From the NCBI GenBank assembly GCA_965197585.1, contig OZ240215.1, positions 2,336,001 through 2,400,000 of the forward strand: DNA of 64,000 bases. Direction: 5' to 3'. The notes below the pieces were generated by a model. It had not been told where the DNA came from and did not search any database. It worked only from the letters and a program-made list of their open reading frames with translations. Below are positions 1 through 64,000 of this stretch, one piece after another. Position numbers and translations under genes: made by a program. Source of the stretch: Dehalococcoidia bacterium. Lineage in GTDB: Bacteria > Chloroflexota > Dehalococcoidia > Plut-88900. Each line of letters starts with the position of its first letter. Positions within the stretch are counted from its first letter, which is position 1.

Positions 1-2
1 AC

Positions 3-557
3 CACCCCGAGTCCCAGCGCCACATGACCATCCTCGACGACACCATTGGAGAGCTTCTTTCGAACCACCCCGACACAACCCTCCTCCTTACCGCTGACCA
101 CGGCATGTCTGCCAAGGATCATATGGTAGATCTGAAAAGCATCCTCGCAGCCCGCGGCATAGACTCCAATCCCGTGCCCATAATCAAGGACCGCTACGTC
201 CTTCAGCACTCCAACCTCGGCGGCTGCACCTTTGTATACCTGGACGATAAACACGAGGCCGAGGCCCTGGCCATCCTCCGCGAGACCCCCGGTGTCCACA
301 GCGCCTTCAGCCATGACGAGGCCGTGCTCGAATACCGCCTCCACCCTGGCAGGCTAGGCAATATCTTCGTTAACGCCGAGAAAAACTTCGTCTTCGGTGA
401 CCCGACCCAGATCGAAATGCGCCCCGGCCTCCGCTCCCACGCCTCCATCCACGAACGCGATATCCCCCTCATCGCCTACAACTCAGACATCAACTCCGAC
501 ACCATCGAAGAAAACCGCCACCTAGGTCAATACGCCCTAACCAAGCTCCTCTCCTGA
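3..557 (+). CDS. Alkaline-phosphatase-superfamily / phosphonoacetate hydrolase-like protein, C-terminal part (truncated by window start)
   Basis: Frame open from position 3; TADHGM metal motif and LRSHASIHERDIPL C-terminal motif typical of the PhnA/NPP family. Confidence 0.7.
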   Translation, partial: HPESQRHMTILDDTIGELLSNHPDTTLLLTADHGMSAKDHMVDLKSILAARGIDSNPVPIIKDRYVLQHSNLGGCTFVYLDDKHEAEALAILRETPGVHSAFSHDEAVLEYRLHPGRLGNIFVNAEKNFVFGDPTQIEMRPGLRSHASIHERDIPLIAYNSDINSDTIEENRHLGQYALTKLLS

Positions 558-567
558 CCTCTCATCC

Positions 568-636
568 CGCCATTCCCGGCGTCTGGGGGAATCCAGTACC
601 TTCTCCATCGATGGGAGAGGGCTAGGGTGAGGGTGA
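568..636. repeat. REP-like palindromes (CATTCCC..GGGAATCC type plus CCCTCTCCC/GGGAGAGGG-TAGGGTGAGGGTGA type) between convergent genes
   Basis: The same motifs recur at 3042-3079, 30074-30112, 31074-31118, 33458-33486 and 33871-33896. Confidence 0.75.
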
Positions 637-652
637 CTACGACCCCTACCCT

Positions 653-1564
653 CTACCTCACATACGCCATGGCCTGGTCCACGATGTCAATCCCCACAAT
701 GTCGCTCCATGCCTGAGTGATCTGCTGGAACGCGGGCCCCGGCACCCCAGCTCCGATCTTTATCCCGTTTAGGGACACCACGGGGGATATGTGACTAGGG
801 GTCGTGGTAATAAACGCCTCGTCGGCCTTGTAGACGTCAAAGGGCGTGTAGTCTCCCTCCTCCGTCTTGAACCCGAGACCCGAGGCTATCTCCAGCACCG
901 AGTCCATCGTAATCCCCCCCAGCACGTGCCTGCGATTGGGTATGTAAATCGTGTCCTTACGCAGGAATAGAAAATTCGCGCCACTGCTTTCGGCCACGTT
1001 GCCGTCGTAGTCCAGCATCAGGGGCAGGGCCTCTGGGTCGATCGCCTTCGCCTCGAAATCGGCGACCATGTGGTTCATCTTGTTGGATATCTTCGCCTTG
1101 GGGGAAAGACTCTGAGGCGGTGTGCGGCGAGTCGCCGGTGTGATCATCCTGATACCGTCACGGTACCACTTGGCGTACATCGCAAAGGCCAGAGGCTCCG
1201 TGTAGATGACAACAGTTGCCTCTAGCTCCGCCTGCCGAGTCGGCTCTACCACGCCCCGGCTGACTATGTGAGTCACTCCCACGTCCTCCGGCCCCGACCT
1301 CTGGAAGTTGGTATCCACCAACTCATGAGTCGCAGTCTCCAGGGCGTCTATGTCGATGCGCGGATCGATTCTCGTGTACTGGAGTGACCAGTAGAGCCGG
1401 TCCAGGTGCTCGCGCAGCTTCCAGATCTTGCCGCTGAAGGTGCGGGCCATCTCGTAGACCCCATCTCCCCACCGGAAGCCCCTGTCGAATACCGATACCG
1501 AAGCCTGGCTTGCCGGAACAAGCTCTCTATTGACGTAGACCAGGGACTCGCGTGCTTCTTCCAT
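653..1564 (-). CDS. Aminotransferase class IV (branched-chain/D-amino acid aminotransferase family)
   Basis: SVFDRGFRWGDGVYE, KAKISN (PLP Lys), ESSGANF, LGGIT and ADEAFIT motifs. Confidence 0.9.
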   Translation of the reverse strand: MEEARESLVYVNRELVPASQASVSVFDRGFRWGDGVYEMARTFSGKIWKLREHLDRLYWSLQYTRIDPRIDIDALETATHELVDTNFQRSGPEDVGVTHIVSRGVVEPTRQAELEATVVIYTEPLAFAMYAKWYRDGIRMITPATRRTPPQSLSPKAKISNKMNHMVADFEAKAIDPEALPLMLDYDGNVAESSGANFLFLRKDTIYIPNRRHVLGGITMDSVLEIASGLGFKTEEGDYTPFDVYKADEAFITTTPSHISPVVSLNGIKIGAGVPGPAFQQITQAWSDIVGIDIVDQAMAYVR

Positions 1565-1715
1565 GACAGACTCCTTCTATGATTCTTGGCGGCTTTGCCG
1601 GCAATTGTGGGTTTTGCCCACCTCCCTCGTCAAGGCTGCGACCCGTGTTGACGCTCGGACGCGGCGGCATATATTCTAGTCCGGCTTTCCACGGCTATAA
1701 GGGAAGGACTGGTTC

Positions 1716-2906
1716 ATGGTAAAGAGCACGGCAGAGGTCGTGATAATAGGCGGGGGTGTGATGGGTGCCAGCACTGCCTATCACCTTGCGAAACGCGGCG
1801 TCACGGACGTCGTCCTCGTCGAACAACGATACCTCGCCTCCGGCCCGACGGGCCGCTCCCTTGCCAACCTACGCCCCTATCACGGCGTAGAGGAGACGGT
1901 AAGGATCATCCACGAGTCCTCGAAGATATATCTGAATTTCGACGAGATCATTGGTGGCGGCGGCCAGTTCCGCAACATAGGCCGGGTCTGGGCCGAGCCC
2001 GAGTCCAACAGGGACCTTATGCAGGAAATGGTAGCGCTAACCGGCAAAGTCGGCATGAGAAGCGAGTACCTTGATCCCGACCAACTAGCCGAGATGGTCC
2101 CAGGCCTCAACACCGAGGACCTGGGTCCGATCGTTTATTTCCCCGACGCCGGTTACTCAAACCCGGGAGGCGTGACGGAAGCGTTTGCAGCACGGGCCCG
2201 GGAACAGGGAGTGCAAATAAACGAGGAGACTAAGGTAACTGGAATCGGGCTTTCGGGCGGGCGTGTTCAGTCGGTGGAAACCGACAAGGGAAACATTTCG
2301 GCGTCGGTCGTGATAAATGCTGCGGGGATCTGGGGCCCGGCTATCGGGCGGATGGTAGGTATCGAAATCCCGATCACGCCCACCCGCGGCCAGGGCGTCA
2401 TCTACCAGAGGCATTGGTCCATGCCCGAGTTCCGACCCATCTTCCACGACGGGCGCAGCGACTACATCTTCAGGTGCGAACCCGGCAACCTCATCAACGT
2501 ACTGAACACGCTAGAAATCCGGGATGATGCAGAGATGGTGGACCCCGACACTATGCCCGAAGACGCTGCGCCGGAACTTGTAGACCGGCACCGTATAGAA
2601 GGATCTCAAGCCCTGCCGACGCTGGAAAAGGCAACGCACCGCGGCGGCTATTCCTGCGCATATGACATCACGCCCGACGACTCCCCCATCTTCGAGGAGA
2701 GCGAGGACATCGGAGGGTTCTATAACATGGTCGGCTGGAGCGGGCTGGGAATGCAACAAGGCCCGGTGGCCGGAGACCTGATGGCGGAGCTAATCACCAC
2801 CGGCCGCACGACCCTCGTGGACATGTCTATATTCTCGTTACGCCGCTTCCGGGAAGGCAAGTCGCTGGCCTCAGCGTGGCTGTTCAAGGAAATCGGCCTG
2901 CACTAA
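1716..2906 (+). CDS. FAD-dependent oxidoreductase, DadA/sarcosine oxidase beta family
   Basis: GGGVMG Rossmann motif, NAAGIW, YDITPD, GWSGLG; RBS GGAAGGA. Confidence 0.9.
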   Translation: MVKSTAEVVIIGGGVMGASTAYHLAKRGVTDVVLVEQRYLASGPTGRSLANLRPYHGVEETVRIIHESSKIYLNFDEIIGGGGQFRNIGRVWAEPESNRDLMQEMVALTGKVGMRSEYLDPDQLAEMVPGLNTEDLGPIVYFPDAGYSNPGGVTEAFAARAREQGVQINEETKVTGIGLSGGRVQSVETDKGNISASVVINAAGIWGPAIGRMVGIEIPITPTRGQGVIYQRHWSMPEFRPIFHDGRSDYIFRCEPGNLINVLNTLEIRDDAEMVDPDTMPEDAAPELVDRHRIEGSQALPTLEKATHRGGYSCAYDITPDDSPIFEESEDIGGFYNMVGWSGLGMQQGPVAGDLMAELITTGRTTLVDMSIFSLRRFREGKSLASAWLFKEIGLH

Positions 2907-2962
2907 TCCTACATGAGACCAACACTTATCCCTGTCAACGGTGACTATAAAAGCCGTCTTGT

Positions 2963-3079
2963 CCCCTCTCCCTCAATGAGTCGCAGATGCGCCGAGGCAT
3001 GACCTTTGCACAACCCCGAGGGGAAGAGGCGGTGTCCTATACCCTCTCCCTCGATGGGAGAGGGCTAGGGTGAGGGTGA
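2963..3079. repeat. Composite repeat cluster: REP half, 21-nt micro-insertion (2981-3001), GAGACCTTTGCA-type end, full REP (3042-3079)
   Basis: Aligns to 33717-33749 except for the 21-nt insert. Confidence 0.7.
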
Positions 3080-3128
3080 TCCTGCTTTTAGAACGCCCGC
3101 ATAAGGACCTATACATGGAGGAGCAAAA

Positions 3129-3542
3129 TTGACTGTAGAACTACCGGATGACGCACGAGAATTATTCCGGGGCAAGAATTTCGCCCACGTGATTTCCCTG
3201 ATGCGGGACGGATCGCCCCAGGCATCCGCCGTATGGTGCGAGGCCGTAGGGAACGACATAGTGATCAACTGCGACGAGGCTACGATCAAGGTCAAAAACT
3301 TTCGCAGAGACCCACGTGTCGCAGTCTCGATTATCGGCCAGGACAAGCCCTACGAAGCCGTCTTTGTCCGGGGCCGGGTCACCGAGATCAAACCCGACCC
3401 CGAGAGCAAACACATCGACAAGCTGGCCAAGAAATACCTCGGCCTGGACGAGTACCCTTTCCACCAGCCCGGCGAGGAGCGACGCGTAGTGGTCATATCC
3501 CCCGACTCCGTGGGTTCGCTTCACAGCCCCCTGACAAACTGA
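3129..3542 (+). CDS. PPOX-class (F420-dependent) oxidoreductase
   Basis: DGSPQASAVW, KVKNFRRDPRVAVSI, HIDKLAKKYLG; TTG start after GGAGGAG. Confidence 0.9.
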   Translation: MTVELPDDARELFRGKNFAHVISLMRDGSPQASAVWCEAVGNDIVINCDEATIKVKNFRRDPRVAVSIIGQDKPYEAVFVRGRVTEIKPDPESKHIDKLAKKYLGLDEYPFHQPGEERRVVVISPDSVGSLHSPLTN

Positions 3543-3549
3543 TAGCGGT

Positions 3550-4740
3550 CTAGTCGAGTATGGCTACCGCCTCCACTTCCAGCATGTACTCGGGCTTGAA
3601 GAAACCCGCGACTACTGTCGTGCTGGTGTAGGCCCCGGGCTTCAGGTATCGGTCCCTAACCCTCCTGACCGCTGGGCCGTGCGCCCGGTCCACGAGGTAG
3701 GACTTGATTCTGACCACCTTGTCCCAGGAAACCCCGACTCCCTTCAGGATATCGTCAAGGTTCTTGTAGACTTGGGCAGCCTGGGCGTCGAAGTCCCCTG
3801 CGCCGACCGTCTCGTCCTGCGAGTTCCTGCCCACCTGTCCCTGCACGTACAGCGTGTTTCCTGCCCTCACGGCGTGGGCCACACCCGGTGATACCGAGAC
3901 CCCCGGCACCGTAAACGACTCCCGCTCCGCCATCGACGCTATGATCTCCGACTCGATCATCCACTCAGGCCCGACCAAGCCGCACACCACCGACGTCGCA
4001 GCCACTTGACCGGGGCGGTGGTAGCGGTAGCGAACGTCCCGGTAGTCATTGATCACGTCGTGCCGGGTGACGTATCCGTGGCTCCAAACCACCTTCTCCC
4101 AACCGGCCCCGTTGGCCTTGAGAATATTGTCGAAATTCTTGTAGACAGCCTCGGTCTGGGCAACGAAATCACCCTTGCCAATGGTTTCCGCTTCATGGGA
4201 CGCGACGTTCCCAAGCCGACCCCCCGACAGAACAGGCTGCTTCCCAGTAATCGGCTGCTGGCCGGTAACGTAGATCGTGTCCCCAACACGCACGGAATGA
4301 GGAGATCCCAGGGGAACGAAGGTGTCCGGCACGTTGCTGAGGCTGAACTTCGGCTGGCCGATATAGGCGATCAGGTCGACCTCTATGAGCAGGTCGGACA
4401 GGAGAAGCGGCATGGATACCGTGGCCCCTGCCCTCTGGTAATAGGGCAAATACTGGAAATGCACCTCCCGCGCCTTTTGCCTGTCCTCGGGGTTGGCGAG
4501 GTAGGTGTTGTACTTGACCACGTCGTTCCACGTGGCCCCGGCGGCCGCCAGTATCGCTTCCAGATTCTGATACACCTGGTGCGCCTGAGCCTCGACATCT
4601 CCCTTCCCTACTATCTCGCCATCCGGCCCCCGAGCCACAATCCCCGACGTATACAGGACGTTGCCCGCCTTGATCCCGTGGGCAAACTTCAGGGCCTCTG
4701 TTGAATAAATGCCTGGGGCGGTGATCTGCTCTTTAGTCAT
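3550..4740 (-). CDS. RidA/YjgF family protein with three tandem domains
   Basis: Three repeats of G(N/D)xxY..G / QxxxVYxNxxxILxxxGxxWxxVV / xE(V/S)(D/E). Confidence 0.9.
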   Translation of the reverse strand: MTKEQITAPGIYSTEALKFAHGIKAGNVLYTSGIVARGPDGEIVGKGDVEAQAHQVYQNLEAILAAAGATWNDVVKYNTYLANPEDRQKAREVHFQYLPYYQRAGATVSMPLLLSDLLIEVDLIAYIGQPKFSLSNVPDTFVPLGSPHSVRVGDTIYVTGQQPITGKQPVLSGGRLGNVASHEAETIGKGDFVAQTEAVYKNFDNILKANGAGWEKVVWSHGYVTRHDVINDYRDVRYRYHRPGQVAATSVVCGLVGPEWMIESEIIASMAERESFTVPGVSVSPGVAHAVRAGNTLYVQGQVGRNSQDETVGAGDFDAQAAQVYKNLDDILKGVGVSWDKVVRIKSYLVDRAHGPAVRRVRDRYLKPGAYTSTTVVAGFFKPEYMLEVEAVAILD

Positions 4741-4815
4741 GGAAAGCTCCTGCGGAAGTATGTGTGGATCAAAACATATTGAGGTGGCGGCCTGGTGTCA
4801 ACCGTGGCCCGTGCT

Positions 4816-5607
4816 TCAGAATCCCAGGGCCGACTTCGCCAGAAGACTCCCGGACGCCGTCAGCATCATGCCCGTAAGCGCCGCAATGAGCGCCCTTTCG
4901 GGGATTCGGGTCGTAAGCCTGCTCCCGACTATCACTGCGGGCACCGCCCCGATACTCAGGAACAATACCGCACTCCACTCCACCAGGTCCTGGCTCAGAT
5001 AGCCCAGCGTCCCGATTACCATCAGCACCAGCGACACCCCAATCGTCGTACCCACCACCTTGTCCGCAGAGATGCGGAATATCAGCAGCACGGGCGCGGT
5101 CATCAGCGTGCCCGCCCCCACCGAGGTTGCGCCCATGATCAGCCCCAGCACACCCCCCACCCCCGACCCCGCTAACCATTTCTTCGGGCCCAACCCATTT
5201 CCTTCCTGTTCCACGCTTCTGCGTTTTAGCCTTATCTGTACGACCAGAAGAGCGGCCCCTATGAGTACCAGCAACCCGATGAAGAGGTTCACCCACACCT
5301 CCAGCGAATCACCATATTCGGCGAAGAGGCGCGAGAGAAGTGCCACGCCAACCACGGCGCCCGGAACCCCACCCAAAAGCAGTGTAGCCCCCACACGGTA
5401 GTGAAACGTCCCCTGCTTGCTGTGCTGGGCGAACCCCGCAAGTTTGACCGCGGCTGTAAACGGGAACGTCGTGGCTATGGCTTCCACCGTGGAGAAGCCG
5501 AGGAAGAACACGAGGCTCGGCACCGCCAGCGCCGCCCCACCCACCCCCGTCACCCCGACTGCAAACCCCAGCCCCGCCCCGAGAACTATTTCAACTGCGA
5601 TATCTAT
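4816..5607 (-). CDS. Sulfite exporter TauE/SafE family permease (probable ATA start at 5607)
   Basis: GVTGVGGAAL and GATSVGAGTL motifs, several TM helices; frame extends 18 codons above the GTG at 5553 to an ATA preceded by GAGGT. Confidence 0.85.
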   Translation of the reverse strand: MDIAVEIVLGAGLGFAVGVTGVGGAALAVPSLVFFLGFSTVEAIATTFPFTAAVKLAGFAQHSKQGTFHYRVGATLLLGGVPGAVVGVALLSRLFAEYGDSLEVWVNLFIGLLVLIGAALLVVQIRLKRRSVEQEGNGLGPKKWLAGSGVGGVLGLIMGATSVGAGTLMTAPVLLIFRISADKVVGTTIGVSLVLMVIGTLGYLSQDLVEWSAVLFLSIGAVPAVIVGSRLTTRIPERALIAALTGMMLTASGSLLAKSALGF

Positions 5608-5714
5608 GCAATGACCTCATCTCTGGGGCAACAGAATTTTGCCTTGCCTCCGCAGCAACCATTCTACCCGTTCCATAAGACATCTTTTCTTATCTCACCG
5701 GTCCGCGGGAGGGG

Positions 5715-5747
5715 CCGCTCGTGCTGAGGTTCTCGAAGTATGAGCGG
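5715..5747. repeat. REP-like palindrome CCGCTCGTGCTGAG..TCGAAGTATGAGCGG
   Basis: Near-identical copies at 33501-33533 and 33767-33820. Confidence 0.8.
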
Positions 5748-5831
5748 GGGGTGTAGGAAGGCTGTTACAACCGGCCAAAGAGCCTAGGTAAGCAGTTCCG
5801 CAAATGGCTCTTGGAGATGAAGCAAATGAGG

Positions 5832-6752
5832 TCAGGGAACGCGCGCCAACACATCCAGTTGGTGAGCTATATACACAAGCTCCCGAGCCTCCACTTGTGA
5901 ATGACGCACTCTGCTCCACTCATCCAGGGTTTCACGACTAAGCTCTTGGCTGGACTGCAGCGCCCCTTGTACCGTATCGATGATCGCGTGTAGGAAAATA
6001 TCGTCGTCCCCCGAGTAGCCATCAACCCCAGGGTACACCACCCAGTCGGAGGGGCCAGCGTCCAGCACCTGCGCTCCAATTCTTCTCAGCCCGGAGAAAA
6101 GTCTCCGCCCTGTACGGCTGTCCCCCGACGATTTACCGTTGGCCACCCGCTCATCCATCGTCCGGTGGTAAAGCGCTTCTATCCGAGCATCCAACTCCGC
6201 ATCGACAACCGGGTCGAAGATGGTGCCCCCGTCAAAATTGATGCAGAGGTAGATTAGTCCCCCAGGCCTGAGCGACGCACCGATGAGCGGCAAGACGCTA
6301 TCCAGGTCCACGAGGTCGAGAAACGCCTGGGCTATCACCAGATCGTAGACCCCGCGAATGTCGTGCTTCTTAAGAACCTCGACGACATTTGCGGCTTCGA
6401 ATGATAGGTCCATTGAAGTACCCACCCCCGAGAACCGCATCCCCTCCTTCCTCATCTCCTCAACGGAGAGACCCCGCTCTAGTGCCCAGGCCGGCAACCG
6501 ACGCATAGCTTCCCGCACGTTCCCGGCCTCAAGATCAACGGCTCTGTATCGGCAGTCCGTTAACAGCCCCCGTTCGATTACCCTCTGCACCATCGAACCG
6601 ATACCCGCACCCAGTTCCAATACGTTTAGGGAGTCAATTCGGGGAAGTGCACTAGCCAACAAGTCCCAAACCCGAGGGTTCAGAGACCTGTCGTCAATAG
6701 ATTTCTTGGCTGCCAAATATCGGTGATAGTCAGCAGTTCCGGGATTGGGCAC
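5832..6752 (-). CDS. Class I SAM-dependent methyltransferase
   Basis: VLELGAGIG SAM motif, YDLVIAQAFLD, LRPGG. Confidence 0.85.
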   Translation of the reverse strand: MPNPGTADYHRYLAAKKSIDDRSLNPRVWDLLASALPRIDSLNVLELGAGIGSMVQRVIERGLLTDCRYRAVDLEAGNVREAMRRLPAWALERGLSVEEMRKEGMRFSGVGTSMDLSFEAANVVEVLKKHDIRGVYDLVIAQAFLDLVDLDSVLPLIGASLRPGGLIYLCINFDGGTIFDPVVDAELDARIEALYHRTMDERVANGKSSGDSRTGRRLFSGLRRIGAQVLDAGPSDWVVYPGVDGYSGDDDIFLHAIIDTVQGALQSSQELSRETLDEWSRVRHSQVEARELVYIAHQLDVLARVP

Positions 6753-6762
6753 GACGCAATTC

Positions 6763-7827
6763 TCAGCGGGCGATTTTCAGGAGGAAACGGCGGATGGTCT
6801 CGGCGCTCTGCTGCCATGTAGGGTGAGCGGCGTAGGTGTTCAGGGCCGTCTGTCCCATTTCGGCCAGCAGGGTCCGGTCCTGGATCAGTCGAGTTACATG
6901 CTGGGAAAGCCCCGCTATGTCACCGGGTGCGATGAGGAAGCCGTTGTGACCGTGCTGGATGGTCTCAGCCGCAGCCCCGGAAGTCGTCGCTAGAGCCGGG
7001 AGCCCGAACCCCATCCCCTCCATGTAAACAATTCCGAATCCCTCGTAGGTGGACGGGACGGCCAGGACGTGACATTCCCGAAACACTTCTGCCAGGGCCT
7101 CGTCATTCAGCGCACCCCTGAAAGTAATCCTGTTGGACAGGCCTTTCTCGGAGACCAATGCCCTGACCTTGGAGGCATATTTAGGATCGGCGTCCGGCCC
7201 CACCACGTCGAGACGCCACCCGGGTCCCGATATAGCCAGCGCCGATACCAGGGTGTGAAGCCCCTTGCGCGGTATCAGGTTTCCAAGGAACAGGATACGA
7301 AGAGGACCGGCAGCATTGGCTCGTTCGATGACATTCAGGGGCGTGATGGCCGGATTCAGCCTGTCGCCTCCCGGGTAGGCAATGACATTGGTCTTTGGTC
7401 TGCCAATCGCATTGGCGACGTCAGCCCTGGTCGTTCGGCTGTTGAATACGAAGGCGTCCACGGAGGAAAGGTAGCGGTTCTCGGCCCACCGGTAGACAGG
7501 CATTGCCCAACGTGAATGGGCCTCTTTGGACCGTAGATGGTGGACGATTGACACGATGGGGAGACCCCGAAGAGCCCCGTTCAGCCGGAATAGCGAGGGA
7601 TGGTTAAGTTCATCCTGCAAAAGCAGGTCTAACCCCATCCCGGCAATCTTCTTACGCAAGCTTCGCGAGAAATTATGCGCAAGCAGGCGTGGATACCGAT
7701 GCCAGGGCAGCGAGATAACCTCCACCTCGTCCCCCGACTCCCGCAGATATTCCACCAGCTTCCGGTCGTACAGGAATCCGCCCGACATGGTGGATAGATC
7801 GCCGTAAACGACCAGGCCTATGTGCAT
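6763..7827 (-). CDS. Glycosyltransferase family 4
   Basis: LGNLIPRKG and PSTYEGFGIVYMEGM (E-x7-E) motifs. Confidence 0.9.
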   Translation of the reverse strand: MHIGLVVYGDLSTMSGGFLYDRKLVEYLRESGDEVEVISLPWHRYPRLLAHNFSRSLRKKIAGMGLDLLLQDELNHPSLFRLNGALRGLPIVSIVHHLRSKEAHSRWAMPVYRWAENRYLSSVDAFVFNSRTTRADVANAIGRPKTNVIAYPGGDRLNPAITPLNVIERANAAGPLRILFLGNLIPRKGLHTLVSALAISGPGWRLDVVGPDADPKYASKVRALVSEKGLSNRITFRGALNDEALAEVFRECHVLAVPSTYEGFGIVYMEGMGFGLPALATTSGAAAETIQHGHNGFLIAPGDIAGLSQHVTRLIQDRTLLAEMGQTALNTYAAHPTWQQSAETIRRFLLKIAR

Positions 7828-8204
7828 CAGAGCGCAAGCCGGTAGGAGGCCCAGGCGTCGGCGTCTTCGTACATCTTGACGGTGATGGTAGCGAGGCCCG
7901 CGGTCTTGATTGAGCCTGCGAGAGACTCGCAGGCAATACGCGAAAAGTGCTCGATACTCGGGTTAAGGCCCTCGAACTCGTCGAAGCTGTTCAGCGTGTG
8001 GTCTTCGTAGCGGTCAACCAGGTCTTCCAGGTTAGTTGTAATGTCCACGATGTCGACCAGAAAGCCGTGCTCGTCCAGTTCAGGCCCCTCTAGCAGCACC
8101 TCTATCTCAAAGTGATGAGAGTTGAGGTTATTCTCGGGCCCCCAGTCCCCACCCACCAGGTAGTGCTGGGCTATAAAGTCCCGTTTGACCGATACGGTGT
8201 ACAT
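7827..8204 (-). CDS. 6-pyruvoyl-tetrahydropterin synthase-like protein (COG0720, non-QueD subfamily)
   Basis: FIAQH, WGPENNLNSHHF, GFLVDI, NPSIE and MYED T-fold motifs. Confidence 0.85.
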   Translation of the reverse strand: MYTVSVKRDFIAQHYLVGGDWGPENNLNSHHFEIEVLLEGPELDEHGFLVDIVDITTNLEDLVDRYEDHTLNSFDEFEGLNPSIEHFSRIACESLAGSIKTAGLATITVKMYEDADAWASYRLAL

Positions 8205-8227
8205 TGGTGCTCCTCCCCGTGCGGGAA

Positions 8228-9247
8228 TCAGTTATCGTAGGTAAATAGGACTTGAAGGGCGTTGGCCGGGTCCCGGTCCAGCAGCTCGTAAGCAGCCCCG
8301 GCGTCATTGAGTGGGAATGTGTGGGACACGAGCCGGGACGGACGAAGCTTCTTTATCATCGACCATGCGAGATCAAATCGGCGCTCCTTCGACCACCGCC
8401 CCGACCACTCGGGAGCAATCGTGCTCACCTGGCTGCTGATAAGCTTGATGCGGTCTCTGTGAAACCGCCCCCCGAGTCCCAGCCGAGACTCCTTGGTCCC
8501 GTACCATGACCCGACCACAATCCGCCCGTTGTACCCGGCAGTCTTTACAGCTTGGTCCAGGGCCACAGGGTTGCCCGAAAGCTCAAATGATAGGTCTGCA
8601 CCCCTGTAGCCCCGGCTCCCCTGAAGCGCGTACATGAGACCTGAGTCGTCTGGCGTGAGGCTTGCAGTCGCTCCCAAGGCTAACGACTCCCGTCTGCGCC
8701 TCTCGTGCTGGTCTACCGTCACTAGGCTGGCCAGTGGCATTTCCGACAGGAGCGCCGTGACCAGAAGCCCGACCACACCCTGCCCGAATACCGCCACCTG
8801 CTCCCCGATGGACGGCTGGCCGTCCATCACGAGGTTCACAGCAGTCTCCATTGTGGGCAGAAACGCGGCATCCTCAGCCGAAATGCCATCAGGCGCCTTT
8901 ATCAATTCTGATGTTGGAGAGATAAAACTGCTTTCATGGGGACGGAACGAGAACACCAGGTCCCCCGGCCCGACACCCGCCTCGCCTGCCCCCACTTCTT
9001 CCACTCTCCCGACCGCCGCATAGCCGTACTTGGTTGGATACTGAAAAGTCCCGTTCAACGCCGCTATGGACTCATCGACCGGCATCTCGCCAGGCATTTG
9101 GCCCCGGTACAAGAGCAGCTCCGTGCCCGAGCTGATAGCCGAGACTAGGGTCTTGACTAGCGCCTCACCCGGACCAGGGGATCCGAGAACGGAGCGTTGC
9201 ACCTCAACGCGGTATGGGGCAGCGAAAACTAGCGCGGTGTGGGACAT
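8228..9247 (-). CDS. Zn-binding alcohol dehydrogenase-family (MDR) oxidoreductase
   Basis: SAISSGTE, YGYAAVG, GQGVVG motifs. Confidence 0.85.
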   Translation of the reverse strand: MSHTALVFAAPYRVEVQRSVLGSPGPGEALVKTLVSAISSGTELLLYRGQMPGEMPVDESIAALNGTFQYPTKYGYAAVGRVEEVGAGEAGVGPGDLVFSFRPHESSFISPTSELIKAPDGISAEDAAFLPTMETAVNLVMDGQPSIGEQVAVFGQGVVGLLVTALLSEMPLASLVTVDQHERRRRESLALGATASLTPDDSGLMYALQGSRGYRGADLSFELSGNPVALDQAVKTAGYNGRIVVGSWYGTKESRLGLGGRFHRDRIKLISSQVSTIAPEWSGRWSKERRFDLAWSMIKKLRPSRLVSHTFPLNDAGAAYELLDRDPANALQVLFTYDN

Positions 9248-9251
9248 GGGG

Positions 9252-10598
9252 TCATCCCTCGAGGGGACGGTCCCAGACAGGGTCCCCCCAGATGACCATG
9301 TCGTCGCCCACCTTCTTGTAGCCCGTGTTGGCTAACCTGGGGAATTCAGGGTAGGCGCCTTCCATTGGCTTGACCGCCCTCATGCCGCCCAAAACAACGG
9401 GCGCGACGGTTAGCACCACGTGGTCTACCAACCGCTCGGTGAAGAAGCTGGTAATGACCCGAGCCCCTCCTTCCACCATGACGCTCCCGACAGACTCGCT
9501 CGCAAGGAGGGCCAAAAGGGCAGGCAAATCGACCCAACCCCTGCTGTTGGACGGAATGCACAGGACGCGGGCCCCTGCTTCCTCCAGGGCCTTTATCCTA
9601 TCTGTAGATGCCTGCTCCGTAGTTGCGATCCAGGGTCGCAGGTTGCTGCCCCCAAGGAGTTGGGCATCAATTGGAAACCTCAGCTTGCTGTCCAGGATTA
9701 CGGGTTGGGGTTGTACCCCTTTAGCAAGCCTGACCGTTAACCCCGGGTCATCCGCTAGCACGGTCCCGATGCCGACCAATATGGCATCGTGGACACCCCG
9801 AACGCTGTGGGTCATCGCCTCGGACTCCGGACTGCTGAGGCGGATTGGGCTGCCCGGCTTCACGGCAATGCAGCCGTCGAGGCTCTGGGCATAAGACAGG
9901 GTTACCGAAGGAATACCCGACTCCGCGTTGCGTCTCTTCGTCTCGCGAGGTGTGTGAGATGTCCCATTCGCCCCCGACTCCATCTGCTTCGGCAAGGACG
10001 GCAGGTCCAGGAGATGGCCGAGACGGGAAGCCTTGGTCTCTATGTAGTCCTTGTTTTCAACAGTGATACGCGGCTGAAGGGCCTCCCTGGACGACACCTC
10101 GATACCGAACTTCTTCAGCCCGTCGATCTTTGAAGGATTATTGGTGAGCACCCGTACGGACTTGACGCCGATGTCCTTCAGAATGAGCGCTGCAACTTCG
10201 TAGTCGCGCAGGTCGGCGACGTGACCCAGGAGGATGTTGGCGTCGACAGTGTCGTAGCCCACGTCTTGAAGGTTGTAAGCCTTTAGCTTTTCCAGAAGCC
10301 CGATACCCCGGCCTTCCTGGCGCAGATAAAGGACCACACCCTGCCCCTCTGCCGCTATGCGCTGAATCGAAAGATTGAGCTGGCTGCCGCAATCGCAGCG
10401 CATGGACCCGAGGACGTCTCCGGTAAAGCACTCGGAGTGGACGCGCACCAGCACATCTTCCTCATCGGTGACGTCACCCGTGACTAGAGCAACGTGCTCC
10501 TTGTCGTCCAGGTTGTTCGAGTAATAGAAGAGACGGAACTCGGCAACGGGAGTGGGGATTCGGGCGGAAACTTTTCTTTCGATGGTCAGCGTTTGCAT
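9252..10598 (-). CDS. ribA: GTP cyclohydrolase II fused to a RibD C-terminal reductase domain
   Basis: RVHSECFTGD..RCDCG, QEGRGIGL, LTNNP; C-terminal YAQSLDG, GIGTVLADDP, VEGG. Confidence 0.9.
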   Translation of the reverse strand: MQTLTIERKVSARIPTPVAEFRLFYYSNNLDDKEHVALVTGDVTDEEDVLVRVHSECFTGDVLGSMRCDCGSQLNLSIQRIAAEGQGVVLYLRQEGRGIGLLEKLKAYNLQDVGYDTVDANILLGHVADLRDYEVAALILKDIGVKSVRVLTNNPSKIDGLKKFGIEVSSREALQPRITVENKDYIETKASRLGHLLDLPSLPKQMESGANGTSHTPRETKRRNAESGIPSVTLSYAQSLDGCIAVKPGSPIRLSSPESEAMTHSVRGVHDAILVGIGTVLADDPGLTVRLAKGVQPQPVILDSKLRFPIDAQLLGGSNLRPWIATTEQASTDRIKALEEAGARVLCIPSNSRGWVDLPALLALLASESVGSVMVEGGARVITSFFTERLVDHVVLTVAPVVLGGMRAVKPMEGAYPEFPRLANTGYKKVGDDMVIWGDPVWDRPLEG

Positions 10599-10599
10599 G

Positions 10600-10807
10600 G
10601 GACTCTACAGGTCATAGAAGGATAAAGGATACAAGGGCAACTAATGGGGTTGTCCGGCAAAGTTCCACATTGGTCGGCAATCGGGTCTCGTTATTTGCGG
10701 TTATCGTGGAACGCCGGGACTATGGACTTGGCTCCGCGCAGAACTGAATTGTCCTGCAAAGAAGCGCCTCCAAGTCAATTATTATACTGATAGAACAAAA
10801 CTGTCAA
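10600..10807 (-). promoter_or_regulatory. Promoter (TTGACA..TATAAT) and ~175-nt structured 5' leader of the ribA-ribD operon
   Basis: Minus-strand TTGACA 10807-10802 and TATAAT 10786-10781 (short 15-nt spacer); stems GACTTGG/CCAAGTC and GTTCCAC/GTGGAAC. Confidence 0.5.
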
Positions 10808-10842
10808 ATTGAGGAGGGAGCAGGTCCTACAGAAAATTGTGG

Positions 10843-11745
10843 TTACGGCACAAAGATGGGCTGAGTCCAGGCCCGGGACCCGTCTGAGCCAAGCACCCGA
10901 GCCCTAACGTATCCCTCGTCCCCCCGCACGTCGTATGAAGCCCGGAGCCCGTACTCACGGTCCAGCACTCGTCCGCCCCGCGTGACAAACTCGGTGTCGT
11001 AGGCCATGTGCCACTCTTGGCAGATTGCAAGCTCAATTCTGTCCTGAGTTATGACCAGCTCGTCCAGCACAACGCCCGTGGAGGAATAGAACGCCCCCGA
11101 CTCCAGGGCTTCCACTACAGCGTCCCGCTCCAGCACCGGTGCATCGACTATCACCCACCCTCTGCCGGGATTGGCCAGGCTCGGCTTGAAGTCACCCTGA
11201 AAGTGGTGGGAATCATCCACCGCTACGCCGAATATGGGACGGCTGGCGGTGAGCACCATGTCCCAGATCTCCTCACAGCCCGGGCGTCCTCCACCCCCAT
11301 AGTTGTTGAGTACGTTATTACCGTTGAATATCTCCAGCAGATTCGCCCCCGAGACCTGCACTATGTGCCGGTCGTCATAGGCCCACGTATAGTTGGGATG
11401 ATTCAGCGATACGATTCCACCGGCTGCGTGGACGGCATCGATGTTGGCCTGTAGGGTCGGGACGATATCACCGGCGTCCACGGGCTCCACGTAACTCCTG
11501 ATCCCAATCGCACCCAGGTGAATCGATGTCTCCCCACGATTTAGCTCCACCGACACCTCTTCCCCTGGGATCATCAAAGGCCCTTCTACCCCACCACTCC
11601 CGTGCTCTAGAAGCGTCACGTGGTTATGGTCGGTCAGAACCAGGAAGTCGTAGCCGTTTCGCCGGTACCAGTCCACGGCGACTTCGGGCTCGGAGTCACC
11701 GTCGGAGCGGGTGGTGTGGGTGTGTATGTTTCCCTTGAACCACAC
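10843..11745 (-). CDS. PHP-domain metallohydrolase (CehA/McbA-like)
   Basis: WFKGNIHTHT..SDG, TDHNH, NHP, DDSH; likely GTG start at 11745 just after the upstream stop. Confidence 0.85.
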   Translation of the reverse strand: MWFKGNIHTHTTRSDGDSEPEVAVDWYRRNGYDFLVLTDHNHVTLLEHGSGGVEGPLMIPGEEVSVELNRGETSIHLGAIGIRSYVEPVDAGDIVPTLQANIDAVHAAGGIVSLNHPNYTWAYDDRHIVQVSGANLLEIFNGNNVLNNYGGGGRPGCEEIWDMVLTASRPIFGVAVDDSHHFQGDFKPSLANPGRGWVIVDAPVLERDAVVEALESGAFYSSTGVVLDELVITQDRIELAICQEWHMAYDTEFVTRGGRVLDREYGLRASYDVRGDEGYVRARVLGSDGSRAWTQPIFVP

Positions 11746-11749
11746 CGTG

Positions 11750-12850
11750 CTAGTTGTGGCAGCCCCTGGCCGTGATGTCCCAGACGGCTTCCACTGAGCC
11801 ATCCCGCACGGCGACGTACTGGTCCCAGCGATTGGTCAACATGTCCTGCTGCCCGCTGATGAGCGCCAACTTATCCCCGACCTCCGGCGTCGGGCCTCCG
11901 TCGCACTTGAAGACTATGTGCTCCTCGTGCAGTGCTTCAGCAGTCAGATACGGCATGTCTTCGACGAAGGGCTTGACTCCTCCCGGCGAAGCAAGCGCCC
12001 GTGACCCGACATCCGCCACGACTATCCCGGGTCTCGGAGCGCTGACAACCGTGCACAGGATTTTTGCAGCGTAGCGAAGGTCGTCCATATAGTCGAAATT
12101 GTGGGACATCAGGGCATACGTGCCCCCTTCCACCTCCGTTACGCCGGGGATGGTGGCGGCAACGTCGATAGTGAAGGTCTCCCCCGATGACACAACCTCT
12201 ACGGGGATGCCCTCGGCTTCTATCGCATCCTTCACGTCGAGGCACTGCTGGATGTATTTGCGGCCCCAGATGTAGCGGGTCTCCCTGTCGGGTGAGCCGT
12301 CCAGGGTCTGGTGACTCATCACTCCCTTGAAATCGACCCCCGGCAGCGAGTGGGCAAGCTTGGCCAGCTCGACGCCCTGCTCCTTGTTCCGTATACCTGC
12401 CCGTCCCATCGACGTGTCGACTTCAATCACCACCCCGATGTTGACGCCCCGCTCGGAGGCTATCCGAGATAGATTCCGAACGTTCTCCGCGTTATCTATT
12501 CCAACCGTAACCTTGGCCCGTTCGGCCACGGAGCACAGGCGGGTGATCTTGTCGTCGGTTACCACTTGGTTCGGAATGAGAATATCTTCTATTCCGCCTT
12601 CCGTCATAACCTCCGCCTCGGCAACTTTGGCCGTGCAGACCCCCCCGACCGTGCCACCCTCCCGGATCTGTAAATGTGCCACGATCGGGCTCTTGGTGTT
12701 CTTCACGTGGGCCCGCATCTTGCATTGGGAGTCCTTGTAGGTCTCGGCAACGAAGCGGTAGTTGTGCTCCAGTGCCTCCATGTCGATCATGAGGCATGGC
12801 GTGTCGAGCTCTTGAATCGAAGTGCCGACGGCGGGTCTGTAGTTCTCCAA
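11750..12850 (-). CDS. DSD1/D-threonine aldolase family PLP enzyme (alanine racemase fold)
   Basis: LDTP, RAHVKNTKS (PLP Lys), EVDTSMGRAG, EEH. Confidence 0.85.
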   Translation of the reverse strand: MENYRPAVGTSIQELDTPCLMIDMEALEHNYRFVAETYKDSQCKMRAHVKNTKSPIVAHLQIREGGTVGGVCTAKVAEAEVMTEGGIEDILIPNQVVTDDKITRLCSVAERAKVTVGIDNAENVRNLSRIASERGVNIGVVIEVDTSMGRAGIRNKEQGVELAKLAHSLPGVDFKGVMSHQTLDGSPDRETRYIWGRKYIQQCLDVKDAIEAEGIPVEVVSSGETFTIDVAATIPGVTEVEGGTYALMSHNFDYMDDLRYAAKILCTVVSAPRPGIVVADVGSRALASPGGVKPFVEDMPYLTAEALHEEHIVFKCDGGPTPEVGDKLALISGQQDMLTNRWDQYVAVRDGSVEAVWDITARGCHN

Positions 12851-12874
12851 GGTTTACCTCCGTGAGGCCAGGGC

Positions 12875-13984
12875 TTACCTGTAAAGCCCCCGGCCCGTGA
12901 TCTGCCAGACCGTCTCCAGCTTCCCGTCCCTGACCGCATGCATATAGTCGTACAGGTTTGCGCACGTCCCGATATCCGATGGGACAAGCCAGACGTGGTC
13001 GCCCATATGCAGTTTCTCAGCCTCATCATCGTGGAGCGTAAGGCTGCCATGCTCGGCGCTGAGTGATTTAAGGGTTGCGTTGACATCGACATCCAAAGCG
13101 GCGAGTCCAGTGTCGGCTCCCACCGCCTTCTGACCGGTGTCGGTGATGGCCAGGCCCGGCTCCGGGCGGCTGGTTACCGTGGCCATGATCCGGGCCGCGG
13201 GTCTGAGTTCGGGTCGCTGGGGCGCGTACCGGCAATCCAGCAGAGCGTAGGCTCCTGCACAAACCTCGGTGATGCCCGGGACGGCGCCCATGATCTCGTA
13301 GTTATGCGTCCCGCCCGCCGACAGCACCTCTACGTTCAGCCCCGACTCCTCCGCCATCCTCTTGGTCTCAACCAACATCGAGGCAACATCCTGAGATTCA
13401 TCGGCTAGCTTGCCAGGGTCATCGGATGAAAGCCGACCCTCGTAGGTGGCAAACCCGGCAAATACAAGGCCCTCAAGCCTTTCAATCGCCTGGGCAATGT
13501 CCACAGCCGCATGCCCTGGTTCGACACCGCAGACGTGCAGACCAGTGTCTATTCCCACAACCGCCCTAAGGGTGACTCCGAGGGACGCTGCGGCGTTGGA
13601 GATAACCTCGGCATTGCGTGCGTTGTCCACGTAGACAGTTATCGAGACGCGTCGCGCCAGGCGGCACAACCTCTCTATCTTCAGCCCGGTGACTATCGGA
13701 TTGGCGATGAAAATATCTTTGATACCGTCGTTGGCGAAATGCTCTGCCAGTCCGACCGTGTTCACCGAAATCCCCCCCACCGTCCCCTCCGAGGCCAATT
13801 GCAAACTCGCTATTGCCGGACACCGGTGCGTCTCAACGTGGGGCCTCAGCCCCACATCCCGCCCCCGAAAGAAGGAATGTACCGTCTCAATGTTCTGGTC
13901 CAGAGCATCGAGATCGATAACCAGGGCAGGCGTGTCCAGCTTTTCGACTGGCGTGCCGGGTGCTTTGAAAATTGGGCGTTCCAT
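12875..13984 (-). CDS. DSD1/D-threonine aldolase family paralogue lacking the PLP lysine
   Basis: LDTPAL, RPHVETHRC (K replaced by E), SAGGT, SAEHG. Confidence 0.8.
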   Translation of the reverse strand: MERPIFKAPGTPVEKLDTPALVIDLDALDQNIETVHSFFRGRDVGLRPHVETHRCPAIASLQLASEGTVGGISVNTVGLAEHFANDGIKDIFIANPIVTGLKIERLCRLARRVSITVYVDNARNAEVISNAAASLGVTLRAVVGIDTGLHVCGVEPGHAAVDIAQAIERLEGLVFAGFATYEGRLSSDDPGKLADESQDVASMLVETKRMAEESGLNVEVLSAGGTHNYEIMGAVPGITEVCAGAYALLDCRYAPQRPELRPAARIMATVTSRPEPGLAITDTGQKAVGADTGLAALDVDVNATLKSLSAEHGSLTLHDDEAEKLHMGDHVWLVPSDIGTCANLYDYMHAVRDGKLETVWQITGRGLYR

Positions 13985-14069
13985 AAGTTTGTATAAGTGG
14001 TCAGGGGTGAATTGGAAACCTTGAACTATGGAGCGAGAATATTATACCCCCTTGAGGGCGTCCACACAC

Positions 14070-14430
14070 TAAGACCTTTCCATAAACCCCACCCCCTCCC
14101 CCGTCATTCCGGCCCCCGAGCCGGTAGAAGATGCTGCAAGCGGAACGTCCGCCTCGGGAGGATGCGCCTGTGGCGTGCGCCGAGGCGTGAATCCATCCTT
14201 GGGGTGGGGCCGTTCACCCTGTCGTAGATCCGCCGAGGCGGGAGCACCGTCGAAGGGCCGAGCGGGGGGCGGCCCACCACTGCAAATCCGTCGCGTCCCT
14301 AGAAAGCCACCCCACCCCTTTCTCCCCCGTCATTCCTGCGGAGGCAGGTCGCAGATGCGCCAAGGCGTGAACCCATCCCTCCTGAAGGCGCACCTCCCGC
14401 CGAGCCGGAATCCATCCCCTCTCCCGTAGC
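14070..14430. repeat. REP-like palindrome cluster with nested 21-22-nt micro-insertions
   Basis: 14096-14297 aligns with 33865-33975 once inserts at 14125-14189 and 14222-14242 are removed; another insert at 14349-14369. Confidence 0.75.
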
Positions 14431-14504
14431 CCTCACCTCCGCGAAAACTCACCTTCCGCCTCTACCGCATCAAGCCATGTCCAGCCAAATGTGACACGAA
14501 CCCC

Positions 14505-14534
14505 TTGACCAAAGCAAAACACATGTACTATATT
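14505..14534 (+). promoter_or_regulatory. sigma70-type promoter TTGACC-N18-TATATT with SOS-box-like AAAC-ACAT-GTAC
   Basis: Conserved ahead of all three RNA-like loci. Confidence 0.65.
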
Positions 14535-14539
14535 CACTC

Positions 14540-15120
14540 CCGACTGGCCAGTTACCCACCCCAAGGCCAAGGAGGAACCACAACCCAGGGGGAACACCAT
14601 CCCCGGCCCCCGAGGACTCAACGTCCCAGCCCATCCCAAAGAGCGGCGTTAGCCGCTCCCAGGCTCAAGCGAAAGCCGCCATCTCCTCACCTAAAGGCCC
14701 CGGCTCACCCCCCCCCAACCATCAGGCGATGGAAGGTCCATCGACTCTACGCGGCATGTAGGCTTACGAGACCAGCCTACTCGACGCACCACTCACCCGG
14801 CGCGTTCGAGTCAACGCTATGCGCATAGCACGCGAATATACGGAGCCCTCCATTGCAGGGCTAGGCTAGGGGCCTTCGTGCCCCCGGCATACTCCACCGC
14901 CGTTCCCTTCGGAGGTCCCCACCCAGCGGCGGAAGTGAGTAGGCGCTCCCATCCCTCCGAATGGTCGAGCGCAGGCTTGTGGACGAGACACCCCGCCTCT
15001 CTCGCCCGCCTCAGCAAAGACACGTGGGGTAATCGCAGGCTGGTCTCCCGCCCCTGCCCAAGAGTCTCGGACCTTCCATCGCCTACCCCCCAATAACCAA
15101 ACCAAACCCGGAACCCCAAT
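14540..15120 (+). ncRNA. Putative large structured ncRNA, copy 1 (unknown family)
   Basis: Homologous to 34040-34680 and 63016-63643(-); covarying hairpins; perfect 16-bp inverted repeat 14724-14739 / 15069-15084; no conserved ORF. Confidence 0.7.
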
Positions 15121-15179
15121 CGAAGATCCGCCTCAGGAGGACTTAATAACCCCAAGCCCGTAGCGGTGACGTAGGCAAA

Positions 15180-15893
15180 CTACCTGAACTCCCTTGCCCA
15201 CAGTGCCTGCAGGATGGGCACCTCGTCCAGTTTATCCCCCAAGTCTTCCCAAATTATCCCCGTTGGCCTGTGAAATCCTCCTTCACACGCCACCAACTCC
15301 TCCGGCGTTCCTATGTAGTCCAGGGAAATATCGTGAGATGTCATGGGCAGCTCTTCCGACAAAAGCTGCACAGGATGAACGGTAGTTACTATCGGCGTAC
15401 TCTTAGATATCAGGCCTAGGGTCAAGGCAACAGCGTATTCAAGGTCCGAATACCCGCCGCCCTTGCCCAGCCGAGCCCCTTTCCTGTTCACCGCCACCGA
15501 CCCGCAGACAATCAGGTCAATGCGCTGCATTTCATCAGGGTGCACGAGCCTGCCTAGCTGTGCAGCGCCCTTGATGCTGCTGGCCAACCGGTAGTCGCTG
15601 ATACGGGCCGGGTCCAGTTCAACGAAGCACTTCTCCTGCGTGAGCCGGGGCACGGCCATGTAGACGGTCTTACCCTGCTCCAGGGCGAGCCTTCTCAGGG
15701 GCCTCTGAGGCAGATCGGGGTTCGACTTAATCACCCGGGCGTTCTTCCATATCTCCAACTCGGCAAGCTGAAGATGTGCCCGACCCGAGCCCGTGAAGTT
15801 TGGTATCCGACCCACGGCTCCCGGAAACGCGGCGACACCCGCATCCCTCATCGACTGCCACACATCCTTCCGTATTTCGTCCTTGTCTCTCAT
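15180..15893 (-). CDS. 5-formyltetrahydrofolate cyclo-ligase family (MTHFSD-like)
   Basis: GRIPNF, NPDLPQ, GARLGKGGGYSDLEY, HDISLD. Confidence 0.9.
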   Translation of the reverse strand: MRDKDEIRKDVWQSMRDAGVAAFPGAVGRIPNFTGSGRAHLQLAELEIWKNARVIKSNPDLPQRPLRRLALEQGKTVYMAVPRLTQEKCFVELDPARISDYRLASSIKGAAQLGRLVHPDEMQRIDLIVCGSVAVNRKGARLGKGGGYSDLEYAVALTLGLISKSTPIVTTVHPVQLLSEELPMTSHDISLDYIGTPEELVACEGGFHRPTGIIWEDLGDKLDEVPILQALWAREFR

Positions 15894-15977
15894 TACGTGT
15901 CTCCGCCCAAATTATAGTCTCGTCCCCTCCTGCAAAGCAGGCCCGGTCCACCGTTTCCCTGTGATATATTCGCTGCC

Positions 15978-17036
15978 ATGAGTATCCCCTTTCAGACCAC
16001 CGTAATCGGTAGCCTCCCCAAACCGCCTTGGCTTTATGATTCTTCCGGCTTTTCTACGAAAGTGAAAGGGCTACACGGCAAGGGTGGTACGTGGGCCTAT
16101 TCTGGGGAGGAGCTTCGGGAGGCGCATGACGACGCCGTTAGGCTTGCCATCGGCATGCAGGAGTCAGCCGGGCTTGACGAGATGACCGACGGCGAGCAAA
16201 GACGCGAGTCCTACCTGAGCTACGTGGTGCGAAGGCTAAACGGCTTCGACTACGAGAATTTTGGGGAGAAGTGGGTAAGAGGCGGGAGACGCTTGGCCCA
16301 GGTAGGCCGATGCACCGGCCCCATCACCTGGCCGTGCCCCATGCTGGTCGAAGACCTGCGCTTCACGATTAAACACTCTCGCACACCGGTAAAGGTAACC
16401 CTCCCAGGCCCGATGACCGTCTGCGATTCCATCCTCGACGAATTTTACGGCAACGAAGAGTCCATGGCCATGGCCGTCGCTGATGCACTAAACATGGAGG
16501 CGAAAGCCCTGGCGTTGGAGGGCGCGTCGGTAGTCCAGTTCGACGAGCCCGTCTTCAGCCGATACCCGGATAAGGTTCTTGCCTGGGGTATCGAGGCCCT
16601 GGACAGATCGGCACACGGGGTGAACGCTCAGACCGCAGTGCACGTGTGCTATAGCTACCCCCTTCCCGGAGTCCCCCGCCCCATAGTGCCTAGCTACCCG
16701 ACTATCCTCCCGGCCCTCGAGCACTCTTCAATAAATCAGCTAGCCCTGGAATTCGAAGCGCCGATGCTCTCCGTCGATCTCCTGGCCCTGTGCCCCTCCA
16801 AGACCGTACTCTTCGGGTGCATAACCAACACGTCGGAAGAGGTGGAAGATGCGGATCGAATAGCCAACCGACTCCTGGAAGCGGCCAAGTGCCATCCCGC
16901 TGATCAACTGAAAGTCGCTCCCGACTGCGGTCTCATCCCCGTCTCTGGAGCATCAGCTAGAAGCAAATTGAGGGCGTTGGTGGAAGGAGCTCGGCTAGCA
17001 AGAGCGAGGCTGACTAAGAAGTCTCCCAAGGATTGA
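15978..17036 (+). CDS. Cobalamin-independent methionine synthase II family protein
   Basis: TTVIGSLPKP, TDGEQRR, LPGP, QFDEP, HVC and PDCG Zn ligands. Confidence 0.9.
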   Translation: MSIPFQTTVIGSLPKPPWLYDSSGFSTKVKGLHGKGGTWAYSGEELREAHDDAVRLAIGMQESAGLDEMTDGEQRRESYLSYVVRRLNGFDYENFGEKWVRGGRRLAQVGRCTGPITWPCPMLVEDLRFTIKHSRTPVKVTLPGPMTVCDSILDEFYGNEESMAMAVADALNMEAKALALEGASVVQFDEPVFSRYPDKVLAWGIEALDRSAHGVNAQTAVHVCYSYPLPGVPRPIVPSYPTILPALEHSSINQLALEFEAPMLSVDLLALCPSKTVLFGCITNTSEEVEDADRIANRLLEAAKCHPADQLKVAPDCGLIPVSGASARSKLRALVEGARLARARLTKKSPKD

Positions 17037-17067
17037 AGACATCGGAATCTGGGAGATAACCCGTCAT
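17014..17067 (-). pseudogene. PIN/VapC toxin remnant (internally deleted)
   Basis: Reads MTGYLPDSDV-FNPWETS*: a PIN-like N-terminus joined directly to the typical FNPW C-terminus, just downstream of the antitoxin. Confidence 0.6.
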
Positions 17068-17075
17068 TCGTCGTC

Positions 17076-17362
17076 TTAGTAGTCTATGAACGGAATCGGC
17101 CTGTCTTTCTCTCGGCGACTCGGGATTTCGAGATTTGTCCCACAAGGCATATTGTCAATCAACCATTGTCCAAGAGGTTTGCGCGGCAAGGCGTCACCCT
17201 TGGAAGAAGAATCGTGACCCTGCCATACGCTCTCGGGACAACTACGAACGACTTCCGCGTCCCAATGCGTTGCGGCCCCTCCTCTTCGGAAAGGCGCAGG
17301 ATTTCCGACAGCCGGGCCTTGGCCTCAGTTACAGTCCATACTCTAGGGTCGGCTTGGGTCAA
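17076..17362 (-). pseudogene. Phd/YefM-type antitoxin, frameshifted
   Basis: WTVTEAKARLSEILR..EGPQRI; the alternative frame after VVVP continues as ..RKPLGQWLIDNMP..IPFIDY* to a TAA at 17076. Confidence 0.65.
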
Positions 17363-17419
17363 AACAAGATACTCCTGCGGTCAGCGTACACCTGTTTATT
17401 ATAGGACAGATTGAAGCTG

Positions 17420-18184
17420 CTACAGAATCTGCGACAAGAAAAGCTTCGTCCGGTCGTTCTGCGGGTCTTCGAAGATTTGATGTGGCGTCCCTTCCTCCAC
17501 GATAATCCCCTCGTCGAACATCATCATCCGGTTCGCCACCTCTCGCGCAAAGCCCATTTCGTGGGACACGACAATCATCGTCATCCCCGACTCCGCCAGC
17601 TCCTTCATCACGTCCAGCACTTCCTTGATCATCTCCGGGTCCAGCGCCGACGTCGGCTCGTCGAACAGCATGATGTTCGGCTTCATCGCCAAGGCCCGCG
17701 CTATCGCCACCCGCTGCTGCTGCCCTCCAGATAACTCCTTGGGGTACTTGTCAGCCTGGTCCGGTATCCCGACTCGCTCCAGCAATTCCATCGCGATCTT
17801 CTCCGCCTCCGCCGCTGGTATCTTTCGCACTTTAGTAGGGGCCAGGGTTATGTTCCGCATGATCGTCAAGTGCGGAAACAGGTTGAAAGATTGGAACACC
17901 ATCCCCACGTCCCGGCGAATTGCGTCGATGTTACGCACGTCGTCCGACATCTCTATGCCATCGACGATGATCTGTCCCTTTTGATGCTCCTCCAGCCTGT
18001 TGATGGTGCGGATGAACGTCGACTTTCCTGACCCAGAGGGCCCGAACACCACCACAACCTCCCCTTTCTTGATCGTCGTCGTCACCCCACGTAGCGCGTG
18101 GAACTCCCCGTACCACTTATGCACGTCTCGGCAGATTATTATGTCCTCGGAGCCGTTCTTGCTTTCTCTGGAAGTCATCTCCAA
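17420..18184 (-). CDS. aapP: Amino acid ABC transporter ATP-binding protein
   Basis: [28 protein letters not shown]. Confidence 0.9.
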
Positions 18185-18191
18185 CCCTCGA

Positions 18192-19442
18192 CTATCTCTC
18201 TCCCACGCCTAGGTGCCGTTCGACATGGCGGCTAACGTAAGACATCCCGAATGTGAATATCCAAAATGAGAAGGCCAGGAATACAAACAGCTCTTTTTGG
18301 CTTGATAGGTATTGCGGGTTCCCCTGGATGAACGCCCTGCTGAACTCCAGGATGTCTAGCATCCCTATTATCGTGACCAGTGTCGTGTCCTTGAACAGGG
18401 CGATGAACTGCCCGACAATCGCAGGTATCACGTTGCGGATGGCCTGCGGCAGGGAAATGGCAATCATCGTCTGCCAGCTTGCAAGGCCCAACGCTCTCGC
18501 CGCTTCCGCCTGGCCTGGGTGCAGTGCCTGTAGTCCGCCCCGTATGTTCTCGGCAGTGTAAGCCGCACTGAACAACGTAATGATGATAGCGGCACGCAGT
18601 AGGCTGTTTACAGGAAAGTCCTCGGGGAAGGCCAGGGGCACCAGCACCTGCGACATGAACAACAGCGTTATTAGCGGCACACCCCGAAATACCTCTATGA
18701 ACGCCACGCAGATAACCTTTACCACGGGCAGCTTCGACCGCCGACCCAGCGCCAGCGCTATCCCTATCGGAAAACTGAACACTATACCCACCACCGCAAG
18801 CAGCAGGTTCAGCATCATTCCGCCCCAATAGATTACTGATACAGGCTGAAGCCCGGGTATGCCCGACACCCCTCGGAGCAAAATCAGGATGAGCACAAAA
18901 GCACCTATGCTCAGTAAAACGACGCGATTAGGCGTCCCCAGACGCGTGTACCGACCCAGTGCCCACCCGATTGCCACCGCAGGCACGTTGGCCAGGAGAA
19001 GCAACCGGACGTCCAGGTCCAATCGGTCCAGGTTATATGGCAAGAACGCGATTACCACCAGTGCGGCAGTCACAATGATTGTGATTCGCTTCGTCAGTCC
19101 TCCCCCTGCAGTTGCCCAGGCCAACCCGGCCAGCGCCATAACCAGCATTAGGCTGGCCTGAGGTCTCCAGAAGCAGTTTTGCCCTTCACACGCCGCTTCG
19201 ATGTTGTACGGGCCGATGACGAGCCGCCCCCCTAGGGTCGGTATCACCCCCCACTGTGCATCCAGCAGGATCCAGCCCAGTCCATACCATAGACCTGCAA
19301 GCACAAGGCAAGCCGTAACTACCGTCAACAGCGCGTGGTACCACGCGCTGAAAAGATTTTCGCGCGCCCATCCCATCACCCCTCTATTTAATAGAGGCGG
19401 AGGCAGAGACGGCGGACGACCAAAATTAGAGTTCGTTGCCAT
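18192..19442 (-). CDS. aapM: Amino acid ABC transporter permease
   Basis: [37 protein letters not shown]. Confidence 0.9.
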
Positions 19443-19469
19443 CTCGCTGCTTTATATCACCCGTCTTCT

Positions 19470-20669
19470 TCAAAAAGCTATCCGCCGGTTATAGAAGTTC
19501 CCTATCAGAGAGTAAGTCAAGCTCATGGCGAGATAGGCCGCCATTACCAATATGAAAATCGACACCGCGGGCGCCGTCTGCGTCATGGTCTTGGCCACGT
19601 TCGTGAGTTCGCTGTAGCCAATCGCCGCCGCAAGGCTGCTGTTCTTAGTCAGATTCAAATACTGGCTGATGGTCGGAGGCACAATGACTCGGAGAGCTTG
19701 GGGAAAGGTTACGCTTCTTATAGTCCCCATCCCCGATAGCCCCAAAGACCTTGAAGCCTCCGTCTGCCCCTTCCCCACCGACTGTATCCCCGCCCTGACG
19801 ATCTCTGCAATGAATGCCGCGGTGTACATCACCAGTCCGAGCAGCAAGGCCATCAGTCCACCCGATAGTTCGAAGCCACCCTCTAGCCTCCCAAAAGTCC
19901 CATGCGGAGCCGGCGTCGTAATGGTAAGTGGGAATCCTCCGTTTATCGCTGTGATGATGAACCACCCAACAAGGCCAACCAGAACGGTAGAACCCACACC
20001 TGTCAATAATGGATAAGAAGTCGAACCTGTCTGTTCTTCCCGCCTGGCCATTGCTTTGTGTGCCAGCACGCCCACAGCAATGGCCACAGCCGCAGATACT
20101 AGCCAAATCAGTCCCTGAGCTACCCCGTCCCCGGTTGGAATGGGTACCGATATCCCGGCATTGTTCAAGTACAACCGGTCGGCTATAACGTAACCCTCTC
20201 TTACGGGTGGCAACGCCAGCACTATGTAAAACCAGAAGAAAAGCTGTATCAGAAGCGGCACGTTTCGGAAGAATTCGATATAGACCAGGGCGATTTTCGA
20301 TACCAGCCAGTTGCCGGATAGGCGAGACACGCCAATGAATACCCCAAGCGCCGTCGCCGCAATTACCCCTATCGCCGAGACGAAAATCGTATTCGTCGCC
20401 CCAACGACCAACGCATAGAGGAACGAATCAGACGACTCAAAAGGCAGGAAATGCTGACCTATTGGAGTCTGGTACGCCCGACCCAGAAATCCAAAGCCGA
20501 AAGGTATGTCCCGGTCACTTATCGCGTTCGCTATATTCGCAAAGAACCAGAACACCAGGACAACCACCAGGACCCCTGAAACGATCTGCGCGACCCACTG
20601 GATTACCTGGGCGTGTCGCCAAACGGGAATCCCCTTATAGGTAATGTTAGGTAGCCGTGATGTAATCAA
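19470..20669 (-). CDS. aapQ: Amino acid ABC transporter permease
   Basis: IEFFRNVPLL, AEIVRAGIQSV..GQTEA, YLNLTKNSSLA. Confidence 0.9.
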   Translation of the reverse strand: MITSRLPNITYKGIPVWRHAQVIQWVAQIVSGVLVVVLVFWFFANIANAISDRDIPFGFGFLGRAYQTPIGQHFLPFESSDSFLYALVVGATNTIFVSAIGVIAATALGVFIGVSRLSGNWLVSKIALVYIEFFRNVPLLIQLFFWFYIVLALPPVREGYVIADRLYLNNAGISVPIPTGDGVAQGLIWLVSAAVAIAVGVLAHKAMARREEQTGSTSYPLLTGVGSTVLVGLVGWFIITAINGGFPLTITTPAPHGTFGRLEGGFELSGGLMALLLGLVMYTAAFIAEIVRAGIQSVGKGQTEASRSLGLSGMGTIRSVTFPQALRVIVPPTISQYLNLTKNSSLAAAIGYSELTNVAKTMTQTAPAVSIFILVMAAYLAMSLTYSLIGNFYNRRIAF

Positions 20670-20746
20670 GTTCTGCCAATTAGCGGGCCCGGTGTCGGGC
20701 CGATTCTATTGCAAACCCATGACTTGTGTGCATGCCTAAATACATT

Positions 20747-20779
20747 GAGGGGCGGCCAGCATTCGCTTGGCCGCCCCTC
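20747..20779 (-). terminator. Stable hairpin downstream of the binding-protein gene
   Basis: GAGGGGCGGCCA / TGGCCGCCCCTC 12-bp stem. Confidence 0.6.
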
Positions 20780-20808
20780 TGATTGCTTCACTTAAGTCCA
20801 GTGGGGCG

Positions 20809-21876
20809 CTAACGCAGCGGCGCTGCGTATATCTGACCGCCTTTCGGGCAATCCGTGCACGGAGCGTCGGACCACAGCGCGTTTCGCCCTCCCTCCCTCG
20901 GGAGGTTTATCCCGCCGGGACCCAGGTTGCGTTCGTAGATCTCCCCGTAGTTCCCTACTGCGCCAATCACGTCCTGGGCGACAGTCTGTTCAAGACCCAG
21001 CACGTCCTGTCCGAAGGATCCCTCCAGACCGAACAGCCGGTCAACCTTGGTGTCTCCCGTAGTCGAGGTGGGGACGTCGCTGGAGTCCACTCCGTAGGCC
21101 TCAGAGTAGATCAGGATGCCCATTACGGTCTTCACTATGTCAAACCACTGGTCGTCGCCGTGAGGCACAACAGGCCCGAGGGGCTCTTCCGAGATGGTCT
21201 CAGGAAGAATAGTGTGAGCGTCCCGGTCCTGCAGCGCCGTGCCCAGCGCGGCCAACTGGGAGTTGTCATTCGTAAATGAATCACACTGCCCCTGCTCATA
21301 GGCGGCTAGGACAGCGTCAGTGTCCTCAAAGGTTAGAGGAGTAATATTCAGGTCGTTCTGGTTGGAAAAGTCCTGGAGATTCAGCTCCGTAGTGGTACCC
21401 TGCGTCACGCAAACACTTGTGTCCTTGAGCTCCAGGGCGCTGGATATTCCCAGACTCTTAGGTACCATGAATCCCTGCCCATCGTAGAACATCGTCTGGA
21501 CGTAGTTGCCCCAACTAGCATCACGGGAGGTGGTCCAGGTAACGGTCCTTACAAGCATGTCCACTTCGCCGGACTGGATCGTCGGGCCACGTTCCGCCGC
21601 CGTTATCAGCCGGATCTCGAATGCGTTGGGATCGCCCAGGACCGCCGCCGCTAAGGCCCGGCACAGGTCTATGTCGAATCCAACGTTGTTTCCGGCCTCG
21701 TCAAGGTACCCGTATCCGGGCACGTCGTTCCTGCTCGCGCATATCACATTGCCCCGGTCCTGCACCGCCGCAAGCCTCTCGCCCGACTCCGTCTCCGAGT
21801 CCCCTCCCCCGCAAGCCACAGCGATTGCCAAGAGCAGTGCAAGCCCCAGAATCGCAATAAGTATTCTGTACTTCAT
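20809..21876 (-). CDS. aapJ: Amino acid ABC transporter substrate-binding lipoprotein
   Basis: Lipobox AVAC, GFDIDLCRALAAA, TWTTSRD, ISEEPLGP, VGNYGEIYERNLG. Confidence 0.9.
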   Translation of the reverse strand: MKYRILIAILGLALLLAIAVACGGGDSETESGERLAAVQDRGNVICASRNDVPGYGYLDEAGNNVGFDIDLCRALAAAVLGDPNAFEIRLITAAERGPTIQSGEVDMLVRTVTWTTSRDASWGNYVQTMFYDGQGFMVPKSLGISSALELKDTSVCVTQGTTTELNLQDFSNQNDLNITPLTFEDTDAVLAAYEQGQCDSFTNDNSQLAALGTALQDRDAHTILPETISEEPLGPVVPHGDDQWFDIVKTVMGILIYSEAYGVDSSDVPTSTTGDTKVDRLFGLEGSFGQDVLGLEQTVAQDVIGAVGNYGEIYERNLGPGGINLPREGGRNALWSDAPCTDCPKGGQIYAAPLR

Positions 21877-21911
21877 AGTCGCTATGTTCTCCCTCTCCAG
21901 ATTGGAATCTA

Positions 21912-21997
21912 GCGGAAACCCTAGTTGTGAGGATTATATCAGCGCAGTCTTGTTGCGGAAACCCTAAGTGTGAGAATTATGTCAGTGCAGTCTTATT
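21912..21997 (-). repeat. Two tandem imperfect 43-bp units, each with an extended -10 element
   Basis: Units 21912-21954 and 21955-21997; minus strand reads TGATATAAT and TGACATAAT. Confidence 0.75.
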
Positions 21998-22074
21998 AGG
22001 GAAAGAGTAATTCGTATGAATCGTAGACAGGATACCCTTATCAGGCTAACATGACGCCAACTTGGGGAGACACT

Positions 22075-22251
22075 ATGTCGGAAAAAGAACACGACCATGA
22101 CTCCCACGCCGGTCATGACCACGGCCACGGCCACGACGCCCACACCATACTCCCTTCATATAGTTGGGTTGGTTGCATCCGGGCAACGGTCTCGGCACGG
22201 ATATCTGACTCCCCACTTCGAACGCATAACTGGTTAAACTGTCGGTCTTAA
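22075..22251 (+). pseudogene. His-rich N-terminal fragment or small His-rich peptide
   Basis: RBS GGGGAGA; MSEKEHDHDSHAGHDHGHGHDAH followed by non-conserved-looking sequence. Confidence 0.4.
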
Positions 22252-23075
22252 CCTCCAGACTTGGCGAATATGCCCTTCTTTACAACTGCTGCTACTGCGA
22301 AGAAACCCGTCGCTACCAGTGCCATGGCCGGGCCCGAGGGCAGATCGGCGTAGTAGGAAAGGTAAAGACCCACTATCGCCGATACCGCTCCAATAACCGC
22401 CCCTATGACCATCACCCCCACAAACCGTCTCGCCAGCAAGTACCCAGCCGCCGCAGGAGTGATAAGCATCGCCATCACCAGCACTATACCCGCCGCCTGA
22501 ATCCCGATAACAATCACGAGAGCGAGAAGGGCCAAGAGCACGTATTCTATGAACCTGGTCTTGATGCCCACCACCGCCGCCCCCACCGCATCGAACGTCG
22601 TGTAGACCAGCTGTCGGTGAAACGCGTAAAGACCCACCAGCACAAGGGCCGTCAGGCCCAGCGACACATATACGTCCGTCTGTGACACTCCCAGGACTTG
22701 CCCAAGAAGCAAGTCCTCTATGTCGACGTTGATGTTCGTCGCCCTGGAAAGCATCACCAGGCCCAGCGCAAACATGCCGGCGAAGATTATCCCAATCGAT
22801 GTGTCTTCGCTGATCCCCGTGCGTCGGCTAACTGCTCCCATCAGCAACGCGATCAGGATTCCCGCCGGCACCGCAGCGAAGAATGGGCTGATCCCCAGCA
22901 GGAAGGCCACAACCATAGCGGGTAGCACGGAATGCGCCAGTGCATCCCCCATGAAGGATCGGCCCCTTGTGATGACGTAAGCCCCCAGGATCGGACACAT
23001 CACCCCCACGAGCACCGACACAATCAGTGCCCGCACCATGAAACCGTATTCAAATGGCCCTACGATGTAGTCCAT
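22248..23075 (-). CDS. Zn/Mn ABC transporter permease (ZnuB-like)
   Basis: GDALAHSVLP, LITPAA, DLPSGP. Confidence 0.9.
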   Translation of the reverse strand: MDYIVGPFEYGFMVRALIVSVLVGVMCPILGAYVITRGRSFMGDALAHSVLPAMVVAFLLGISPFFAAVPAGILIALLMGAVSRRTGISEDTSIGIIFAGMFALGLVMLSRATNINVDIEDLLLGQVLGVSQTDVYVSLGLTALVLVGLYAFHRQLVYTTFDAVGAAVVGIKTRFIEYVLLALLALVIVIGIQAAGIVLVMAMLITPAAAGYLLARRFVGVMVIGAVIGAVSAIVGLYLSYYADLPSGPAMALVATGFFAVAAVVKKGIFAKSGG

Positions 23076-23842
23076 TAAGAGCCACCGAGAGTCGGGTCAA
23101 AGTGATTAGCGGCGAACTCTATGCCATGAGAGCCGTAAAGCTCTTCAAGGACCTCGGGCGTAAACGCCACGTCGGGTGGCCCTTGGGCGCACACATGGTG
23201 ATTGATGCAGAGGATCTGGTCGAAGCGTTGGGCCATGTTGGTGAGGTCGTGGGTCGCCAGCAATACTACGCGGCCCTCATCTCGAAGGGTCTGGAGCACC
23301 TCGATAATCCCCTCCTGCGCCCCAACGTCCACCCCGCTGAAAGCCTCGTCCAGCAGGATTATGCTGGCCTCCTGGGCCAGGGCCCGGGCAATGAAGACCC
23401 GCTGGCGCTGCCCTCCGGACAGCTCGGTGACGAGAGACTTGCGCTTGTCCCACAGGTCCACCCGGTCCAGGCATTCCCGCACCATCTCTCGGTCTCCTCT
23501 CCCCGGCTGCCTGAACCACCCGACATTCCAGCCTCGCCCCATGGTCACCACGTCCTGGACAGTGGCGGGAAACTGCCAGTTGATCTTGTCTCGCTGTGGC
23601 ACGTAGGCCACTCCACCATTTTCGTTGGCGGAGCCGTGAAGCTTCACCGTACCTTTTGCAAGGGGCAGCAGGCCGACTATGGCCTCGAACAGGGTGCTCT
23701 TGCCCGCCCCATTGGGCCCCAGGACTCCCATCAGGGTGCCCGGCCCCACGGAGAAGGTGACTCCGGTTAGAGCGGTATGGCCGCCGCGTACCACGGTCAC
23801 GTCTTCCATGCTTATGCCCGGATCATTTACCGTCTTTACCAT
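23075..23842 (-). CDS. Zn/Mn ABC transporter ATPase (ZnuC-like)
   Basis: GPNGAGKSTL, AYVPQR, LSGGQRQRVFIARAL, THDL. Confidence 0.9.
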   Translation of the reverse strand: MVKTVNDPGISMEDVTVVRGGHTALTGVTFSVGPGTLMGVLGPNGAGKSTLFEAIVGLLPLAKGTVKLHGSANENGGVAYVPQRDKINWQFPATVQDVVTMGRGWNVGWFRQPGRGDREMVRECLDRVDLWDKRKSLVTELSGGQRQRVFIARALAQEASIILLDEAFSGVDVGAQEGIIEVLQTLRDEGRVVLLATHDLTNMAQRFDQILCINHHVCAQGPPDVAFTPEVLEELYGSHGIEFAANHFDPTLGGS

Positions 23843-23882
23843 CTGCTGTCCTGCCTTGTCGTTGCCTTTATACTGCCGACGC

Positions 23883-25082
23883 TTACTTGAGAGCCCTGAC
23901 TATGCGCTCGACATTCGTCCGCATCATGTCCAGGTAAGTCTCTGCCCCACTCCCCTCTACCCCTAGAGACCCAGAATAGAGTCGTATGAGCTCCGCCCCC
24001 GACTCCTCGGCGATGGATGTGGCCAGCCGTTCGCTCACTGTCGCCTCTCCGAACACCGCGGGCACGTTGTATTTCTCCACCACTTCAACAAGCTCCGTCA
24101 GGTGCTCCGCCGACGGCTCCGCTTCCGTGGTGGTGGACAGAATAACCCCCACCACTTCGAACCCGTACCTCTCTGCGAAGTATCCGAAGCTGTCGTGGGA
24201 GGTCACAAGGAACCTGCGGGCGTCGGGCACCGATGCCACCTGCTCCTGGGTCCACGCGTCCAGCTCATCAAGCTCGGCGTTGTATTCGGAGGCGTTTGCG
24301 GCGTAGCCATCGGCGCCATCAGGATCGAGGGTCGAGAACTGCTCCGAGATGTAGCCCACTGCCAGCTTCACCCGGAGCGGATCGAACCAGAAGTGCGGGT
24401 CTTCCACACCATGCCCGTGGCCCTCGTGCTCATCCTCTCCTTCGGAAATCAGGTGTTCAATCTCCTCAATGGCTTCATCAGGGGCCATTGCGCCACTGTC
24501 TACCTGATCAATTATTGCCTGGACCATGACGGTCTCTTCTTCCTCCTCGGTAGCAGTGAGCAGACCCTTTATCTCTTCGATAGCGGCATCGGGCGTGAGT
24601 TCCTCTTTTTCCACCTCATGTACAACCTCACCAATGTGCTCAAGAAGCTCCACGTCTTCCTTGTGAGATTCAGCGAACTCAATAGGCTCTATGGCGTCGC
24701 TGAGTTCAATAATGCTGGACGGGTCCCGAGCCGCATTCTCCAGCAGTTCCGTCAGCCAGGACCCTTCAAGACTGAGCCCGACACTGAAGACAATATCGGC
24801 ATCCGCGATCTTAGCAACGTCCCGGGCCCCGGGCTGAAACCCGTGGGGGTCGGCGCCGGTCGGAACAAGGCTGAACACCTCCACTCGGTCACCGCCCACG
24901 TTCTCCGCCCAGTCTGCTATGAAACTGGTAGTAGTGACCACCTGGGCCACTGCGGGCTCTCCCCCACCGTCCGTGCCATCCCCACCCGAGCAACCTGCAA
25001 CCACCGCAATTGCCAATAGGCCCGCCAGGACCAGCGTCAGAGCATTAGCTGACAGATGAAATCTATTGGCATGTAATATCAT
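23883..25082 (-). CDS. Zn/Mn ABC transporter substrate-binding lipoprotein (ZnuA-like)
   Basis: Lipobox VAGC, DPHGF, DPHFWFDP, SHDSFGY. Confidence 0.9.
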   Translation of the reverse strand: MILHANRFHLSANALTLVLAGLLAIAVVAGCSGGDGTDGGGEPAVAQVVTTTSFIADWAENVGGDRVEVFSLVPTGADPHGFQPGARDVAKIADADIVFSVGLSLEGSWLTELLENAARDPSSIIELSDAIEPIEFAESHKEDVELLEHIGEVVHEVEKEELTPDAAIEEIKGLLTATEEEEETVMVQAIIDQVDSGAMAPDEAIEEIEHLISEGEDEHEGHGHGVEDPHFWFDPLRVKLAVGYISEQFSTLDPDGADGYAANASEYNAELDELDAWTQEQVASVPDARRFLVTSHDSFGYFAERYGFEVVGVILSTTTEAEPSAEHLTELVEVVEKYNVPAVFGEATVSERLATSIAEESGAELIRLYSGSLGVEGSGAETYLDMMRTNVERIVRALK

Positions 25083-25155
25083 GTGCAGTGTGTATCACTT
25101 GATATTTAGTATCTATAGACAGTCATTTAAGGGTGATCGACTTAGCTTGTATGAC

Positions 25156-25239
25156 ATAATAAAATCACCTGAAACTCTTGTCAAGTCGTACCAATTACCA
25201 GTGGCAGTCAGGGTAGCAGTAGCAATGAATCATTATTGC
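25156..25239 (-). promoter_or_regulatory. Promoter TTGACA-N17-TATTAT of the metal ABC operon, with an upstream Fur/Zur-like inverted repeat
   Basis: TTGACA 25184-25179 and TATTAT 25161-25156; GCAATGAATCATTATTGC at 25222-25239. Confidence 0.6.
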
Positions 25240-25501
25240 GATTAAATATCAGTAATGCATTAGCTTCTAAAGTTATGGGGCTCAACTACAGGGCATTAAG
25301 AGTTCATTTCTGCACCCCACCCCCGACTCCCCCGCAACCTGATCTGATTCCCTTCCCCGTTCGCGCCGGGGCATGAATGGGCAAATAGGCCCGGGGCTGG
25401 GGTGCAGGGGGGATGGCAATAGGCACAAATTTACCTACGGGCCGAAAGTGTATAATGTGCTAGGAGTGTCCCCTGGTATTTGGCCTGCGAATAATTTAGA
25501 T

Positions 25502-26380
25502 ATGGGCCCTACAACTATCTCCACAAAATCCTCCCCACCCTCCCGACGCCCCCCGTGGCTGAAGGTCCGCCTCAAAACTGGCCCCAACTACCTGGAGCTG
25601 AAGTCGTTGATGCGGAAGATGACCCTCAACACGGTCTGTGAGGAGGCCAACTGCCCCAACATCTTCGAATGCTGGCAGAACCGCACCGCTACTTTCATGA
25701 TCCTCGGTGACGTCTGCACCCGAGCCTGCCGCTTCTGCGCCGTAACCAGCGGCAAGCCCACTTGGAACGACCCCCTGGAGCCCGAGCGCGTCGCCCGAGC
25801 CGTCGAGAAGATGAACCTCTCCCACGTCGTCATTACATCCGTGGCCCGGGACGATCTGCCCGACGGCGGCGCCTCCGCATTCGGCGAGGTGATAAGCAGG
25901 ACCCGGGTCCGCAATCCCAAAACCCGTATCGAGGTGCTTATACCCGACTTTGGCGGCTCCGAGTCCAGCTTGGACACCGTCCTTGCAGCTGGCCCCGATA
26001 TCCTCAATCACAACATCGAGACCGTCGCCCGTCTCCAGAAGGTTGTCCGCTCCCGGGCCACATACGAAAGATCGTTGCAGCTACTGGAGAGGGCCAAGAG
26101 CAAGTCGCCGGATAAGCTGACCAAATCCGGCATGATGTTGGGTGTCGGTGAGGAAGTTGAAGAGGTACTGCAGTCCATGCACGACCTGCATGACGTCGGC
26201 TGCGACATTCTGACCATCGGCCAGTACCTCCGCCCCTCCGAGTCCCACCTCCCCATATCTCGCTACTACACCCCCGAAGAGTTCGCCGAGCTGAAGGAAG
26301 AGGGCAAAAGGATGGGCTTCCGCCACGTCGAGTCCGGCCCATTGGTCCGCAGCTCCTACCACGCTCACGAGCAGGTCTAG
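25502..26380 (+). CDS. lipA: Lipoyl synthase
   Basis: [26 protein letters not shown]. Confidence 0.97.
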
Positions 26381-26396
26381 GTAGTATCCTGTAAGC

Positions 26397-27776
26397 ATGA
26401 AAAGTTATGACATAGTCGTCATTGGTGGGGGCCCGGGGGGCTACGTTGCCGCCATCCGCGGGGCCCAGCTAGGCCTCCGCGCTGCCATAGTCGAAAAGGA
26501 AGAGATCGGGGGCCTATGCCTGAACTGGGGCTGCATACCCAGCAAGGCCCTCCTGCGCAACGCCGAGGTCCTTTCTCTCTTCCACCGAGCCAACGAGTTC
26601 GGCATCTCCTTCGACAACCTCACCGTCGATTATGGCAAGGCCGTCGACCGCAGCCGCCAGGTCGTGAAGAGACTGGTAGGCGGCCTGAAGTCCCTTATGA
26701 AACGCTACGGCATCGATGTTATCCCCGGAATGGCCTCGATTCCTGCCCCCGGCCGCGTATTGGTCGACGGCCAGGAAGAGATCGAAGCCGGAGACATCAT
26801 CGTCGCCACCGGCGCCCTCAACAAAGGTCTACCCCCCCTCCCCGTTGACGGCGAACGTATCATCACTACCCGCGAAGCCCTTGCGATGAAGGAGCTTCCC
26901 GGACGCACGGCCATTGTCGGGGGCGGCGCCGCGGGTGCCGAGTTCGCATATCTCTGGTCGACCTACGGCTGCGAGGTTACCATCATCGAGCTCCTGCCCC
27001 ACCTCCTCCCCAACGAGGATCCTGAGATAAGCGAAACTCTCGAAAAGTCCTTCCAGAAACAGGGCATCAATATCATGACCGGCTCCCGTGTCGAGGCTTC
27101 CGACTTCACCAACGGCGTAGGCACCCTCACCGTATCCACCGGCTCCGACACCTCCCAGGTCCACTGCGATAAAGTCCTCGTTGCCGTAGGGCTGGAGGGC
27201 AACGTAGCAGGTACTGGCCTGCCGGAGCTTGGCATTGAGATGCGCAACGGCTTCATCGCCGTCGACGACGTGATGCGCACCAATCTTTCTAATGTATTCG
27301 CCGTCGGAGACGTCACCGGCGCTCCTCTCCTCGCCCACACGGCCTTCGCCCAGGGCCACATCGCCGTCGAGACCATCGCCGGCCTCCCGACAACTAAGCT
27401 GGTCTCTGAAAACATACCCAAGGCAACCTACTGCCAACCCCAGGTCGCCAGCGTCGGCATTACCGAGGCCCAGGCTCGAGAGCGCGGCCTCGACGTCAAG
27501 GTCGGCAAGTTCCCCTTCATGGCCAGCGGGAAAGCCCTCGGACTGGGTGACAGGGAGGGGTTCGTAAAAGTCGTTGCCGGGGCAGAATACGGCGAGATAC
27601 TTGGAGCCCATATGATCGGGCCGGAGGTTACGGAGCTTCTGGGAGAGGTGTCGGTGGCCCAGGCCCTCGATGCGACGGTCGAGGACATCGGCCTAGCTAT
27701 ACACCCCCACCCCACCCTTTCCGAAGCGCTTAAAGAAGCAGCCCTGGCAGCAATGGGCCAGGTTATTCACATGTAG
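26397..27776 (+). CDS. lpdA: Dihydrolipoyl dehydrogenase (E3)
   Basis: GGGPGGY, CLNWGCIPSK, HPHPTLSE. Confidence 0.97.
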   Translation: MKSYDIVVIGGGPGGYVAAIRGAQLGLRAAIVEKEEIGGLCLNWGCIPSKALLRNAEVLSLFHRANEFGISFDNLTVDYGKAVDRSRQVVKRLVGGLKSLMKRYGIDVIPGMASIPAPGRVLVDGQEEIEAGDIIVATGALNKGLPPLPVDGERIITTREALAMKELPGRTAIVGGGAAGAEFAYLWSTYGCEVTIIELLPHLLPNEDPEISETLEKSFQKQGINIMTGSRVEASDFTNGVGTLTVSTGSDTSQVHCDKVLVAVGLEGNVAGTGLPELGIEMRNGFIAVDDVMRTNLSNVFAVGDVTGAPLLAHTAFAQGHIAVETIAGLPTTKLVSENIPKATYCQPQVASVGITEAQARERGLDVKVGKFPFMASGKALGLGDREGFVKVVAGAEYGEILGAHMIGPEVTELLGEVSVAQALDATVEDIGLAIHPHPTLSEALKEAALAAMGQVIHM

Positions 27777-27794
27777 CGGGACGCGGAGCAGGCC

Positions 27795-28775
27795 ATGAAA
27801 GTACTCAGCAAGCCCATCATGGAAAAATGGCAGTATACGGACCTCCTCAAACAGATGCTGCTCATCCGCAGATTTGAGGAGAAGGCCGCCGAAATGTACA
27901 TGAGAGGCAAAATCGGCGGGTTTCTGCACCTGTACATAGGCGAAGAGGCCATGGCCGTAGGCTCGATTTCTACTCTGAAACCCCAGGACTACATAGTCAG
28001 CCACTACCGGGAGCACGGCCACGCCCTCGCCCGGGGCATCGAGCCCCAACGCATAATGGCCGAGCTCTTCGGTCGTGCCACCGGCACCAGCAAGGGCAAG
28101 GGCGGCTCCATGCACCTGTTCGATGCCGAACGAGGCTTCCTGGGGGGCTACGCCATAGTCGGCGGCATGATGCCCATAGCAGTGGGCCTCGGCCTCGCTG
28201 CCCAGCAGCAGGGCAACGATAGTGTGACCCTCTGCTTCTTCGGCGACGGCGCAGTCAACGAGGGCGAGTTCCACGAGTCCCTCAACCTCGCCGCCCTATG
28301 GAACCTGCCCGTCGTCTTCTTCTGCGAAAACAACGGCTATGGCATGGGCTCCCCCATCTCCGACACCTTCGCCGGCACCGATATCTTCCGCTTCGCTCCC
28401 GTCTACGGCATCAACACCCCCGGCAAGATCGACGGCATGGACGTTTTCGAGGTAATGGAAGCGACCAGGGAAGCCGTCGACCGCGCCCGCAAGGGCCAGG
28501 GGCCCACTTTCATTGAGGCGATCTCCTACCGCTTCCGAGGCCACTCAATGGCCGACCCTATGGTCTACCGCAAGAAGACCGAGGAAGAGGAGTGGCGCAA
28601 CAAGGGTCCCATTGTCCGCATGAAACGCCACATGGAAGAGCTTGGCTTGCTGGACGAAGCCGAAATGAAGGCCTTGGAAGCCGAGATTGACGAAGTTATT
28701 GAGGACGCCGTCCGCTTCGCCGACGAAAGCCCCGTCCTCCCCTACGAATCCATCTCCGACGACGTATACGCCTAG
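27795..28775 (+). CDS. pdhA: Pyruvate dehydrogenase E1 alpha
   Basis: GFLHLYIGEEA, GKGGSMH, GDGA..ENN, YRFRGHSMADP. Confidence 0.95.
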   Translation: MKVLSKPIMEKWQYTDLLKQMLLIRRFEEKAAEMYMRGKIGGFLHLYIGEEAMAVGSISTLKPQDYIVSHYREHGHALARGIEPQRIMAELFGRATGTSKGKGGSMHLFDAERGFLGGYAIVGGMMPIAVGLGLAAQQQGNDSVTLCFFGDGAVNEGEFHESLNLAALWNLPVVFFCENNGYGMGSPISDTFAGTDIFRFAPVYGINTPGKIDGMDVFEVMEATREAVDRARKGQGPTFIEAISYRFRGHSMADPMVYRKKTEEEEWRNKGPIVRMKRHMEELGLLDEAEMKALEAEIDEVIEDAVRFADESPVLPYESISDDVYA

Positions 28776-28785
28776 GCCCACCGAC

Positions 28786-29760
28786 ATGGCATCAATTACC
28801 TACAGGAAAGCCATCAGCCGAGTCCTTAAGGAGACCCTGGACAACGACCCCCGCGCCTTCATGATGGGCGAGGATATCGGCACCTATGAAGGGGCCTACG
28901 CCGTCACCAAGGGTTTTCTGGACAAGTACGGCCGAGAGAGGATCAAGGACACGCCCATATCCGAATCAGTGATAGTGGGCGCGGGTATCGGCGCTGCAAT
29001 GGGAGGTTCCCGCCCCATCGTCGAGCTAATGACCATCAACTTCAGCCTGCTTGCCATCGACCAGATCGTTAACAGCGCCGCCAAGCTCCACTACATGTCC
29101 GGCGGCCAGGTCACCGTGCCACTGGTCATTCGCACCGTCAGCGGTGGTGGCAACCAGCTCGCCGCCTCCCACTCCCAGAGCCTCGAGGGCTGGTACGCCC
29201 ACGTCCCCGGTCTCCGCGTAGTCGCACCCTCCACCCCCGCCGACGCCATAGGCCTTTTCAGGACCGCCTACCGTGACCCGAACACTGTTATGTTCATCGA
29301 GCACTCTCTTCTCTACGGGTCCCGAGGCGAAGTCCCCGAAGACCCCGACTTCACCATCCCCTTCGGCAAGGCTGACATCAAGCGCGATGGCTCGGACGTC
29401 ACCATAATCACCTACTCCCGGATGACCAGGGTCTCCCTGGACGCCGCCGAGAAGCTGGCCGAGGAGGGTATAGAGGCTGAGGTGGTGGACCTCCGCAGCC
29501 TGCGCCCCATGGACACCGAAACGATTATCGAGTCGGTGAAAAAGACCAGCCGGGCCGTCGTCGTCGAGGAAGGTTGGAAGCCCATGGGAATCGGCGCAGA
29601 GGTCTCCGCCCTTATCATGGAAAACGCCCTCGAATACCTCGATGCTCCCGTTCAAAGGGTCGCCTCTCTCGACATTCCCATGCCCTACGCCCGTTCCCTG
29701 GAGCAGGCCGCTATGCCCAGCGAAGCCCGAGTCATCGAGGCTGTCCACCGCCTCTTCTAG
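28786..29760 (+). CDS. pdhB: Pyruvate dehydrogenase E1 beta
   Basis: GEDIG..GAY, DTPISE, HSQSLE, DLRSLRP. Confidence 0.95.
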   Translation: MASITYRKAISRVLKETLDNDPRAFMMGEDIGTYEGAYAVTKGFLDKYGRERIKDTPISESVIVGAGIGAAMGGSRPIVELMTINFSLLAIDQIVNSAAKLHYMSGGQVTVPLVIRTVSGGGNQLAASHSQSLEGWYAHVPGLRVVAPSTPADAIGLFRTAYRDPNTVMFIEHSLLYGSRGEVPEDPDFTIPFGKADIKRDGSDVTIITYSRMTRVSLDAAEKLAEEGIEAEVVDLRSLRPMDTETIIESVKKTSRAVVVEEGWKPMGIGAEVSALIMENALEYLDAPVQRVASLDIPMPYARSLEQAAMPSEARVIEAVHRLF

Positions 29761-29816
29761 CTTTTTGCGCCTTTCTACGTATCAGCAATCGCTTAGATTT
29801 CATAGGAGGCAGACCA

Positions 29817-31037
29817 TTGGCCACCGACGTAATAATGCCCCAGATGGGCTTCGATATGGAGGAGGGCACCGTCGTCCGCTGGCTCAAGGCGGAAGGCGAT
29901 AACGTCGACAGGGGCGAACCCATCGTCGAGATAGAGACCGACAAGGCTACCGTAGAAGTCGAGTCCTTCGCCTCCGGTCTCCTGCGTCGTATCGTAGTCA
30001 CGGAAGGCATCACCGTACCCGTCGGCCAGATCATTGGCATCATCGCCTCCGCCGACGAAGACCTCCCCCAAATCCCCTCTCCCTCGATGGGAGAGGGTCA
30101 GGGTGAGGGTGACTCTCCCACCCCCTCCACCGCAGCCACTCCTGCATCAGTTATTTCTAAGCCTACCCCCACTCCCCCCACCCCCTCCAAGGGCGACCGC
30201 ATTCTCGTATCCCCCTTGGCAAAACGCATAGCCGAGGAGAAGGGCGTAGACCTTTCCACAGTCACGGGCACGGGGCCCAAAGGCAGAATCACCAAAGAGG
30301 ACGTCCTCGCCGCCGCCGAGGCAGACCAGGTCCCGGCCCCCGCACCGTCAGCAGTGGCAGATGTCACCGAGCTCTCCAGGATGCGCCAGACCATCGCCCG
30401 GCGCATGACCCAGAGCAAGCAGGAGATGCCCCACTTCTACGTCACCGCCAGCATAGACATGACCCGCGCCATGGCCCTCCGCGAGGAGCTCAACGAGCTC
30501 TGGACAGGCGAGGCCCGCCTCACCGTCAACGACCTTATCATCAAGGCCTCCGCCCTTGCCCTCGCCAAGTTCCCTGCCTTCAACTCCCACTACGCTGACG
30601 GCAAGATAAAGCACAACCCTTCTCTCAACATCGGCGTCGCCATAGCGCTGGAAGACGGCCTCATCGCCCCCGCCATCCTCGACTGCGGAGGCAGGAGCCT
30701 GAAAGATATCTCGGCGGCCAGCCGGGACCTTAGCACCCGGGCCCGAAATGGAGTCCTCAAGCCCCAGGAGTACACCGAGGCCACCATAGCCATAAGCAAC
30801 CTCGGAATGTTCCAGATCGATAGTTTCATCGCCATCATCAACCCCAAGCAGAGCGCCAGCATCGCCGTGGGAAGCGTGACGAAACAACCCGTCGTCCGGG
30901 ACGGCCAGATCACCATCGCCGACATCATGCAGTGCACCATCTCCGCCGACCACCGCGTCGTCAACGGCGCAGAGGCCGCCCAGTTCGTCAACGAGATCAA
31001 GGCCTACCTGGAAAAACCCTCCAGCCTCCTCCTTTAG
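29817..31037 (+). CDS. pdhC: Dihydrolipoamide acetyltransferase (E2)
   Basis: TTG start after AGGAGG; lipoyl ETDKA, E3-binding GTGPKGRI, catalytic DHRVVNG. Confidence 0.95.
   Translation: MATDVIMPQMGFDMEEGTVVRWLKAEGDNVDRGEPIVEIETDKATVEVESFASGLLRRIVVTEGITVPVGQIIGIIASADEDLPQIPSPSMGEGQGEGDSPTPSTAATPASVISKPTPTPPTPSKGDRILVSPLAKRIAEEKGVDLSTVTGTGPKGRITKEDVLAAAEADQVPAPAPSAVADVTELSRMRQTIARRMTQSKQEMPHFYVTASIDMTRAMALREELNELWTGEARLTVNDLIIKASALALAKFPAFNSHYADGKIKHNPSLNIGVAIALEDGLIAPAILDCGGRSLKDISAASRDLSTRARNGVLKPQEYTEATIAISNLGMFQIDSFIAIINPKQSASIAVGSVTKQPVVRDGQITIADIMQCTISADHRVVNGAEAAQFVNEIKAYLEKPSSLLL
30074..30112. repeat. REP-like palindrome inside the pdhC coding linker
   Basis: Near-identical to intergenic 3042-3079; translated as PSPSMGEGQGEGD. 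Confidence 0.8.
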
Positions 31038-31073
31038 TTTCCATGTCGAGGGCGGTGGTGGGCGTCCTTTTAT

Positions 31074-31118
31074 CCCCTCTCCCTTGACGGGAGAGGGTTA
31101 GGGTGAGGGTGAGGGTGA
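31074..31118. repeat. REP-like palindrome
   Basis: CCCTCTCCC/GGGAGAGGG plus TAGGGTGAGGGTGAGGGTGA. Confidence 0.8.
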
Positions 31119-31126
31119 ATCCACCC

Positions 31127-32272
31127 ATGAAAATCAAATCCGTCCACGCAGCCCCAATAACCAACGACAGGGTCCTCTGCGGCCCCGAGACCCCCAAGGC
31201 CGACTGGTATCATGAAATCTCCACCAGGGGTGGTGTCTGGGCATCCAATCGGGTCCCGCCCTGGGGCCATGTCGCCTGCGTCATCACCGCCGAGGACGGA
31301 ACGTGGGGCCTGGGCATGACCAGCAACGCTGGGCCTGTTGCCTCCATCATCAACGATCATTACGCGACCTTCCTGACCGGCGAGAACTGCATGGCCACCG
31401 AGAAGCTGTGGACCTTGATGGTCGACTCCTCCGTCCATTACAGCGCCGCGGGCCTCGCGGGCTACGCCATCAGCGCCGTTGACCTGGCCCTATGGGACCT
31501 CAAGGGCAAGCTGCTCGGCAGGCCCGTCTACGAACTCCTGGGAGGCCCCATCCAGGATGCCCTCTTCTGCTATGCCACCGGCCACGACATCGAGTGGTAC
31601 AAGGAGCTCGGGTTTCGGGCAGCCAAGCTGGGGCTTCCCGCCTCCGAGACCCATGACCCCGGCATAATCGGCGAAACTGAAGACACCATCGCCGCCGCCC
31701 GCGAGGCCCTCGGCCCGGACCGAGAACTCATGCTCGACTGCTACGCCGTAACCTCGGACCAGGACTTCATCGTACGCCTCGCCGAACGCCTGCGGCCCTA
31801 CAATCTCAAGTGGATCGAAGACTACCTGCTCCCGGAAGACCTTCAAGGCTACGATTCGGTGCGGCGTCGGCTCCCGTGGCAGACCCTCGCCTCGGGTGAG
31901 CGCTGGTACATGCTGGCGCCATTTTCCGCGGCGGCAGCGGGGCACCTCGTAGACATCATGCAGCCGGACATCCGTTACGCCGGAGGTATGACCGCATGCG
32001 TGAAGATATGTAACCTCGCCGAGGCCGCAGGGATTCAGGTCATGCCCCATCTCGCCGGCGGCGACTCCTACGGCCAGCACCTCGCCTACGGGACATCCGC
32101 CTCCACCTGGGCCGAGTTCCTCGTCATCACCGCGGTCGGCGAGCCGATGAATGACGGCTACCGCACCAATCCCGGCATGGCATTCCCCAAAGACGGCATG
32201 CTGGTACCCTCGGACGCGCCGGGATTCGGCATTGAACTCTCGCTGACCGATATCGAGGATGCTACCCGCTAG
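31127..32272 (+). CDS. Enolase-superfamily acid-sugar dehydratase (L-rhamnonate dehydratase-like)
   Basis: ISAVDLALWDL.GK..PVYELLGG, LMLDC, WIED, SGE, QPD, PGFG. Confidence 0.85.
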   Translation: MKIKSVHAAPITNDRVLCGPETPKADWYHEISTRGGVWASNRVPPWGHVACVITAEDGTWGLGMTSNAGPVASIINDHYATFLTGENCMATEKLWTLMVDSSVHYSAAGLAGYAISAVDLALWDLKGKLLGRPVYELLGGPIQDALFCYATGHDIEWYKELGFRAAKLGLPASETHDPGIIGETEDTIAAAREALGPDRELMLDCYAVTSDQDFIVRLAERLRPYNLKWIEDYLLPEDLQGYDSVRRRLPWQTLASGERWYMLAPFSAAAAGHLVDIMQPDIRYAGGMTACVKICNLAEAAGIQVMPHLAGGDSYGQHLAYGTSASTWAEFLVITAVGEPMNDGYRTNPGMAFPKDGMLVPSDAPGFGIELSLTDIEDATR

Positions 32273-33396
32273 ACCTTGTAGATCCGCGCCGCGTTGCCCG
32301 CTACTATCTTCTCTTTCTCTTCCTGGGTGCAGTCCGCCAGCGTCGTCTCGATAAACTCCCGTGACTTGGGGAACGTGCCCTCGGTGTGGGGGTAGTCGGA
32401 TCCCCACATTATGTTGTCCACCCCTATGATGTCCCGGTGGGTGATGCCCAGGGCGTCCTCCTGGAAGTCGACAAAGCAGTTGGAGTGAAACACGTCGCTC
32501 GGCACCATTCCATTCTTCAGCTGGAACCCCTCGCGTCCAGCCGCCCGCTCGCTGTAGCTGTAGTCCATCCGCTCTATCCAGTAGGGCACCCAGTTGAGTT
32601 CGTGTTCCGCAACCCCGACCCTCAGATTGGGGTACCGTTCGAACACGCCGCTTAATATCATCTCCGTCAGCGATACCCTCACCCAGAAGTCGGCATTGTC
32701 CAGCATCAGGGTGGAGAAATTGAAGGCGTCCAGCTCTCGGTCCCACCCCCGCCCCGCCTGGACCCTCGCCGTCGAGATATGTAGTCCCAACGGCATCCCC
32801 AGGTCCTGGGCGGTAGCCCATAACGGCTCGTTAGCTTCATCGAAATAGGGCCTCGCCGACATGTATTCCGGTATAGCCGCGCCTACAAAACCGAGCTTCG
32901 CGCACCGCTTCAGTTCCTCTACCCCGACCGCCACGTCATCGATATTTATTGTGGCGATTCCCTTCAACCTACGCGGCTGGGCCTGGCAGTAATCCGCCGC
33001 AAACCCGTTGTAGGCCCGCAGTATCGCCGAGAGCAGTTCGCTCCCCTCCACGAACGCGTACAGGAATATGGTCAGGCTCGGGTACACGATCCCCACATCT
33101 ATCCCGTCGAAGTCCATATCCTTGATGGCCTCTTCCGGGATGTAGGCCCCCGGCCTCGCATTCTCCCAGGCATCCACGGTCTGCAGCGATTCCGCGTCCT
33201 CAAACCGTTGCCCGGCCTGGCTCGCCATGCTTGTGATGTTGAAGGTCGGCTTGCCTTCTACAAACCAGAACGGCCCTTTCTCCGTGTCCCGCATGGCCGG
33301 GGCCTGGTCCCGGAAGCCCGGTTCCATCCTATCAAGCCACAAATTAGGCGGCTCGACGATGTGATTGTCCGATGAGATAACCCTGTAGTCCGCCAT
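32269..33396 (-). CDS. Amidohydrolase (Amidohydro_2 / LigW-like)
   Basis: ISSDNHIVEP, GVFERYPNL, WGSDYPH. Confidence 0.9.
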   Translation of the reverse strand: MADYRVISSDNHIVEPPNLWLDRMEPGFRDQAPAMRDTEKGPFWFVEGKPTFNITSMASQAGQRFEDAESLQTVDAWENARPGAYIPEEAIKDMDFDGIDVGIVYPSLTIFLYAFVEGSELLSAILRAYNGFAADYCQAQPRRLKGIATINIDDVAVGVEELKRCAKLGFVGAAIPEYMSARPYFDEANEPLWATAQDLGMPLGLHISTARVQAGRGWDRELDAFNFSTLMLDNADFWVRVSLTEMILSGVFERYPNLRVGVAEHELNWVPYWIERMDYSYSERAAGREGFQLKNGMVPSDVFHSNCFVDFQEDALGITHRDIIGVDNIMWGSDYPHTEGTFPKSREFIETTLADCTQEEKEKIVAGNAARIYKV

Positions 33397-33449
33397 AATC
33401 TTCCCTCCAACTCTGCGTTCGCCAGTACCTGCCCATAATATATCACCCC

Positions 33450-33975
33450 CTCCCTCCCGTCATTCCCGACTCCGATCAGGAATCCACGGGCCGAGAGGGG
33501 CCGCTCGTGCTGAGGCTCTCGAAGTATGAGCGGGGGGGTGTCCGCATAGGAGCAGTACCACGTGATTGTCTCCCCACCTACCCCCCACCCCCCTGTCATC
33601 CCGAGGCCCCGCGAGGGATCTAGGACTTGCCCCATCACACCCCTCTTCACTATTCCCACTCCCATCGATAAGGCCATTCCATAACCCCGACAGACAGGGT
33701 GAGGGGGTGTCTTATACCCTCTCCCTCGACGAGACCTTTGCATAACCCCTGTCGGCGGGGCCGGGGCCGCTCGTGCTGTCGAAGATCCGCCGAGGCGGGA
33801 GGCTCTCGAAGTATGAGCGGGGGGGTGCCCGCATAGGAGCAGTTCAACCTGATTGTCTCCCCCACTCCCCCGTCATTCCTGCCGAGCCGGAATCCATCCT
33901 TGGAGAGGGGCCGCTCACCCTGAGCCCCGTCGAAGGGTCGAGCGGGGGGCGGCCCCGCGTTGTCAATCCGTCGCG
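33450..33975. repeat. Cluster of REP-like palindromes of several families with a micro-insertion at 33779-33799
   Basis: GTCATTCC..GGAATCC, CCGCTCGTGCTGAG..GAGCGG and CCCTCTCCC motifs; 33496-33600 partly duplicated at 33763-33880. Confidence 0.8.
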
Positions 33976-34003
33976 GTTGTCACCCAAAAGTGACACGAAC
34001 CCC

Positions 34004-34033
34004 TTGACCAAAGTAAGACACATGTACTATATT
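34004..34033 (+). promoter_or_regulatory. sigma70-type promoter TTGACC-N18-TATATT with SOS-box-like AGAC-ACAT-GTAC
   Basis: Nearly identical to 14505-14534. Confidence 0.65.
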
Positions 34034-34039
34034 CACCCC

Positions 34040-34680
34040 CGATAGGCCAATCACTCACCCTAAACCCAAAGGAGGAACCAAAACACAGGGGGAAGCCAAT
34101 CCCCGGCCCCCGAGGACTCAACGTCTAAGCCCATCCCAAAGGGCGGCCCACCCGCCGCCCCTCGGCTCAAGCGAAAGCGGAACGTCCGCCTACGGAGGAC
34201 CGCCATCTCCTCATATCAAAGGCCCAGGCTCACCTTCCCCCGCAACCCAGGCGATGGAAGATCCACAGACTATGCTCGGCAGGCCCCGTCCAACGACGCC
34301 CCTGCCGATTCAACGCCCCCCATCATCGGGTGCGTTTACCCCGGCCCATTGCGCGCCGGTTTTCCCGGCAGGTCAACCGACCCCCGGTTTAGCAAGGCCC
34401 TCGTGCCTTGTTTGTCCCGCCGTCCCAGCCATCCGTCTATCCGGCGGATGCACCAGGACGCCGGTTATGAAAGTCCGCCTCAGGCGGCATCTTCCCCGTC
34501 AGCGGTCTGGTCAAGCGCCGCTGCCGGTGGGATCGGCCCCACACAACCCTGACCACAGCCGACAACGTGTGGGGATAATCCAGCCCGGCGCCGACGGCTC
34601 GGCAGCAACCCCCGGCCTGGTTTCTAGTCACCGGACCTTCCATCGCCTGCCCCTCCAGAACAGACATGAACCCACAAATC
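34040..34680 (+). ncRNA. Putative large structured ncRNA, copy 2
   Basis: Homologous to copies 1 and 3; inverted repeat 34248-34264 / 34633-34649; shares CCATTGC and CYTCGT loops with copy 1. Confidence 0.7.
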
Positions 34681-35027
34681 CTTGCTACAACTCAATATCC
34701 CATCGAGGCTGGTTGCCCCACCTCCCCCCATCCACGAAAGGCGCCGCCTACTAGCCCATGCCTTCCCCAAAAACGAATTTCCCTAAAAACAATCAAAGTT
34801 CATGCCTGAGTCCGCACATCAATCAAAAACCCCGGCCCGTCGGCCCAACCGGATCATCAATCTGGAGCGGCCCCTCCGTTGTCCCACCCTATGCCCCAAA
34901 GGAGGCCGCCCGCTAGCCCATAACCCAACCCCTACCCCAACAACTAAATGTACATTCCCTTGCGACTCGCAATCCGGCCATGCTAGAGTAACTTCTCGGT
35001 TGGCGTACATCGCAGGGGGAGGCTGGC

Positions 35028-36155
35028 ATGACCTACAACATAATTTCCGGCGACGGGCATGTTGACCTTAACTGGCTCCCCCATGACCTCTTTGTGGACA
35101 ACGCACCGGCCCAGTGGAAGGACAAGATGCCCCATGTAGAGGACGCATCCTCGGGTCCCGTGTGGAAGGCCAACGGCAAGATCATGACCCCCGTGGGAGT
35201 GTTTAGGGCAGAATCCTGGACAAACCCCGCCGGTTTCCACAGGGAGCAGCGGCTGGAAGAAGTCGGCTTCTCCGCGGACTCCCGCCGAGGCATCTACCAC
35301 CCCTCCAACCCCGAACTCAGAGTCAAGGACCAGGACCTCGATGGCATCGACGCTGAGGTGATCTACGGCATGGCCTTCGGCCCCGATCAGATCCGTGACA
35401 TGGAGGCCCGCTCCCTCGTATATAGCATCTACAACGACTGGGCCGCCTCCTTCGCCAGCCACAATCCGGAACGGCTGGCCTGTTTGGCCTGCCTGCCCCA
35501 CCACAATCCCCAAGCCGCCGCCGATGAGCTTAGAAGGGCCGCGGGCCTGGGCCTCAAGGGCGCCGAGTTCCGCGCCGGCCTCGCAACCATGCCCATCTTC
35601 TACAAGGAGTGGGACGTCCTGTGGGAGGCCTCGGTGGAATGCAATATGCCGCTTTCCTTTCACCTCCTCGAAAACTTGCCCAAGGCTAAGGAACCCAAGG
35701 AAAAGGAGTACTTCGACGCCTATTGGACCGTCCTGCTCACCATGGCCCAGCTGGACGGCATCGAGCACCTCAGCAGCATCATCATGTCGGGGGCTTGCGA
35801 TAGGTTCCCGGATTTCAAGTTCGTCCTCGGCGAGGCGGGCATCGGCTGGATTCCCTATGTCATAGACCGAATGGACCACGAAAGTGAAGGCATCAAGAGC
35901 CTGGGCATGAAGCCCAGCGCCTACTGGTACAGGCAGGGCTTCTCCACCTTCCAGAAAGAGGGCATCGCCGGAGATATCCTCTCACTCGTCGGCGAAGATA
36001 ACGTCCTGTGGGGCAACGACTACCCCCACAACGACTGCGTATGGCCCGACTCCCTGGAAACCATCGAGTTCAGCCTGAAGGGCCTGAAAGACGAAAATGC
36101 CCGCCGTAAGGTGATCTGCGAAAACACCGGCCGCCTCTACGGTTTCCTCAACTAA
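35028..36155 (+). CDS. Amidohydrolase (Amidohydro_2 family)
   Basis: ISGDGH, DQDLDGIDAEVIY, WGNDYPH; RBS GGAGG. Confidence 0.9.
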   Translation: MTYNIISGDGHVDLNWLPHDLFVDNAPAQWKDKMPHVEDASSGPVWKANGKIMTPVGVFRAESWTNPAGFHREQRLEEVGFSADSRRGIYHPSNPELRVKDQDLDGIDAEVIYGMAFGPDQIRDMEARSLVYSIYNDWAASFASHNPERLACLACLPHHNPQAAADELRRAAGLGLKGAEFRAGLATMPIFYKEWDVLWEASVECNMPLSFHLLENLPKAKEPKEKEYFDAYWTVLLTMAQLDGIEHLSSIIMSGACDRFPDFKFVLGEAGIGWIPYVIDRMDHESEGIKSLGMKPSAYWYRQGFSTFQKEGIAGDILSLVGEDNVLWGNDYPHNDCVWPDSLETIEFSLKGLKDENARRKVICENTGRLYGFLN

Positions 36156-36181
36156 ACTACTTTGTCCATATCCTTCCACTT

Positions 36182-38242
36182 ATGTCCATAACCATCGGCA
36201 TCGACATCGGCGGCACCTTCACAGATGTAGTGTCCCTGGATAACGAATCGGGCGAACTGCAGTACGCCAAGGTCAACTCGACTCCCCCCAGGCTCGTCGA
36301 CGGCTTCATGAAGGGTGCGGACAGCGTCCGACGCTTGGCCTCCGCCTCCTTCGCCGACGTCTCCCGCATTGCCCACGGCACGACCATCGGTACCAACGCC
36401 ATCCTGGAGGCCCGTGGCTCGACCATCGGCATTCTCACCACCAAGGGTTTCGAGGACGTCCTCACCATCGGGCGCCAGAAGCGTTCCGACATGTACGACG
36501 TATTCATTGAGCCCGAGACCCCCGTCTTCCTAGCCCCTCGCCGCCGGATTATGGGCATCGAGGAGCGTATCTTCGCAAACGGTGGCGTCGACGTTCCTCT
36601 CAACGAAGCCGAGGTTGCCGCAGCCGTCGAGACCCTCGTAACCGAGCACAATGTCGAGGCCATAGCCGTCTGCTATCTGTTCTCCTTCGCCAACGCTGCC
36701 CACGAAGAGCGGACCCGGGACATCATCCTCAATGCCCATCCCGGTCTCAGGATCTCCTTATCCTCCGAGCTCGACCCCCGGTTCCGGGAGTACGAGCGCC
36801 TCTGCCTCACCGCCTTCGACGCCTATCTCAGGCCCGTGCTCGAACGCTATATCCAGCAAGTCCGGGACTCCCTCTCCAAAAGCGGCGTCAAGGCCCGCCT
36901 CCACATCATCCACTCCCGCGGCGGCATCACCAGTGACGAAACCATCCTCTCCAACACCGTATCCACGGTCCTTTCGGGACCCGCGGCCGGGGTAATCGGT
37001 GGCGTCCACGCCGGCAAGCTCAGCGACCTCACCGACCTCATCACCCTGGACATGGGCGGCACCAGCTGCGACATCTCCCTGGTGGACAAGGGGAAGCCCG
37101 TCCTCTCCAACGAGGGCAAGATCGCAAAGTACCCCCTGCGCCAGCCAATGCTCGATATCAACACCATCGGGGCTGGTGGCGGTAGCATAGCCTGGGTGGA
37201 CCGCAGCGGAGCCCTGAGGGTCGGGCCCCGGAGCGCGGGCGCCTCGCCCGGCCCCGCTGCCTACAATATGGGCGGCGCCGAGCCTACCGTCACCGACGCC
37301 AGCCTCATTCTCGGCTACCTGGACCCCGGCTACTTCGCTGGCGGTTCCATGAAGTTGTCGGCGGAAAAGGCGGAAGAGGCAGTCCAAACCAACGTCGCCG
37401 GCCCCCTCGGCATCGACATCCTGGAAGCCGCCCACGGTATCCACACCATAGTCAACAACCACATGGCCGACGAAGTCCGCCTGGTCTCCGTCTTCCGCGG
37501 CTACGACCCTCGGAACTTCTCCTTGGTCGCCCTTGGGGGCGCTGGGCCCGTGCACGCAGGTAGGCTGGCACAGCAGACCAACACCGGCAAAGTCCTGGTC
37601 CCCCTAAACCCGGGCGTTCTCTCTGCATTTGGGCTCCTAGTCGCCAACCTTGAGCACGAAAGGGCCCGCACTTTCCGAGTTAAGGCCGTCGACGCCGTAC
37701 CCGCCGAGCTGCAAGTGGCTTTCGATGCTCTGGAAGCCGACTGCCACTCCCAGATGGACAGGGACGCAGTCTCCGGACGCCCTATAATCACGTCCAAGTC
37801 CGTGGAGGTGCGCTACGTAGGTCAGTCCTATGAGTTGGAGGTTCCCATCGGGGGCAAGGATGTGGACGACAAAGCCATAGCCCGGGTCATCGAGGACTTC
37901 CACGCCCTCCACGAAAGGGTCTACGGCCACCGGGACTCGGATGATCTGGTAGAGCTCGTAACCTTGCGTGTTGTCCTGTCCCAGGCGCCTGGGCGTATGC
38001 CGGGCGGTGCGAAGCTGGTAACGTCCCAGGGTGATCCTTCTCCCCGAACTACTCGCAAAGCCTACTTCCCCGAGGCCGGCGGCCTCATCGACACCCCCAT
38101 CTACGACCGTGACGCCCTCGGCGCGGGAGCCGTGCTGCAAGGTCCTGCCATCGTTCAGCAGCTGGACACCACCACCGTCGTCTACCCCGGCAGCTCCGCC
38201 ACCATCGACGCCCACGGCAACCTCATCATCGAGATTGGTTGA
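36182..38242 (+). CDS. Hydantoinase/oxoprolinase ATP-dependent subunit A
   Basis: GIDIGGTFTD, HGTTIGTN, SGPAAG, DMGGTS, GAGGGSI, GGAGP. Confidence 0.92.
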   Translation: MSITIGIDIGGTFTDVVSLDNESGELQYAKVNSTPPRLVDGFMKGADSVRRLASASFADVSRIAHGTTIGTNAILEARGSTIGILTTKGFEDVLTIGRQKRSDMYDVFIEPETPVFLAPRRRIMGIEERIFANGGVDVPLNEAEVAAAVETLVTEHNVEAIAVCYLFSFANAAHEERTRDIILNAHPGLRISLSSELDPRFREYERLCLTAFDAYLRPVLERYIQQVRDSLSKSGVKARLHIIHSRGGITSDETILSNTVSTVLSGPAAGVIGGVHAGKLSDLTDLITLDMGGTSCDISLVDKGKPVLSNEGKIAKYPLRQPMLDINTIGAGGGSIAWVDRSGALRVGPRSAGASPGPAAYNMGGAEPTVTDASLILGYLDPGYFAGGSMKLSAEKAEEAVQTNVAGPLGIDILEAAHGIHTIVNNHMADEVRLVSVFRGYDPRNFSLVALGGAGPVHAGRLAQQTNTGKVLVPLNPGVLSAFGLLVANLEHERARTFRVKAVDAVPAELQVAFDALEADCHSQMDRDAVSGRPIITSKSVEVRYVGQSYELEVPIGGKDVDDKAIARVIEDFHALHERVYGHRDSDDLVELVTLRVVLSQAPGRMPGGAKLVTSQGDPSPRTTRKAYFPEAGGLIDTPIYDRDALGAGAVLQGPAIVQQLDTTTVVYPGSSATIDAHGNLIIEIG

Positions 38243-38307
38243 CCCGCCCCTCCCTTTAGGCCATTCTCCCCATGCTATAATTTTTTGTACCGTCTAGGGA
38301 GAAACCC

Positions 38308-39561
38308 GTGCCCGACAACACCTTCCCAGTATTCGTCAACGCTCACACCCACAGCCACTCGATGCCGTTCAAAGGCTCGGTAGCTTCTGCTCCCTTTGAT
38401 ATCTGGATTGCCTACCGACTAGCCTCCAATGTCGGCAGGCTCTCCGCCCCCGAGCAGGTAGCCTGTGCCTTGGCCTGTGGCTTGGAGAACCTGAGCGCCG
38501 GCAACGCCGCAATTATCGATCACCTCTACTCCCCGATTACCGAGGAGAACGTCTACGGCGTCGCCCAAGCCTACGAGTCCCTCGGTATGCGGGCCTGGGT
38601 ATTCCCCAACATCGACAACCTCCCCGTCGGCGTCTACACCCGGCGTTTCTATCCCAAATATCCCAAGGCCATCCCTGACGACTCCCTTCCGGAAGAGGTC
38701 CTTACTAGGATCGAACCCCTCCCCTTCGAGCCCCGACTTGAAGCCCTCGTCGAACTGATCAAGGGCTGGAGCGGCAAGCGGGTACAGATTGGCCTCGCCC
38801 TCGGCAACGCCGTCTGGTGCACGGACGCCCTCCTCGAAGCTGCCAGGGACACCCTCTCAAAGCTAGACATCCCCCTTGAAATCCACGTCGAGGAGTCTCC
38901 CGTACAGCGCGAAGCCGCCATGCACCAGTGGGGAATGAGCGGAGCCCAGAGACTGGACAAGTTCGGGTTGCTCACGGAGCGCACCCTGGCCGCCCACTGC
39001 GTACAGGTGTCTCGGGATGACATCGAACTCCTCGCCGACCGTGGGGTCTCCGTCTCTCACAATCCCCTGAGTAACATGAAGCTGCAAAACGGCATCACCC
39101 CCATAGGCACGATGCTGCGGGAAGGCGTGAACGTGGCCCTGGGAAGCGATGGTTCCAACTCCGGCGACGAGCAGGGTCTCGGCCCAGTTATGAGGCTGGC
39201 AGCATCTCTGGCTAGGCTCAACGGCCTGCAGCAGGTGAGCAAAGACATCGAGCCTCAGGTCGTTAAACTGGGCAGCTCCAACGGCCACCGACTCTGGTTC
39301 CCCGAGGAAATCGGCAGCGACCGCATCGAGTACTCGGGCCCCATTGACCCGGTCAAGCTGGTCTGGACCGACACCGAATCCAGCATCAAGGAAATCTACA
39401 TTAACGACGAGCCGACCCTCGAAAAGGCTCGCTCCGTATTTCATCAGTCCAACGCCGCGGATACCATCGCAGATCTGGCCAAGAACACCATCAGCCCGGA
39501 GGGAGAAGAGTTGGTACGCCAAATTCACCCCCTCCTCCAGTGGTACGCCCAGGCCAAGTGA
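38308..39561 (+). CDS. Metal-dependent amidohydrolase (Atz/Trz/deaminase-like)
   Basis: VNAHTH, IHVEE, AHCV, HNPLSNMKL, LGSDG. Confidence 0.85.
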   Translation: MPDNTFPVFVNAHTHSHSMPFKGSVASAPFDIWIAYRLASNVGRLSAPEQVACALACGLENLSAGNAAIIDHLYSPITEENVYGVAQAYESLGMRAWVFPNIDNLPVGVYTRRFYPKYPKAIPDDSLPEEVLTRIEPLPFEPRLEALVELIKGWSGKRVQIGLALGNAVWCTDALLEAARDTLSKLDIPLEIHVEESPVQREAAMHQWGMSGAQRLDKFGLLTERTLAAHCVQVSRDDIELLADRGVSVSHNPLSNMKLQNGITPIGTMLREGVNVALGSDGSNSGDEQGLGPVMRLAASLARLNGLQQVSKDIEPQVVKLGSSNGHRLWFPEEIGSDRIEYSGPIDPVKLVWTDTESSIKEIYINDEPTLEKARSVFHQSNAADTIADLAKNTISPEGEELVRQIHPLLQWYAQAK

Positions 39562-39576
39562 GAAAGCGTATTAGGA

Positions 39577-40875
39577 ATGGCAACTAAGACCGACGTTATA
39601 GTCGTAGGCGGAGGAATCTCCGGCTGCGCTACCGCCTACAACCTCGCCAAGCGTGGCGCGCATGTCATCCTTCTTGAAAAGGGCCAGATCGCCGACGAGG
39701 CCTCCGGCAGGACTTGGGGCGCCGTCCGGCGGCAGGGCCGCCAGGCTCCCGAGGTTCCCCTGGCCATCGAGAGCCTGAAGCTCTGGGACAAGCTCAGCGA
39801 AGACCTGGGCACCGAGACTCATTTCATTCGCGGCGGCAACATTCTTCTCGCCTCTAATGCCAAAGAGCTCGCCGACTTTGAGAACACCGTCAGAATCACC
39901 AGGGAGTATGGCCTGGAATCCGACATAGTTGACCGCAAGCGGGCCCAGGAGATATTGCCCGGGCTCTCGGGCAAGTTCATCGGCGGTATGTACTCACCCA
40001 GCGACGGCTACGCACACCCCGTCAAGACCACCAATGCCTTCGCCAGGGCCGCCCAGGAGAACGGCGCGACGGTGCGTACCGGCTGCTCGGTGGAGCGTAT
40101 CGAGACTTCCGGCGGGCAGGTCAAGGGCGTCGTAACCGAACGCGGCGAGAAGATAGAGGCCGACGTCGTGGTCAACGCCGCCGGCGTCTGGGCTCCTCGT
40201 CTGGCCAGAACCTGCGACGTGAGGGTTCCGGTGCGCGTAGTCCGGACCCATGTCACCATTACAGAGCCCAAGCCCGACTACCGCGCCCCCCTCGTCTGGT
40301 CTCCCAGGGTCTCCTTCCGTCCCACCGCCGACGGCAACATCCTCCTGGGTGCGGGCTCCGCCCTCAAGGCCGACCATGACTTAGATCTCACCTCGGTGAG
40401 GGACTTGAAATACTTCCTGCCGGGCCTAAGCCAGTTCAGAAAGCAGATAGCCTTCCACGTCGGGAGCCAACTCCTGAACGACGTGCTTAGCCACGTGCCC
40501 GGCACGGTGCAGAACCGGAAGTTCTTCTCGACTACCGTGGGCGTGGAGCCCGAGGTGAACTGGAACACTATCAAGCGTATGCGCAAGGCCTTTTTCGAGC
40601 ACATGCCCCACCTGAGCGGCCTGCGATTCGTAAAAACCTGGGCCGGCCTCATCGACATCACCCCCGACATCCTGCCCGTCCTCGGAGAGGCGCCGGGGGT
40701 CAAGGGACTGATTCTGGCCACCGGCTTTAGCGGTCACGGCTTCGCCCTCGGCCCCATAACCGGCAAGCTGATCTCCGAGCTCATCCTGGACGGCACCCCC
40801 TCGTTGTCTCTCTACGACTTCCGCCTCACCCGCTTCGCCGAACAAGGCGTGGGCAAGATACGAAGACTGCAATAG
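39577..40875 (+). CDS. FAD-dependent oxidoreductase, DadA family
   Basis: GGGISG, ASGRTWG, WAGLIDITPD, GFSGHGF. Confidence 0.9.
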   Translation: MATKTDVIVVGGGISGCATAYNLAKRGAHVILLEKGQIADEASGRTWGAVRRQGRQAPEVPLAIESLKLWDKLSEDLGTETHFIRGGNILLASNAKELADFENTVRITREYGLESDIVDRKRAQEILPGLSGKFIGGMYSPSDGYAHPVKTTNAFARAAQENGATVRTGCSVERIETSGGQVKGVVTERGEKIEADVVVNAAGVWAPRLARTCDVRVPVRVVRTHVTITEPKPDYRAPLVWSPRVSFRPTADGNILLGAGSALKADHDLDLTSVRDLKYFLPGLSQFRKQIAFHVGSQLLNDVLSHVPGTVQNRKFFSTTVGVEPEVNWNTIKRMRKAFFEHMPHLSGLRFVKTWAGLIDITPDILPVLGEAPGVKGLILATGFSGHGFALGPITGKLISELILDGTPSLSLYDFRLTRFAEQGVGKIRRLQ

Positions 40876-40886
40876 TCGGGCCATAA

Positions 40887-42236
40887 CTACCCTCTCCCGG
40901 GCAGATAGTCCTCGCCTATCTGCCCCAGCTCTTCAAGTTCCCCGTATCGTTTGGCACTCATGCCCATCAGCTCCCGGTACACGTATTCGTTGTGCTCACC
41001 TAGGCACGGTGCAGGTCTTCGGATGCTATTGGGAAAGCACGAAATTTGCCCCATAATTCCTGGATACCGGTGAGTCCCCGCCTCGGCGTGGGTGACCTCC
41101 TGGAAGAAGCCAAGGGCTTTCAACTGTGGGTCCTCGTGTGCTTGGGCGGTATTGTGTACCATCCCTGCGGGCACGCCTACCGCCTGAAGCCTCTCCATCA
41201 CCTCTCTTGAAGTGAGGCCCTGCGTCCACTCCCCAATATGAGCGTCGATCTCTTCCTGGCATCTCCACCGACCCAGCACGTGGCAGTATTTTCGATCCAA
41301 GGCCCACGCTGGGCCTCCCAGCGCCCGCACCAGCCCTTCCCACTCCTCATCGCTACCCACACTGATCGAGACCCACTGGTCATCCCCCGCGCACGGATAT
41401 ACGTTGTGCGGGGCCATGGACATGTCCGCGTTCCCAATGGCCGTTTGGACGCGCCCGTTCATCGTGTAGTCCACAAACGCCTCTGCCAGGAAGGGTACCA
41501 GGCCTTCGGAGAGGGGTGAGTCGATAAGCTGGCCTTCACCGGTAGCCTGCAGGTGACGCAGAGCAATCAGGATTGAAAAAGCCGTGGTAATCCCCGCCAC
41601 CGCATCGGAGGGATACACGTCGTCTTTCAGGGACGGGTCGATATCCGGGTAACTGCGGACCCATGTATGGCCAATGAAACCCTCGATATGGGACCCCCAC
41701 GCTTTGAGTTCCTTGTACGGGCCGGTCTGCCCATAACCCGGCATCCTGGCCATTACCAGATCGGGTTTGACCTTGCAAAGGTGAGAGTAGTCGAGTGAGT
41801 AGTAATCCAGCACGTAAGGGGGATGATTCTCTAGTACGACATCCGATATGGAAATCAGCTCCAGAAGGAGATTTCGACCCTCCTCCCGACTCTCATCGAG
41901 CGTAACGCCCAACTTGTTCCTGTTCAGCACGTTGAAACCGACGTAGCGGTTCCAGGGTCTTTCGCCCCCGTCCCAATCTGGGTAGGCCCTCGACCACATT
42001 CGCTCCCCCACGGGCACTACTCCCCTGTGGTCGACCGACAACCCCCGCGTCCCGACAGGAAACCGCTTCCGGCTCTCTACCTGTATCACTTCCGCGCCCC
42101 AGTCGGCCAATAAGGTCCCGGCATAGGGCCCGGCCCAAGCCTGAGTAATGGCAACTACACGTACGCCTTCCAAGGGAAGGGATGGGCGCTTGTTTCCACT
42201 CTGTCGAAGTGTCGACGGGTTGTCACGCATGCTCAC
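40887..42236 (-). CDS. CaiB/BaiF family III CoA-transferase (catalytic Asp present)
   Basis: WAGP..LADWGAEVI, NRNK, GYGQTGPY, PSDAVAG, PCLGEHN. Confidence 0.9.
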   Translation of the reverse strand: MSMRDNPSTLRQSGNKRPSLPLEGVRVVAITQAWAGPYAGTLLADWGAEVIQVESRKRFPVGTRGLSVDHRGVVPVGERMWSRAYPDWDGGERPWNRYVGFNVLNRNKLGVTLDESREEGRNLLLELISISDVVLENHPPYVLDYYSLDYSHLCKVKPDLVMARMPGYGQTGPYKELKAWGSHIEGFIGHTWVRSYPDIDPSLKDDVYPSDAVAGITTAFSILIALRHLQATGEGQLIDSPLSEGLVPFLAEAFVDYTMNGRVQTAIGNADMSMAPHNVYPCAGDDQWVSISVGSDEEWEGLVRALGGPAWALDRKYCHVLGRWRCQEEIDAHIGEWTQGLTSREVMERLQAVGVPAGMVHNTAQAHEDPQLKALGFFQEVTHAEAGTHRYPGIMGQISCFPNSIRRPAPCLGEHNEYVYRELMGMSAKRYGELEELGQIGEDYLPGRG

Positions 42237-42306
42237 GACGGTGAATTGTTAATTCATATTCAGGGGATGTCAATACGAACGCTCTAGAGGGCGAGTAGCA
42301 TTAGAT

Positions 42307-42335
42307 TTGACTTCAGACGTCCAGACGTCTATTAT
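42307..42335 (+). promoter_or_regulatory. Promoter TTGACT-N17-TATTAT with tandem GACGTC palindromes in the spacer
   Basis: TTGACT-TCAGACGTCCAGACGTC-TATTAT directly before the MTase ATG at 42346. Confidence 0.65.
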
Positions 42336-42345
42336 TCAAGTTGAA

Positions 42346-43485
42346 ATGACAGAGAATCGAAGCAGATATGCACCCGGACGCGTAAGGGACGGCATAATCC
42401 AGGTAATGTCCCTCACTTCGAAACACTTGTCCGTCAAGGAGATCGAAGGGCGAGTGACGCAGGTGGTTGGCCCTACCCGAGCTTCCTCGGTTCGCTCCTA
42501 TCTGAGGTTGAATACACCAACGAGGTTCATACGGGAGGAACGCGGGGTATACGCACTCCGGTCAGCGGCATCTCTCGGGACCCAGAGAGAACTGCGTTTG
42601 GAAAGGGAATGGAGTCCCCCATTTTCTTTCGGGGCGGCCACTCTTTATCACGCGGACTGCTTCGACTGGCTGGGCCAACAAGATGACAATAGCATACATG
42701 CGGTTGTCACAGATCCTCCTTATGGTCTTCACGAATACACTCAAGAACAGCAGGCCAAGCTCCGGACCGGAAAGGGTGGCGTCTGGCGCGTCCCCCCTTC
42801 TTTTGACGGCCATGTTCGTTCTCCCCTACCTCGATTTACTACTTTAACTCCAGAACAACTTGACCAAATCAGGGCCTTTTTCTTTGTGTGGGGTCGGCTG
42901 CTCATACCCAAGCTTGTACCGGGAGCAAACGTAGTTGTGGCTTCCAATCCTCTAGTCTCTTACTTGGTGTCGACAGCTTTGGCGGATGCCGGTTTCGAGC
43001 GCCGGGGAGAGATTGTGCGGCTGACAATGACTTTACGGGGAGGGGACCGACCGAAATCTGCTCACGACGAGTTCCCCGACGTAAGTGTAATGCCTCGTTC
43101 CATGTGGGAACCCTGGATCGTTTGTCGCAAACCCTTGGAGGGCAGGGTCCAGGATAATTTGCGGAGATGGAATGCCGGGGGATTTCGGCGCCCCTGCCGA
43201 GACCGGCCATTCGGGGATGTGATTCGTTCTTCGCCAACAAGGAAATCAGAGCGAGCCTTAGCTCCACACCCGAGCCTCAAGCCTCAGGCCTTTTTAAGAC
43301 AACTGGTACGCTCGATCTTACCTCTCGGAGAGGGGGTCGTCTTGGATACTTTCGCAGGGGCAGGATCAACTCTAGCTGCTGCGGAATCAGTGGGCTACTC
43401 CAGCATCGGCGTGGAGAAAGACGAGGTATATTTCGAAATGGCCCGTGGCTCAATCCCGAAACTTGCACAGGTCTCTTGGGACTAG
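42346..43485 (+). CDS. Beta-class N6A/N4C DNA methyltransferase with N-terminal winged-HTH-like extension
   Basis: TDPPY, then HPSLKP and DTFAGAGST; codon usage unlike the flanking genes. Confidence 0.88.
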   Translation: MTENRSRYAPGRVRDGIIQVMSLTSKHLSVKEIEGRVTQVVGPTRASSVRSYLRLNTPTRFIREERGVYALRSAASLGTQRELRLEREWSPPFSFGAATLYHADCFDWLGQQDDNSIHAVVTDPPYGLHEYTQEQQAKLRTGKGGVWRVPPSFDGHVRSPLPRFTTLTPEQLDQIRAFFFVWGRLLIPKLVPGANVVVASNPLVSYLVSTALADAGFERRGEIVRLTMTLRGGDRPKSAHDEFPDVSVMPRSMWEPWIVCRKPLEGRVQDNLRRWNAGGFRRPCRDRPFGDVIRSSPTRKSERALAPHPSLKPQAFLRQLVRSILPLGEGVVLDTFAGAGSTLAAAESVGYSSIGVEKDEVYFEMARGSIPKLAQVSWD

Positions 43486-44093
43486 GCTCCACCTGCTTTA
43501 TATACCCATCTCTCCCGTAATCCCCGGATTCCATCCTTGTGTAGTGTTGCCGTGCGTGTGCCAAGTTCGCCGCGCGGGTTTTTTCGGAAGTCGTCAACCG
43601 TGACGTGTCCAAGATAAACTTCGGTGAAAGTCATGGGCCTTCGGTCCAGAGCTGGCTCCGATTCCGTATCCACCTGATATACAAACACACATAACCACTG
43701 GTTCCGAGCGCCATGGGTGTCTACGGCACCTCCGGCCTTACGTGTTGTCTTCACTTCCACCCCGTGTGTTCCAGCCTTGACCGCATTGGTAGGGTGCACC
43801 CCTTGAACTACAAGATCCGGATGTCCATTGTGATAACGATTTTCCGTAAGGACGCGTGAGTGCTTGGCCAAGCTGGCAGTCAGCATATCCGACAATACAC
43901 CAGACATTATTGCGGGCCGCAGCATATCGTCCAACCTTTGGAGGCCCTTACCGGTGAGATGAGCGTTCACGTCGAAGAAGAAGTCGTACACGTCCTGCAT
44001 TGCAAGTTCGAAGTCTTGCAGACGCAATTCATAAGGCAAGGCTAGCAGCTCGTTGAATCTACTTGCCTCTACTCTATTTCGAATAATTGGCAT
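43482..44093 (-). CDS. Putative type II restriction endonuclease (PD-(D/E)xK)
   Basis: HPDL..GVEVKTT motif; convergent with the MTase and overlapping it by 4 bp. Confidence 0.65.
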   Translation of the reverse strand: MPIIRNRVEASRFNELLALPYELRLQDFELAMQDVYDFFFDVNAHLTGKGLQRLDDMLRPAIMSGVLSDMLTASLAKHSRVLTENRYHNGHPDLVVQGVHPTNAVKAGTHGVEVKTTRKAGGAVDTHGARNQWLCVFVYQVDTESEPALDRRPMTFTEVYLGHVTVDDFRKNPRGELGTRTATLHKDGIRGLRERWVYKAGGA

Positions 44094-44140
44094 AGTAAAA
44101 AGTGCGGCAGTGACACAAGAAATTCTACAAGATAAGTAGT

Positions 44141-45361
44141 CTACACCACCCCCATCCGCCCCAGCCTTGCCAGCTCCGCTTTACTGTATCCCAGCTCCCC
44201 GCAAAGGACGTCCCGGTTGTGCTCCCCCAGCCAAGGAGCGGGCCTCGAGACCTGAATCGGTGTAGTGGATAGCTGTGCCGGCCTTACGGGAAAAGACTGT
44301 ATTCCCATCTCGGGATGCTCCACGTCAATCCACGGCCTCCGAACCAGCATGTGTGCGTCCTGGTGAAGCGACTCGTGGTTATGGACAGGCCCGACCATCA
44401 CGCCATGCCTCAATCCGGCATAAACAGCCTCATCGGTGGAATGCTGAAGCGCCCATAGCAGGAACTCTTCATTTACCATGGCGAGACGTTGCTCCGGGTC
44501 GGCAAACTCCTGGTTTTCTACAAGGTCGGGTTTGCCTACCATGGTCATGATTTTCTTCAGCCGACTGGGGATGGTTGGATTAAGGGTGTTGATATATCCG
44601 TCCAGGGTCGGAACAACTCCAGCCCCGGCAAGCACTATTCCCCGCGTTCTCTCCGCTATCTGGCCCGTGTAGGCGTAGTGGAGCAGGACCGGCACCCAGC
44701 GGTCGGCGGTGCCGGCCTGGGTCTCCATTGTCGAGAGATCAACGTGACTGCCAACACCCGACCGATCCCGGGAACGTGCCGCCATCATAGTCAGCAACGC
44801 CGCCACCAGCCCCGCCTGGAACTGGACTATCCTCCCGCCAGCCTTCACAGGCTCCCTATCCAGGGCGCCGCTAATGTGCAGGGGCCCCGACAGTCCGGAC
44901 AGGATCAATTCGGAGGCCTTGTACTCCCTGTAGGGCCCCTTCCGGCCAAAGTCACTGAGGGAGGCTATTACAAGGCCGGGGTTGATGTCGGACAGGTCCT
45001 CATAGCCCAACCCAATGGCCCCCATTGTTCCCGCGGGATGGTCCTCCACGACAACGTCAGCATTCTCCGCGAGTTTCCTGACCACGCGTCGCCCCACCCC
45101 CGACCCCACATCCAGCGTCACGCTGCGCTTGCCGCAGTTCACGTGGTTGTGCAACGTGCCCCGCTCGGGGTGGGGGAGGTTTCTATAGAACGGGCCGATT
45201 GTGCGAAGGGAGTTCCCTTTACCGGGCACCTCCACGTGAATAACGTCCGCCCCGAATGCACAGAGAGACCGGGCGCAGTACGCCCCCGGCAGATTGCTGG
45301 ATAGGTCCAGGACACGCAGGTCGTATAGAGGAGTGTGGGCGTTTGACAACTTTGCCTTCAC
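44141..45361 (-). CDS. CaiB/BaiF CoA-transferase subunit (catalytic Asp absent)
   Basis: GADVIHVE, NCGKRSV, GGRIVQFQAG, PWLGEHN. Confidence 0.88.
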   Translation of the reverse strand: MKAKLSNAHTPLYDLRVLDLSSNLPGAYCARSLCAFGADVIHVEVPGKGNSLRTIGPFYRNLPHPERGTLHNHVNCGKRSVTLDVGSGVGRRVVRKLAENADVVVEDHPAGTMGAIGLGYEDLSDINPGLVIASLSDFGRKGPYREYKASELILSGLSGPLHISGALDREPVKAGGRIVQFQAGLVAALLTMMAARSRDRSGVGSHVDLSTMETQAGTADRWVPVLLHYAYTGQIAERTRGIVLAGAGVVPTLDGYINTLNPTIPSRLKKIMTMVGKPDLVENQEFADPEQRLAMVNEEFLLWALQHSTDEAVYAGLRHGVMVGPVHNHESLHQDAHMLVRRPWIDVEHPEMGIQSFPVRPAQLSTTPIQVSRPAPWLGEHNRDVLCGELGYSKAELARLGRMGVV

Positions 45362-45376
45362 CGGGAGGTAGGACAG

Positions 45377-46684
45377 CTAATACAGCCGACCCATAAGTTT
45401 GGTCGCACCACCCGGGTTGCTGGCCCCGTACATCTGCCGGGCCTCGACCTCTATCTCCCCCGATGCCTCCTGGTCCCCGTGCAGCACCCGGCTCCCGCCT
45501 ATCACCCTGTCCATGGCGGGAAGTTTCACCTTGTTGTGGCTGTCCCCTGCAATCACCAGGGCGTCGGCCTCGGGGACCCAGTGCGTAAAGCCCGGGTCTC
45601 CCTCCCCTACCGTCATCTCCCCCGCCCCGATTGCCGTGCTGATCCCCGCCTCTTCACACATCCGGCATATCATCATTGTTTCGACGCTGGGATGTCCGTC
45701 GCTGAGAGGTGCGATGATTGCCGCATCCGCCCCCAGCATCTTCGCCGTACGTACCACGCTCCCCGCCTCCAGCTCCTTGTTTTCAAGCGTGTACGGAAAA
45801 GCGGAGTAGAAGAGGACGCCGAGGAAGTTTAGGTCGACGCCGTGCCGCGAATAAAGCTCTTCCACTATGGTGTTTTGCTGGTATGAGTATGTGCAGTCGC
45901 GGAAGTTGGCTGCAATCAGGAACCCGAAGTTCAACACAGCCCCGTCCATCAACTCGTTCGGGTGCATAGGCATTACCCAGTTCCGGGTCGTCGTGAAGGA
46001 GCCGTAGAAACTGGCAGCCAGGCTCTTGCACAGGTAGACGACTCCCGGCAGCTCCGGGTCCACCGGCCCGAGCTCGTAGGTTTGTGTGTGGTCGGGCGTC
46101 ATGCCCTTCACCTTCCCGGCGAGGAACTTGGCCGCTTTTAGGCACAGCTGCCGCGTGGCCTTCATCCTAAACTCGGCGTCACGGGTCCGGGTATCGACTA
46201 TGAACTGCTTTCGCCTCGCCGGATCGAGCTCCTCCCCTCCCGCTTTCGGAATGAAGTGCAGTACCAGGTTCACTGTCTGGGAGAAGGGCGAGAATTCCGC
46301 CCCAGGCCCAGACATGTCTATGATCGCCTCCCGCGCATACCAGTACTCCTCTCCAACAAAAGGCTCAGCCGTCCCGATTACCGTCATCCCCGCCAGCCTG
46401 TTCGTTACACCGCTGCCCACCTGAGTCGGGGACCCGAGCCTCCCTGGAAACACCATCCCCGGCCCCGACGCCTTGTCCCTCGGCTCCACCACGTCCACGG
46501 CATGCACTATCCGGGTGCTCTCTCCCGGCCTCGCCACCTCCATCCGGATGTCCTCGATATACGGGTCGGGGAGCAGATGCTCTTTCAGTTCCATCTTGTT
46601 GACGTACAGCGTTTTCCCCGAAAGACGCGTCTCCGAGGAGATTTCCACGTCGTGGATTTGGAAGGACGCCAGTTCAAGCCGCAT
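45377..46684 (-). CDS. Glycine/sarcosine/betaine reductase component B (GrdE-like) subunit
   Basis: MRLEL, PGESTRIVH..DVVEPR, IIDMSGPG, HPNELMDG, ELYSRHG. Confidence 0.85.
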   Translation of the reverse strand: MRLELASFQIHDVEISSETRLSGKTLYVNKMELKEHLLPDPYIEDIRMEVARPGESTRIVHAVDVVEPRDKASGPGMVFPGRLGSPTQVGSGVTNRLAGMTVIGTAEPFVGEEYWYAREAIIDMSGPGAEFSPFSQTVNLVLHFIPKAGGEELDPARRKQFIVDTRTRDAEFRMKATRQLCLKAAKFLAGKVKGMTPDHTQTYELGPVDPELPGVVYLCKSLAASFYGSFTTTRNWVMPMHPNELMDGAVLNFGFLIAANFRDCTYSYQQNTIVEELYSRHGVDLNFLGVLFYSAFPYTLENKELEAGSVVRTAKMLGADAAIIAPLSDGHPSVETMMICRMCEEAGISTAIGAGEMTVGEGDPGFTHWVPEADALVIAGDSHNKVKLPAMDRVIGGSRVLHGDQEASGEIEVEARQMYGASNPGGATKLMGRLY

Positions 46685-46698
46685 TTCGTCCCCTTCGT

Positions 46699-48009
46699 CT
46701 AGTAGAGCCCCGCCGACAACCGCGTCGGCCCCATCGGCGCCGAGAGCCCGTACAGGTTCCGCACCTCTATCTCAACCTCAACGTCGGCCCTCCCCAGGCC
46801 GTTAAGCAGCTCCGTGCCCCCTATAACCCTCTCCACGGCCGGCAGCTTCAACGTCTCCCTGTCATTCCCTGACACCACCATCGCATCCGCCTCCGGCACC
46901 CAGTGGTTCAGCCCCGGCTCCCCCGCCCCTGCCACCAGTTGCGATACCCCAACGGCTACCTTTATCCCGGACCGCTCGCACTTCTGGCACACCATCATGA
47001 AGGCCACCCCACTGTGCCCGCTCCTGAACGGAGATATGATCGCCACATCCGCCCCGACCGCGTGGGCCAGCTTCACCGCGCTGTCGCTCTCACGCTCCTT
47101 GTGCTCCAATGTCGCCGAGTGCCCCGTGAAGAAGACCACGCCGGCGAAGTTCAGGTCCTTCCCGTGCCGACTATACAACTCCTCAATTATCGAGTTGTTC
47201 TGGTGGAAGTAGGTGCAGTCCCGGATCGCCGGCTCGACAAAACGGTCGGACAGGACCAGTACGCCGTCCATTATCTCGTTGGGATGAAGAAGCATGGCGT
47301 GGTCGGAGGAGTAGTCAGACCAACCGTAAAGGGACGATCCAACGTTGTGGTGGATGTATACGACTTTCGGCAGATCTTCATTTGCAGGAGTGAGGTCATA
47401 GGAAGTTATGTCGTCCGGTGCAGCCTCGTGCGCTGCCCGGGCCAGGTATTCGGCAGCTCGGACTGTTAGAAGCCTCGTAGCCTCAATGGCACGCTCCCCC
47501 TCGTCGTCCCATGCATCAACCTGGAAGTTCTCCTTCTCCCGCGCCCCCTGCCCCGACTTCTCCTGCACGAACTTCACCACAAGATTGACAGTCTTGGAAA
47601 ACGGACACAACTCGGCCCCCGGCCCCGACATCTCGATGACTCCTTCCCGAAAGGCCCAGTGGTCCTCTCCTGCGAAGGGCTCCGCCACCCCGACGACCGC
47701 TACCCCATTTAGGCGGAGCGTTCTCCCCTCACCTGCGCCCAATGGCGGACCCAGGAGTCCGGGGAAGACGCGGCCCGGACCCGGGGCCTTGGCCCTCGGC
47801 TCCACCACGTCCAACGTATGAATAATTCGTACGGATTCGCCGGGTCTGGCTATATCGAGTTCGATAGCCTCAAACGGCGAGACCTTGGAAAGGTGGTCAA
47901 GGAGGGCGCCTTTGTCTACGTGGAGGACGCCATTTACGAGGCCGTCCTCATCTGAAAAGACAACGTCCTTGACATCGTAGGAGGCCAGTTCCAGGTGCAT
48001 GAGATCCAC
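46699..48009 (-). CDS. Glycine/sarcosine/betaine reductase component B (GrdE-like) subunit
   Basis: PGESVRIIH..DVVEPR, IEMSGPG, HPNEIMDG, TYFHQNN, ELYSRHGKDLNF. Confidence 0.85.
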   Translation of the reverse strand: MDLMHLELASYDVKDVVFSDEDGLVNGVLHVDKGALLDHLSKVSPFEAIELDIARPGESVRIIHTLDVVEPRAKAPGPGRVFPGLLGPPLGAGEGRTLRLNGVAVVGVAEPFAGEDHWAFREGVIEMSGPGAELCPFSKTVNLVVKFVQEKSGQGAREKENFQVDAWDDEGERAIEATRLLTVRAAEYLARAAHEAAPDDITSYDLTPANEDLPKVVYIHHNVGSSLYGWSDYSSDHAMLLHPNEIMDGVLVLSDRFVEPAIRDCTYFHQNNSIIEELYSRHGKDLNFAGVVFFTGHSATLEHKERESDSAVKLAHAVGADVAIISPFRSGHSGVAFMMVCQKCERSGIKVAVGVSQLVAGAGEPGLNHWVPEADAMVVSGNDRETLKLPAVERVIGGTELLNGLGRADVEVEIEVRNLYGLSAPMGPTRLSAGLY

Positions 48010-48223
48010 CTCGACGCATCGGCGCCGCTGCCGGGACTAGGGGGCTGATTATAGCACGGCTTTGACGTGCTTTCGTTGACAGCTCCCTTGCCTCGTGGCT
48101 AAGATTGTCCACGCTGACGAGGCCCTGAATTTCGGGGCCGTCAGCCACTCAATACCGCTGCCGACCAGTTAATCAAGCACTCCCTGACCGGCAGGATAAC
48201 CGGCTCCTTTCGAGAAACGAATT

Positions 48224-49438
48224 ATGTTTGACCAAGCGCTTGAAGGCGTAAAAGTCCTCGACCTTACCCAGTACATCGCCGGGCCCTTCTGCACCAAGCT
48301 CATGGCCGACTACGGCGCAGACGTCATCAAGGTCGAAAGACCCGACGGCGGAGACCCGGCCCGGCGTCTCGGCCCCTTCTACGAAGACGACCCCCACCAC
48401 GAAAAGAGCGGTCTCTTCCTCCACCTCAACACCAACAAGAGGAGCGTCACCCTAAATCTGAAGGTGACGTCCGGCCGCTTCATCCTCCACGAGCTGGTCA
48501 AGGAAGCCGACATCCTGGTCGAGAACTACGCCCCCGGTGTAATGGACGCCTGGGGCCTCGGCTACGATGCTCTCTCTGAAATCAATCCCCGTCTCGTCAT
48601 GACTTCCATCAGCAACTTCGGGCAATCGGGGCCCTACCGGGACTACAAGGCCTCCGAGTTAGTCCTCTTCGGCATGGGTGGCGAGATGCACTCCATTGGC
48701 ATGGAGGGCCGCGAACCCCTCAAGCAGGGCGGCAATGTAGCCCAGTACGAGGCCGGGGCCACCGCAGCCGCCGCCACCATGGGCGCCCTCTGGGCCGCTG
48801 ACCGCGACGACGAGGGTCAGCACCTGGACATCTCGATATTTGAGACCCAGCTCGGGGGAGTGGATCGCCGTCACGCTGCGCTGATGGCCTACGCCTACTC
48901 GGGGCGGATTAGCACGCAGCAGGCCGGCTGGGCCGGACCCGCCTTCGCGTCCGGCACACTGCCTTGCAAGGACGGCTATATCGAGATGGCCGGCGGAGGG
49001 CACCTCTTCCCCAGGGTCGTCAAGATGCTGGGCAACCCCGAGTTCCTGCAAGACCCCAAGTGGCTGGAGCCCGGCGCGGGCGCCGACCCCGAACTCCAGG
49101 AAGAGCTCAACGAGTTCTTCATTCCCTGGCTTATGGAGCGCACCAAGCGCGAGATATGGGAGGAGGGGCAGAAGGCCCGCGTCCTATGCGGCCCCCTCTA
49201 TTCCATGACCGACCTGGTTCACGACCCCCAGTTCACCGGCAGGGCCTTCTGGACGAAGCTCGACCACCCCCACACGGGCCCCATCTCCTATCCGGGCGCT
49301 CCGACCCGGATGGCCGAGACCCCGCGCCAGATGAGACGTCCCGCCCCTGAGCTTGGCCAGCACCTGGAAGAGGTGTACGGGCACCTGGGCTACAGCAGGG
49401 ATGACCTGACAAGGCTCCGGGAGAGGGGCGTCATCTAA
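48224..49438 (+). CDS. CaiB/BaiF CoA-transferase subunit (catalytic Asp absent)
   Basis: IAGPFC..GADVIKVE, NTNKRSV, GGNVAQYEAG. Confidence 0.9.
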   Translation: MFDQALEGVKVLDLTQYIAGPFCTKLMADYGADVIKVERPDGGDPARRLGPFYEDDPHHEKSGLFLHLNTNKRSVTLNLKVTSGRFILHELVKEADILVENYAPGVMDAWGLGYDALSEINPRLVMTSISNFGQSGPYRDYKASELVLFGMGGEMHSIGMEGREPLKQGGNVAQYEAGATAAAATMGALWAADRDDEGQHLDISIFETQLGGVDRRHAALMAYAYSGRISTQQAGWAGPAFASGTLPCKDGYIEMAGGGHLFPRVVKMLGNPEFLQDPKWLEPGAGADPELQEELNEFFIPWLMERTKREIWEEGQKARVLCGPLYSMTDLVHDPQFTGRAFWTKLDHPHTGPISYPGAPTRMAETPRQMRRPAPELGQHLEEVYGHLGYSRDDLTRLRERGVI

Positions 49439-49441
49439 CCA

Positions 49442-50779
49442 ATGGCATTGCAGGTTAATGGAAAGGTGAAGAGCACGTCCAGACTCCCCCTGGAAGGCAT
49501 TCGTATACTCGACTTCTGCGTAGTCTGGGCCGGCCCATTCGCCACCCAGATCCTCGCCGACCTCGGCGCCGAGGTCATCAAGGTGGAGAATATCCACCAC
49601 TGGCAGCCGATGACACGGGGTTTCGTAGCGAGGCCCCCAAAGAACACTGTCCCTAATCTTCTGCCCATGCTAGGTGGCTATCCCGACAACGATCCCGGCC
49701 CCCGACCCTGGAACCGCTGCCCCGGATTCAACAACCTGTTCCGCAACAAGAAGAGCGTGACCATCGATCTCAAGCAGCCAAGGGGCAGGGAGATGCTCGA
49801 ACACCTCATAAAAGAGTGCGATATTTTCTACGAGAACAACGTTACCGAGACCATGGAGAAGCTGAATATCAGCTACGACATGCTCAAGGCTATCCGCCCC
49901 GACATCATCATGGTCCGAGTTCCCGCATACGGCAGCGTCGGGCCCTACAGGAACTACCGGGCACTGGGCGTGCACCTGGAATCGGTGATAGGACACTCGC
50001 TTATACGGGGATACCGGGACTCCGACCCCTCAACCAACAGCGCCATCTATATGGGCGACTACGCCGCGGGTGTCCAGGGCGCCTTCGCCGTAATGGCCGC
50101 TCTCCACTACCGGAAGCGGACAGGCAAGGGCCAGTTCATCGAGCTGTCCCAAGCCGAGAACGCCGTGTCTTTCCTTGCAGAGACGGTGATGGACTACACG
50201 CTCAATGGTCGGCTTCAGGGAACGCAGGGGAACAGGAATCACTTCGGCTCGGCCCCGTGCGGCGCATTCCCGGCTAAAGGCGATAACTGCTGGATCAGCA
50301 TTACCGTCTCCACAGACTCCGAATGGCGCGGCTTGTGCGAGGCTATGGGCAATCCCGACTGGTGCAAGGAAGAACGCTACTCGGACCAGTACTCCCGCTG
50401 GAAGAACGCCGACCAACTCGAAGAGAATCTGTCCCGCTGGACTGCCCAGCACGACAAGTACGAGGCATTCCATCTGCTCCAAGGACATGGCGTTCCCGCT
50501 GGCCCCGTCATGCACGCCGGAGACGCACACTCAGATCCCCACGTGAAGGAACGGGACTTCTTCAACAGGATCACTCACCCGGAGGCGGGCACCCACAACT
50601 ACCCCGGCTTCATATTCAACATGTCCCGCACCCCGCCCGTGGTCCGAAACCCTCCCTGCCGTCTCGGGGAGCACAATGAATACGTCTACAAAGAAATATT
50701 AAAGGTCTCGGACCGGGAATACGCCGAGCTTGAGGCCGAGGGCCACATAGGCATGGACTTCGACCCCGAAATCCAGTGA
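49442..50779 (+). CDS. CaiB/BaiF CoA-transferase (catalytic Asp present)
   Basis: WAGP..LADLGAEVIKVE, RNKKS, MGDYAAG, LGEHN. Confidence 0.9.
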   Translation: MALQVNGKVKSTSRLPLEGIRILDFCVVWAGPFATQILADLGAEVIKVENIHHWQPMTRGFVARPPKNTVPNLLPMLGGYPDNDPGPRPWNRCPGFNNLFRNKKSVTIDLKQPRGREMLEHLIKECDIFYENNVTETMEKLNISYDMLKAIRPDIIMVRVPAYGSVGPYRNYRALGVHLESVIGHSLIRGYRDSDPSTNSAIYMGDYAAGVQGAFAVMAALHYRKRTGKGQFIELSQAENAVSFLAETVMDYTLNGRLQGTQGNRNHFGSAPCGAFPAKGDNCWISITVSTDSEWRGLCEAMGNPDWCKEERYSDQYSRWKNADQLEENLSRWTAQHDKYEAFHLLQGHGVPAGPVMHAGDAHSDPHVKERDFFNRITHPEAGTHNYPGFIFNMSRTPPVVRNPPCRLGEHNEYVYKEILKVSDREYAELEAEGHIGMDFDPEIQ

Positions 50780-50802
50780 CCGGCCCACACAAGGAGGAAT
50801 CG

Positions 50803-51699
50803 ATGGCGAAGCAAGACCGGGTCGGATTCGTCGGCCTGGGGATAATGGGGAAGGCCCAGGCCTCCAACATCCTCAAGGCAGGTTTCCCTCTCACCGTCTA
50901 CAACAGGACCCGGAGCAAGGCCGAGGAACTGGGAGAGATGGGCGCCACCGTCGCCGACTCCCCAGCCGACGTCGCACGCAATAGCGACGTCATCATAACC
51001 ATGGTCAGCGATTCCCCGGACGTTGAGGAGGTCATCCTCGGGCCGGGCGGAGTCATAGAAACCGCCGCCGAGGGCTCCGTCGTCATCGATATGAGCTCCA
51101 TATCACCTCAGATCACTCAGGATATCGCCAAGGCCCTGGGCGGGAAGGGCGTCAGCATGCTTGATGCCCCGGTCAGCGGTGGGTCCTGGGGCGCTATCCA
51201 GGGCACCCTGTCCATCATGGTCGGAGGAGACAAGCCGGTCTTCGACCGCTGCATGCCCGTATTCGAAGCTATGGGCAAAACAATCATCTACACCGGCGCC
51301 AACGGCATGGGTCAGGTGACCAAGCTGGTGAACCAGATTATCGTCGGTGGAACGCTGGCGGCAGTCTGCGAGGGACTGGTGTTTGGGGCGAAGGCCGGCA
51401 TAGACCTTGGCCCCGTGTTCGAAGCCGTAGCCGGTGGGGCGGCAGGCTCATGGCAGCTCCAGAACCTGGGCTCACGCGTTCTCAAAAGAGACTTCGACCC
51501 CGGGTTCATGGTCAAGCTCATGCACAAAGACCTCCGCCTGATCAGCGAGGCAGGCCGGGAGATGCAGCTTCCTCTGCCGCTGACCGGTCTGATCCAGCAG
51601 TTTTACAATGTCCTCCAGAACGACGGCTACGGCAACGAGGGTACGCAGGCCTACGTCAAGGTCATGGAAAAGCTTGCCGGAGTCGAGGCGCGGGGCTAG
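50803..51699 (+). CDS. Beta-hydroxyacid dehydrogenase (2-hydroxy-3-oxopropionate reductase-like)
   Basis: GFVGLGIMG, DAPVSGG, TKLVNQ, KDL; RBS AAGGAGG. Confidence 0.9.
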   Translation: MAKQDRVGFVGLGIMGKAQASNILKAGFPLTVYNRTRSKAEELGEMGATVADSPADVARNSDVIITMVSDSPDVEEVILGPGGVIETAAEGSVVIDMSSISPQITQDIAKALGGKGVSMLDAPVSGGSWGAIQGTLSIMVGGDKPVFDRCMPVFEAMGKTIIYTGANGMGQVTKLVNQIIVGGTLAAVCEGLVFGAKAGIDLGPVFEAVAGGAAGSWQLQNLGSRVLKRDFDPGFMVKLMHKDLRLISEAGREMQLPLPLTGLIQQFYNVLQNDGYGNEGTQAYVKVMEKLAGVEARG

Positions 51700-51708
51700 G
51701 AGCTTGTC

Positions 51709-52743
51709 GTGAAGATGCACTTCGGCGTCGGGATGGGGGGTACCCTCACCACAAAGAACGTGGGCGAGCACGCCAAGGTCGTCGAGGACAGCGGGTTCTC
51801 CTACCTCACTCTGGTCGACTCCCCTATCCGCTCCCGGGACGTCCACATAATGATGACCCTGGCCGCCCAGGCCACGAACCGGATCAGGATAGGGCACGGG
51901 GTCGTGGACCCGGTGACCATCCACCCCTCGGTCATCGCCAATATGACGGCCACCATCAACGAGTTGTCGGATGGGCGGGCGTTCATTGGTCTTGGTACGG
52001 GCAATCCCATCGTGAAGAACCGTAAGAAGGTCACCCACGCCGTCATGCGGGAGGCCGTCCACTTCATGCGAAAGTTCATGGCCGGTGAGGAAGCCGAGTT
52101 CCAGGGTGTGAAGATGCGCTCTTTCTGGATCGGCGAACCCCTGCCCATCTACCTCTCGGCCCACGGGCCCAGGACCATGCAGCTTGCCGGCGAAATCGCC
52201 GACGGACTGATCTCCCTCTGCACCGACCCCGTGTACGTCGAATGGGAGCTTAAGCAGCTTCGCAAAGGCGTGGAAAGGGCTGGCCGGGACTTCTCCAAGA
52301 TAGACACGTGGGCCCGCACCATGCTCTACGTTGCCGACTCCAAGGAGGCCGCCCGACGCGAGACCTCCGCCTACCCCTCCAGCTACGCAGACCTCTGCGA
52401 CTTGCTCGAAAGGGACGACTCCAACGTCGCTGAACTGCGGGAAGCCCTCGAAGCCAACGAACCCGGCTCCGTCCAGGCCCTGATCAACGACTCCCGCACC
52501 TTCGCCCAGGCCCTGGACCCGGACGTCGCCGAGAGGGTCGATGCTCCCCATTCCCACGTCGTAACCCAGCGCCTCATCGACTTCTACCACATCTCCGGCT
52601 CCCCCTCCGAGATGTGCGAAAGGATCGAGATACTGGGCGAGTTGGGGATAAAGACCATCTCCATGACCGCCTACACTCTTATCGACAAGATAGGCATGTT
52701 CCGCAAGGTCGGCGAGCAGATCATTCCCCGCTTCTCCCAGTGA
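51709..52743 (+). CDS. LLM-class (luciferase-like, possibly F420-dependent) oxidoreductase
   Basis: ATNRIRIGHGV, LSDGRAFIGLGTG, PIYLSAHGPRTMQLAGEIADG. Confidence 0.88.
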   Translation: MKMHFGVGMGGTLTTKNVGEHAKVVEDSGFSYLTLVDSPIRSRDVHIMMTLAAQATNRIRIGHGVVDPVTIHPSVIANMTATINELSDGRAFIGLGTGNPIVKNRKKVTHAVMREAVHFMRKFMAGEEAEFQGVKMRSFWIGEPLPIYLSAHGPRTMQLAGEIADGLISLCTDPVYVEWELKQLRKGVERAGRDFSKIDTWARTMLYVADSKEAARRETSAYPSSYADLCDLLERDDSNVAELREALEANEPGSVQALINDSRTFAQALDPDVAERVDAPHSHVVTQRLIDFYHISGSPSEMCERIEILGELGIKTISMTAYTLIDKIGMFRKVGEQIIPRFSQ

Positions 52744-52937
52744 ACCGGATTTCGGGGGTCCTGCCCTCGGCCAACTTGACAGCCTGAATCCTCCCCCACT
52801 ATCCTAGTATCATCCAGCGGGCCTTGCGGCAGCATGTCTGCCGAGGTGGTGGAGATATCGTCGTAGGGTTTGCAAGTTCCCTGTTCCCCAAGCGGAGTTC
52901 ATCAGAGTCCAACCAATATTTAGGAGGGCCTTGTACG

Positions 52938-54338
52938 ATGCTAGGAAAACAAACATATAGCAGACCCGGCCGTGGAAAGCTGACGCTTGCCTTGGTGGGG
53001 CTTGCTCTCGTTGCATTGCTCGTGGCGGTGGCCTGTGGCGCGACCGCGACAGCTACCCCCGAGGCCTCGGAGCCGGAGGCTACGGCAATGCCGGAGGCCA
53101 CCGCAATGCCGGAGGCTACGGCAATGCCAGATGCCACGGCAATGCCAGATGCTACGGCAATGCCAGATGCTACGGCAATGCCAGATGCTACGGCAATGCC
53201 AGAGCCGGAAGGCCCCCGAGCCATGGCCGAGTGGACGCTGGACAACCCCGCAACCCTTGAAGAGATAGAAGCGGCCCTTGAGACCCACCGCGGTGAGTCC
53301 TTGGTACTCGCCACCTGGGGCGGCGCCTACGAAGCGGCCCAGCGTCAGGCCTACATTACCCCCTTCCAGGACCAGTTCGGAGTGGAAATCGTTACCGACA
53401 CAATGGCCTACGCCAAGGTCAGAGCCCAGGTAGAGACTGGCAACCTCCAATGGCACGTGCTGGACTACGGCGGACAGGCCGCCTGGCAAGCCGCTACCGA
53501 TGGCTACCTGGAACCGCTGGACTTCAGCATTGTCGATACCAGGGACTTCCTGGAAGCCGGTATATCCGACTACTTCGGCGGTGGAGGCATTACCTGGTCC
53601 AACGTGGTCGCGTACAGCCTCCAGTCCGTGGACGAAAAATGGGGCGGACGCCACCCCCAGACCATGGCCGACATCTTCGACTTCGAAGGCTTCCCGGGCG
53701 CACGCTCCCTTGCCGCCCCGGAGTGGAGCTGGAAGACCAGTCTTAGATTCGCCCTTCTCTCCAGGTACCCGGAGCTTCTGGAGACCACCGAGGGCCGAGC
53801 CTCTCTCACACGGCTGTCCGACGAGCAGATTGTAGAGGCATACGAGGTCATGGACGAGATCGGCCCCGAGATCAAGGTTTGGTGGAGCTCGGGTGTAGAC
53901 TGCCCGGCCAACCTGATATCCCGGGAGATCGACCTCTGCACGGCCTGGAATGGACGTATCTACGACGCCTCGTCCCAGGGTGAGCCGGTTGCAATCTGCT
54001 GGACCTGCGGGCACATGATAAACACTGACTCCTGGGCAATACCCAGAGGCCTGAAAGACCAGGACGCCAACGTGTTTGAACTGGCCCAGCTCTTCATGGC
54101 CTGGACCTCCTTCCCCGAGAGGAACGCTGAGATTTCCAAGTACATCAGCTACGGCCCAATGAACCTGGCCTCCGTTCCCATCCTCAACGGCCCGGATTTC
54201 GACGAGGTGAGAGACCACCTTCCCACTTCAGCAGGCAACGTCCCCTACGCCATCGTCGAAGACGAAAACCATGATGGTCAGGTAGGAAGTGTCATGGGCG
54301 AACAGTGGGTCGCCTGGCAGCAGTCCCTTACCAATTAG
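52938..54338 (+). CDS. ABC transporter substrate-binding lipoprotein (PotD/polyamine-like)
   Basis: Lipobox AVAC, TWGGAYE, AWNGRI, ISYGP; RBS AGGAGG. Confidence 0.85.
   Translation: MLGKQTYSRPGRGKLTLALVGLALVALLVAVACGATATATPEASEPEATAMPEATAMPEATAMPDATAMPDATAMPDATAMPDATAMPEPEGPRAMAEWTLDNPATLEEIEAALETHRGESLVLATWGGAYEAAQRQAYITPFQDQFGVEIVTDTMAYAKVRAQVETGNLQWHVLDYGGQAAWQAATDGYLEPLDFSIVDTRDFLEAGISDYFGGGGITWSNVVAYSLQSVDEKWGGRHPQTMADIFDFEGFPGARSLAAPEWSWKTSLRFALLSRYPELLETTEGRASLTRLSDEQIVEAYEVMDEIGPEIKVWWSSGVDCPANLISREIDLCTAWNGRIYDASSQGEPVAICWTCGHMINTDSWAIPRGLKDQDANVFELAQLFMAWTSFPERNAEISKYISYGPMNLASVPILNGPDFDEVRDHLPTSAGNVPYAIVEDENHDGQVGSVMGEQWVAWQQSLTN
53073..53198 (+). repeat. Seven 18-bp tandem units encoding P(E/D)ATAM
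   Basis: CCRGAKGCYACSGCAATG x7. Confidence 0.95.
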
Positions 54339-54359
54339 ACCCCGTTTCACCTGCATAGC

Positions 54360-54401
54360 AATAGAAGGGGCTCCCGGCAATGCCGGGGGCCCCTCTATTT
54401 T
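54360..54401 (+). terminator. Intrinsic terminator after the binding-protein gene
   Basis: AATAGAAGGGGCTCCCGGCA / TGCCGGGGGCCCCTCTATT followed by T residues. Confidence 0.75.
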
Positions 54402-54549
54402 CTCCGGTTAACAATCTCCAATCACCGATGGTGCAACACCGGAGAAATCGGCAGAATTCTCGTTGTGAACCCGCTTGCTAACCCATATTCTTTATGTCAA
54501 AATCAGAGGAGAATCCAATATCGGAGGGTGTAGAACAACCCAAATAATA

Positions 54550-54666
54550 CATTTCAGCAGTCCCGCTGGGGAGGGTGCCTTAAGGGCCAGGGGCCAACGG
54601 GACTGAAGGTCAAATCCAATTTCGCAAAGTAGGTGGCGGTCTACGTGACTGCCTCTTTGCTTTTTG
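54550..54666 (+). promoter_or_regulatory. Structured leader and terminator-like attenuator upstream of mgtE
   Basis: CAGTCCCG/CGGGACTG stem with internal loops; GCAAAG..GGCGGTC/GACTGCC..CTTTGC followed by TTTTT. Confidence 0.55.
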
Positions 54667-54684
54667 GGGCTCTACCCCTGGCCC

Positions 54685-56052
54685 ATGCTAGATCAGATAA
54701 ACCAACAGATTAGCCCCCCTCCGCCACCCGTCCAGGAGATAAGGTCACACCTTCACAGGGGAGACCTGCATCAGGCGGTAATTGCCCTAGAGGCGCTTCA
54801 GCCACCCGAGAGGGCGTCAGTCCTCTTTCAGATCGACACCAGGTCTAGGCAGCTCCTCTTCTCGGGCCTCACCCACGAGGCTGCAGGCCGCGTCCTGTCC
54901 GTCCTGGAAGTGAGTGACGCCATGGAAATCATACGGGGAGCGGACCCCATTCTGGTCGCCCTTTGGCTCGACCACGCCGGCACTGTCGCTGCCGCCCAGA
55001 TAATCCGGGAATTTCCCGTGCCCCTTGCCGGCAGGGTGCTGGACGCCATCTCCAACCCCGAGGCTCTCGTACCCCTAATAGAACAGTCCGAAAGCACCGC
55101 AGGGGCGCTCATGACCCCCGAGTTCATCGCCTTCAAGGAGTGGATGACCGTCTCCGATGCCATGGCCTGGCTCCGAAAGAACGGCCCTTCCATTGACACT
55201 ACCGACCGGGTCTACATCGTCGACATGTGGGACCGTCTCAAGGGTGCGGCCGCCATGAGAGACCTCATCATGGCCGAACCCGACTCTCCCATGCAAAACA
55301 TGATGGACTCACGGCTCATCTACGTGGCGCCCGGCACCCGCCAGGAGGAATGCGCTCAACTGATGCTCCGGCACAAACTGTCCAGCATTCCCGTGACCGA
55401 CGAACACGGCACCCTCCTCGGAGCCATCTCGATGAACCAGGCCGTGGACGCGATGGAGGAGAAGGTAACCAAGGACATGTACAGGCTGGCGGCCCTGTCC
55501 CAGCCGGAGCGGCTTGGGACCCCCGTCTCGGCTTCCCTCAGGAACCGGCTTCCCTGGCTGGTGCTGAATCTGGTCACCATCGGAATCGGCGCAGTGGTGA
55601 TCAGCCTATTTGAATCAACCATAGCCAGGATGGTGATACTGGCCGCCTTCATCCCCGTCGTGGCGAGCCAGGGGGGAGTGGGGGGCGCTCAGACCATCAC
55701 GCTTATGGTCAGGGGTTTCGCCCTGGGCGACATCAGCTTCCGAGACTCCAGAAGGGCGCTCGTCAAGGAGTTCGTCCTGGGGCTGACCAACGGCCTGGTG
55801 CTCGGTGTGATGGTAGGGGTCGTGTCCTACTTGTGGAAGGGCAGTATCGTCCTGGGTTTGGCTTTGGGCATTGCCATGCTGGGAACTATGGTGATGGCCG
55901 GGGTCAGTGGTGTAGCCGTGCCCCTTGGCCTTAAGCTCTTCAGGGTAGACCCAGCCGTAGCCTCAATGGTCTTCGTAACCACGATAACCGACATCTGCGG
56001 CTTCCTGCTGTTCCTGGGATTGGCAGGCATACTGCTCAATACTTTGGGCTAG
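54685..56052 (+). CDS. mgtE: Magnesium transporter MgtE
   Basis: TAGALMTPEF CBS pair, RLPWL, DPAVAS..TTITD. Confidence 0.92.
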   Translation: MLDQINQQISPPPPPVQEIRSHLHRGDLHQAVIALEALQPPERASVLFQIDTRSRQLLFSGLTHEAAGRVLSVLEVSDAMEIIRGADPILVALWLDHAGTVAAAQIIREFPVPLAGRVLDAISNPEALVPLIEQSESTAGALMTPEFIAFKEWMTVSDAMAWLRKNGPSIDTTDRVYIVDMWDRLKGAAAMRDLIMAEPDSPMQNMMDSRLIYVAPGTRQEECAQLMLRHKLSSIPVTDEHGTLLGAISMNQAVDAMEEKVTKDMYRLAALSQPERLGTPVSASLRNRLPWLVLNLVTIGIGAVVISLFESTIARMVILAAFIPVVASQGGVGGAQTITLMVRGFALGDISFRDSRRALVKEFVLGLTNGLVLGVMVGVVSYLWKGSIVLGLALGIAMLGTMVMAGVSGVAVPLGLKLFRVDPAVASMVFVTTITDICGFLLFLGLAGILLNTLG

Positions 56053-56089
56053 GATCGGGCACGAAGAAGCCGCCAGCGCTCCGAGCGGG

Positions 56090-56401
56090 CTATCCCGGCG
56101 ACAGCTGGATCTCTTCGCCGTCTACCCTGACCTTGTAGGTGGAGATGCTATCCGAGGCAGGCATGGTAAGGGCCTCTCCCGTAGTCATGTCGAACTCCGC
56201 CCCGTGCCACGGGCAGACCACAATGTTTCCCTCCACCTCCCCCTCCTCCAGCGGGCCTCCGGCATGGGGACACTCCGCCCCGAATGCGTAGTACTCCCCG
56301 TTCACGTTGGCTACCGCCACGTCCTCGTCGTCAACCTCCACCAGGATCATCTGCCCCGGCTCGATTTCCGAGGTCTTTGCAACGGTCACAAATTCAGCCA
56401 T
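56090..56401 (-). CDS. Rieske [2Fe-2S] ferredoxin
   Basis: CPHAG and CPWHG ligands. Confidence 0.92.
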   Translation of the reverse strand: MAEFVTVAKTSEIEPGQMILVEVDDEDVAVANVNGEYYAFGAECPHAGGPLEEGEVEGNIVVCPWHGAEFDMTTGEALTMPASDSISTYKVRVDGEEIQLSPG

Positions 56402-56458
56402 CTGGGTATCCTCTTCCTACAGTCGGTAGCCTTCGTGTCGTTGTACGGGAGTCATAGG

Positions 56459-56487
56459 AAAAGCCCCTGCCGGTAGGGGCTTCAAAA
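56459..56487 (-). terminator. Terminator-like hairpin after the sufR-like gene
   Basis: AAGCCCCT / AGGGGCTT stem with flanking T runs. Confidence 0.55.
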
Positions 56488-56520
56488 CGTCCGTCCCAAT
56501 CTAAGCCGGATATATTCTTG

Positions 56521-57177
56521 TTAGGGTTCTGCGATAAAGAACTGGCAGTTGTGAGCCCCACCCACGACCGAGCATTCAAGCATCACGTCCCGTGACAGGA
56601 CTTCCTCCAGGAAAGCGACCTCCATGTCGCATATGTCCGCGCACTCGTTGGCCACTTGCAGATATGGGCAATTGTGTGCGGTGACCATGAACCCGTTCTC
56701 GTCCTTCTCCCACGTGGCCAGAGACCCGATCTTGTTCATTATCCGGGTCGCACCCTTGATCCGGTCGCCCAAGTCTTCCGACTGCACCTCATCGGCGTTG
56801 GACGCGGCTATATCCTCCCCAACCAGCTTAAGCACCTCTTTCACGGAGTCATTGCCGTAAAGTTTGCGCATATTGCTGATCAGACTGACCGCCAGGTGGT
56901 CGTAGTCCTTCGGGAAGAGTTCCTGCGCCTGATCGGTGAGGGAGTAGACGATGCGAGGGCGTCCAGCGCGGCCCGTGCGCAACTCTCGGCCCTTGACCAG
57001 GTTGCCGCGCTCCATGACGTTGATGTGGGCCCTGACGGTGACGGACATGATTTGCAGCTTACGGCCCAGCTGGTCGACACTCATGCCGCCATTGAGCTTG
57101 ATGCAGTCGAGTATCTGCCTTCGCGTATGCTGCATTTCGGACCGTGTTTCTTCTAGCTTCAAGTGGGCCCCCGCCAC
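56521..57177 (-). CDS. SufR-like ArsR/HTH Fe-S-responsive regulator (start may be 57135)
   Basis: TVRAHI..GRPRIVYSLT, FPKDY, HNCPY..IC..E..C. Confidence 0.8.
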   Translation of the reverse strand: MAGAHLKLEETRSEMQHTRRQILDCIKLNGGMSVDQLGRKLQIMSVTVRAHINVMERGNLVKGRELRTGRAGRPRIVYSLTDQAQELFPKDYDHLAVSLISNMRKLYGNDSVKEVLKLVGEDIAASNADEVQSEDLGDRIKGATRIMNKIGSLATWEKDENGFMVTAHNCPYLQVANECADICDMEVAFLEEVLSRDVMLECSVVGGAHNCQFFIAEP

Positions 57178-57408
57178 CCTTGGCGCCCATTGGATACGAT
57201 GAAGATACTATACACGCTACGGAAATCAAGTCAAACGCTCGCCTCTGATCAACCGCCGTATGGCAGCTGAGGTCAGAGCAACTTTGGACCGCCTTACCTT
57301 CAGTCGTCGTCTTCCGACTCCTCCTTTTGAAGTCGGTTCCCCGCTCCAATGCAGCAGGCGCTTTCAGACGAGGGTTCTCACCTGCTTGCAATTAGTCGAG
57401 TACCTCGT

Positions 57409-57428
57409 TACACGTTAACGTGTATACT
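57409..57428 (+). promoter_or_regulatory. Perfect 16-bp palindromic operator overlapping the -10 (TATACT) of the leaderless XRE gene
   Basis: TACACGTTAACGTGTA at 57409-57424. Confidence 0.6.
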
Positions 57429-57434
57429 CAAGCA

Positions 57435-57692
57435 ATGACAGAAGAAGATCCCGACTCCCGAAACTGGAACGCCGACGCCGTAAGGGAGCTCAGAAGCCGC
57501 ATGGGGTTGACCCAGCGCCAGATGGCCCGGCGCCTCGGCGTCCGGCAACAGACCGTCAGCGAATGGGAGACGGGGCTCTACGCTCCGAGGGGCGCTTCCG
57601 TCACCCTCCTCCGCATGGTCTCCGAGGAGAGCGGCCCCGCCTACAACACGAACCGCGGCGAGATAGTTCAGGAGGACGAAGACTCCAGGTGA
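57435..57692 (+). CDS. XRE-family HTH transcriptional regulator
   Basis: LRSRMGLTQRQMARRLGVRQQTVSEWETG. Confidence 0.88.
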   Translation: MTEEDPDSRNWNADAVRELRSRMGLTQRQMARRLGVRQQTVSEWETGLYAPRGASVTLLRMVSEESGPAYNTNRGEIVQEDEDSR

Positions 57693-58999
57693 AGAGTGAC
57701 CTCCCCATACAAAGGCCCCCGAACGAAGAGCTTCTCTACGGCGTCTGGGCCCGGCGCAGTTACGACCCGAGAAGGCTCCGTACCGTCGACGGTGCGCGGA
57801 CCCAGGTCGTCTTCCCCGGTCGGCGCAACGGTGGCGCAGGCCCCGACTTCCTGGATGCCTCGGTCGACGTTGAGGGACGCGGTCTGCTCCGGGGAGACGT
57901 GGAAATCCACGTTCGCGCCCGGGACTGGATGTCCCATGGCCATCACCGGGACCCGGCCTACAACGGCGTCGTCCTCCACGTGGTCTGGGACGCCGACTCC
58001 CTCTGGACTGAACGGGAGGACGGCCAGCACCTCCCCACGGTCCCACTCAGGGGATGCCTGCAGGCATCCGTAGAGGCGGACTCGGGGAATGGAGTCACGG
58101 GGAATCCACCCTTGGGAGGGTGTGACGAGATAGCCTCGGCACTGGGAGCCGAGCAGGTGGCCCGGCTCCTGGACGAGGCGGGGGACGAACGCTTCGCAGC
58201 CAAGGCCATCCGTTTCCAGGGGGAGATGGCCGTCTGGCCGCCGTCGGAGGTCCTCTATCAGGGCATTATGCGGGCCCTGGGCTACAGCAAGAACCGGGCG
58301 CCCTTTCTAGCTCTGGCCCGGCTGCTCCCGTGGTCCACGGTGGAAGCCTTGGCCGCATCAACGCCGCAGGAGGAGCGACCCCGGGCCATAACCGCCTGGC
58401 TCTTGGGTACGGCGGGCCTGCTTCAGGGCGCGGGATCCGACATTGAAGACGTATGGCGCCGGTCCCTGCTTACCAGGGAGATGCGGCCCTCGGACTGGCG
58501 GCTGTCCGGCGTGAGGCCAGCGAACCACCCCTCCCGCAGGATCCTCGGCGCGGGGGATGTGCTGGCCCGTTTCACGGACGAAGGGCTGGTGGAAGGATTC
58601 GAAAGGGCGCTTCTAATCGCCGCCCATCACGAGGACCCCGGCTTGCTTATAGACCTGACCGCCGCCCCACCCGCCATTGGCAGCGAGCGCGCCCGAGAGA
58701 TGGTGGTTAACGTCGTTCTCCCCTTCTTCCGGGCCTTCGGGCTCGAACAGAAAGACGGGGCCCTGGCAGGCCCAGCATCGTTCCTCTTCGAACTGGCGCC
58801 CCCTGGGCCCGGCAACCGGAAACTGAAGGACATGTCCGCGCAACTGGGCATCGGAAGACCCTTCGGGGTGCCAATGACGGCCCGCAGGGAGCAGGGCCTC
58901 GTTCATCTCATAGAGGGGCCATGCCGTCACGGCTGGTGTGCCGAATGTCCCCTGGGCAGGGCTGTCCCGAGGCACGTGGCCTTGACCGCCGCGTCCTGA
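57689..58999 (+). CDS. DUF2851 family protein
   Basis: PGRRN..GPDF..GDVEIH..W..HGHH.DPAYN.VVLHVVW, RPANHP, VNVVLP, QGL; GTG overlaps the XRE stop. Confidence 0.85.
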
Positions 59000-59025
59000 C
59001 CGGCAGGCGGTATAATACCCCGGTC

Positions 59026-60078
59026 ATGCTCGTGCTCGGCATAGAGACCTCCTGTGATGAGACCGCCGCCGCCGTCGTAGAGGACGGCGCCCTCGTCCTC
59101 TCCAACGTCATATCAACCCAGGTGGACATCCACGCCCGATACGGCGGCGTAGTGCCGGAGGTCGCCTCACGGCAGCACATGCTTCAAATAGTACCGGTAG
59201 TCGACTTAGCCCTCGAGCAGGCGAAGGTCGGCTGGGACGACGTCGACGCCATTGCCGTGACCAAAGGTCCAGGCTTGGCTGGATCACTGCTCATCGGCGT
59301 GAGCATGGCCAAGGCGCTGGCACTGGCCCACGGACTGCCCCTGCTTGGAGTCAATCACCTGGAGGGCCACGTCTACGCCAACTGGCTGGTCAAGGAAGGC
59401 CCGAAAGACGCGGGCCCCGAGCTCCCATGCCTCTGCCTCATCGCCTCCGGCGGCCACACCGACCTGGTGCTCATGCGGGACCACGGCGACTACCTGCTGC
59501 TGGGCCGCACCCGGGACGACGCCGCTGGCGAGTCTTTCGACAAGGTTGCCCGGGTCCTGGGCCTTGGGTACCCCGGCGGACCCGTAGTCGAGCGGGTTGC
59601 CCGCAAGGGCAGTCAACCCAAGAATTTCCCAAGGGCCTGGCTCAAGGGAAGCGACGACTTCTCCTTCAGCGGCCTAAAGACGGCGGTGATCCGGGCCTCC
59701 AGGGAGATGGGCCTGGCCGTGGACAGCATCGACGACCGTGTGGATACAATCGATCCCGACCCCCTGCTAGCCGACGTCGCCGCCGGGTTTCAGGAAGCCG
59801 TGGTGGACGTGCTGGTGGAGAAGACCGCCCGAGCCGCCAAACGAGAAGGCGTGCGCCGTGTCCTCCTCTCGGGTGGGGTTGCCGCCAACGGCGCCCTTCG
59901 TTCAGCCATGATCGAAAGGAGCCCCGTGGATACGAGTTGCCCGCCGCCCGTCTTCTGCACCGACAACGCGGCGATGATCGCCGCCTGCGCCTACCGCCGC
60001 CTGCTCTCCGGCGAGCGCTCCGGCTGGGACTTGGAAGTCCACCCCAACCTCCCCATGGCCCACCCCCTTCCCGGATAG
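59026..60078 (+). CDS. tsaD: tRNA threonylcarbamoyltransferase TsaD
   Basis: [40 protein letters not shown]. Confidence 0.97.
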
Positions 60079-60127
60079 AGGTCCAATAGCTCCCCGCCAG
60101 AGCATCCGTCTTCCCTCTTGAAGAGAA

Positions 60128-60163
60128 ACCCTCGTACTGTCGGCAAGCCGACAGTACGAGGGT
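60128..60163. terminator. Perfect inverted repeat between convergent genes (bidirectional terminator)
   Basis: ACCCTCGTACTGTCGGC-AA-GCCGACAGTACGAGGGT. Confidence 0.8.
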
Positions 60164-60193
60164 ATTCACTCTTAAATGAGATTTGGGAGACGT

Positions 60194-61303
60194 TTAGTTC
60201 AGGTTGTAGAGCCGGGCGCAGTTGTCCCATAGCACGGCCTTTTTCATATCCTCGCTGAGGGGCATCTCCAGGAACTCCTCCGTGGCGTGGGGGTACTTGG
60301 AGTCGCTGTGGGGATAGTCGGTCGAAAATACCGCAACGTCCCCGAGACCGAATTCAGACAGATATCGGCCCGTGATCTCGTCCGCCTCGAAGGATACGAA
60401 CCCCTGACGCTTGAAGTACTCGGTTGGGGTCATGGTTAGCCCCGCCCCCTGGTTCATGCCCATGAGCTCGTCGTGCTCGTCCATGCGCCACAGCAGCCAC
60501 GGCAGCCAGGAACAGTTGCCCTCAAGAAAGCCGATCCTCAGGTTGGGAAACCGCTCCATCACGCCTCCGCCGATGGTGTCGACCACGCTGATCATCATCT
60601 CCATGGGGTGGCTGCAGACGTGGTACATGGCATAGTTCGGGAAGCGGTTGCCGATCTGGTTCATAGCGGTGGTGGCGCCCTCGTGGAATCCCATGGTCAC
60701 GTCCCGCGCCTCGAGTTCCCGCCAGAGGGGATCGTAGTAGGGATCGTGCCAGTTGCGGCCATTGACCACATTGGGGCGCATGAACGCTGCTCTGAATCCT
60801 AACGAGTCTACGCACTGGCGCACCTCTTCCACCGCCGACTCAACGTCGAAGGGGGATATCATGGCCGCTCCCCACATGCGGTCCGGGGCCGGGGCGCAGA
60901 AATCTCTCATCCAGCGTGTATAGGCCCTGGCTATGGCGTCGCCCAGCCCCGGGTCAATAGTATCGAGGGCCAGGGCAAAGAGGCCGCGGCTGGGATAGAG
61001 GAAAGCTACGTCTATCCCCTCGGCATCCATGGCTCTCACCTGGGAGGCGGAGTCCCAGCCGTTGGAGTATGGGTCGGCATAGACCTGGTGGAAGTTCTTC
61101 TCCTCGATGATCTCCTTTCCCATATCGCCCGTGTCTGCCGGATGCAGGTGTCCCTCGACCAGCACTTGCATGTCCCCCAGGTAGCGGTCGAACCCCTGTG
61201 GGGCCCGGTCCCGAAACTCGGGATCGATATAGTTCTGCCACAGGTCACTAGGCTCGATGACGTGCATGTCCGAATCCATCACCTTAAAACCGTTCCTGGC
61301 CAT
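60194..61303 (-). CDS. Amidohydrolase (Amidohydro_2 family)
   Basis: DSDMHVIEP, GGVMERFPNL..LE, STDYPH. Confidence 0.9.
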   Translation of the reverse strand: MARNGFKVMDSDMHVIEPSDLWQNYIDPEFRDRAPQGFDRYLGDMQVLVEGHLHPADTGDMGKEIIEEKNFHQVYADPYSNGWDSASQVRAMDAEGIDVAFLYPSRGLFALALDTIDPGLGDAIARAYTRWMRDFCAPAPDRMWGAAMISPFDVESAVEEVRQCVDSLGFRAAFMRPNVVNGRNWHDPYYDPLWRELEARDVTMGFHEGATTAMNQIGNRFPNYAMYHVCSHPMEMMISVVDTIGGGVMERFPNLRIGFLEGNCSWLPWLLWRMDEHDELMGMNQGAGLTMTPTEYFKRQGFVSFEADEITGRYLSEFGLGDVAVFSTDYPHSDSKYPHATEEFLEMPLSEDMKKAVLWDNCARLYNLN

Positions 61304-61390
61304 GTCAAACCCCCTTCTACGGAACTGGATGAGGTCTATGCCCCTCCCGAAACCCGCGTTAACGAATAGTCTCCGATTCCCAAATGCGAT

Positions 61391-62785
61391 TCAAAGGGGC
61401 AGTGCCGGTGGCTGCCAGCCCCCCAGCCCCGACTCTATGGCCCCGGCGGCAGCCAGCACGATGCCCTCCCGCCAGGGAAGCGCTCCGAACTGCACCCCGA
61501 TGGGCAGTCCCTCCGGCGATGTCCCGGCTCTCACCACACAGCCCGGCCACCCCGTCAGGTTGTAAGGCCTGGTGTAGACGGCGTCCGGGTAATCGTCTCT
61601 GTTGGCCTCGCCGTGAGGCAGGGCCGGAGCGGCGCCCGTCGGCGACAGTACCAGGTCATAGTCATCCATGAAGGCGAGCATTTCTCCCCGGACCTGGTCC
61701 ATCTCCTCCAGCAACGCCATCAACTCCGCCGAAGAAATCGGCTTGGCCTTCCCCATGCGCTCCACCAGCACCGGGTCCACGTTCACCGTCCCCGCCGCAT
61801 CAAGCTGACGGCGCAGCCACGAGTAACCGTCGGCGGAGCTAAGGCGGTCGCACAGGGCGTTCACTTTCGCCATGCCCGGGACCACACCCTCTCGAACGTC
61901 CACCCCCGACTCCCTTAGGACAGTCGCCGCGTTTTCCACGGCTTTCGTCGTCGCCTTGTCCGGCTCCACGTCTCCGATCCCCGTGAAGTACACGCATCGC
62001 ATTCCGCGCAGCGACACTGAGTCGGGTCCACTTAGCGGCATCGGTATTATTGCCGGGTCTCGTCCGTCGACTCCCGATATCACCGGCAGAGCAAGCCACA
62101 GGTCGTCGACGTACCGTGCCATGGGACCGACCTGGTTCAGCGGCCCTACGGCCCCCGTCCCATGCGGCGGAACGTGACCTGCCCGGGACACCCGCCCCTG
62201 GGTCGGCTTCAACCCGGCGATGCCACAGTAGTGGGCGGGCATCCGGATGCTGCCCGCGCTGTCCGTGCCCATGTCCAGGGGCGATCCCCCCGCTGCGATT
62301 ATGGCCGCCGCTCCTCCACTGCTCCCGCTGGGGCTTCTCGACAGGTCGTAGGGGTTGTTCGTGCGCCCGTAGACCATGTTGTAGGTTTCCCACATCATGG
62401 TCATCTCCGGGGTGTTACTCTTGCCAAGGAGCACCGCCCCGGCGCCCTTCAGCCGAGCAACCACAGTAGCGTCCTCATCAGGCACGAATCCAGACCTGCC
62501 CTCCGTCCCGGCCGCCGTGACCAGTCCAACCGTGTCCAGCGAGTCTTTGATGGTGATGGGCAGGCCATGCAGAGGGCCCCTGCTCTCGCCTCGCGCCGAC
62601 TCCCGGTCACGCTCATCGGCCGTTGCCAACGCACCCTCCGCATCGACCAGCACCACGGCGTTGATAGTGGGATTCACCTCGTCTATGCGGGCGAGGTGGG
62701 CCTCGGTCAGCTCTTTAGACGAGACCTCTCGCCTATGCAATGCATCGGCCATGGCCCGGGCGGACCAATAAAACAGCTCGTCCAT
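61391..62785 (-). CDS. Amidase signature family enzyme
   Basis: GPLHGLPITIKD, GSSGG, GTDSAGSIR (Ser-cisSer-Lys triad); true start is the ATG at 62785. Confidence 0.92.
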   Translation of the reverse strand: MDELFYWSARAMADALHRREVSSKELTEAHLARIDEVNPTINAVVLVDAEGALATADERDRESARGESRGPLHGLPITIKDSLDTVGLVTAAGTEGRSGFVPDEDATVVARLKGAGAVLLGKSNTPEMTMMWETYNMVYGRTNNPYDLSRSPSGSSGGAAAIIAAGGSPLDMGTDSAGSIRMPAHYCGIAGLKPTQGRVSRAGHVPPHGTGAVGPLNQVGPMARYVDDLWLALPVISGVDGRDPAIIPMPLSGPDSVSLRGMRCVYFTGIGDVEPDKATTKAVENAATVLRESGVDVREGVVPGMAKVNALCDRLSSADGYSWLRRQLDAAGTVNVDPVLVERMGKAKPISSAELMALLEEMDQVRGEMLAFMDDYDLVLSPTGAAPALPHGEANRDDYPDAVYTRPYNLTGWPGCVVRAGTSPEGLPIGVQFGALPWREGIVLAAAGAIESGLGGWQPPALPL

Positions 62786-62842
62786 CGACTCTCGTCCTTT
62801 CGCACCAAAAGGATCTGCCACCGGGAACAGGGAGGAGTTGGA

Positions 62843-62919
62843 TGGTCGGGGCGCCGGGATTCGAACCCGGGACCTCATCGTCCCGAACGATGCGCGCTAC
62901 CGGACTGCGCCACGCCCCG
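62843..62919 (-). tRNA. tRNA-Pro (anticodon CGG)
   Basis: Cloverleaf with CGGGGCG acceptor stem, TTCGGGA anticodon loop, TTCGAAT T-loop and encoded CCA. Confidence 0.97.
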
Positions 62920-62941
62920 AGCTAAGGGAGGATACTGGGCC

Positions 62942-62970
62942 ATTATACCGGTCTAGTGGCTTCCGTCCAA
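62942..62970 (-). promoter_or_regulatory. tRNA promoter TTGGAC-N17-TATAAT
   Basis: Consensus-like hexamers with 17-nt spacing. Confidence 0.7.
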
Positions 62971-63015
62971 ATGCTGTACTCGTTCGGTAGGTTAGTGACA
63001 CACCGGCCTTTTCTT

Positions 63016-63643
63016 CAGTTGTGGGGTTTGGGTTTGCGTTCTGTCTGTTGGGTTTTGGGTTGACGATGGAAGACGCTTGCTGGATTCGGCTCCCTATTTT
63101 TAGATAATGCGGGCTTGGAGGCGTCCCAGGAACGTGGGGACGGGGCTCCGCCGCCGCCTAGACCTGGAAGTATGGTCGGACGTACGGGTCCGTCATCCGT
63201 CATAGGCTCCAATAAGGGTTGGCTGCGCTGCGAGACATGCAGGAAGGGGAAAGTCCAGGGTCAGTTCCCCTCGCAGGAGTACGGGGTATCCAGTTCGCCG
63301 CCTGTATCCAGGAGCCGGGAGTGGCGGACAGTCCAGTTTTATTTGAGGAAGCGGACGGAGAGCCGAGCGGTCCTCGGCTACGGGCTGCCCCGTTCCGCTC
63401 CATAGGACAAGGTTGCTCCGTGAGGAGACTTTTATGTACGGTCCAGGGCGTCTTCCATCGCCTTGTGGTCAGGGAAGGGGGCACGGGACCCGGTGGGGAT
63501 GAGGAGATGGCGGCGTTCGCTTGTGCCGTGGGGCGGCGTGTGGGCCGTCCTTTGGGATGGGCTTGGACGTTGAGTCCTCGGGTGGGCCAGGTGGGCTTCC
63601 CTAGTTTTTGGTTCCTCCTTAAGGTGGGTATCGGGTCTAGACT
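63016..63643 (-). ncRNA. Putative large structured ncRNA, copy 3
   Basis: Same 5' domain motifs; inverted repeat 63448-63462 / 63062-63076 with compensatory changes. Confidence 0.68.
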
Positions 63644-63649
63644 GGCTCA

Positions 63650-63678
63650 ATAATAGAACACATGTCTTATAATGTCAA
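63650..63678 (-). promoter_or_regulatory. Promoter TTGACA-N17-TATTAT with SOS-box-like AGAC-ATGT-GTTC
   Basis: Positionally equivalent to the promoters of copies 1 and 2. Confidence 0.7.
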
Positions 63679-63821
63679 GAGGGTTATGTCACCCCTCTAT
63701 GTGAACGGGATCAAATGCTTCTGCCCCCAGCTTGAGTAAAGCACATGCCACAGTATCCGCACTATCAACTACATGTCTCCTCTTCCACGGCACAGGGGAT
63801 GGGTTAAAATACCCCACTGAA

Positions 63822-64000
63822 ATGGGTGCGTCACTGAACAAGATAACGGTCCGGGCCCCTGCCACCACGGCTAACATGGGCCCGGGGTTCGACTCCCTGG
63901 GCATGGCCCTGGAAGTCTTCAACACCATATCCATCGAACGGTCGGACCAATTCTCCATCCGCATTACCGGCAACGGCGCCGTGGAGTTGAGTACGGGCCC
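63822..64000 (+). CDS. thrB: Homoserine kinase (N-terminal part, truncated by window end)
   Basis: VRAPATTANMGPGFDSLGMAL. Confidence 0.9.
   Translation, partial: MGASLNKITVRAPATTANMGPGFDSLGMALEVFNTISIERSDQFSIRITGNGAVELSTG

Follow-up and report, generated by a model that had tools for sequence, protein, structure and literature searches.

Hairpin units of 21-22 nt that behave as nested insertions in a Dehalococcoidia genome

Background

Among the described systems closest to the elements treated here are SDR1-8 of Nostoc punctiforme and other Nostocaceae, reportedly described by Elhai and colleagues in 2008; they are said to be 21-27 nt long, to insert at exact points and to nest in one another as well as in other repeats. 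We know of no enzyme that mobilises the Nostocaceae SDRs and, to our knowledge, the movement of DNA pieces of about 20 nt has been an open question since that description. For REPs there is a candidate enzyme, though it is missing from many lineages that carry REP-like repeats. Elements of the IS200/IS605 family need TnpA and two different subterminal hairpins, and those of the IS608 type use the lagging-strand template. MITEs, which are usually longer than 50 bp, possess terminal inverted repeats and a target-site duplication of fixed length, and GIY-YIG nucleases form no covalent intermediate.

REPINs and RAYTs are the subject of Bertels and Rainey (2011, PMC3116915), and GTAG-tagged REPs that of Di Nocera et al. 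(2013, PMC3733652), where GTAG-23 is reported from the Chloroflexi Thermomicrobium roseum and Roseiflexus castenholzii, with units inserted within small palindromes in T. roseum. A third related system consists of the NTS/Ssn-related motifs (NTS/SRM) and the SsnA single-strand nucleases (Chenal et al. 2025, PMC11893778). Literature searches on nested REPs in Chloroflexi and on palindromic repeats in Dehalococcoidia returned nothing relevant, and a 2026 preprint in which SsnA repeats are mentioned does not, in its accessible part, deal with elements of this sort.

The window analysed here is the whole stretch of 64,000 nt at positions 2,336,001-2,400,000 of the forward strand of OZ240215.1 (GCA_965197585.1), from an uncultured Dehalococcoidia bacterium whose genome (G000) is a single contig of 3.43 Mb. 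It was compared within a genus set of nine species' genomes (G000-G008), closed or near-closed, at least five of which are single contigs. An earlier note, made from the letters of the window, had described 21-22-nt hairpin units with filled and empty sites, and all the coordinates and sequences that it gave were found in the window.

Results and discussion

Units of the window and their empty counterparts

The features of the window described below by coordinates lie on the forward (+) strand. The pattern TCGNAGATSCGCCNNGGCRKG matches the window at 2981, 14222, 14349 and 33779, exactly where the earlier note had placed its 21-mers, against a mean of 0.00 matches in 100 dinucleotide shuffles. 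Each match is a family-A unit of 21 nt. The unit at 2981-3001 lies at ctccctcaatgag^acctttgc, the caret marking the insertion point, and its filled segment 2963-3017 has an empty paralogue at 33717-33749. The unit at 14222-14242 is near the tip of the hairpin repeat ccgttcaccctg^agcaccgtcgaagggccgagcgg, filled at 14210-14266 and empty at 33911-33946, and the one at 14349-14369 is in the 3' arm of an SRM-like hairpin, gtcattcctgcggaggcagg^aacccatcc. The fourth, at 33779-33799, is near the tip of the host hairpin ccgctcgtgctg^aggctctcgaagtatgagcgg (33767-33820); the empty counterpart, at 33501-33533, folds as a long hairpin whose insertion point is two bases from the apical loop.

A second pattern, GGAACRTCCGCCNNNGGNGGA, with at most two mismatches, matches the window at 14142, 15121 and 34179 (shuffle mean 0.08). 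These matches belong to a 22-nt family-B unit at 14141-14162, to a 22-nt unit at 15120-15141 that joins an A leader to a B-type hairpin at the 3' end of copy 1 of an ORF-less RNA element, and to a 22-nt family-B unit at 34178-34199 within copy 2 of the same RNA element (gcgaaag^ccgccatc). Copy 1 is empty at the corresponding point, 14675/14676 (gcgaaag^ccgcc). The related copy that the earlier note placed at about 34468 is a degenerate family-C unit at 34467-34488, with the leader ATGAAAGT in place of CTGAAAGT; its intact paralogue stands in the same context at genome position 1397795.

The segment 14125-14189 (65 nt) is composed of three units one inside another, with segment lengths of 9+7+22+15+12. 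The outer one is a 21-nt family-A unit (14125-14133 and 14178-14189), the middle one a 22-nt family-C unit (14134-14140 and 14163-14177) and the inner one the 22-nt family-B unit at 14141-14162. The nest lies within the 3' arm of an NTS/SRM-like hairpin repeat at 14101-14200, CCGTCATTCCGG...CCGG^AATCCATCC, a motif that was compared with the NTS consensus given in PMC11893778. The empty site, cgagccgg^aatccatcc at 33883-33902, is read against the filled 14117-14200 and belongs to an empty paralogue of the host repeat at 33870-33902; the hosts 14101-14200, 14330-14380 and 33870-33902 all fit the NTS/SRM design. With this site, all five filled and empty pairs proposed for the window, including RNA copy 1 against copy 2, could be read directly.

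Nesting was also searched for blindly across the genome by a script that peels and rescans: inner copies are cut out and the remainder is scanned again. Removal of the units of the first round revealed 22 new canonical outer units and then one more, against 1, 0 and 0 in the control, and the three layers of 14125-14189, the only triple nest in the genome, were recovered in rounds 1, 2 and 3. The 23 outer units are broken at the leader/stem junction in 17 cases and at the loop or the 3' arm in six, and some of the nests hold inner units of a different family.

Catalogue and anatomy of the unit

Loose definitions of the leader or of the hairpin matched the reversed genome as often as the real one, and a stricter catalogue was adopted. 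It contains 198 micro-elements in G000, as against one in the reversed-genome control, distributed among four families (A 83, B 36, C 49, D 30). An unbiased scan for segments whose two flanks are found joined elsewhere gave indel lengths peaking at 21 nt (105) and 22 nt (60), with 10 each at 19, 20, 25 and 26 nt. The Rfam search of the window returned tRNA only.

The 198 copies are 21 nt (101), 22 nt (93) or 23 nt (4) long and have no coding capacity. Each consists of an 8-nt leader, a 5-bp GC-rich stem with a loop of 2-4 nt, and one terminal purine, so that there is a single hairpin per unit and the two ends, leader and stem, are asymmetric. The leaders fall into four consensus types (TCGNAGAY, YGGAACRT, CTGNAAGT and YYGWAGRC), and all four families have one hairpin design in common, of the CGCC/GGCG type. 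The tetranucleotide GTAG occupies leader positions 3-6 in 39 of 198 units (A 19/83, D 20/30, B 0/36, C 0/49), the other copies carrying GAAG, GCAG, GAAC, GAAA or GTAA there.

Folding of single units as DNA is weak (-2.1 to -3.6 kcal/mol) and its z-scores are like those of shuffles; thermodynamics alone does not show the hairpin. The stem is real: the one pair in it that is free to vary can form in 195 of the 198 copies, where 93 are expected (C-G 96, G.T 53, T-A 33, G-C 7, A-T 5, T.G 1). Stem positions of the G.T and G.A kind occur on the leader strand only.

Target choice

The earlier note had units inserted after a G without target duplication. The base preceding the unit is G in 163 of 198 cases, and a purine in 193, the remainder after G being 30 A, 3 T and 2 C. 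No consistent duplication is found; at the level of one base the matter is ambiguous, since the preceding base equals the last base of the unit in 131 of 198 copies (A 74/83, D 26/30, B 18/36, C 13/49), and a one-base duplication as a general rule was rejected on the figure for family C.

Repeated DNA houses 191 of the 198 units, both 12-nt flanks being unique in only seven. The units occupy 138 distinct 7+7-nt contexts and, besides one another, at least six unrelated host sequences, which include NTS/SRM-like hairpins, two families of REP-like hairpins, a G-rich hairpin flanking a DUF559 gene and the ORF-less RNA element, of 600 nt. The position of the site varies with the host: one host has it near the apex and another three bases into the 3' arm, while in SRM hosts it lies in the 3' arm close to the base. 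A target rule of the form 'always the loop' was rejected on this ground.

Sister species and other genomes

The species compared at orthologous sites share about 91-94% identity across the window. Both G002 and G005 retain the triple nest at the corresponding locus, altered by point changes. Its occurrence in three independently assembled species argues against an assembly artefact, an objection that the earlier note had raised against itself, and also indicates that the nest is old; the locus shows no sign of current activity. Contigs from public runs (4 of 24 listed) that map to 14060-34059 are short and end at repeats, and their joints, for example 14120 to 33907, are joins across repeats.

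Presence/absence polymorphism between sister genomes was found at four sites. The host hairpin at 5715-5740 is empty in G000 and G002, and G005 alone has a 21-nt family-A unit at its insertion point, 5727. At 15128, G002 carries a 22-nt family-B insertion, GGAACATCCGCCTTTGGAGGGT, nested in the unit of 15120-15141 and absent in G000; at 34179, the family-B unit of G000 is absent from the G002 ortholog. At 14222, family A is present in G000 and G002, whereas G005 is empty there and has a family-C unit 5 nt downstream. These differences are exact but unpolarised, and each may be a gain or a precise loss.

Copy numbers differ among lineages. In the order G000, G001, G002, G003, G004, G005, G007, G006 and G008, family A has 37, 29, 37, 64, 39, 33, 10, 0 and 0 copies, family B 29, 8, 16, 17, 0, 28, 1, 0 and 0, and family C 32, 62, 21, 57, 42, 22, 16, 1 and 1. 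Seven species (G000-G005 and G007) are therefore rich in elements and two (G006 and G008) have almost none. The ORF-less RNA element does not track the units: each of the five genomes queried for it has it, the element-poor G006 and G008 among them.

Outside the genus, near-identical 21-mers recur in Planctomycetota and other phyla. Viral contigs gave seven matches, six of which look like chance matches in coding sequence; in the viral contig L178, a unit lies within a ccctctcc...gggg^agaggg hairpin.

The preferred reading

The units are, with a probability that we put at roughly 0.65, very small (21-22 nt) non-autonomous hairpin insertion elements, akin to cyanobacterial SDRs and REPs. They enter DNA whole and at an exact point, which nearly always follows a purine, usually G, and nearly always falls within some other selfish repeat that forms a hairpin. 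Units of their own kind are entered as well, with a preference for the leader/stem junction or the loop, which gives nests up to three deep, and their copy numbers expanded differently in sister species. The main claim of the earlier note, that extremely small units behave as insertions, is upheld by the unrelated hosts, the self-nesting, the orthologous presence and absence and the lineage-specific counts. With about 200 copies, the units are among the smallest mobile-looking DNA known.

In regions of negative GC skew 118 units are on the + strand and 13 on the -, and in regions of positive skew 32 are on the - and nine on the +, long ORFs being about evenly split between the strands; the leader strand is the C-rich one. 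The G.T and G.A positions on the leader strand only, together with this replication-linked orientation, suggest that movement would proceed via the single-stranded form of one particular strand. All the host repeats show the same orientation bias and that of the units may be inherited from them. On the grounds of the stem positions and the strand bias, a single-strand mechanism remains plausible.

Catalysis would occur in trans, by an enzyme other than a Pfam-recognisable Y1/HUH transposase or reverse transcriptase. It tells against the reading that the candidates searched for in the genus yielded no mobilising enzyme. Pfam RVT_1 is absent from G000 and present, among the nine genus genomes, only in G003, G006 and G008; this distribution does not track the units, and a reverse transcriptase was rejected as partner. 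Once a host repeat is filled, the composite could spread as the host is amplified or as host copies convert one another. It is a tentative suggestion, possible rather than probable, that the units represent a class of single-strand micro-transposons of 21-22 nt working without an HUH transposase, moved by a putative enzyme or by the action of the replication machinery on hairpin oligonucleotides that a nuclease has released: a 'parasite of parasites' specialised to home to other selfish hairpin repeats and to the leader/stem junction of its own kind. Given the near-identical 21-mers of other phyla, such machinery may then be widespread.

Alternative explanations

The alternative that survives best, though we consider it unlikely, is that a few ancient primary insertions were followed by passive spread with the host repeats, conversion or recombination toggling sites between filled and empty while the unit itself no longer moves. 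Unit subtype correlates with host type; for example, every aggcagg^aa site has a TCGCAGATGCGCCAAGGCGTG-like unit, and the CCGCC/GGCGG form occupies most of the cgtgctg^agg sites. Many copies are therefore co-amplified composites, and independent insertions far fewer than 198. The repeated contexts of nearly all units and the retention of the triple nest in three species agree with this account, as do the filled paralogues that exist for each clean orthologous polymorphism, since conversion between host copies could yield such differences without fresh transposition. Passive spread cannot, however, account for how units first entered at least six hosts unrelated to one another, or for the 23 nests. 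It also meets difficulty with the orthologous hairpin at 14222, where two species have a family-A unit and a third has one of family C at a distance of 5 nt, and with family-specific expansions, which are hard to obtain from host amplification alone (B 0 in G004 against 28-29 in G000 and G005; C 62 in G001).

Spread driven by a nuclease appears improbable. A putative hairpin-specific single-strand nuclease, an Ssn-type GIY-YIG or DUF559 protein, would nick beside hairpins, and released or copied oligonucleotides carrying a unit would enter the nascent strand at the fork or act as templates for repair; units would thereby accumulate at those hairpin repeats that the nuclease attacks. The NTS/SRM design, which SsnA is reported to bind and cut as ssDNA (PMC11893778), is seen in several hosts, and one replication-linked orientation is common to all the repeat families. 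In G000, moreover, a gene for a 114-aa Ssn-like GIY-YIG protein is flanked by an NTS/SRM-type repeat, a DUF559 gene sits between two copies of another host repeat, and a gene for an 88-aa GIY-YIG protein is lodged in tRNA-Asn and followed by a dead tRNA piece, which holds a CCGCC/GGCGG palindrome resembling the units' stem. None of these three nuclease genes tracks the units across the genus, and each was rejected as partner. G001 and G004, although rich in elements, lack DUF559, which the element-poor G006 has; G001, G002 and G007 lack the 114-aa protein, which occurs in the element-poor G008; close copies of the 88-aa protein (98-100% identical) occur only in G000 and G005, and a threshold of E 0.001 still gave no match in G001 or G007, both element-rich. 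A joining activity must also be assumed, GIY-YIG nucleases being without a covalent intermediate. In addition, SsnA is reported to cut upstream of the NTS and not in the 3' arm where the units sit (PMC11893778).

The earlier note had favoured IS200/IS605 or RAYT chemistry, in which a Y1 HUH transposase binds the hairpin as ssDNA, cuts at the 5' edge of the leader and just 3' of the stem, and reinserts the unit 3' of a short target without duplication. The anatomy is REP-like, a short unpaired tag followed by a GC-rich stem, with GTAG as tag in the 39 units mentioned; target duplication is not consistent, a strand bias exists, and GTAG-tagged REPs are reported from Chloroflexi, within small palindromes in T. 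roseum (PMC3733652). The chemistry was not borne out by the search for its enzyme: Pfam Y1_Tnp (PF01797) had no match in G000 or in any of the nine genus genomes, while the same search matched six of 14 reference genomes as a control. In its favour, REPtrons can be lost through deletion, according to the same report (PMC3733652). Against it, orthologous sites differ among the species, which places activity or loss later than their split. Inverted doublets are absent among 25 neighbouring pairs, and the leader is on the C-rich strand, which by the usual rule is not the lagging-strand template of IS608-type elements. This explanation is, on balance, highly doubtful.

A reading without any insertion, in which the units would be artefacts of assembly or else a conserved functional motif arising in place, such as an RNA hairpin or the binding site of a protein, can practically be dismissed: they are short and GC-rich and singly fold no better than shuffles, but their boundaries are exact, empty counterparts differ by precisely the unit, nests resolve exactly, the triple nest is conserved in the independent assemblies of other species, and the catalogue is nearly empty in the control.

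Comparison with known systems

For the question of how DNA pieces of this size move, the genus offers an unusually clean test bed: nine closed or near-closed genomes, seven rich in units of the four related families and two with almost none, with exact insertion points, a clear self-target and a strong strand bias. The usual suspects are absent, the Y1 transposase from all nine genomes and the reverse transcriptase from G000 and five others. The units also reshape other repeats and a multi-copy structured RNA, and exact indels of 21-22 nt confound alignment and strain typing.

MITEs differ in each of their defining features, since the present units measure 21-23 nt, have asymmetric ends and show no consistent duplication (131/198 copies match at one base; family C 13/49). 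IS200/IS605 elements and their gene-less derivatives resemble them in an insertion that depends on a hairpin, is specific to one strand and takes place 3' of a short target with no duplication, but here there is one hairpin, a length of 21-22 nt overall and no TnpA (Y1_Tnp 0/9). The NTS/SRM repeats, whose definition includes an association with an ssnA gene, are oriented hairpin repeats in which an unpaired 5' part is conserved and which are recognised in the form of ssDNA (PMC11893778); they serve here as hosts; the units lack the CGTCATTCC 5' part and the 8-9-bp palindrome ending in GGAATC, are inserted into NTS/SRM repeats, and are not tracked by the Ssn-like gene.

REPs, as stem-loops of 20-40 bp with an unpaired tag at one end, a high copy number and differences among species, are closer. 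The units stand at the lower limit of that size range and nest at a fixed internal point, and a RAYT gene, which REPs usually flank, is found in none of the nine genus genomes; unlike REPINs, which are inverted doublets (head-to-head or tail-to-tail), all 25 neighbouring pairs within 100 nt have the same orientation. The tag is GTAG in only 39 of 198 units. GTAG-23 resembles the units in its reported insertion within small palindromes, and GTAG-23 and family D (CCGTAGGC...) were compared by description only.

The cyanobacterial SDRs, by the definition given above, are matched in the size of the units (21-23 nt), in exact insertion with empty counterparts and in the 23 nests. The units described here occur instead in Chloroflexota (class Dehalococcoidia), in a GC-rich genome, and not in heterocyst-forming cyanobacteria. 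They differ, in a comparison with SDRs made by description only, in having four leader families on one stem design, a target 3' of a purine, a preferred self-target at the leader/stem junction and an orientation that follows GC skew.

Four families of 21-23-nt units in G000

The earlier note described recurrent 21-mers and 22-mers in the window and read them as very small mobile units; its sequences and coordinates are all correct. The 21-mer pattern matches the window at four places, where 100 dinucleotide shuffles predict 0.00, and the 22-mer core, with up to two mismatches, at three places, where 0.08 would be expected. The host repeat copies that had been paired as filled and empty (with and without a unit) differ by exactly one unit. 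The genes flanking the window units are ordinary metabolic genes, encoding an alanine racemase-like protein, 5-formyltetrahydrofolate cyclo-ligase and amidohydrolases, and the units therefore sit in intergenic repeat clusters.

The genome under study, G000, belongs to a member of the class Dehalococcoidia and is a single contig of 3,429,519 bp with 59.3% G+C, of which the window is G000:C1:2336001-2400000. An unbiased indel scan, in which the 11 nt to the left and the 11 nt to the right of a skipped segment of 10-120 nt were joined and sought elsewhere in the genome, yielded 105 indels of 21 nt and 60 of 22 nt once tandem-repeat ambiguity was removed, over a background of 10 cases each at 19, 20, 25 and 26 nt; coding tandem repeats inflate multiples of three, and some of this noise is present among the cases at 21 nt and 22 nt. 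The recurrent inserts are built on a common plan: the leader of 8 nt is followed by a stem of 5 bp (CGCC/GGCG type) with a loop of 2-4 nt, and a single base ends the unit. Under a strict definition, 198 units are catalogued in G000 and one in the reversed genome; looser definitions were dropped because they performed no better than this control. The units are 21 nt (n=101), 22 nt (n=93) or 23 nt (n=4) long and are assigned to four leader families: A (TCGNAGAY, 83 copies), B (YGGAACRT, 36 copies), C (CTGNAAGT, 49 copies) and D (YYGWAGRC, 30 copies).

DNA folding of single units is weak (-2.1 to -3.6 kcal/mol), with z-scores the same as those of shuffles, and the evidence for the stem is therefore covariation. 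The closing pair, both sides of which were free in the search pattern, is pairable in 195 of the 198 units against 93 expected under independence (C-G 96, G.T 53, T-A 33, G-C 7, A-T 5, T.G 1), and a G stands opposite an A in mid-stem in 63 copies. These G.T and G/A oppositions are tolerable on the leader strand only, which suggests that this strand passes through a single-stranded state.

Host repeats, insertion points and nesting

Both 12-nt flanks are unique in the genome for 7 of the 198 units, and most of these seven lie in diverged repeat copies. Five kinds of host are recognised. Host (i) consists of hairpins CGTCATTCC...GGAATCYA, which resemble the NTS or Ssn-related motifs (SRM) of Neisseria on comparison with the consensus in PMC11893778. 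They are abundant in G000, in two forms of 60 and 35 copies, with window copies at 14101-14124, 14330-14348, 33445-33480, 33590-33625 and 33870-33902 and one at G000:C1:2898570-2898600 that adjoins a 114-aa Ssn-like GIY-YIG gene. Host (ii) comprises two REP-like hairpins, CCGCTCGTGCTG^AGGCTCTCGAAGTATGAGCGG and CCGCTCACCCTG^AGC...GTCGAAGGGTCGAGCGG, where ^ marks the insertion point; host (iii) is a G-rich hairpin, CCCTCTCCCTTGACGGG^AGAGGGCTAGGG^TGAGGGTGA, two copies of which bracket a small free-standing DUF559 gene. Host (iv) is a promoter-bearing, ORF-less RNA element of ~600 nt, with window copies at 14485-15150 and 33985-34600, whose 12-mers occur ~50 times in G000 and which receives units of families B and C. 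Host (v) is the micro-elements themselves.

Family A enters mostly at G^A and family D at GCTAGGG^TGAGGGT, while family C favours G^TCGAAGG or hairpin loops and family B the leader/stem junction of A-type units, or GCGAAAG^CCGCC in the RNA element. The insertion point varies with respect to the host fold: host (i) is entered close to the base of its 3' arm, host (ii) close to its apex, and host (iii) in the 3' arm, three bases in. At its 5' end family A has the junction G^TCGNAG, identical in sequence to the family C entry point G^TCGAAGG in host (ii), an identity that may be a clue. Insertion after a G, proposed from the window, holds for 163 of the 198 genome copies, the others following A (30), T (3) or C (2). 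As to target duplication, one of a single base is no general rule, because the preceding base equals the last base of the unit in only 13 of 49 family C copies; over the whole catalogue, however, the two bases agree in 131 of 198.

Nesting was followed by excising all catalogued units, rescanning and repeating. Successive rounds give 192 units, 22 new canonical units and then 1 in G000, compared with 1, 0 and 0 in the reversed genome. The 23 outer units are broken at the leader/stem junction in 17 cases and at the loop or 3'-arm boundary in 6. The one three-layer nest of G000 is the 65-nt segment at window 14125-14189, a B unit within C within A, which parses as had been proposed: A (9 nt), C (7 nt), B (22 nt), C (15 nt), A (12 nt). 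Intermediate stages, with C within A and without B, are present elsewhere in G000 at 1295874 and 2472716.

Variation within the genus and occurrence outside it

The window was compared with the syntenic 80 kb of three other genomes of the genus (G002, G005 and G003), ~91-94% identical to it over long blocks. Orthologous sites differ by exact units among G000, G002 and G005. At 5727, the orthologous host hairpin carries a 21-nt A unit in G005 and none in G000 or G002; the unit at 15120 has a 22-nt B unit nested within it in G002 only, and the B unit at 34179 is missing from G002. At 14222 an A unit is present in G000 and G002, and G005 is empty there with a C unit 5 nt downstream. The seeming absence of the 14349 unit in G002 falls in a poorly aligned stretch and was left out of the polymorphism count. 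The triple nest occurs in G002 and G005 too, with point changes only; it is therefore older than these species and is no assembly artefact. The 1.2-kb repeat cluster at window 13985-15208, between the racemase-like and cyclo-ligase genes, is reduced to ~130 bp in G003 and ~430 bp in G001, and such clusters therefore grow and disappear between species.

The reading of the units as mobile micro-elements is supported. Each orthologous polymorphism may have arisen by gain of a unit or by its exact loss, and the units may still move or, on a rival explanation, may now be redistributed only through conversion among host repeats.

Family A was counted 37 times in G000, 29 in G001, 37 in G002, 64 in G003, 39 in G004, 33 in G005, 10 in G007 and 0 in G006 and G008. 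The corresponding counts are 29, 8, 16, 17, 0, 28, 1, 0 and 0 for family B, and 32, 62, 21, 57, 42, 22, 16, 1 and 1 for family C. Of the 9 genus genomes, 7 contain the exact family-A pattern, which is absent from all 32 genomes that represent other genera of the class; its reversed control gave 0 in every genome searched.

A scan of one genome per species (596 Gb) for the unit 21-mer returned at least 123 loci, where some tens of matches are expected by chance according to our own estimate. Near-identical 21-mers outside the genus are found at L028-L149 of the database loci (for example L067, L087, L091, L101-L104 and L147). Among the matches listed, TCGAAGATCCGCCGTGGCGGG occurs at least 12 times and close variants at least 5 times each, mostly in Planctomycetota MAGs and in a few other phyla, with five in one Phycisphaerae MAG; since they recur in spite of the tens expected by chance, related families appear to exist in other phyla. 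Some of the outside-genus 21-mers listed adjoin an inverted copy, the pairs joining at CTTCGAG|TCGAAG, which suggests that related families exist whose elements are arranged differently, in the manner of REPINs. Seven matches fall on viral contigs. One of these, the 36.6-kb IMG/VR virus-like contig L178, carries a family-A-type unit in a CCCTCTCC...GGGG^AGAGGG hairpin, the insertion point being shared with host (iii) of G000.

Strand orientation and candidate enzymes

In G000 the cumulative GC skew is lowest near 2.66 Mb and highest near 1.08 Mb. Units in negative-skew regions number 118 on the plus and 13 on the minus strand, and those in positive-skew regions 32 on the minus and 9 on the plus strand; the leader strand is the C-rich strand in 150 of the 172 units outside flat-skew regions. 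Long ORFs are split about evenly between strands in every 200-kb bin. Orientation was tested for the micro-elements, the two REP-like hairpins, the G-rich hairpin, the SRM-like hairpins and the ORF-less RNA element, and all host repeat families of G000 show the same skew-linked bias. For example, the TCGAAGTATGAGCGG hairpin is oriented 51 to 1 in negative-skew and 17 to 1 in positive-skew regions. One-sidedness outside flat-skew regions is mostly ~85-98%, though the RNA element and one short motif show less of it. As the hosts share the bias, the units may owe theirs to hosts that they enter always the same way round, or else the repeats as a whole may follow one single-strand rule. The skew is strong over most of the chromosome and nearly flat over ~1.1 Mb, between 2.95 Mb and 0.6 Mb by way of position 0, suggesting that this part was inverted in the past or is misassembled.

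The HUH chemistry (IS200/IS605 or RAYT) that had been proposed is not supported, as Pfam Y1_Tnp has no match in any of the nine genus genomes, G000 included, and the same search is positive for 6 of the 14 genomes in a control set. The other candidates fail to track the units across the genus. Reverse transcriptase (RVT_1) is lacking in G000 and in five further genus genomes. The ORF-less RNA element, present in all eight other genus genomes including G006 and G008, fails to track the units. The DUF559 gene occurs in G006, which is poor in elements, and is missing from G001 and G004, both of which are rich in them. In G000 this small Vsr-like gene (126 aa; G000:C1:2892674-2893137, locus L001, outside the window) lies between two direct copies of CACCCTCACCCTAGCCCTCTCCCCTCAAGGGAGAGGGGAC, the repeat family that hosts A and D units.

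Two GIY-YIG proteins likewise fail to track the units. The 88-aa protein has close copies (98-100% identical) in G000 and G005 only; as a query it also matches, weakly, other GIY-YIG genes of four more genomes and has no match in G001, G006 and G007. Its gene (G000:C1:3308322-3308710, L003 1406-1800, outside the window) stands directly behind an intact tRNA-Asn(GTT); after it comes a second copy of the 3' part of this tRNA, where a 15-nt CCGCC/GGCGG palindrome, like a micro-element stem, takes the place of six anticodon-arm bases. G005 alone has a 98% identical copy. The 114-aa Ssn-like protein of G000, used as query, has no match in G001, G002, G006 and G007. The single-strand nuclease SsnA reportedly binds NTS hairpins in single-stranded form and cleaves a few nucleotides upstream of them (PMC11893778), a position different from that of the units in the SRM hosts here.

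Comparison with known systems

Two known systems come close to the micro-elements. The small dispersed repeats (SDRs) of Nostocaceae reportedly behave as the units of G000 do. These repeats, from Elhai et al. 2008, a work cited in PMC3116915, are mentioned in PMC5861425. GTAG-tagged REPs, similar in anatomy, are reported in Chloroflexi by Di Nocera et al. (PMC3733652), who describe GTAG-23 units of T. roseum inserted within small palindromes. The micro-elements differ from REPs in that no RAYT gene was found in any of the nine genus genomes and inverted doublets number 0 among 25 neighbouring unit pairs. GTAG is carried by 39 of the 198 units. We therefore assign the micro-elements to neither system; they work like SDRs, as these are reported to behave, and like REPs.

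Follow-up and report, generated by a model that had tools for sequence, protein, structure and literature searches.

Structured RNA loci of a Dehalococcoidia genome as probable copies of a transposase-less element derived from an IS481-like insertion sequence

Three large non-coding loci in a 64,000-nt (64-kb) stretch of a Dehalococcoidia chromosome, hereafter the window, are very probably copies of a genus-specific, non-autonomous DDE transposon of 0.70–0.87 kb that derives from an IS481-like insertion sequence (IS). We put the probability of this reading at about 0.82, a figure that refers to the identity of the element and not to the function of its RNA. In the course of events that we propose, a sigma70-type promoter and a non-coding RNA (ncRNA) gene of 0.55–0.75 kb would have taken the place of the transposase gene of a ~1.06-kb IS481-like IS, with the orientation unchanged, and an IS481-like transposase acting in trans would recognize the imperfect terminal repeats, TG..C.CGTTC..GTGACA. 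On insertion, the 5 bp immediately 5' of a TTGAC-like -35 hexamer would be duplicated, which leaves the RNA gene pointing at the host promoter. Inserted copies would then swap their inner RNA domain by recombination, and many would lose their outer repeats. The RNA is predicted to comprise a constant 5' domain of 175 nt with helices P1–P4 and invariant loops, an invariant 12-bp core helix (15–23 bp in all) that closes a class-specific multi-hairpin domain, and an unpaired, C/A-rich and G-poor tail, which by its composition may be a Rho loading site. An IS that swaps its transposase for an RNA gene, and then multiplies that gene to about 40–60 copies per genome across a genus, would show RNA gene families arising in a way well known from eukaryotes (SINE-like) and barely documented in bacteria.

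The three loci share one layout (Table 1). Each has a GTGACA box, followed after 8 nt by a TTGAC -35 hexamer and then by a TAnnnT -10 element, at the very places where a previous reading of the DNA without database searches (the sequence-only reading) had put a GTGACA start and a sigma70-type promoter. The conserved stretch opens with AAGGAGGAAC and contains the motifs by which that reading had defined a conserved 5' domain. Complementary arms, AGGCGATGGAAG.. / ..CTTCCATCGCC, which had been proposed to form a long-range helix closing a variable core, were located in all three loci, where they enclose a divergent core of 320–370 nt; the C/A-rich tail said to end each locus does lie 3' of them in every case. 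The third copy had been given the extent 63016–63692, and the unit proved to be wider once its terminal inverted repeats are included. The right terminal repeat is absent from copies 1 and 2, and these two, which have no recognizable outer repeats, may have arrived or been reshaped by recombination.

Table 1. Coordinates of the three loci in the window, with the transposase-coding IS of a metagenome stretch (L210, own numbering)
Locus	Feature	Position	Strand	Remarks
Copy 1	GTGACA box	14491-14496	+	inner part of left terminal repeat; outer part absent
Copy 1	-35 TTGACC	14505-14510	+	
Copy 1	-10 region	14527-14534	+	
Copy 1	AAGGAGG	14569-14575	+	
Copy 1	conserved 5' domain	14569-14739	+	AAGGAGG, helices P1-P4, hairpin H2, up to 5' arm
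Copy 1	5' arm of long-range helix	14724-14739	+	AGGCGATGGAAGGTCC
Copy 1	inner domain	14740-15068	+	class G
Copy 1	3' arm	15069-15084	+	GGACCTTCCATCGCCT
Copy 1	tail segment	15069-15149	+	C/A-rich from 15085; one mini-hairpin CCGCCTCAGGAGG; end CTTAATAA
Copy 2	GTGACA box	33990-33995	+	
Copy 2	-35 TTGACC	34004-34009	+	
Copy 2	-10 TATATT	34028-34033	+	
Copy 2	5' domain	34069-34264	+	optional 22-nt hairpin insert at 34178-34199
Copy 2	helix arms	34249-34264 and 34633-34648	+	one A.C mismatch
Copy 2	inner domain	34265-34632	+	class C
Copy 2	3' arm and C/A-rich tail	34633-34698	+	tail terminates in CTCAATAT
Copy 3	whole unit with terminal inverted repeats	62975-63713	-	
Copy 3	left target-site duplication GCATT	63714-63718	-	5 bp
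Copy 3	left terminal inverted repeat	63687-63713	-	TGATCCCGTTCACATAGAGGGGTGACA
Copy 3	promoter	63650-63678	-	-35 TTGACA 63678-63673; 17-nt spacer; -10 TATTAT 63655-63650
Copy 3	5' domain	63448-63620	-	AAGGAGG 63620-63614 to 5' arm 63463-63448
Copy 3	inner domain	63077-63447	-	class B
Copy 3	3' arm and C/A-rich tail	63002-63076	-	3' arm 63076-63062
Copy 3	right terminal inverted repeat	62975-63001	-	GTGTCACTAACCTACCGAACGAGTACA
Copy 3	right target-site duplication GCATT	62970-62974	-	
Outside copy 3	tRNA promoter, target of copy 3	62970-62942	-	-35 TTGGAC 62970-62965; -10 TATAAT 62947-62942
Outside copy 3	tRNA gene downstream	62919-62846	-	
L210	IS	1220-2282		~1.06 kb; 340-aa ORF, stop codon inside repeat

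The description of a three-copy family is true of the window only. In the 3.43-Mb genome, BLAST returned 41 matches to the 5' domain, and 57 copies were counted when two invariant motifs were required together, with one additional copy whose core is deleted. Across these 57 copies the motifs are invariant or nearly so, a TTGAY -35 hexamer stands in the aligned column without exception (57/57), and the helix arms keep a spacing of 313–515 nt in 54, an architecture so consistently repeated that it exceeds chance. The inner domains of 54 copies fall into seven classes, A (12 copies), B (10), C (7), D (6), E (6), F (5) and G (4), and four singletons, with sub-modules common to the class pairs A–D, F–G, B–E and C–G. 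Between species the classes are 85–99% identical, and class B was seen in seven of the nine genomes of the genus (the genome studied here, G000, and eight others). Some of the length variation comes from small hairpin repeats inserted in the RNA gene, such as that of copy 2. No ORF of at least 60 aa keeps its frame and position across copies, as had been claimed.

For the distribution of the family, a covariance model of the 5' domain was searched against genomes of the genus, the family and the class, a search of Chloroflexota genomes that the sequence-only reading had advised. All eight other species of the genus matched, with 23 to at least 45 scored matches each (at least 45 in G004 and 38 in G007), and none of 52 others of the class did so (0/3 other genera of the family and 0/49 further genomes of the class). 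At the Rfam gathering score, the sole match in the window is the neighbouring tRNA, and copy 1 gave just two chance-level matches of 14 bits against Rfam 15 at E<=10. Group I and II introns, RNase P, tmRNA, SRP, GOLLD, ROOL, OLE, raiA, T-box and HEARO are without an Rfam 15 match, in agreement with the view of the loci as a large structured ncRNA that has its own promoter and belongs to no recognized family. For 6S RNA (RF00013) there was no match in G000 at E<=0.01, with a model of limited sensitivity that detects only 5 of 14 control genomes. No account of the RNA family was found in the literature searched, and supplements may contain catalogues. A Chloroflexota cluster in a preprint (10.64898/2026.10.21.760802) was considered as a relative; it is a period-8 array and unrelated. 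The family also breaks assemblies and can mislead the annotation of Dehalococcoidia-type genomes.

The fold of the 5' domain is constrained in several ways. Minimum-energy folds of seven copies, one per class, all contain the long-range helix and also a stacked 5' domain. In the latter, the segment 3' of AAGGAGG pairs with the segment 5' of the 5' arm, forming helices P1–P3. These occur in two mutually complementary types, CAGGGAAG..CAC..GRCCC with GGGUC..GUG..CUUCCCUG (type 1) and GGGGGAA..AGCC..GGCC with GGCC..GGCU..CUUCCCCC (type 2), and the strands are concordant in 48 of 55 copies. Matched types give duplex energies of -23.6 and -26.0 kcal/mol; mixed types give -16.4 and -21.3, and shuffled sequences -12.5. 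Helix P4 (GAGGA with UCCUC) and the loop sequences are invariant over the 57 copies. In a plain MAFFT alignment of all 57, 90.6% of cells are paired as against 34–56% with slid partners, and double changes occur in 8/25 pairs as against 4.1 in shuffles. When 53 distinct sequences from nine species were fitted to the model, an alignment that leans towards the model, the paired cells amounted to 93.7% (42–61% with slid partners) and double changes to 12/24 pairs, with 0/500 shuffles as high. The covariation of stems that had been noticed between copies stands as an excess of double changes over shuffles, except that one of its examples, GGGG/CCCC versus CTAGG/CCTGG, is better read as the 5' strand of P1, in which xGGGAAG pairs at long range with CUUCCCy. 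RNAalifold on the plain alignment recovered only the invariant long-range pairs.

The inner domain has a different kind of support. For 23 distinct class B copies from six genomes, RNAalifold predicted 108 pairs (-137.9 kcal/mol), of which only one shows a double change, with many one-sided changes from G-C to G-U; therefore, it is mainly energy and G.U pairs that support the structure of this domain. Seven or more G.U pairs are fixed in 23/23 sequences, where the opposite strand would have A.C mismatches. Since such pairs exist only on the sense strand, they point to selection on the sense RNA. In the leader, short palindromes occupy a constant position in 38/57 copies compared with 6% of shuffles, and GTTCGAAC, one of these palindromes, is similar to the CGTTC box of the terminal repeats.

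The ends of the element are sharp. Similarity begins abruptly at TGATCCCGTTCACATAGAGGGGTGACA in copies with an intact left side, and the right end GTGTCACTAAYCTACCGAACGAGTACA is found in 25 copies, all 25 of its occurrences in the genome being element ends. Read inwards, both ends fit TGNNCNCGTTCN{8,11}GTGACA, and the matches to this pattern, in both orientations, are element ends only. They number 23 in G000, 23 in G002, 19 in G005, 7 in G001, 4 in G003, 2 in G008, 1 in G006 and 0 in both G004 and G007, and the reversed pattern, used as a control, gave 0 in G000 and 0–1 across the genus genomes. G000 contains 11 terminal-repeat pairs of 739–872 bp and one more pair that holds a nested IS. All of them flank a full RNA gene; short derivatives that retain both ends but lack the RNA were not found in G000. 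The unit itself has no transposase, as it has no conserved ORF and the rve gene of one copy belongs to the nested IS, which is 1,311 bp long.

In the 11 copies with both ends, the 5 nt outside the two ends are identical at 42/55 positions. Target-site duplications of at least 4/5 are present in eight of the 11, and non-cognate pairs average 1.45/5. The next bases to the right of the duplication are TTG in 7/11 copies, and usually a full -35 hexamer lies to the right of the element with a -10 placed 17 nt on. Over the whole family, a right repeat followed by 5 nt and a -35-like hexamer, often also by the -10 of the downstream gene, was seen in 25/57 copies, and three copies stand before tRNA genes. 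As to orientation, the next ORF of at least 200 aa is co-oriented in 37/57 copies, a crude and noisy count, and raw ORF orientation calls copy 3 'convergent' though a tRNA gene follows it; the count for replication-strand bias, 21/57, is meaningless with a cumulative GC skew that has no clear turning points.

Comparison between species reveals the insertion history directly. At the site of copy 3, the sister species G001 has an exact empty site, where GCATT stands once and precedes TGGACGG, TATAAT and the tRNA; in G000 and G005 the order is GCATT, the element, and then GCATT TGGACGG. The site is also empty in G004 and G007 and filled in G002. The insertion in G005 has an inner domain different from that in G000, from which it follows that inner domains have been exchanged between copies after insertion. 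Four of the five relatives examined (G001, G004, G007 and G008) have an empty site where copy 1 stands, and the remaining one, G005, has a class-B element there; the copy 2 element is present in G002. An invertible DNA segment (inverton) was considered and rejected, for among the 54 inner domains the minus-strand matches are only 12 hairpin pieces of 19–30 nt.

The parent of the element was traced through its right end. The exact 26-nt right end was found in 23 metagenome stretches (41–52% G+C, lower than here), none of which bears the RNA domain (0/23). Nineteen of the 23 share the inner flank of L210, which identifies the 26-nt end as the end of a transposase-coding IS, and the inner flank differs from that of L210 in L195, L196, L202 and L204. 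The 340-aa protein of L210 scores 187.1 bits against the IS481 model over profile positions 2–283 of 284, the NCBIfam curated cut-off being 224, and the other end of the IS, TGTAGTAGTTCAGATAGATAGGTGACAC, resembles the left repeat of the RNA element. The outer flanks of 11/23 metagenome stretches are N5 followed by a TTG-initial hexamer, with the full TTGAC in six (manual count). In the genus, G005 has one 1,069-bp copy of the IS (left end TGATCTCGTTCAGAAAGATAGGTGACAC, right end GTGTCACTAATCTACCGGACGAGTACG) with a broken transposase frame, a GTGGA duplication and an adjoining TTGCGC, and G007 has one 331-aa ORF with 57% identity to the metagenome IS protein. G000 gave 0 matches to that protein at E<=1e-10, so that no intact cognate transposase was found there by this search. 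The cognate transposase is thus rare in the genus, with copies in two of nine genomes, of which that in G005 is broken.

Immediately inside the right repeat, the final ~35 nt of the RNA element align to the 3' end of the G005 transposase frame, and to judge from this alignment the corresponding stretch of copy 3 is what remains of the 3' end of a transposase ORF. Shared ends and this relic together argue that the transposase gene was exchanged for a promoter-RNA cassette that has its orientation. In addition, the RNA-less IS obeys the same target rule, which is hence a property of the IS group, and insertion is not guided by the RNA. The rule, placement 5 bp before a -35 hexamer, is relevant to promoter evolution and as a targeting principle. 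The suggestion of an RNA-based mobile unit was accordingly half right: the unit has been mobile, but it has moved as DNA, as indicated by the inverted repeats, 5-bp duplications, exact empty site and IS481-like origin.

Several other candidates for a partner or a parent were rejected. The 402-aa rve gene by copy B_660750 is not an autonomous partner, as it belongs to the separate 1,311-bp IS with its own repeats of ~60 bp. In 12/12 cases this IS lies inside the 5 bp before the TTGAC of the promoter type that the element carries; its ends are unlike those of the RNA element (11/32, not significant), and in G034 a relative with 50% identity is an ordinary IS of 1,327 bp without RNA. A 1,056-bp IS481-like IS of the same genome, with about 21 copies and an ATTCC duplication inside a REP-like hairpin, was rejected as parent, its protein being only 30% identical over 103 aa to that of the parent. 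Its ends are similar to those of the RNA element (20/32, 0/5000 shuffles), and it was not found in G004, G006 or G007. The idea of an RNA that works with a reverse transcriptase or a nuclease is not upheld in the genus: PF00078 occurs in 3/9 genomes with 0 matches in G000, and TnpB (PF07282) exceeds its cut-off in 1/9 and is absent from G000. The check on co-occurrence with Ro60 that had been advised was negative as well, a TROVE protein (PF05731) being found in 0/9 genus genomes.

Contigs of three metatranscriptome runs and of a fourth run that is probably RNA, which together stem from at least three studies, cover positions 14567–15090 of copy 1, and several RNA-library contigs extend into the C/A-rich tails of related copies; such contigs record presence only, without strand, ends or level, and DNA can occur in such libraries. 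No intrinsic terminator is visible 3' of the tail. The bins 14384–14527 and 15104–15247 have no contig in 4/4 runs, and contig depth is higher on copy 1 than on the neighbouring gene, both observations being unusable as evidence with contigs. Run shares are small for the RNA runs and uninformative on habitat.

As for the role of the RNA, we tentatively suggest, with considerable reservation, a trans-acting scaffold kept by host selection, in which the constant domain would bind a common partner and specificity would come from the exchangeable domain; the RNP scaffold named in the sequence-only reading may likewise apply. In four distant species, G004 and G007 among them, the TTGAC -35 hexamer is visible in 11/11 copies examined. 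This reading is favoured because RNA genes and promoters persist where the end pattern has no match, loops are invariant and classes are kept.

The same persistence argues against a service to the transposon, in which the RNA regulates or assists the transposase supplied in trans, protects the element or hinders its loss. Such a service would explain the RNA kept in every repeat-bounded copy of G000, and the fixed leader palindromes, with their likeness to the CGTTC box, would suit it. Nevertheless it appears unlikely, given that the parent IS transposes without the RNA and with the same target choice, that promoter-bearing RNA genes outlast the end-pattern matches in some species, and that the cognate transposase is so rare in the genus.

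Another explanation, on which we look with similar scepticism, is that the element acts in cis as a mobile promoter or insulator, the RNA having no function in trans and its fold only stabilizing the transcript or ending transcription. Invariant loops, co-varying helices and classes conserved at 85–99% exceed what a promoter or terminator needs, and copies 1 and 2 face convergent genes or none, even though the -35-like hexamers 5 nt beyond the right repeat (25/57), the three copies before tRNA genes, the lack of a visible intrinsic terminator and, for what a noisy count is worth, the co-oriented ORFs would all agree with a cis role.

A bolder form of the scaffold reading, which we consider improbable, is that the RNA represents a new, abundant class of trans-acting RNA, a family built by a promoter-targeting transposon and kept by the host, whose 5' domain docks on a core machine. 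That machine would be the RNA polymerase holoenzyme at promoters or, given the invariant 5' AAGGAGG, the ribosome; the palindromic leaders would let molecules pair, and the swappable inner domains would give different specificities. If this were true, the family would be a modular RNA toolkit spread by a jumping gene.

Guidance or tethering of transposition to promoters by the RNA, as in OMEGA, bridge-RNA and CRISPR-associated transposons, is largely refuted and highly improbable. The insertions exactly 5 bp upstream of -35-like hexamers and the combination of a constant with a variable domain recall such systems, but the RNA-less parent IS displays the N5-TTGAC rule in other organisms and in G005, the targets share a hexamer only and so make a variable guide unnecessary, and inner domains swap at a fixed locus without relocation. 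Finally, decayed protein-coding genes, or neutral passenger DNA that erodes slowly, are scarcely credible, for although long ORFs arise by chance in such G+C-rich DNA, the copies have no ORF in common at one frame and position, the lengths of indels are not multiples of three, and promoter, loops and pairings are kept over nine species; decay from coding genes, which the sequence-only reading had named as a possible refutation, is accordingly rejected.

Among known systems, MITEs and mobile insertion cassettes are units without transposase that are moved in trans, the cassettes carrying passengers. The element shares with MITEs the inverted repeats of a parent IS, the target-site duplication, the lack of transposase, the many copies and the presence or absence between relatives. 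It is unlike them in that its passenger is a promoter-driven, structured RNA gene of 0.55–0.75 kb, and unlike typical MITEs it is much larger and has an interior that is visibly constrained and comes in exchangeable classes. Bacterial MITEs are the subject of a review (PMC3184786). With IS481 the element has in common a right end that agrees at 26/26 nt with the end of an IS for whose transposase the IS481 model is the best match, a 5-bp duplication, and ends that begin with TG and finish with CA; it differs in encoding no protein, and the transposases of the parent group fall below the cut-off (187 versus 224 bits). To our knowledge, a target preference strictly confined to the 5 bp that precede a TTGAC hexamer has not been described for the IS481 family, and nothing on it was found in the literature searched.

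Correia elements of Neisseria are mobile intergenic repeats of about 0.1–0.15 kb that bring promoters and RNA hairpins beside genes. The element resembles them as a mobile, intergenic, promoter-bearing repeat, while they are without a large conserved RNA fold. Like HEARO/IscB, the omega-RNAs of TnpB and the bridge RNAs of IS110, it places a structured RNA inside a multi-copy mobile element; unlike HEARO, OMEGA and bridge RNAs, its RNA replaces the transposase and is not needed for target choice, and it has neither an Rfam HEARO match nor an association with TnpB or IscB.

Large ornate bacterial RNAs are the subject of three sources (PMC9723947, 10.1101/2024.12.08.627333 and PMC10861870). The RNA described here is as large and as constrained as these puzzling molecules; its natural variants number in the dozens, its domains are exchangeable, and its insertion histories are exact. 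Like GOLLD, ROOL, OLE and raiA, it measures ~600–800 nt, has many conserved helices and loops, and in some copies lies beside tRNA genes; unlike them, it is borne by a DDE transposon, reaches 40–60 copies per genome and is confined to one genus among the genomes searched.

The promoter of the RNA element, a transposon that carries a large structured non-coding RNA and no transposase, is also a target and a component of other units in these genomes (Table). A 1,311-bp insertion sequence (IS), distinct from the RNA element and bounded by repeats of ~60 bp with GGTTACC boxes, has entered the 5-bp stretch downstream of the GTGACA box and upstream of the TTGAC hexamer of a promoter of this type in all 12 copies examined (10 in the relative G005, and one each in the source genome, G000, and the relative G001), with a 5-bp duplication accompanying insertion. 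RNA elements host nine of these 12 copies, and the IS acts like a parasite of the RNA element's promoter.

The same promoter and GTGACA box are found in a second non-coding family of five copies, whose 5' domain differs from that of the RNA element (GGAGTCCCATGAGTCGCA .. CCGAGCGGTATGG) and which likewise has an ATGGAAGGTYCC arm. A promoter of this type, together with a short C/A-rich remnant, lies upstream of a tandem array of 60-nt units; a CRISPR-like reading of the array was ruled out because variable spacers are absent. Another remnant, which retains the promoter only, precedes two ORFs. The larger one (463 aa) is without a match in Pfam; in PHROG it weakly matches a terminase large subunit, at E 7e-6.

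At groES-groEL, a solitary left terminal repeat of the RNA element is joined to the promoter of these genes at the fusion point CACCCCC|TTGCGA. Downstream of that promoter lies an inverted repeat of the CIRCE operator type, TTAGCACTC..GAGTGCTAA. This locus looks like an RNA element deleted from its own -35 to the -35 of the target.

The predicted transcript has, among its first ~25 nt, a palindrome of 8–12 nt that occupies a fixed place in 38 of the 57 copies in the source genome, compared with 6% of shuffles. Its sequence takes at least three different forms (GTTCGAAC, GGTCTAGACC and ACTGGCCAGT). It could be either a protein site on the DNA or a site of RNA-RNA pairing.

Table. Locations of features associated with the RNA element
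Feature	Location	Strand	Remarks
1,311-bp IS	L123:140-1450 = G000:C1:659339-660649; further copies L140-L150		402-aa rve transposase
Second non-coding family, 5 copies	G000:C1:62860, 1590859, 2280200; 3062928, 3386770; also L145	+ (first three); - (3062928, 3386770)	
Tandem array	L153 = G000:C1:1340900-1341800	-	near-identical 60-nt units (GGATGCCTGCGGCAATGCGCCGCGG...)
Promoter-only remnant of RNA element	L184:533-2531	-	before 132-aa and 463-aa ORFs
Solitary left terminal repeat	L152 = G000:C1:3404961-3405040		
Leader palindrome	window 14552-14563 (copy 1); 63644-63635 (copy 3)		
Clusters of nested REP-like hairpins	window 14000-14480 and 33840-33985		intergenic, upstream of copies 1 and 2
Two palindrome-holding modules	e.g. 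G000:C1:851900-852100, 1530400-1530600		upstream of about 25 RNA element copies
1,056-bp IS481-like IS	L151 = G000:C1:111380-112435; about 20 other places		320-aa transposase, 184 bits

Upstream of many elements, the modules carry perfect palindromes of 18–20 bp followed by T-rich DNA, and these palindromes vary in sequence among copies with complementarity retained (e.g. AGAGGCCCACGTGCGTGC.. vs AGAGGGAGACGTTGGCGC..); they look like terminators. The REP-like hairpins, clusters of which fill the intergenic DNA before copies 1 and 2, have the form GTCATTCC..GGAATCC, and their loops contain insertions of smaller hairpins; the clusters are absent from the relatives G004, G007 and G008, in which the corresponding intergenic region is short. 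At least two elements besides copy 3 directly precede tRNA gene promoters (L093 in G007, and G000:C1:1531400-1531520). A REP-like hairpin is the insertion site of the 1,056-bp IS481-like IS, with ATTCC duplicated, and the ends of this IS and the right end of the RNA element are alike at 20 of 32 positions.
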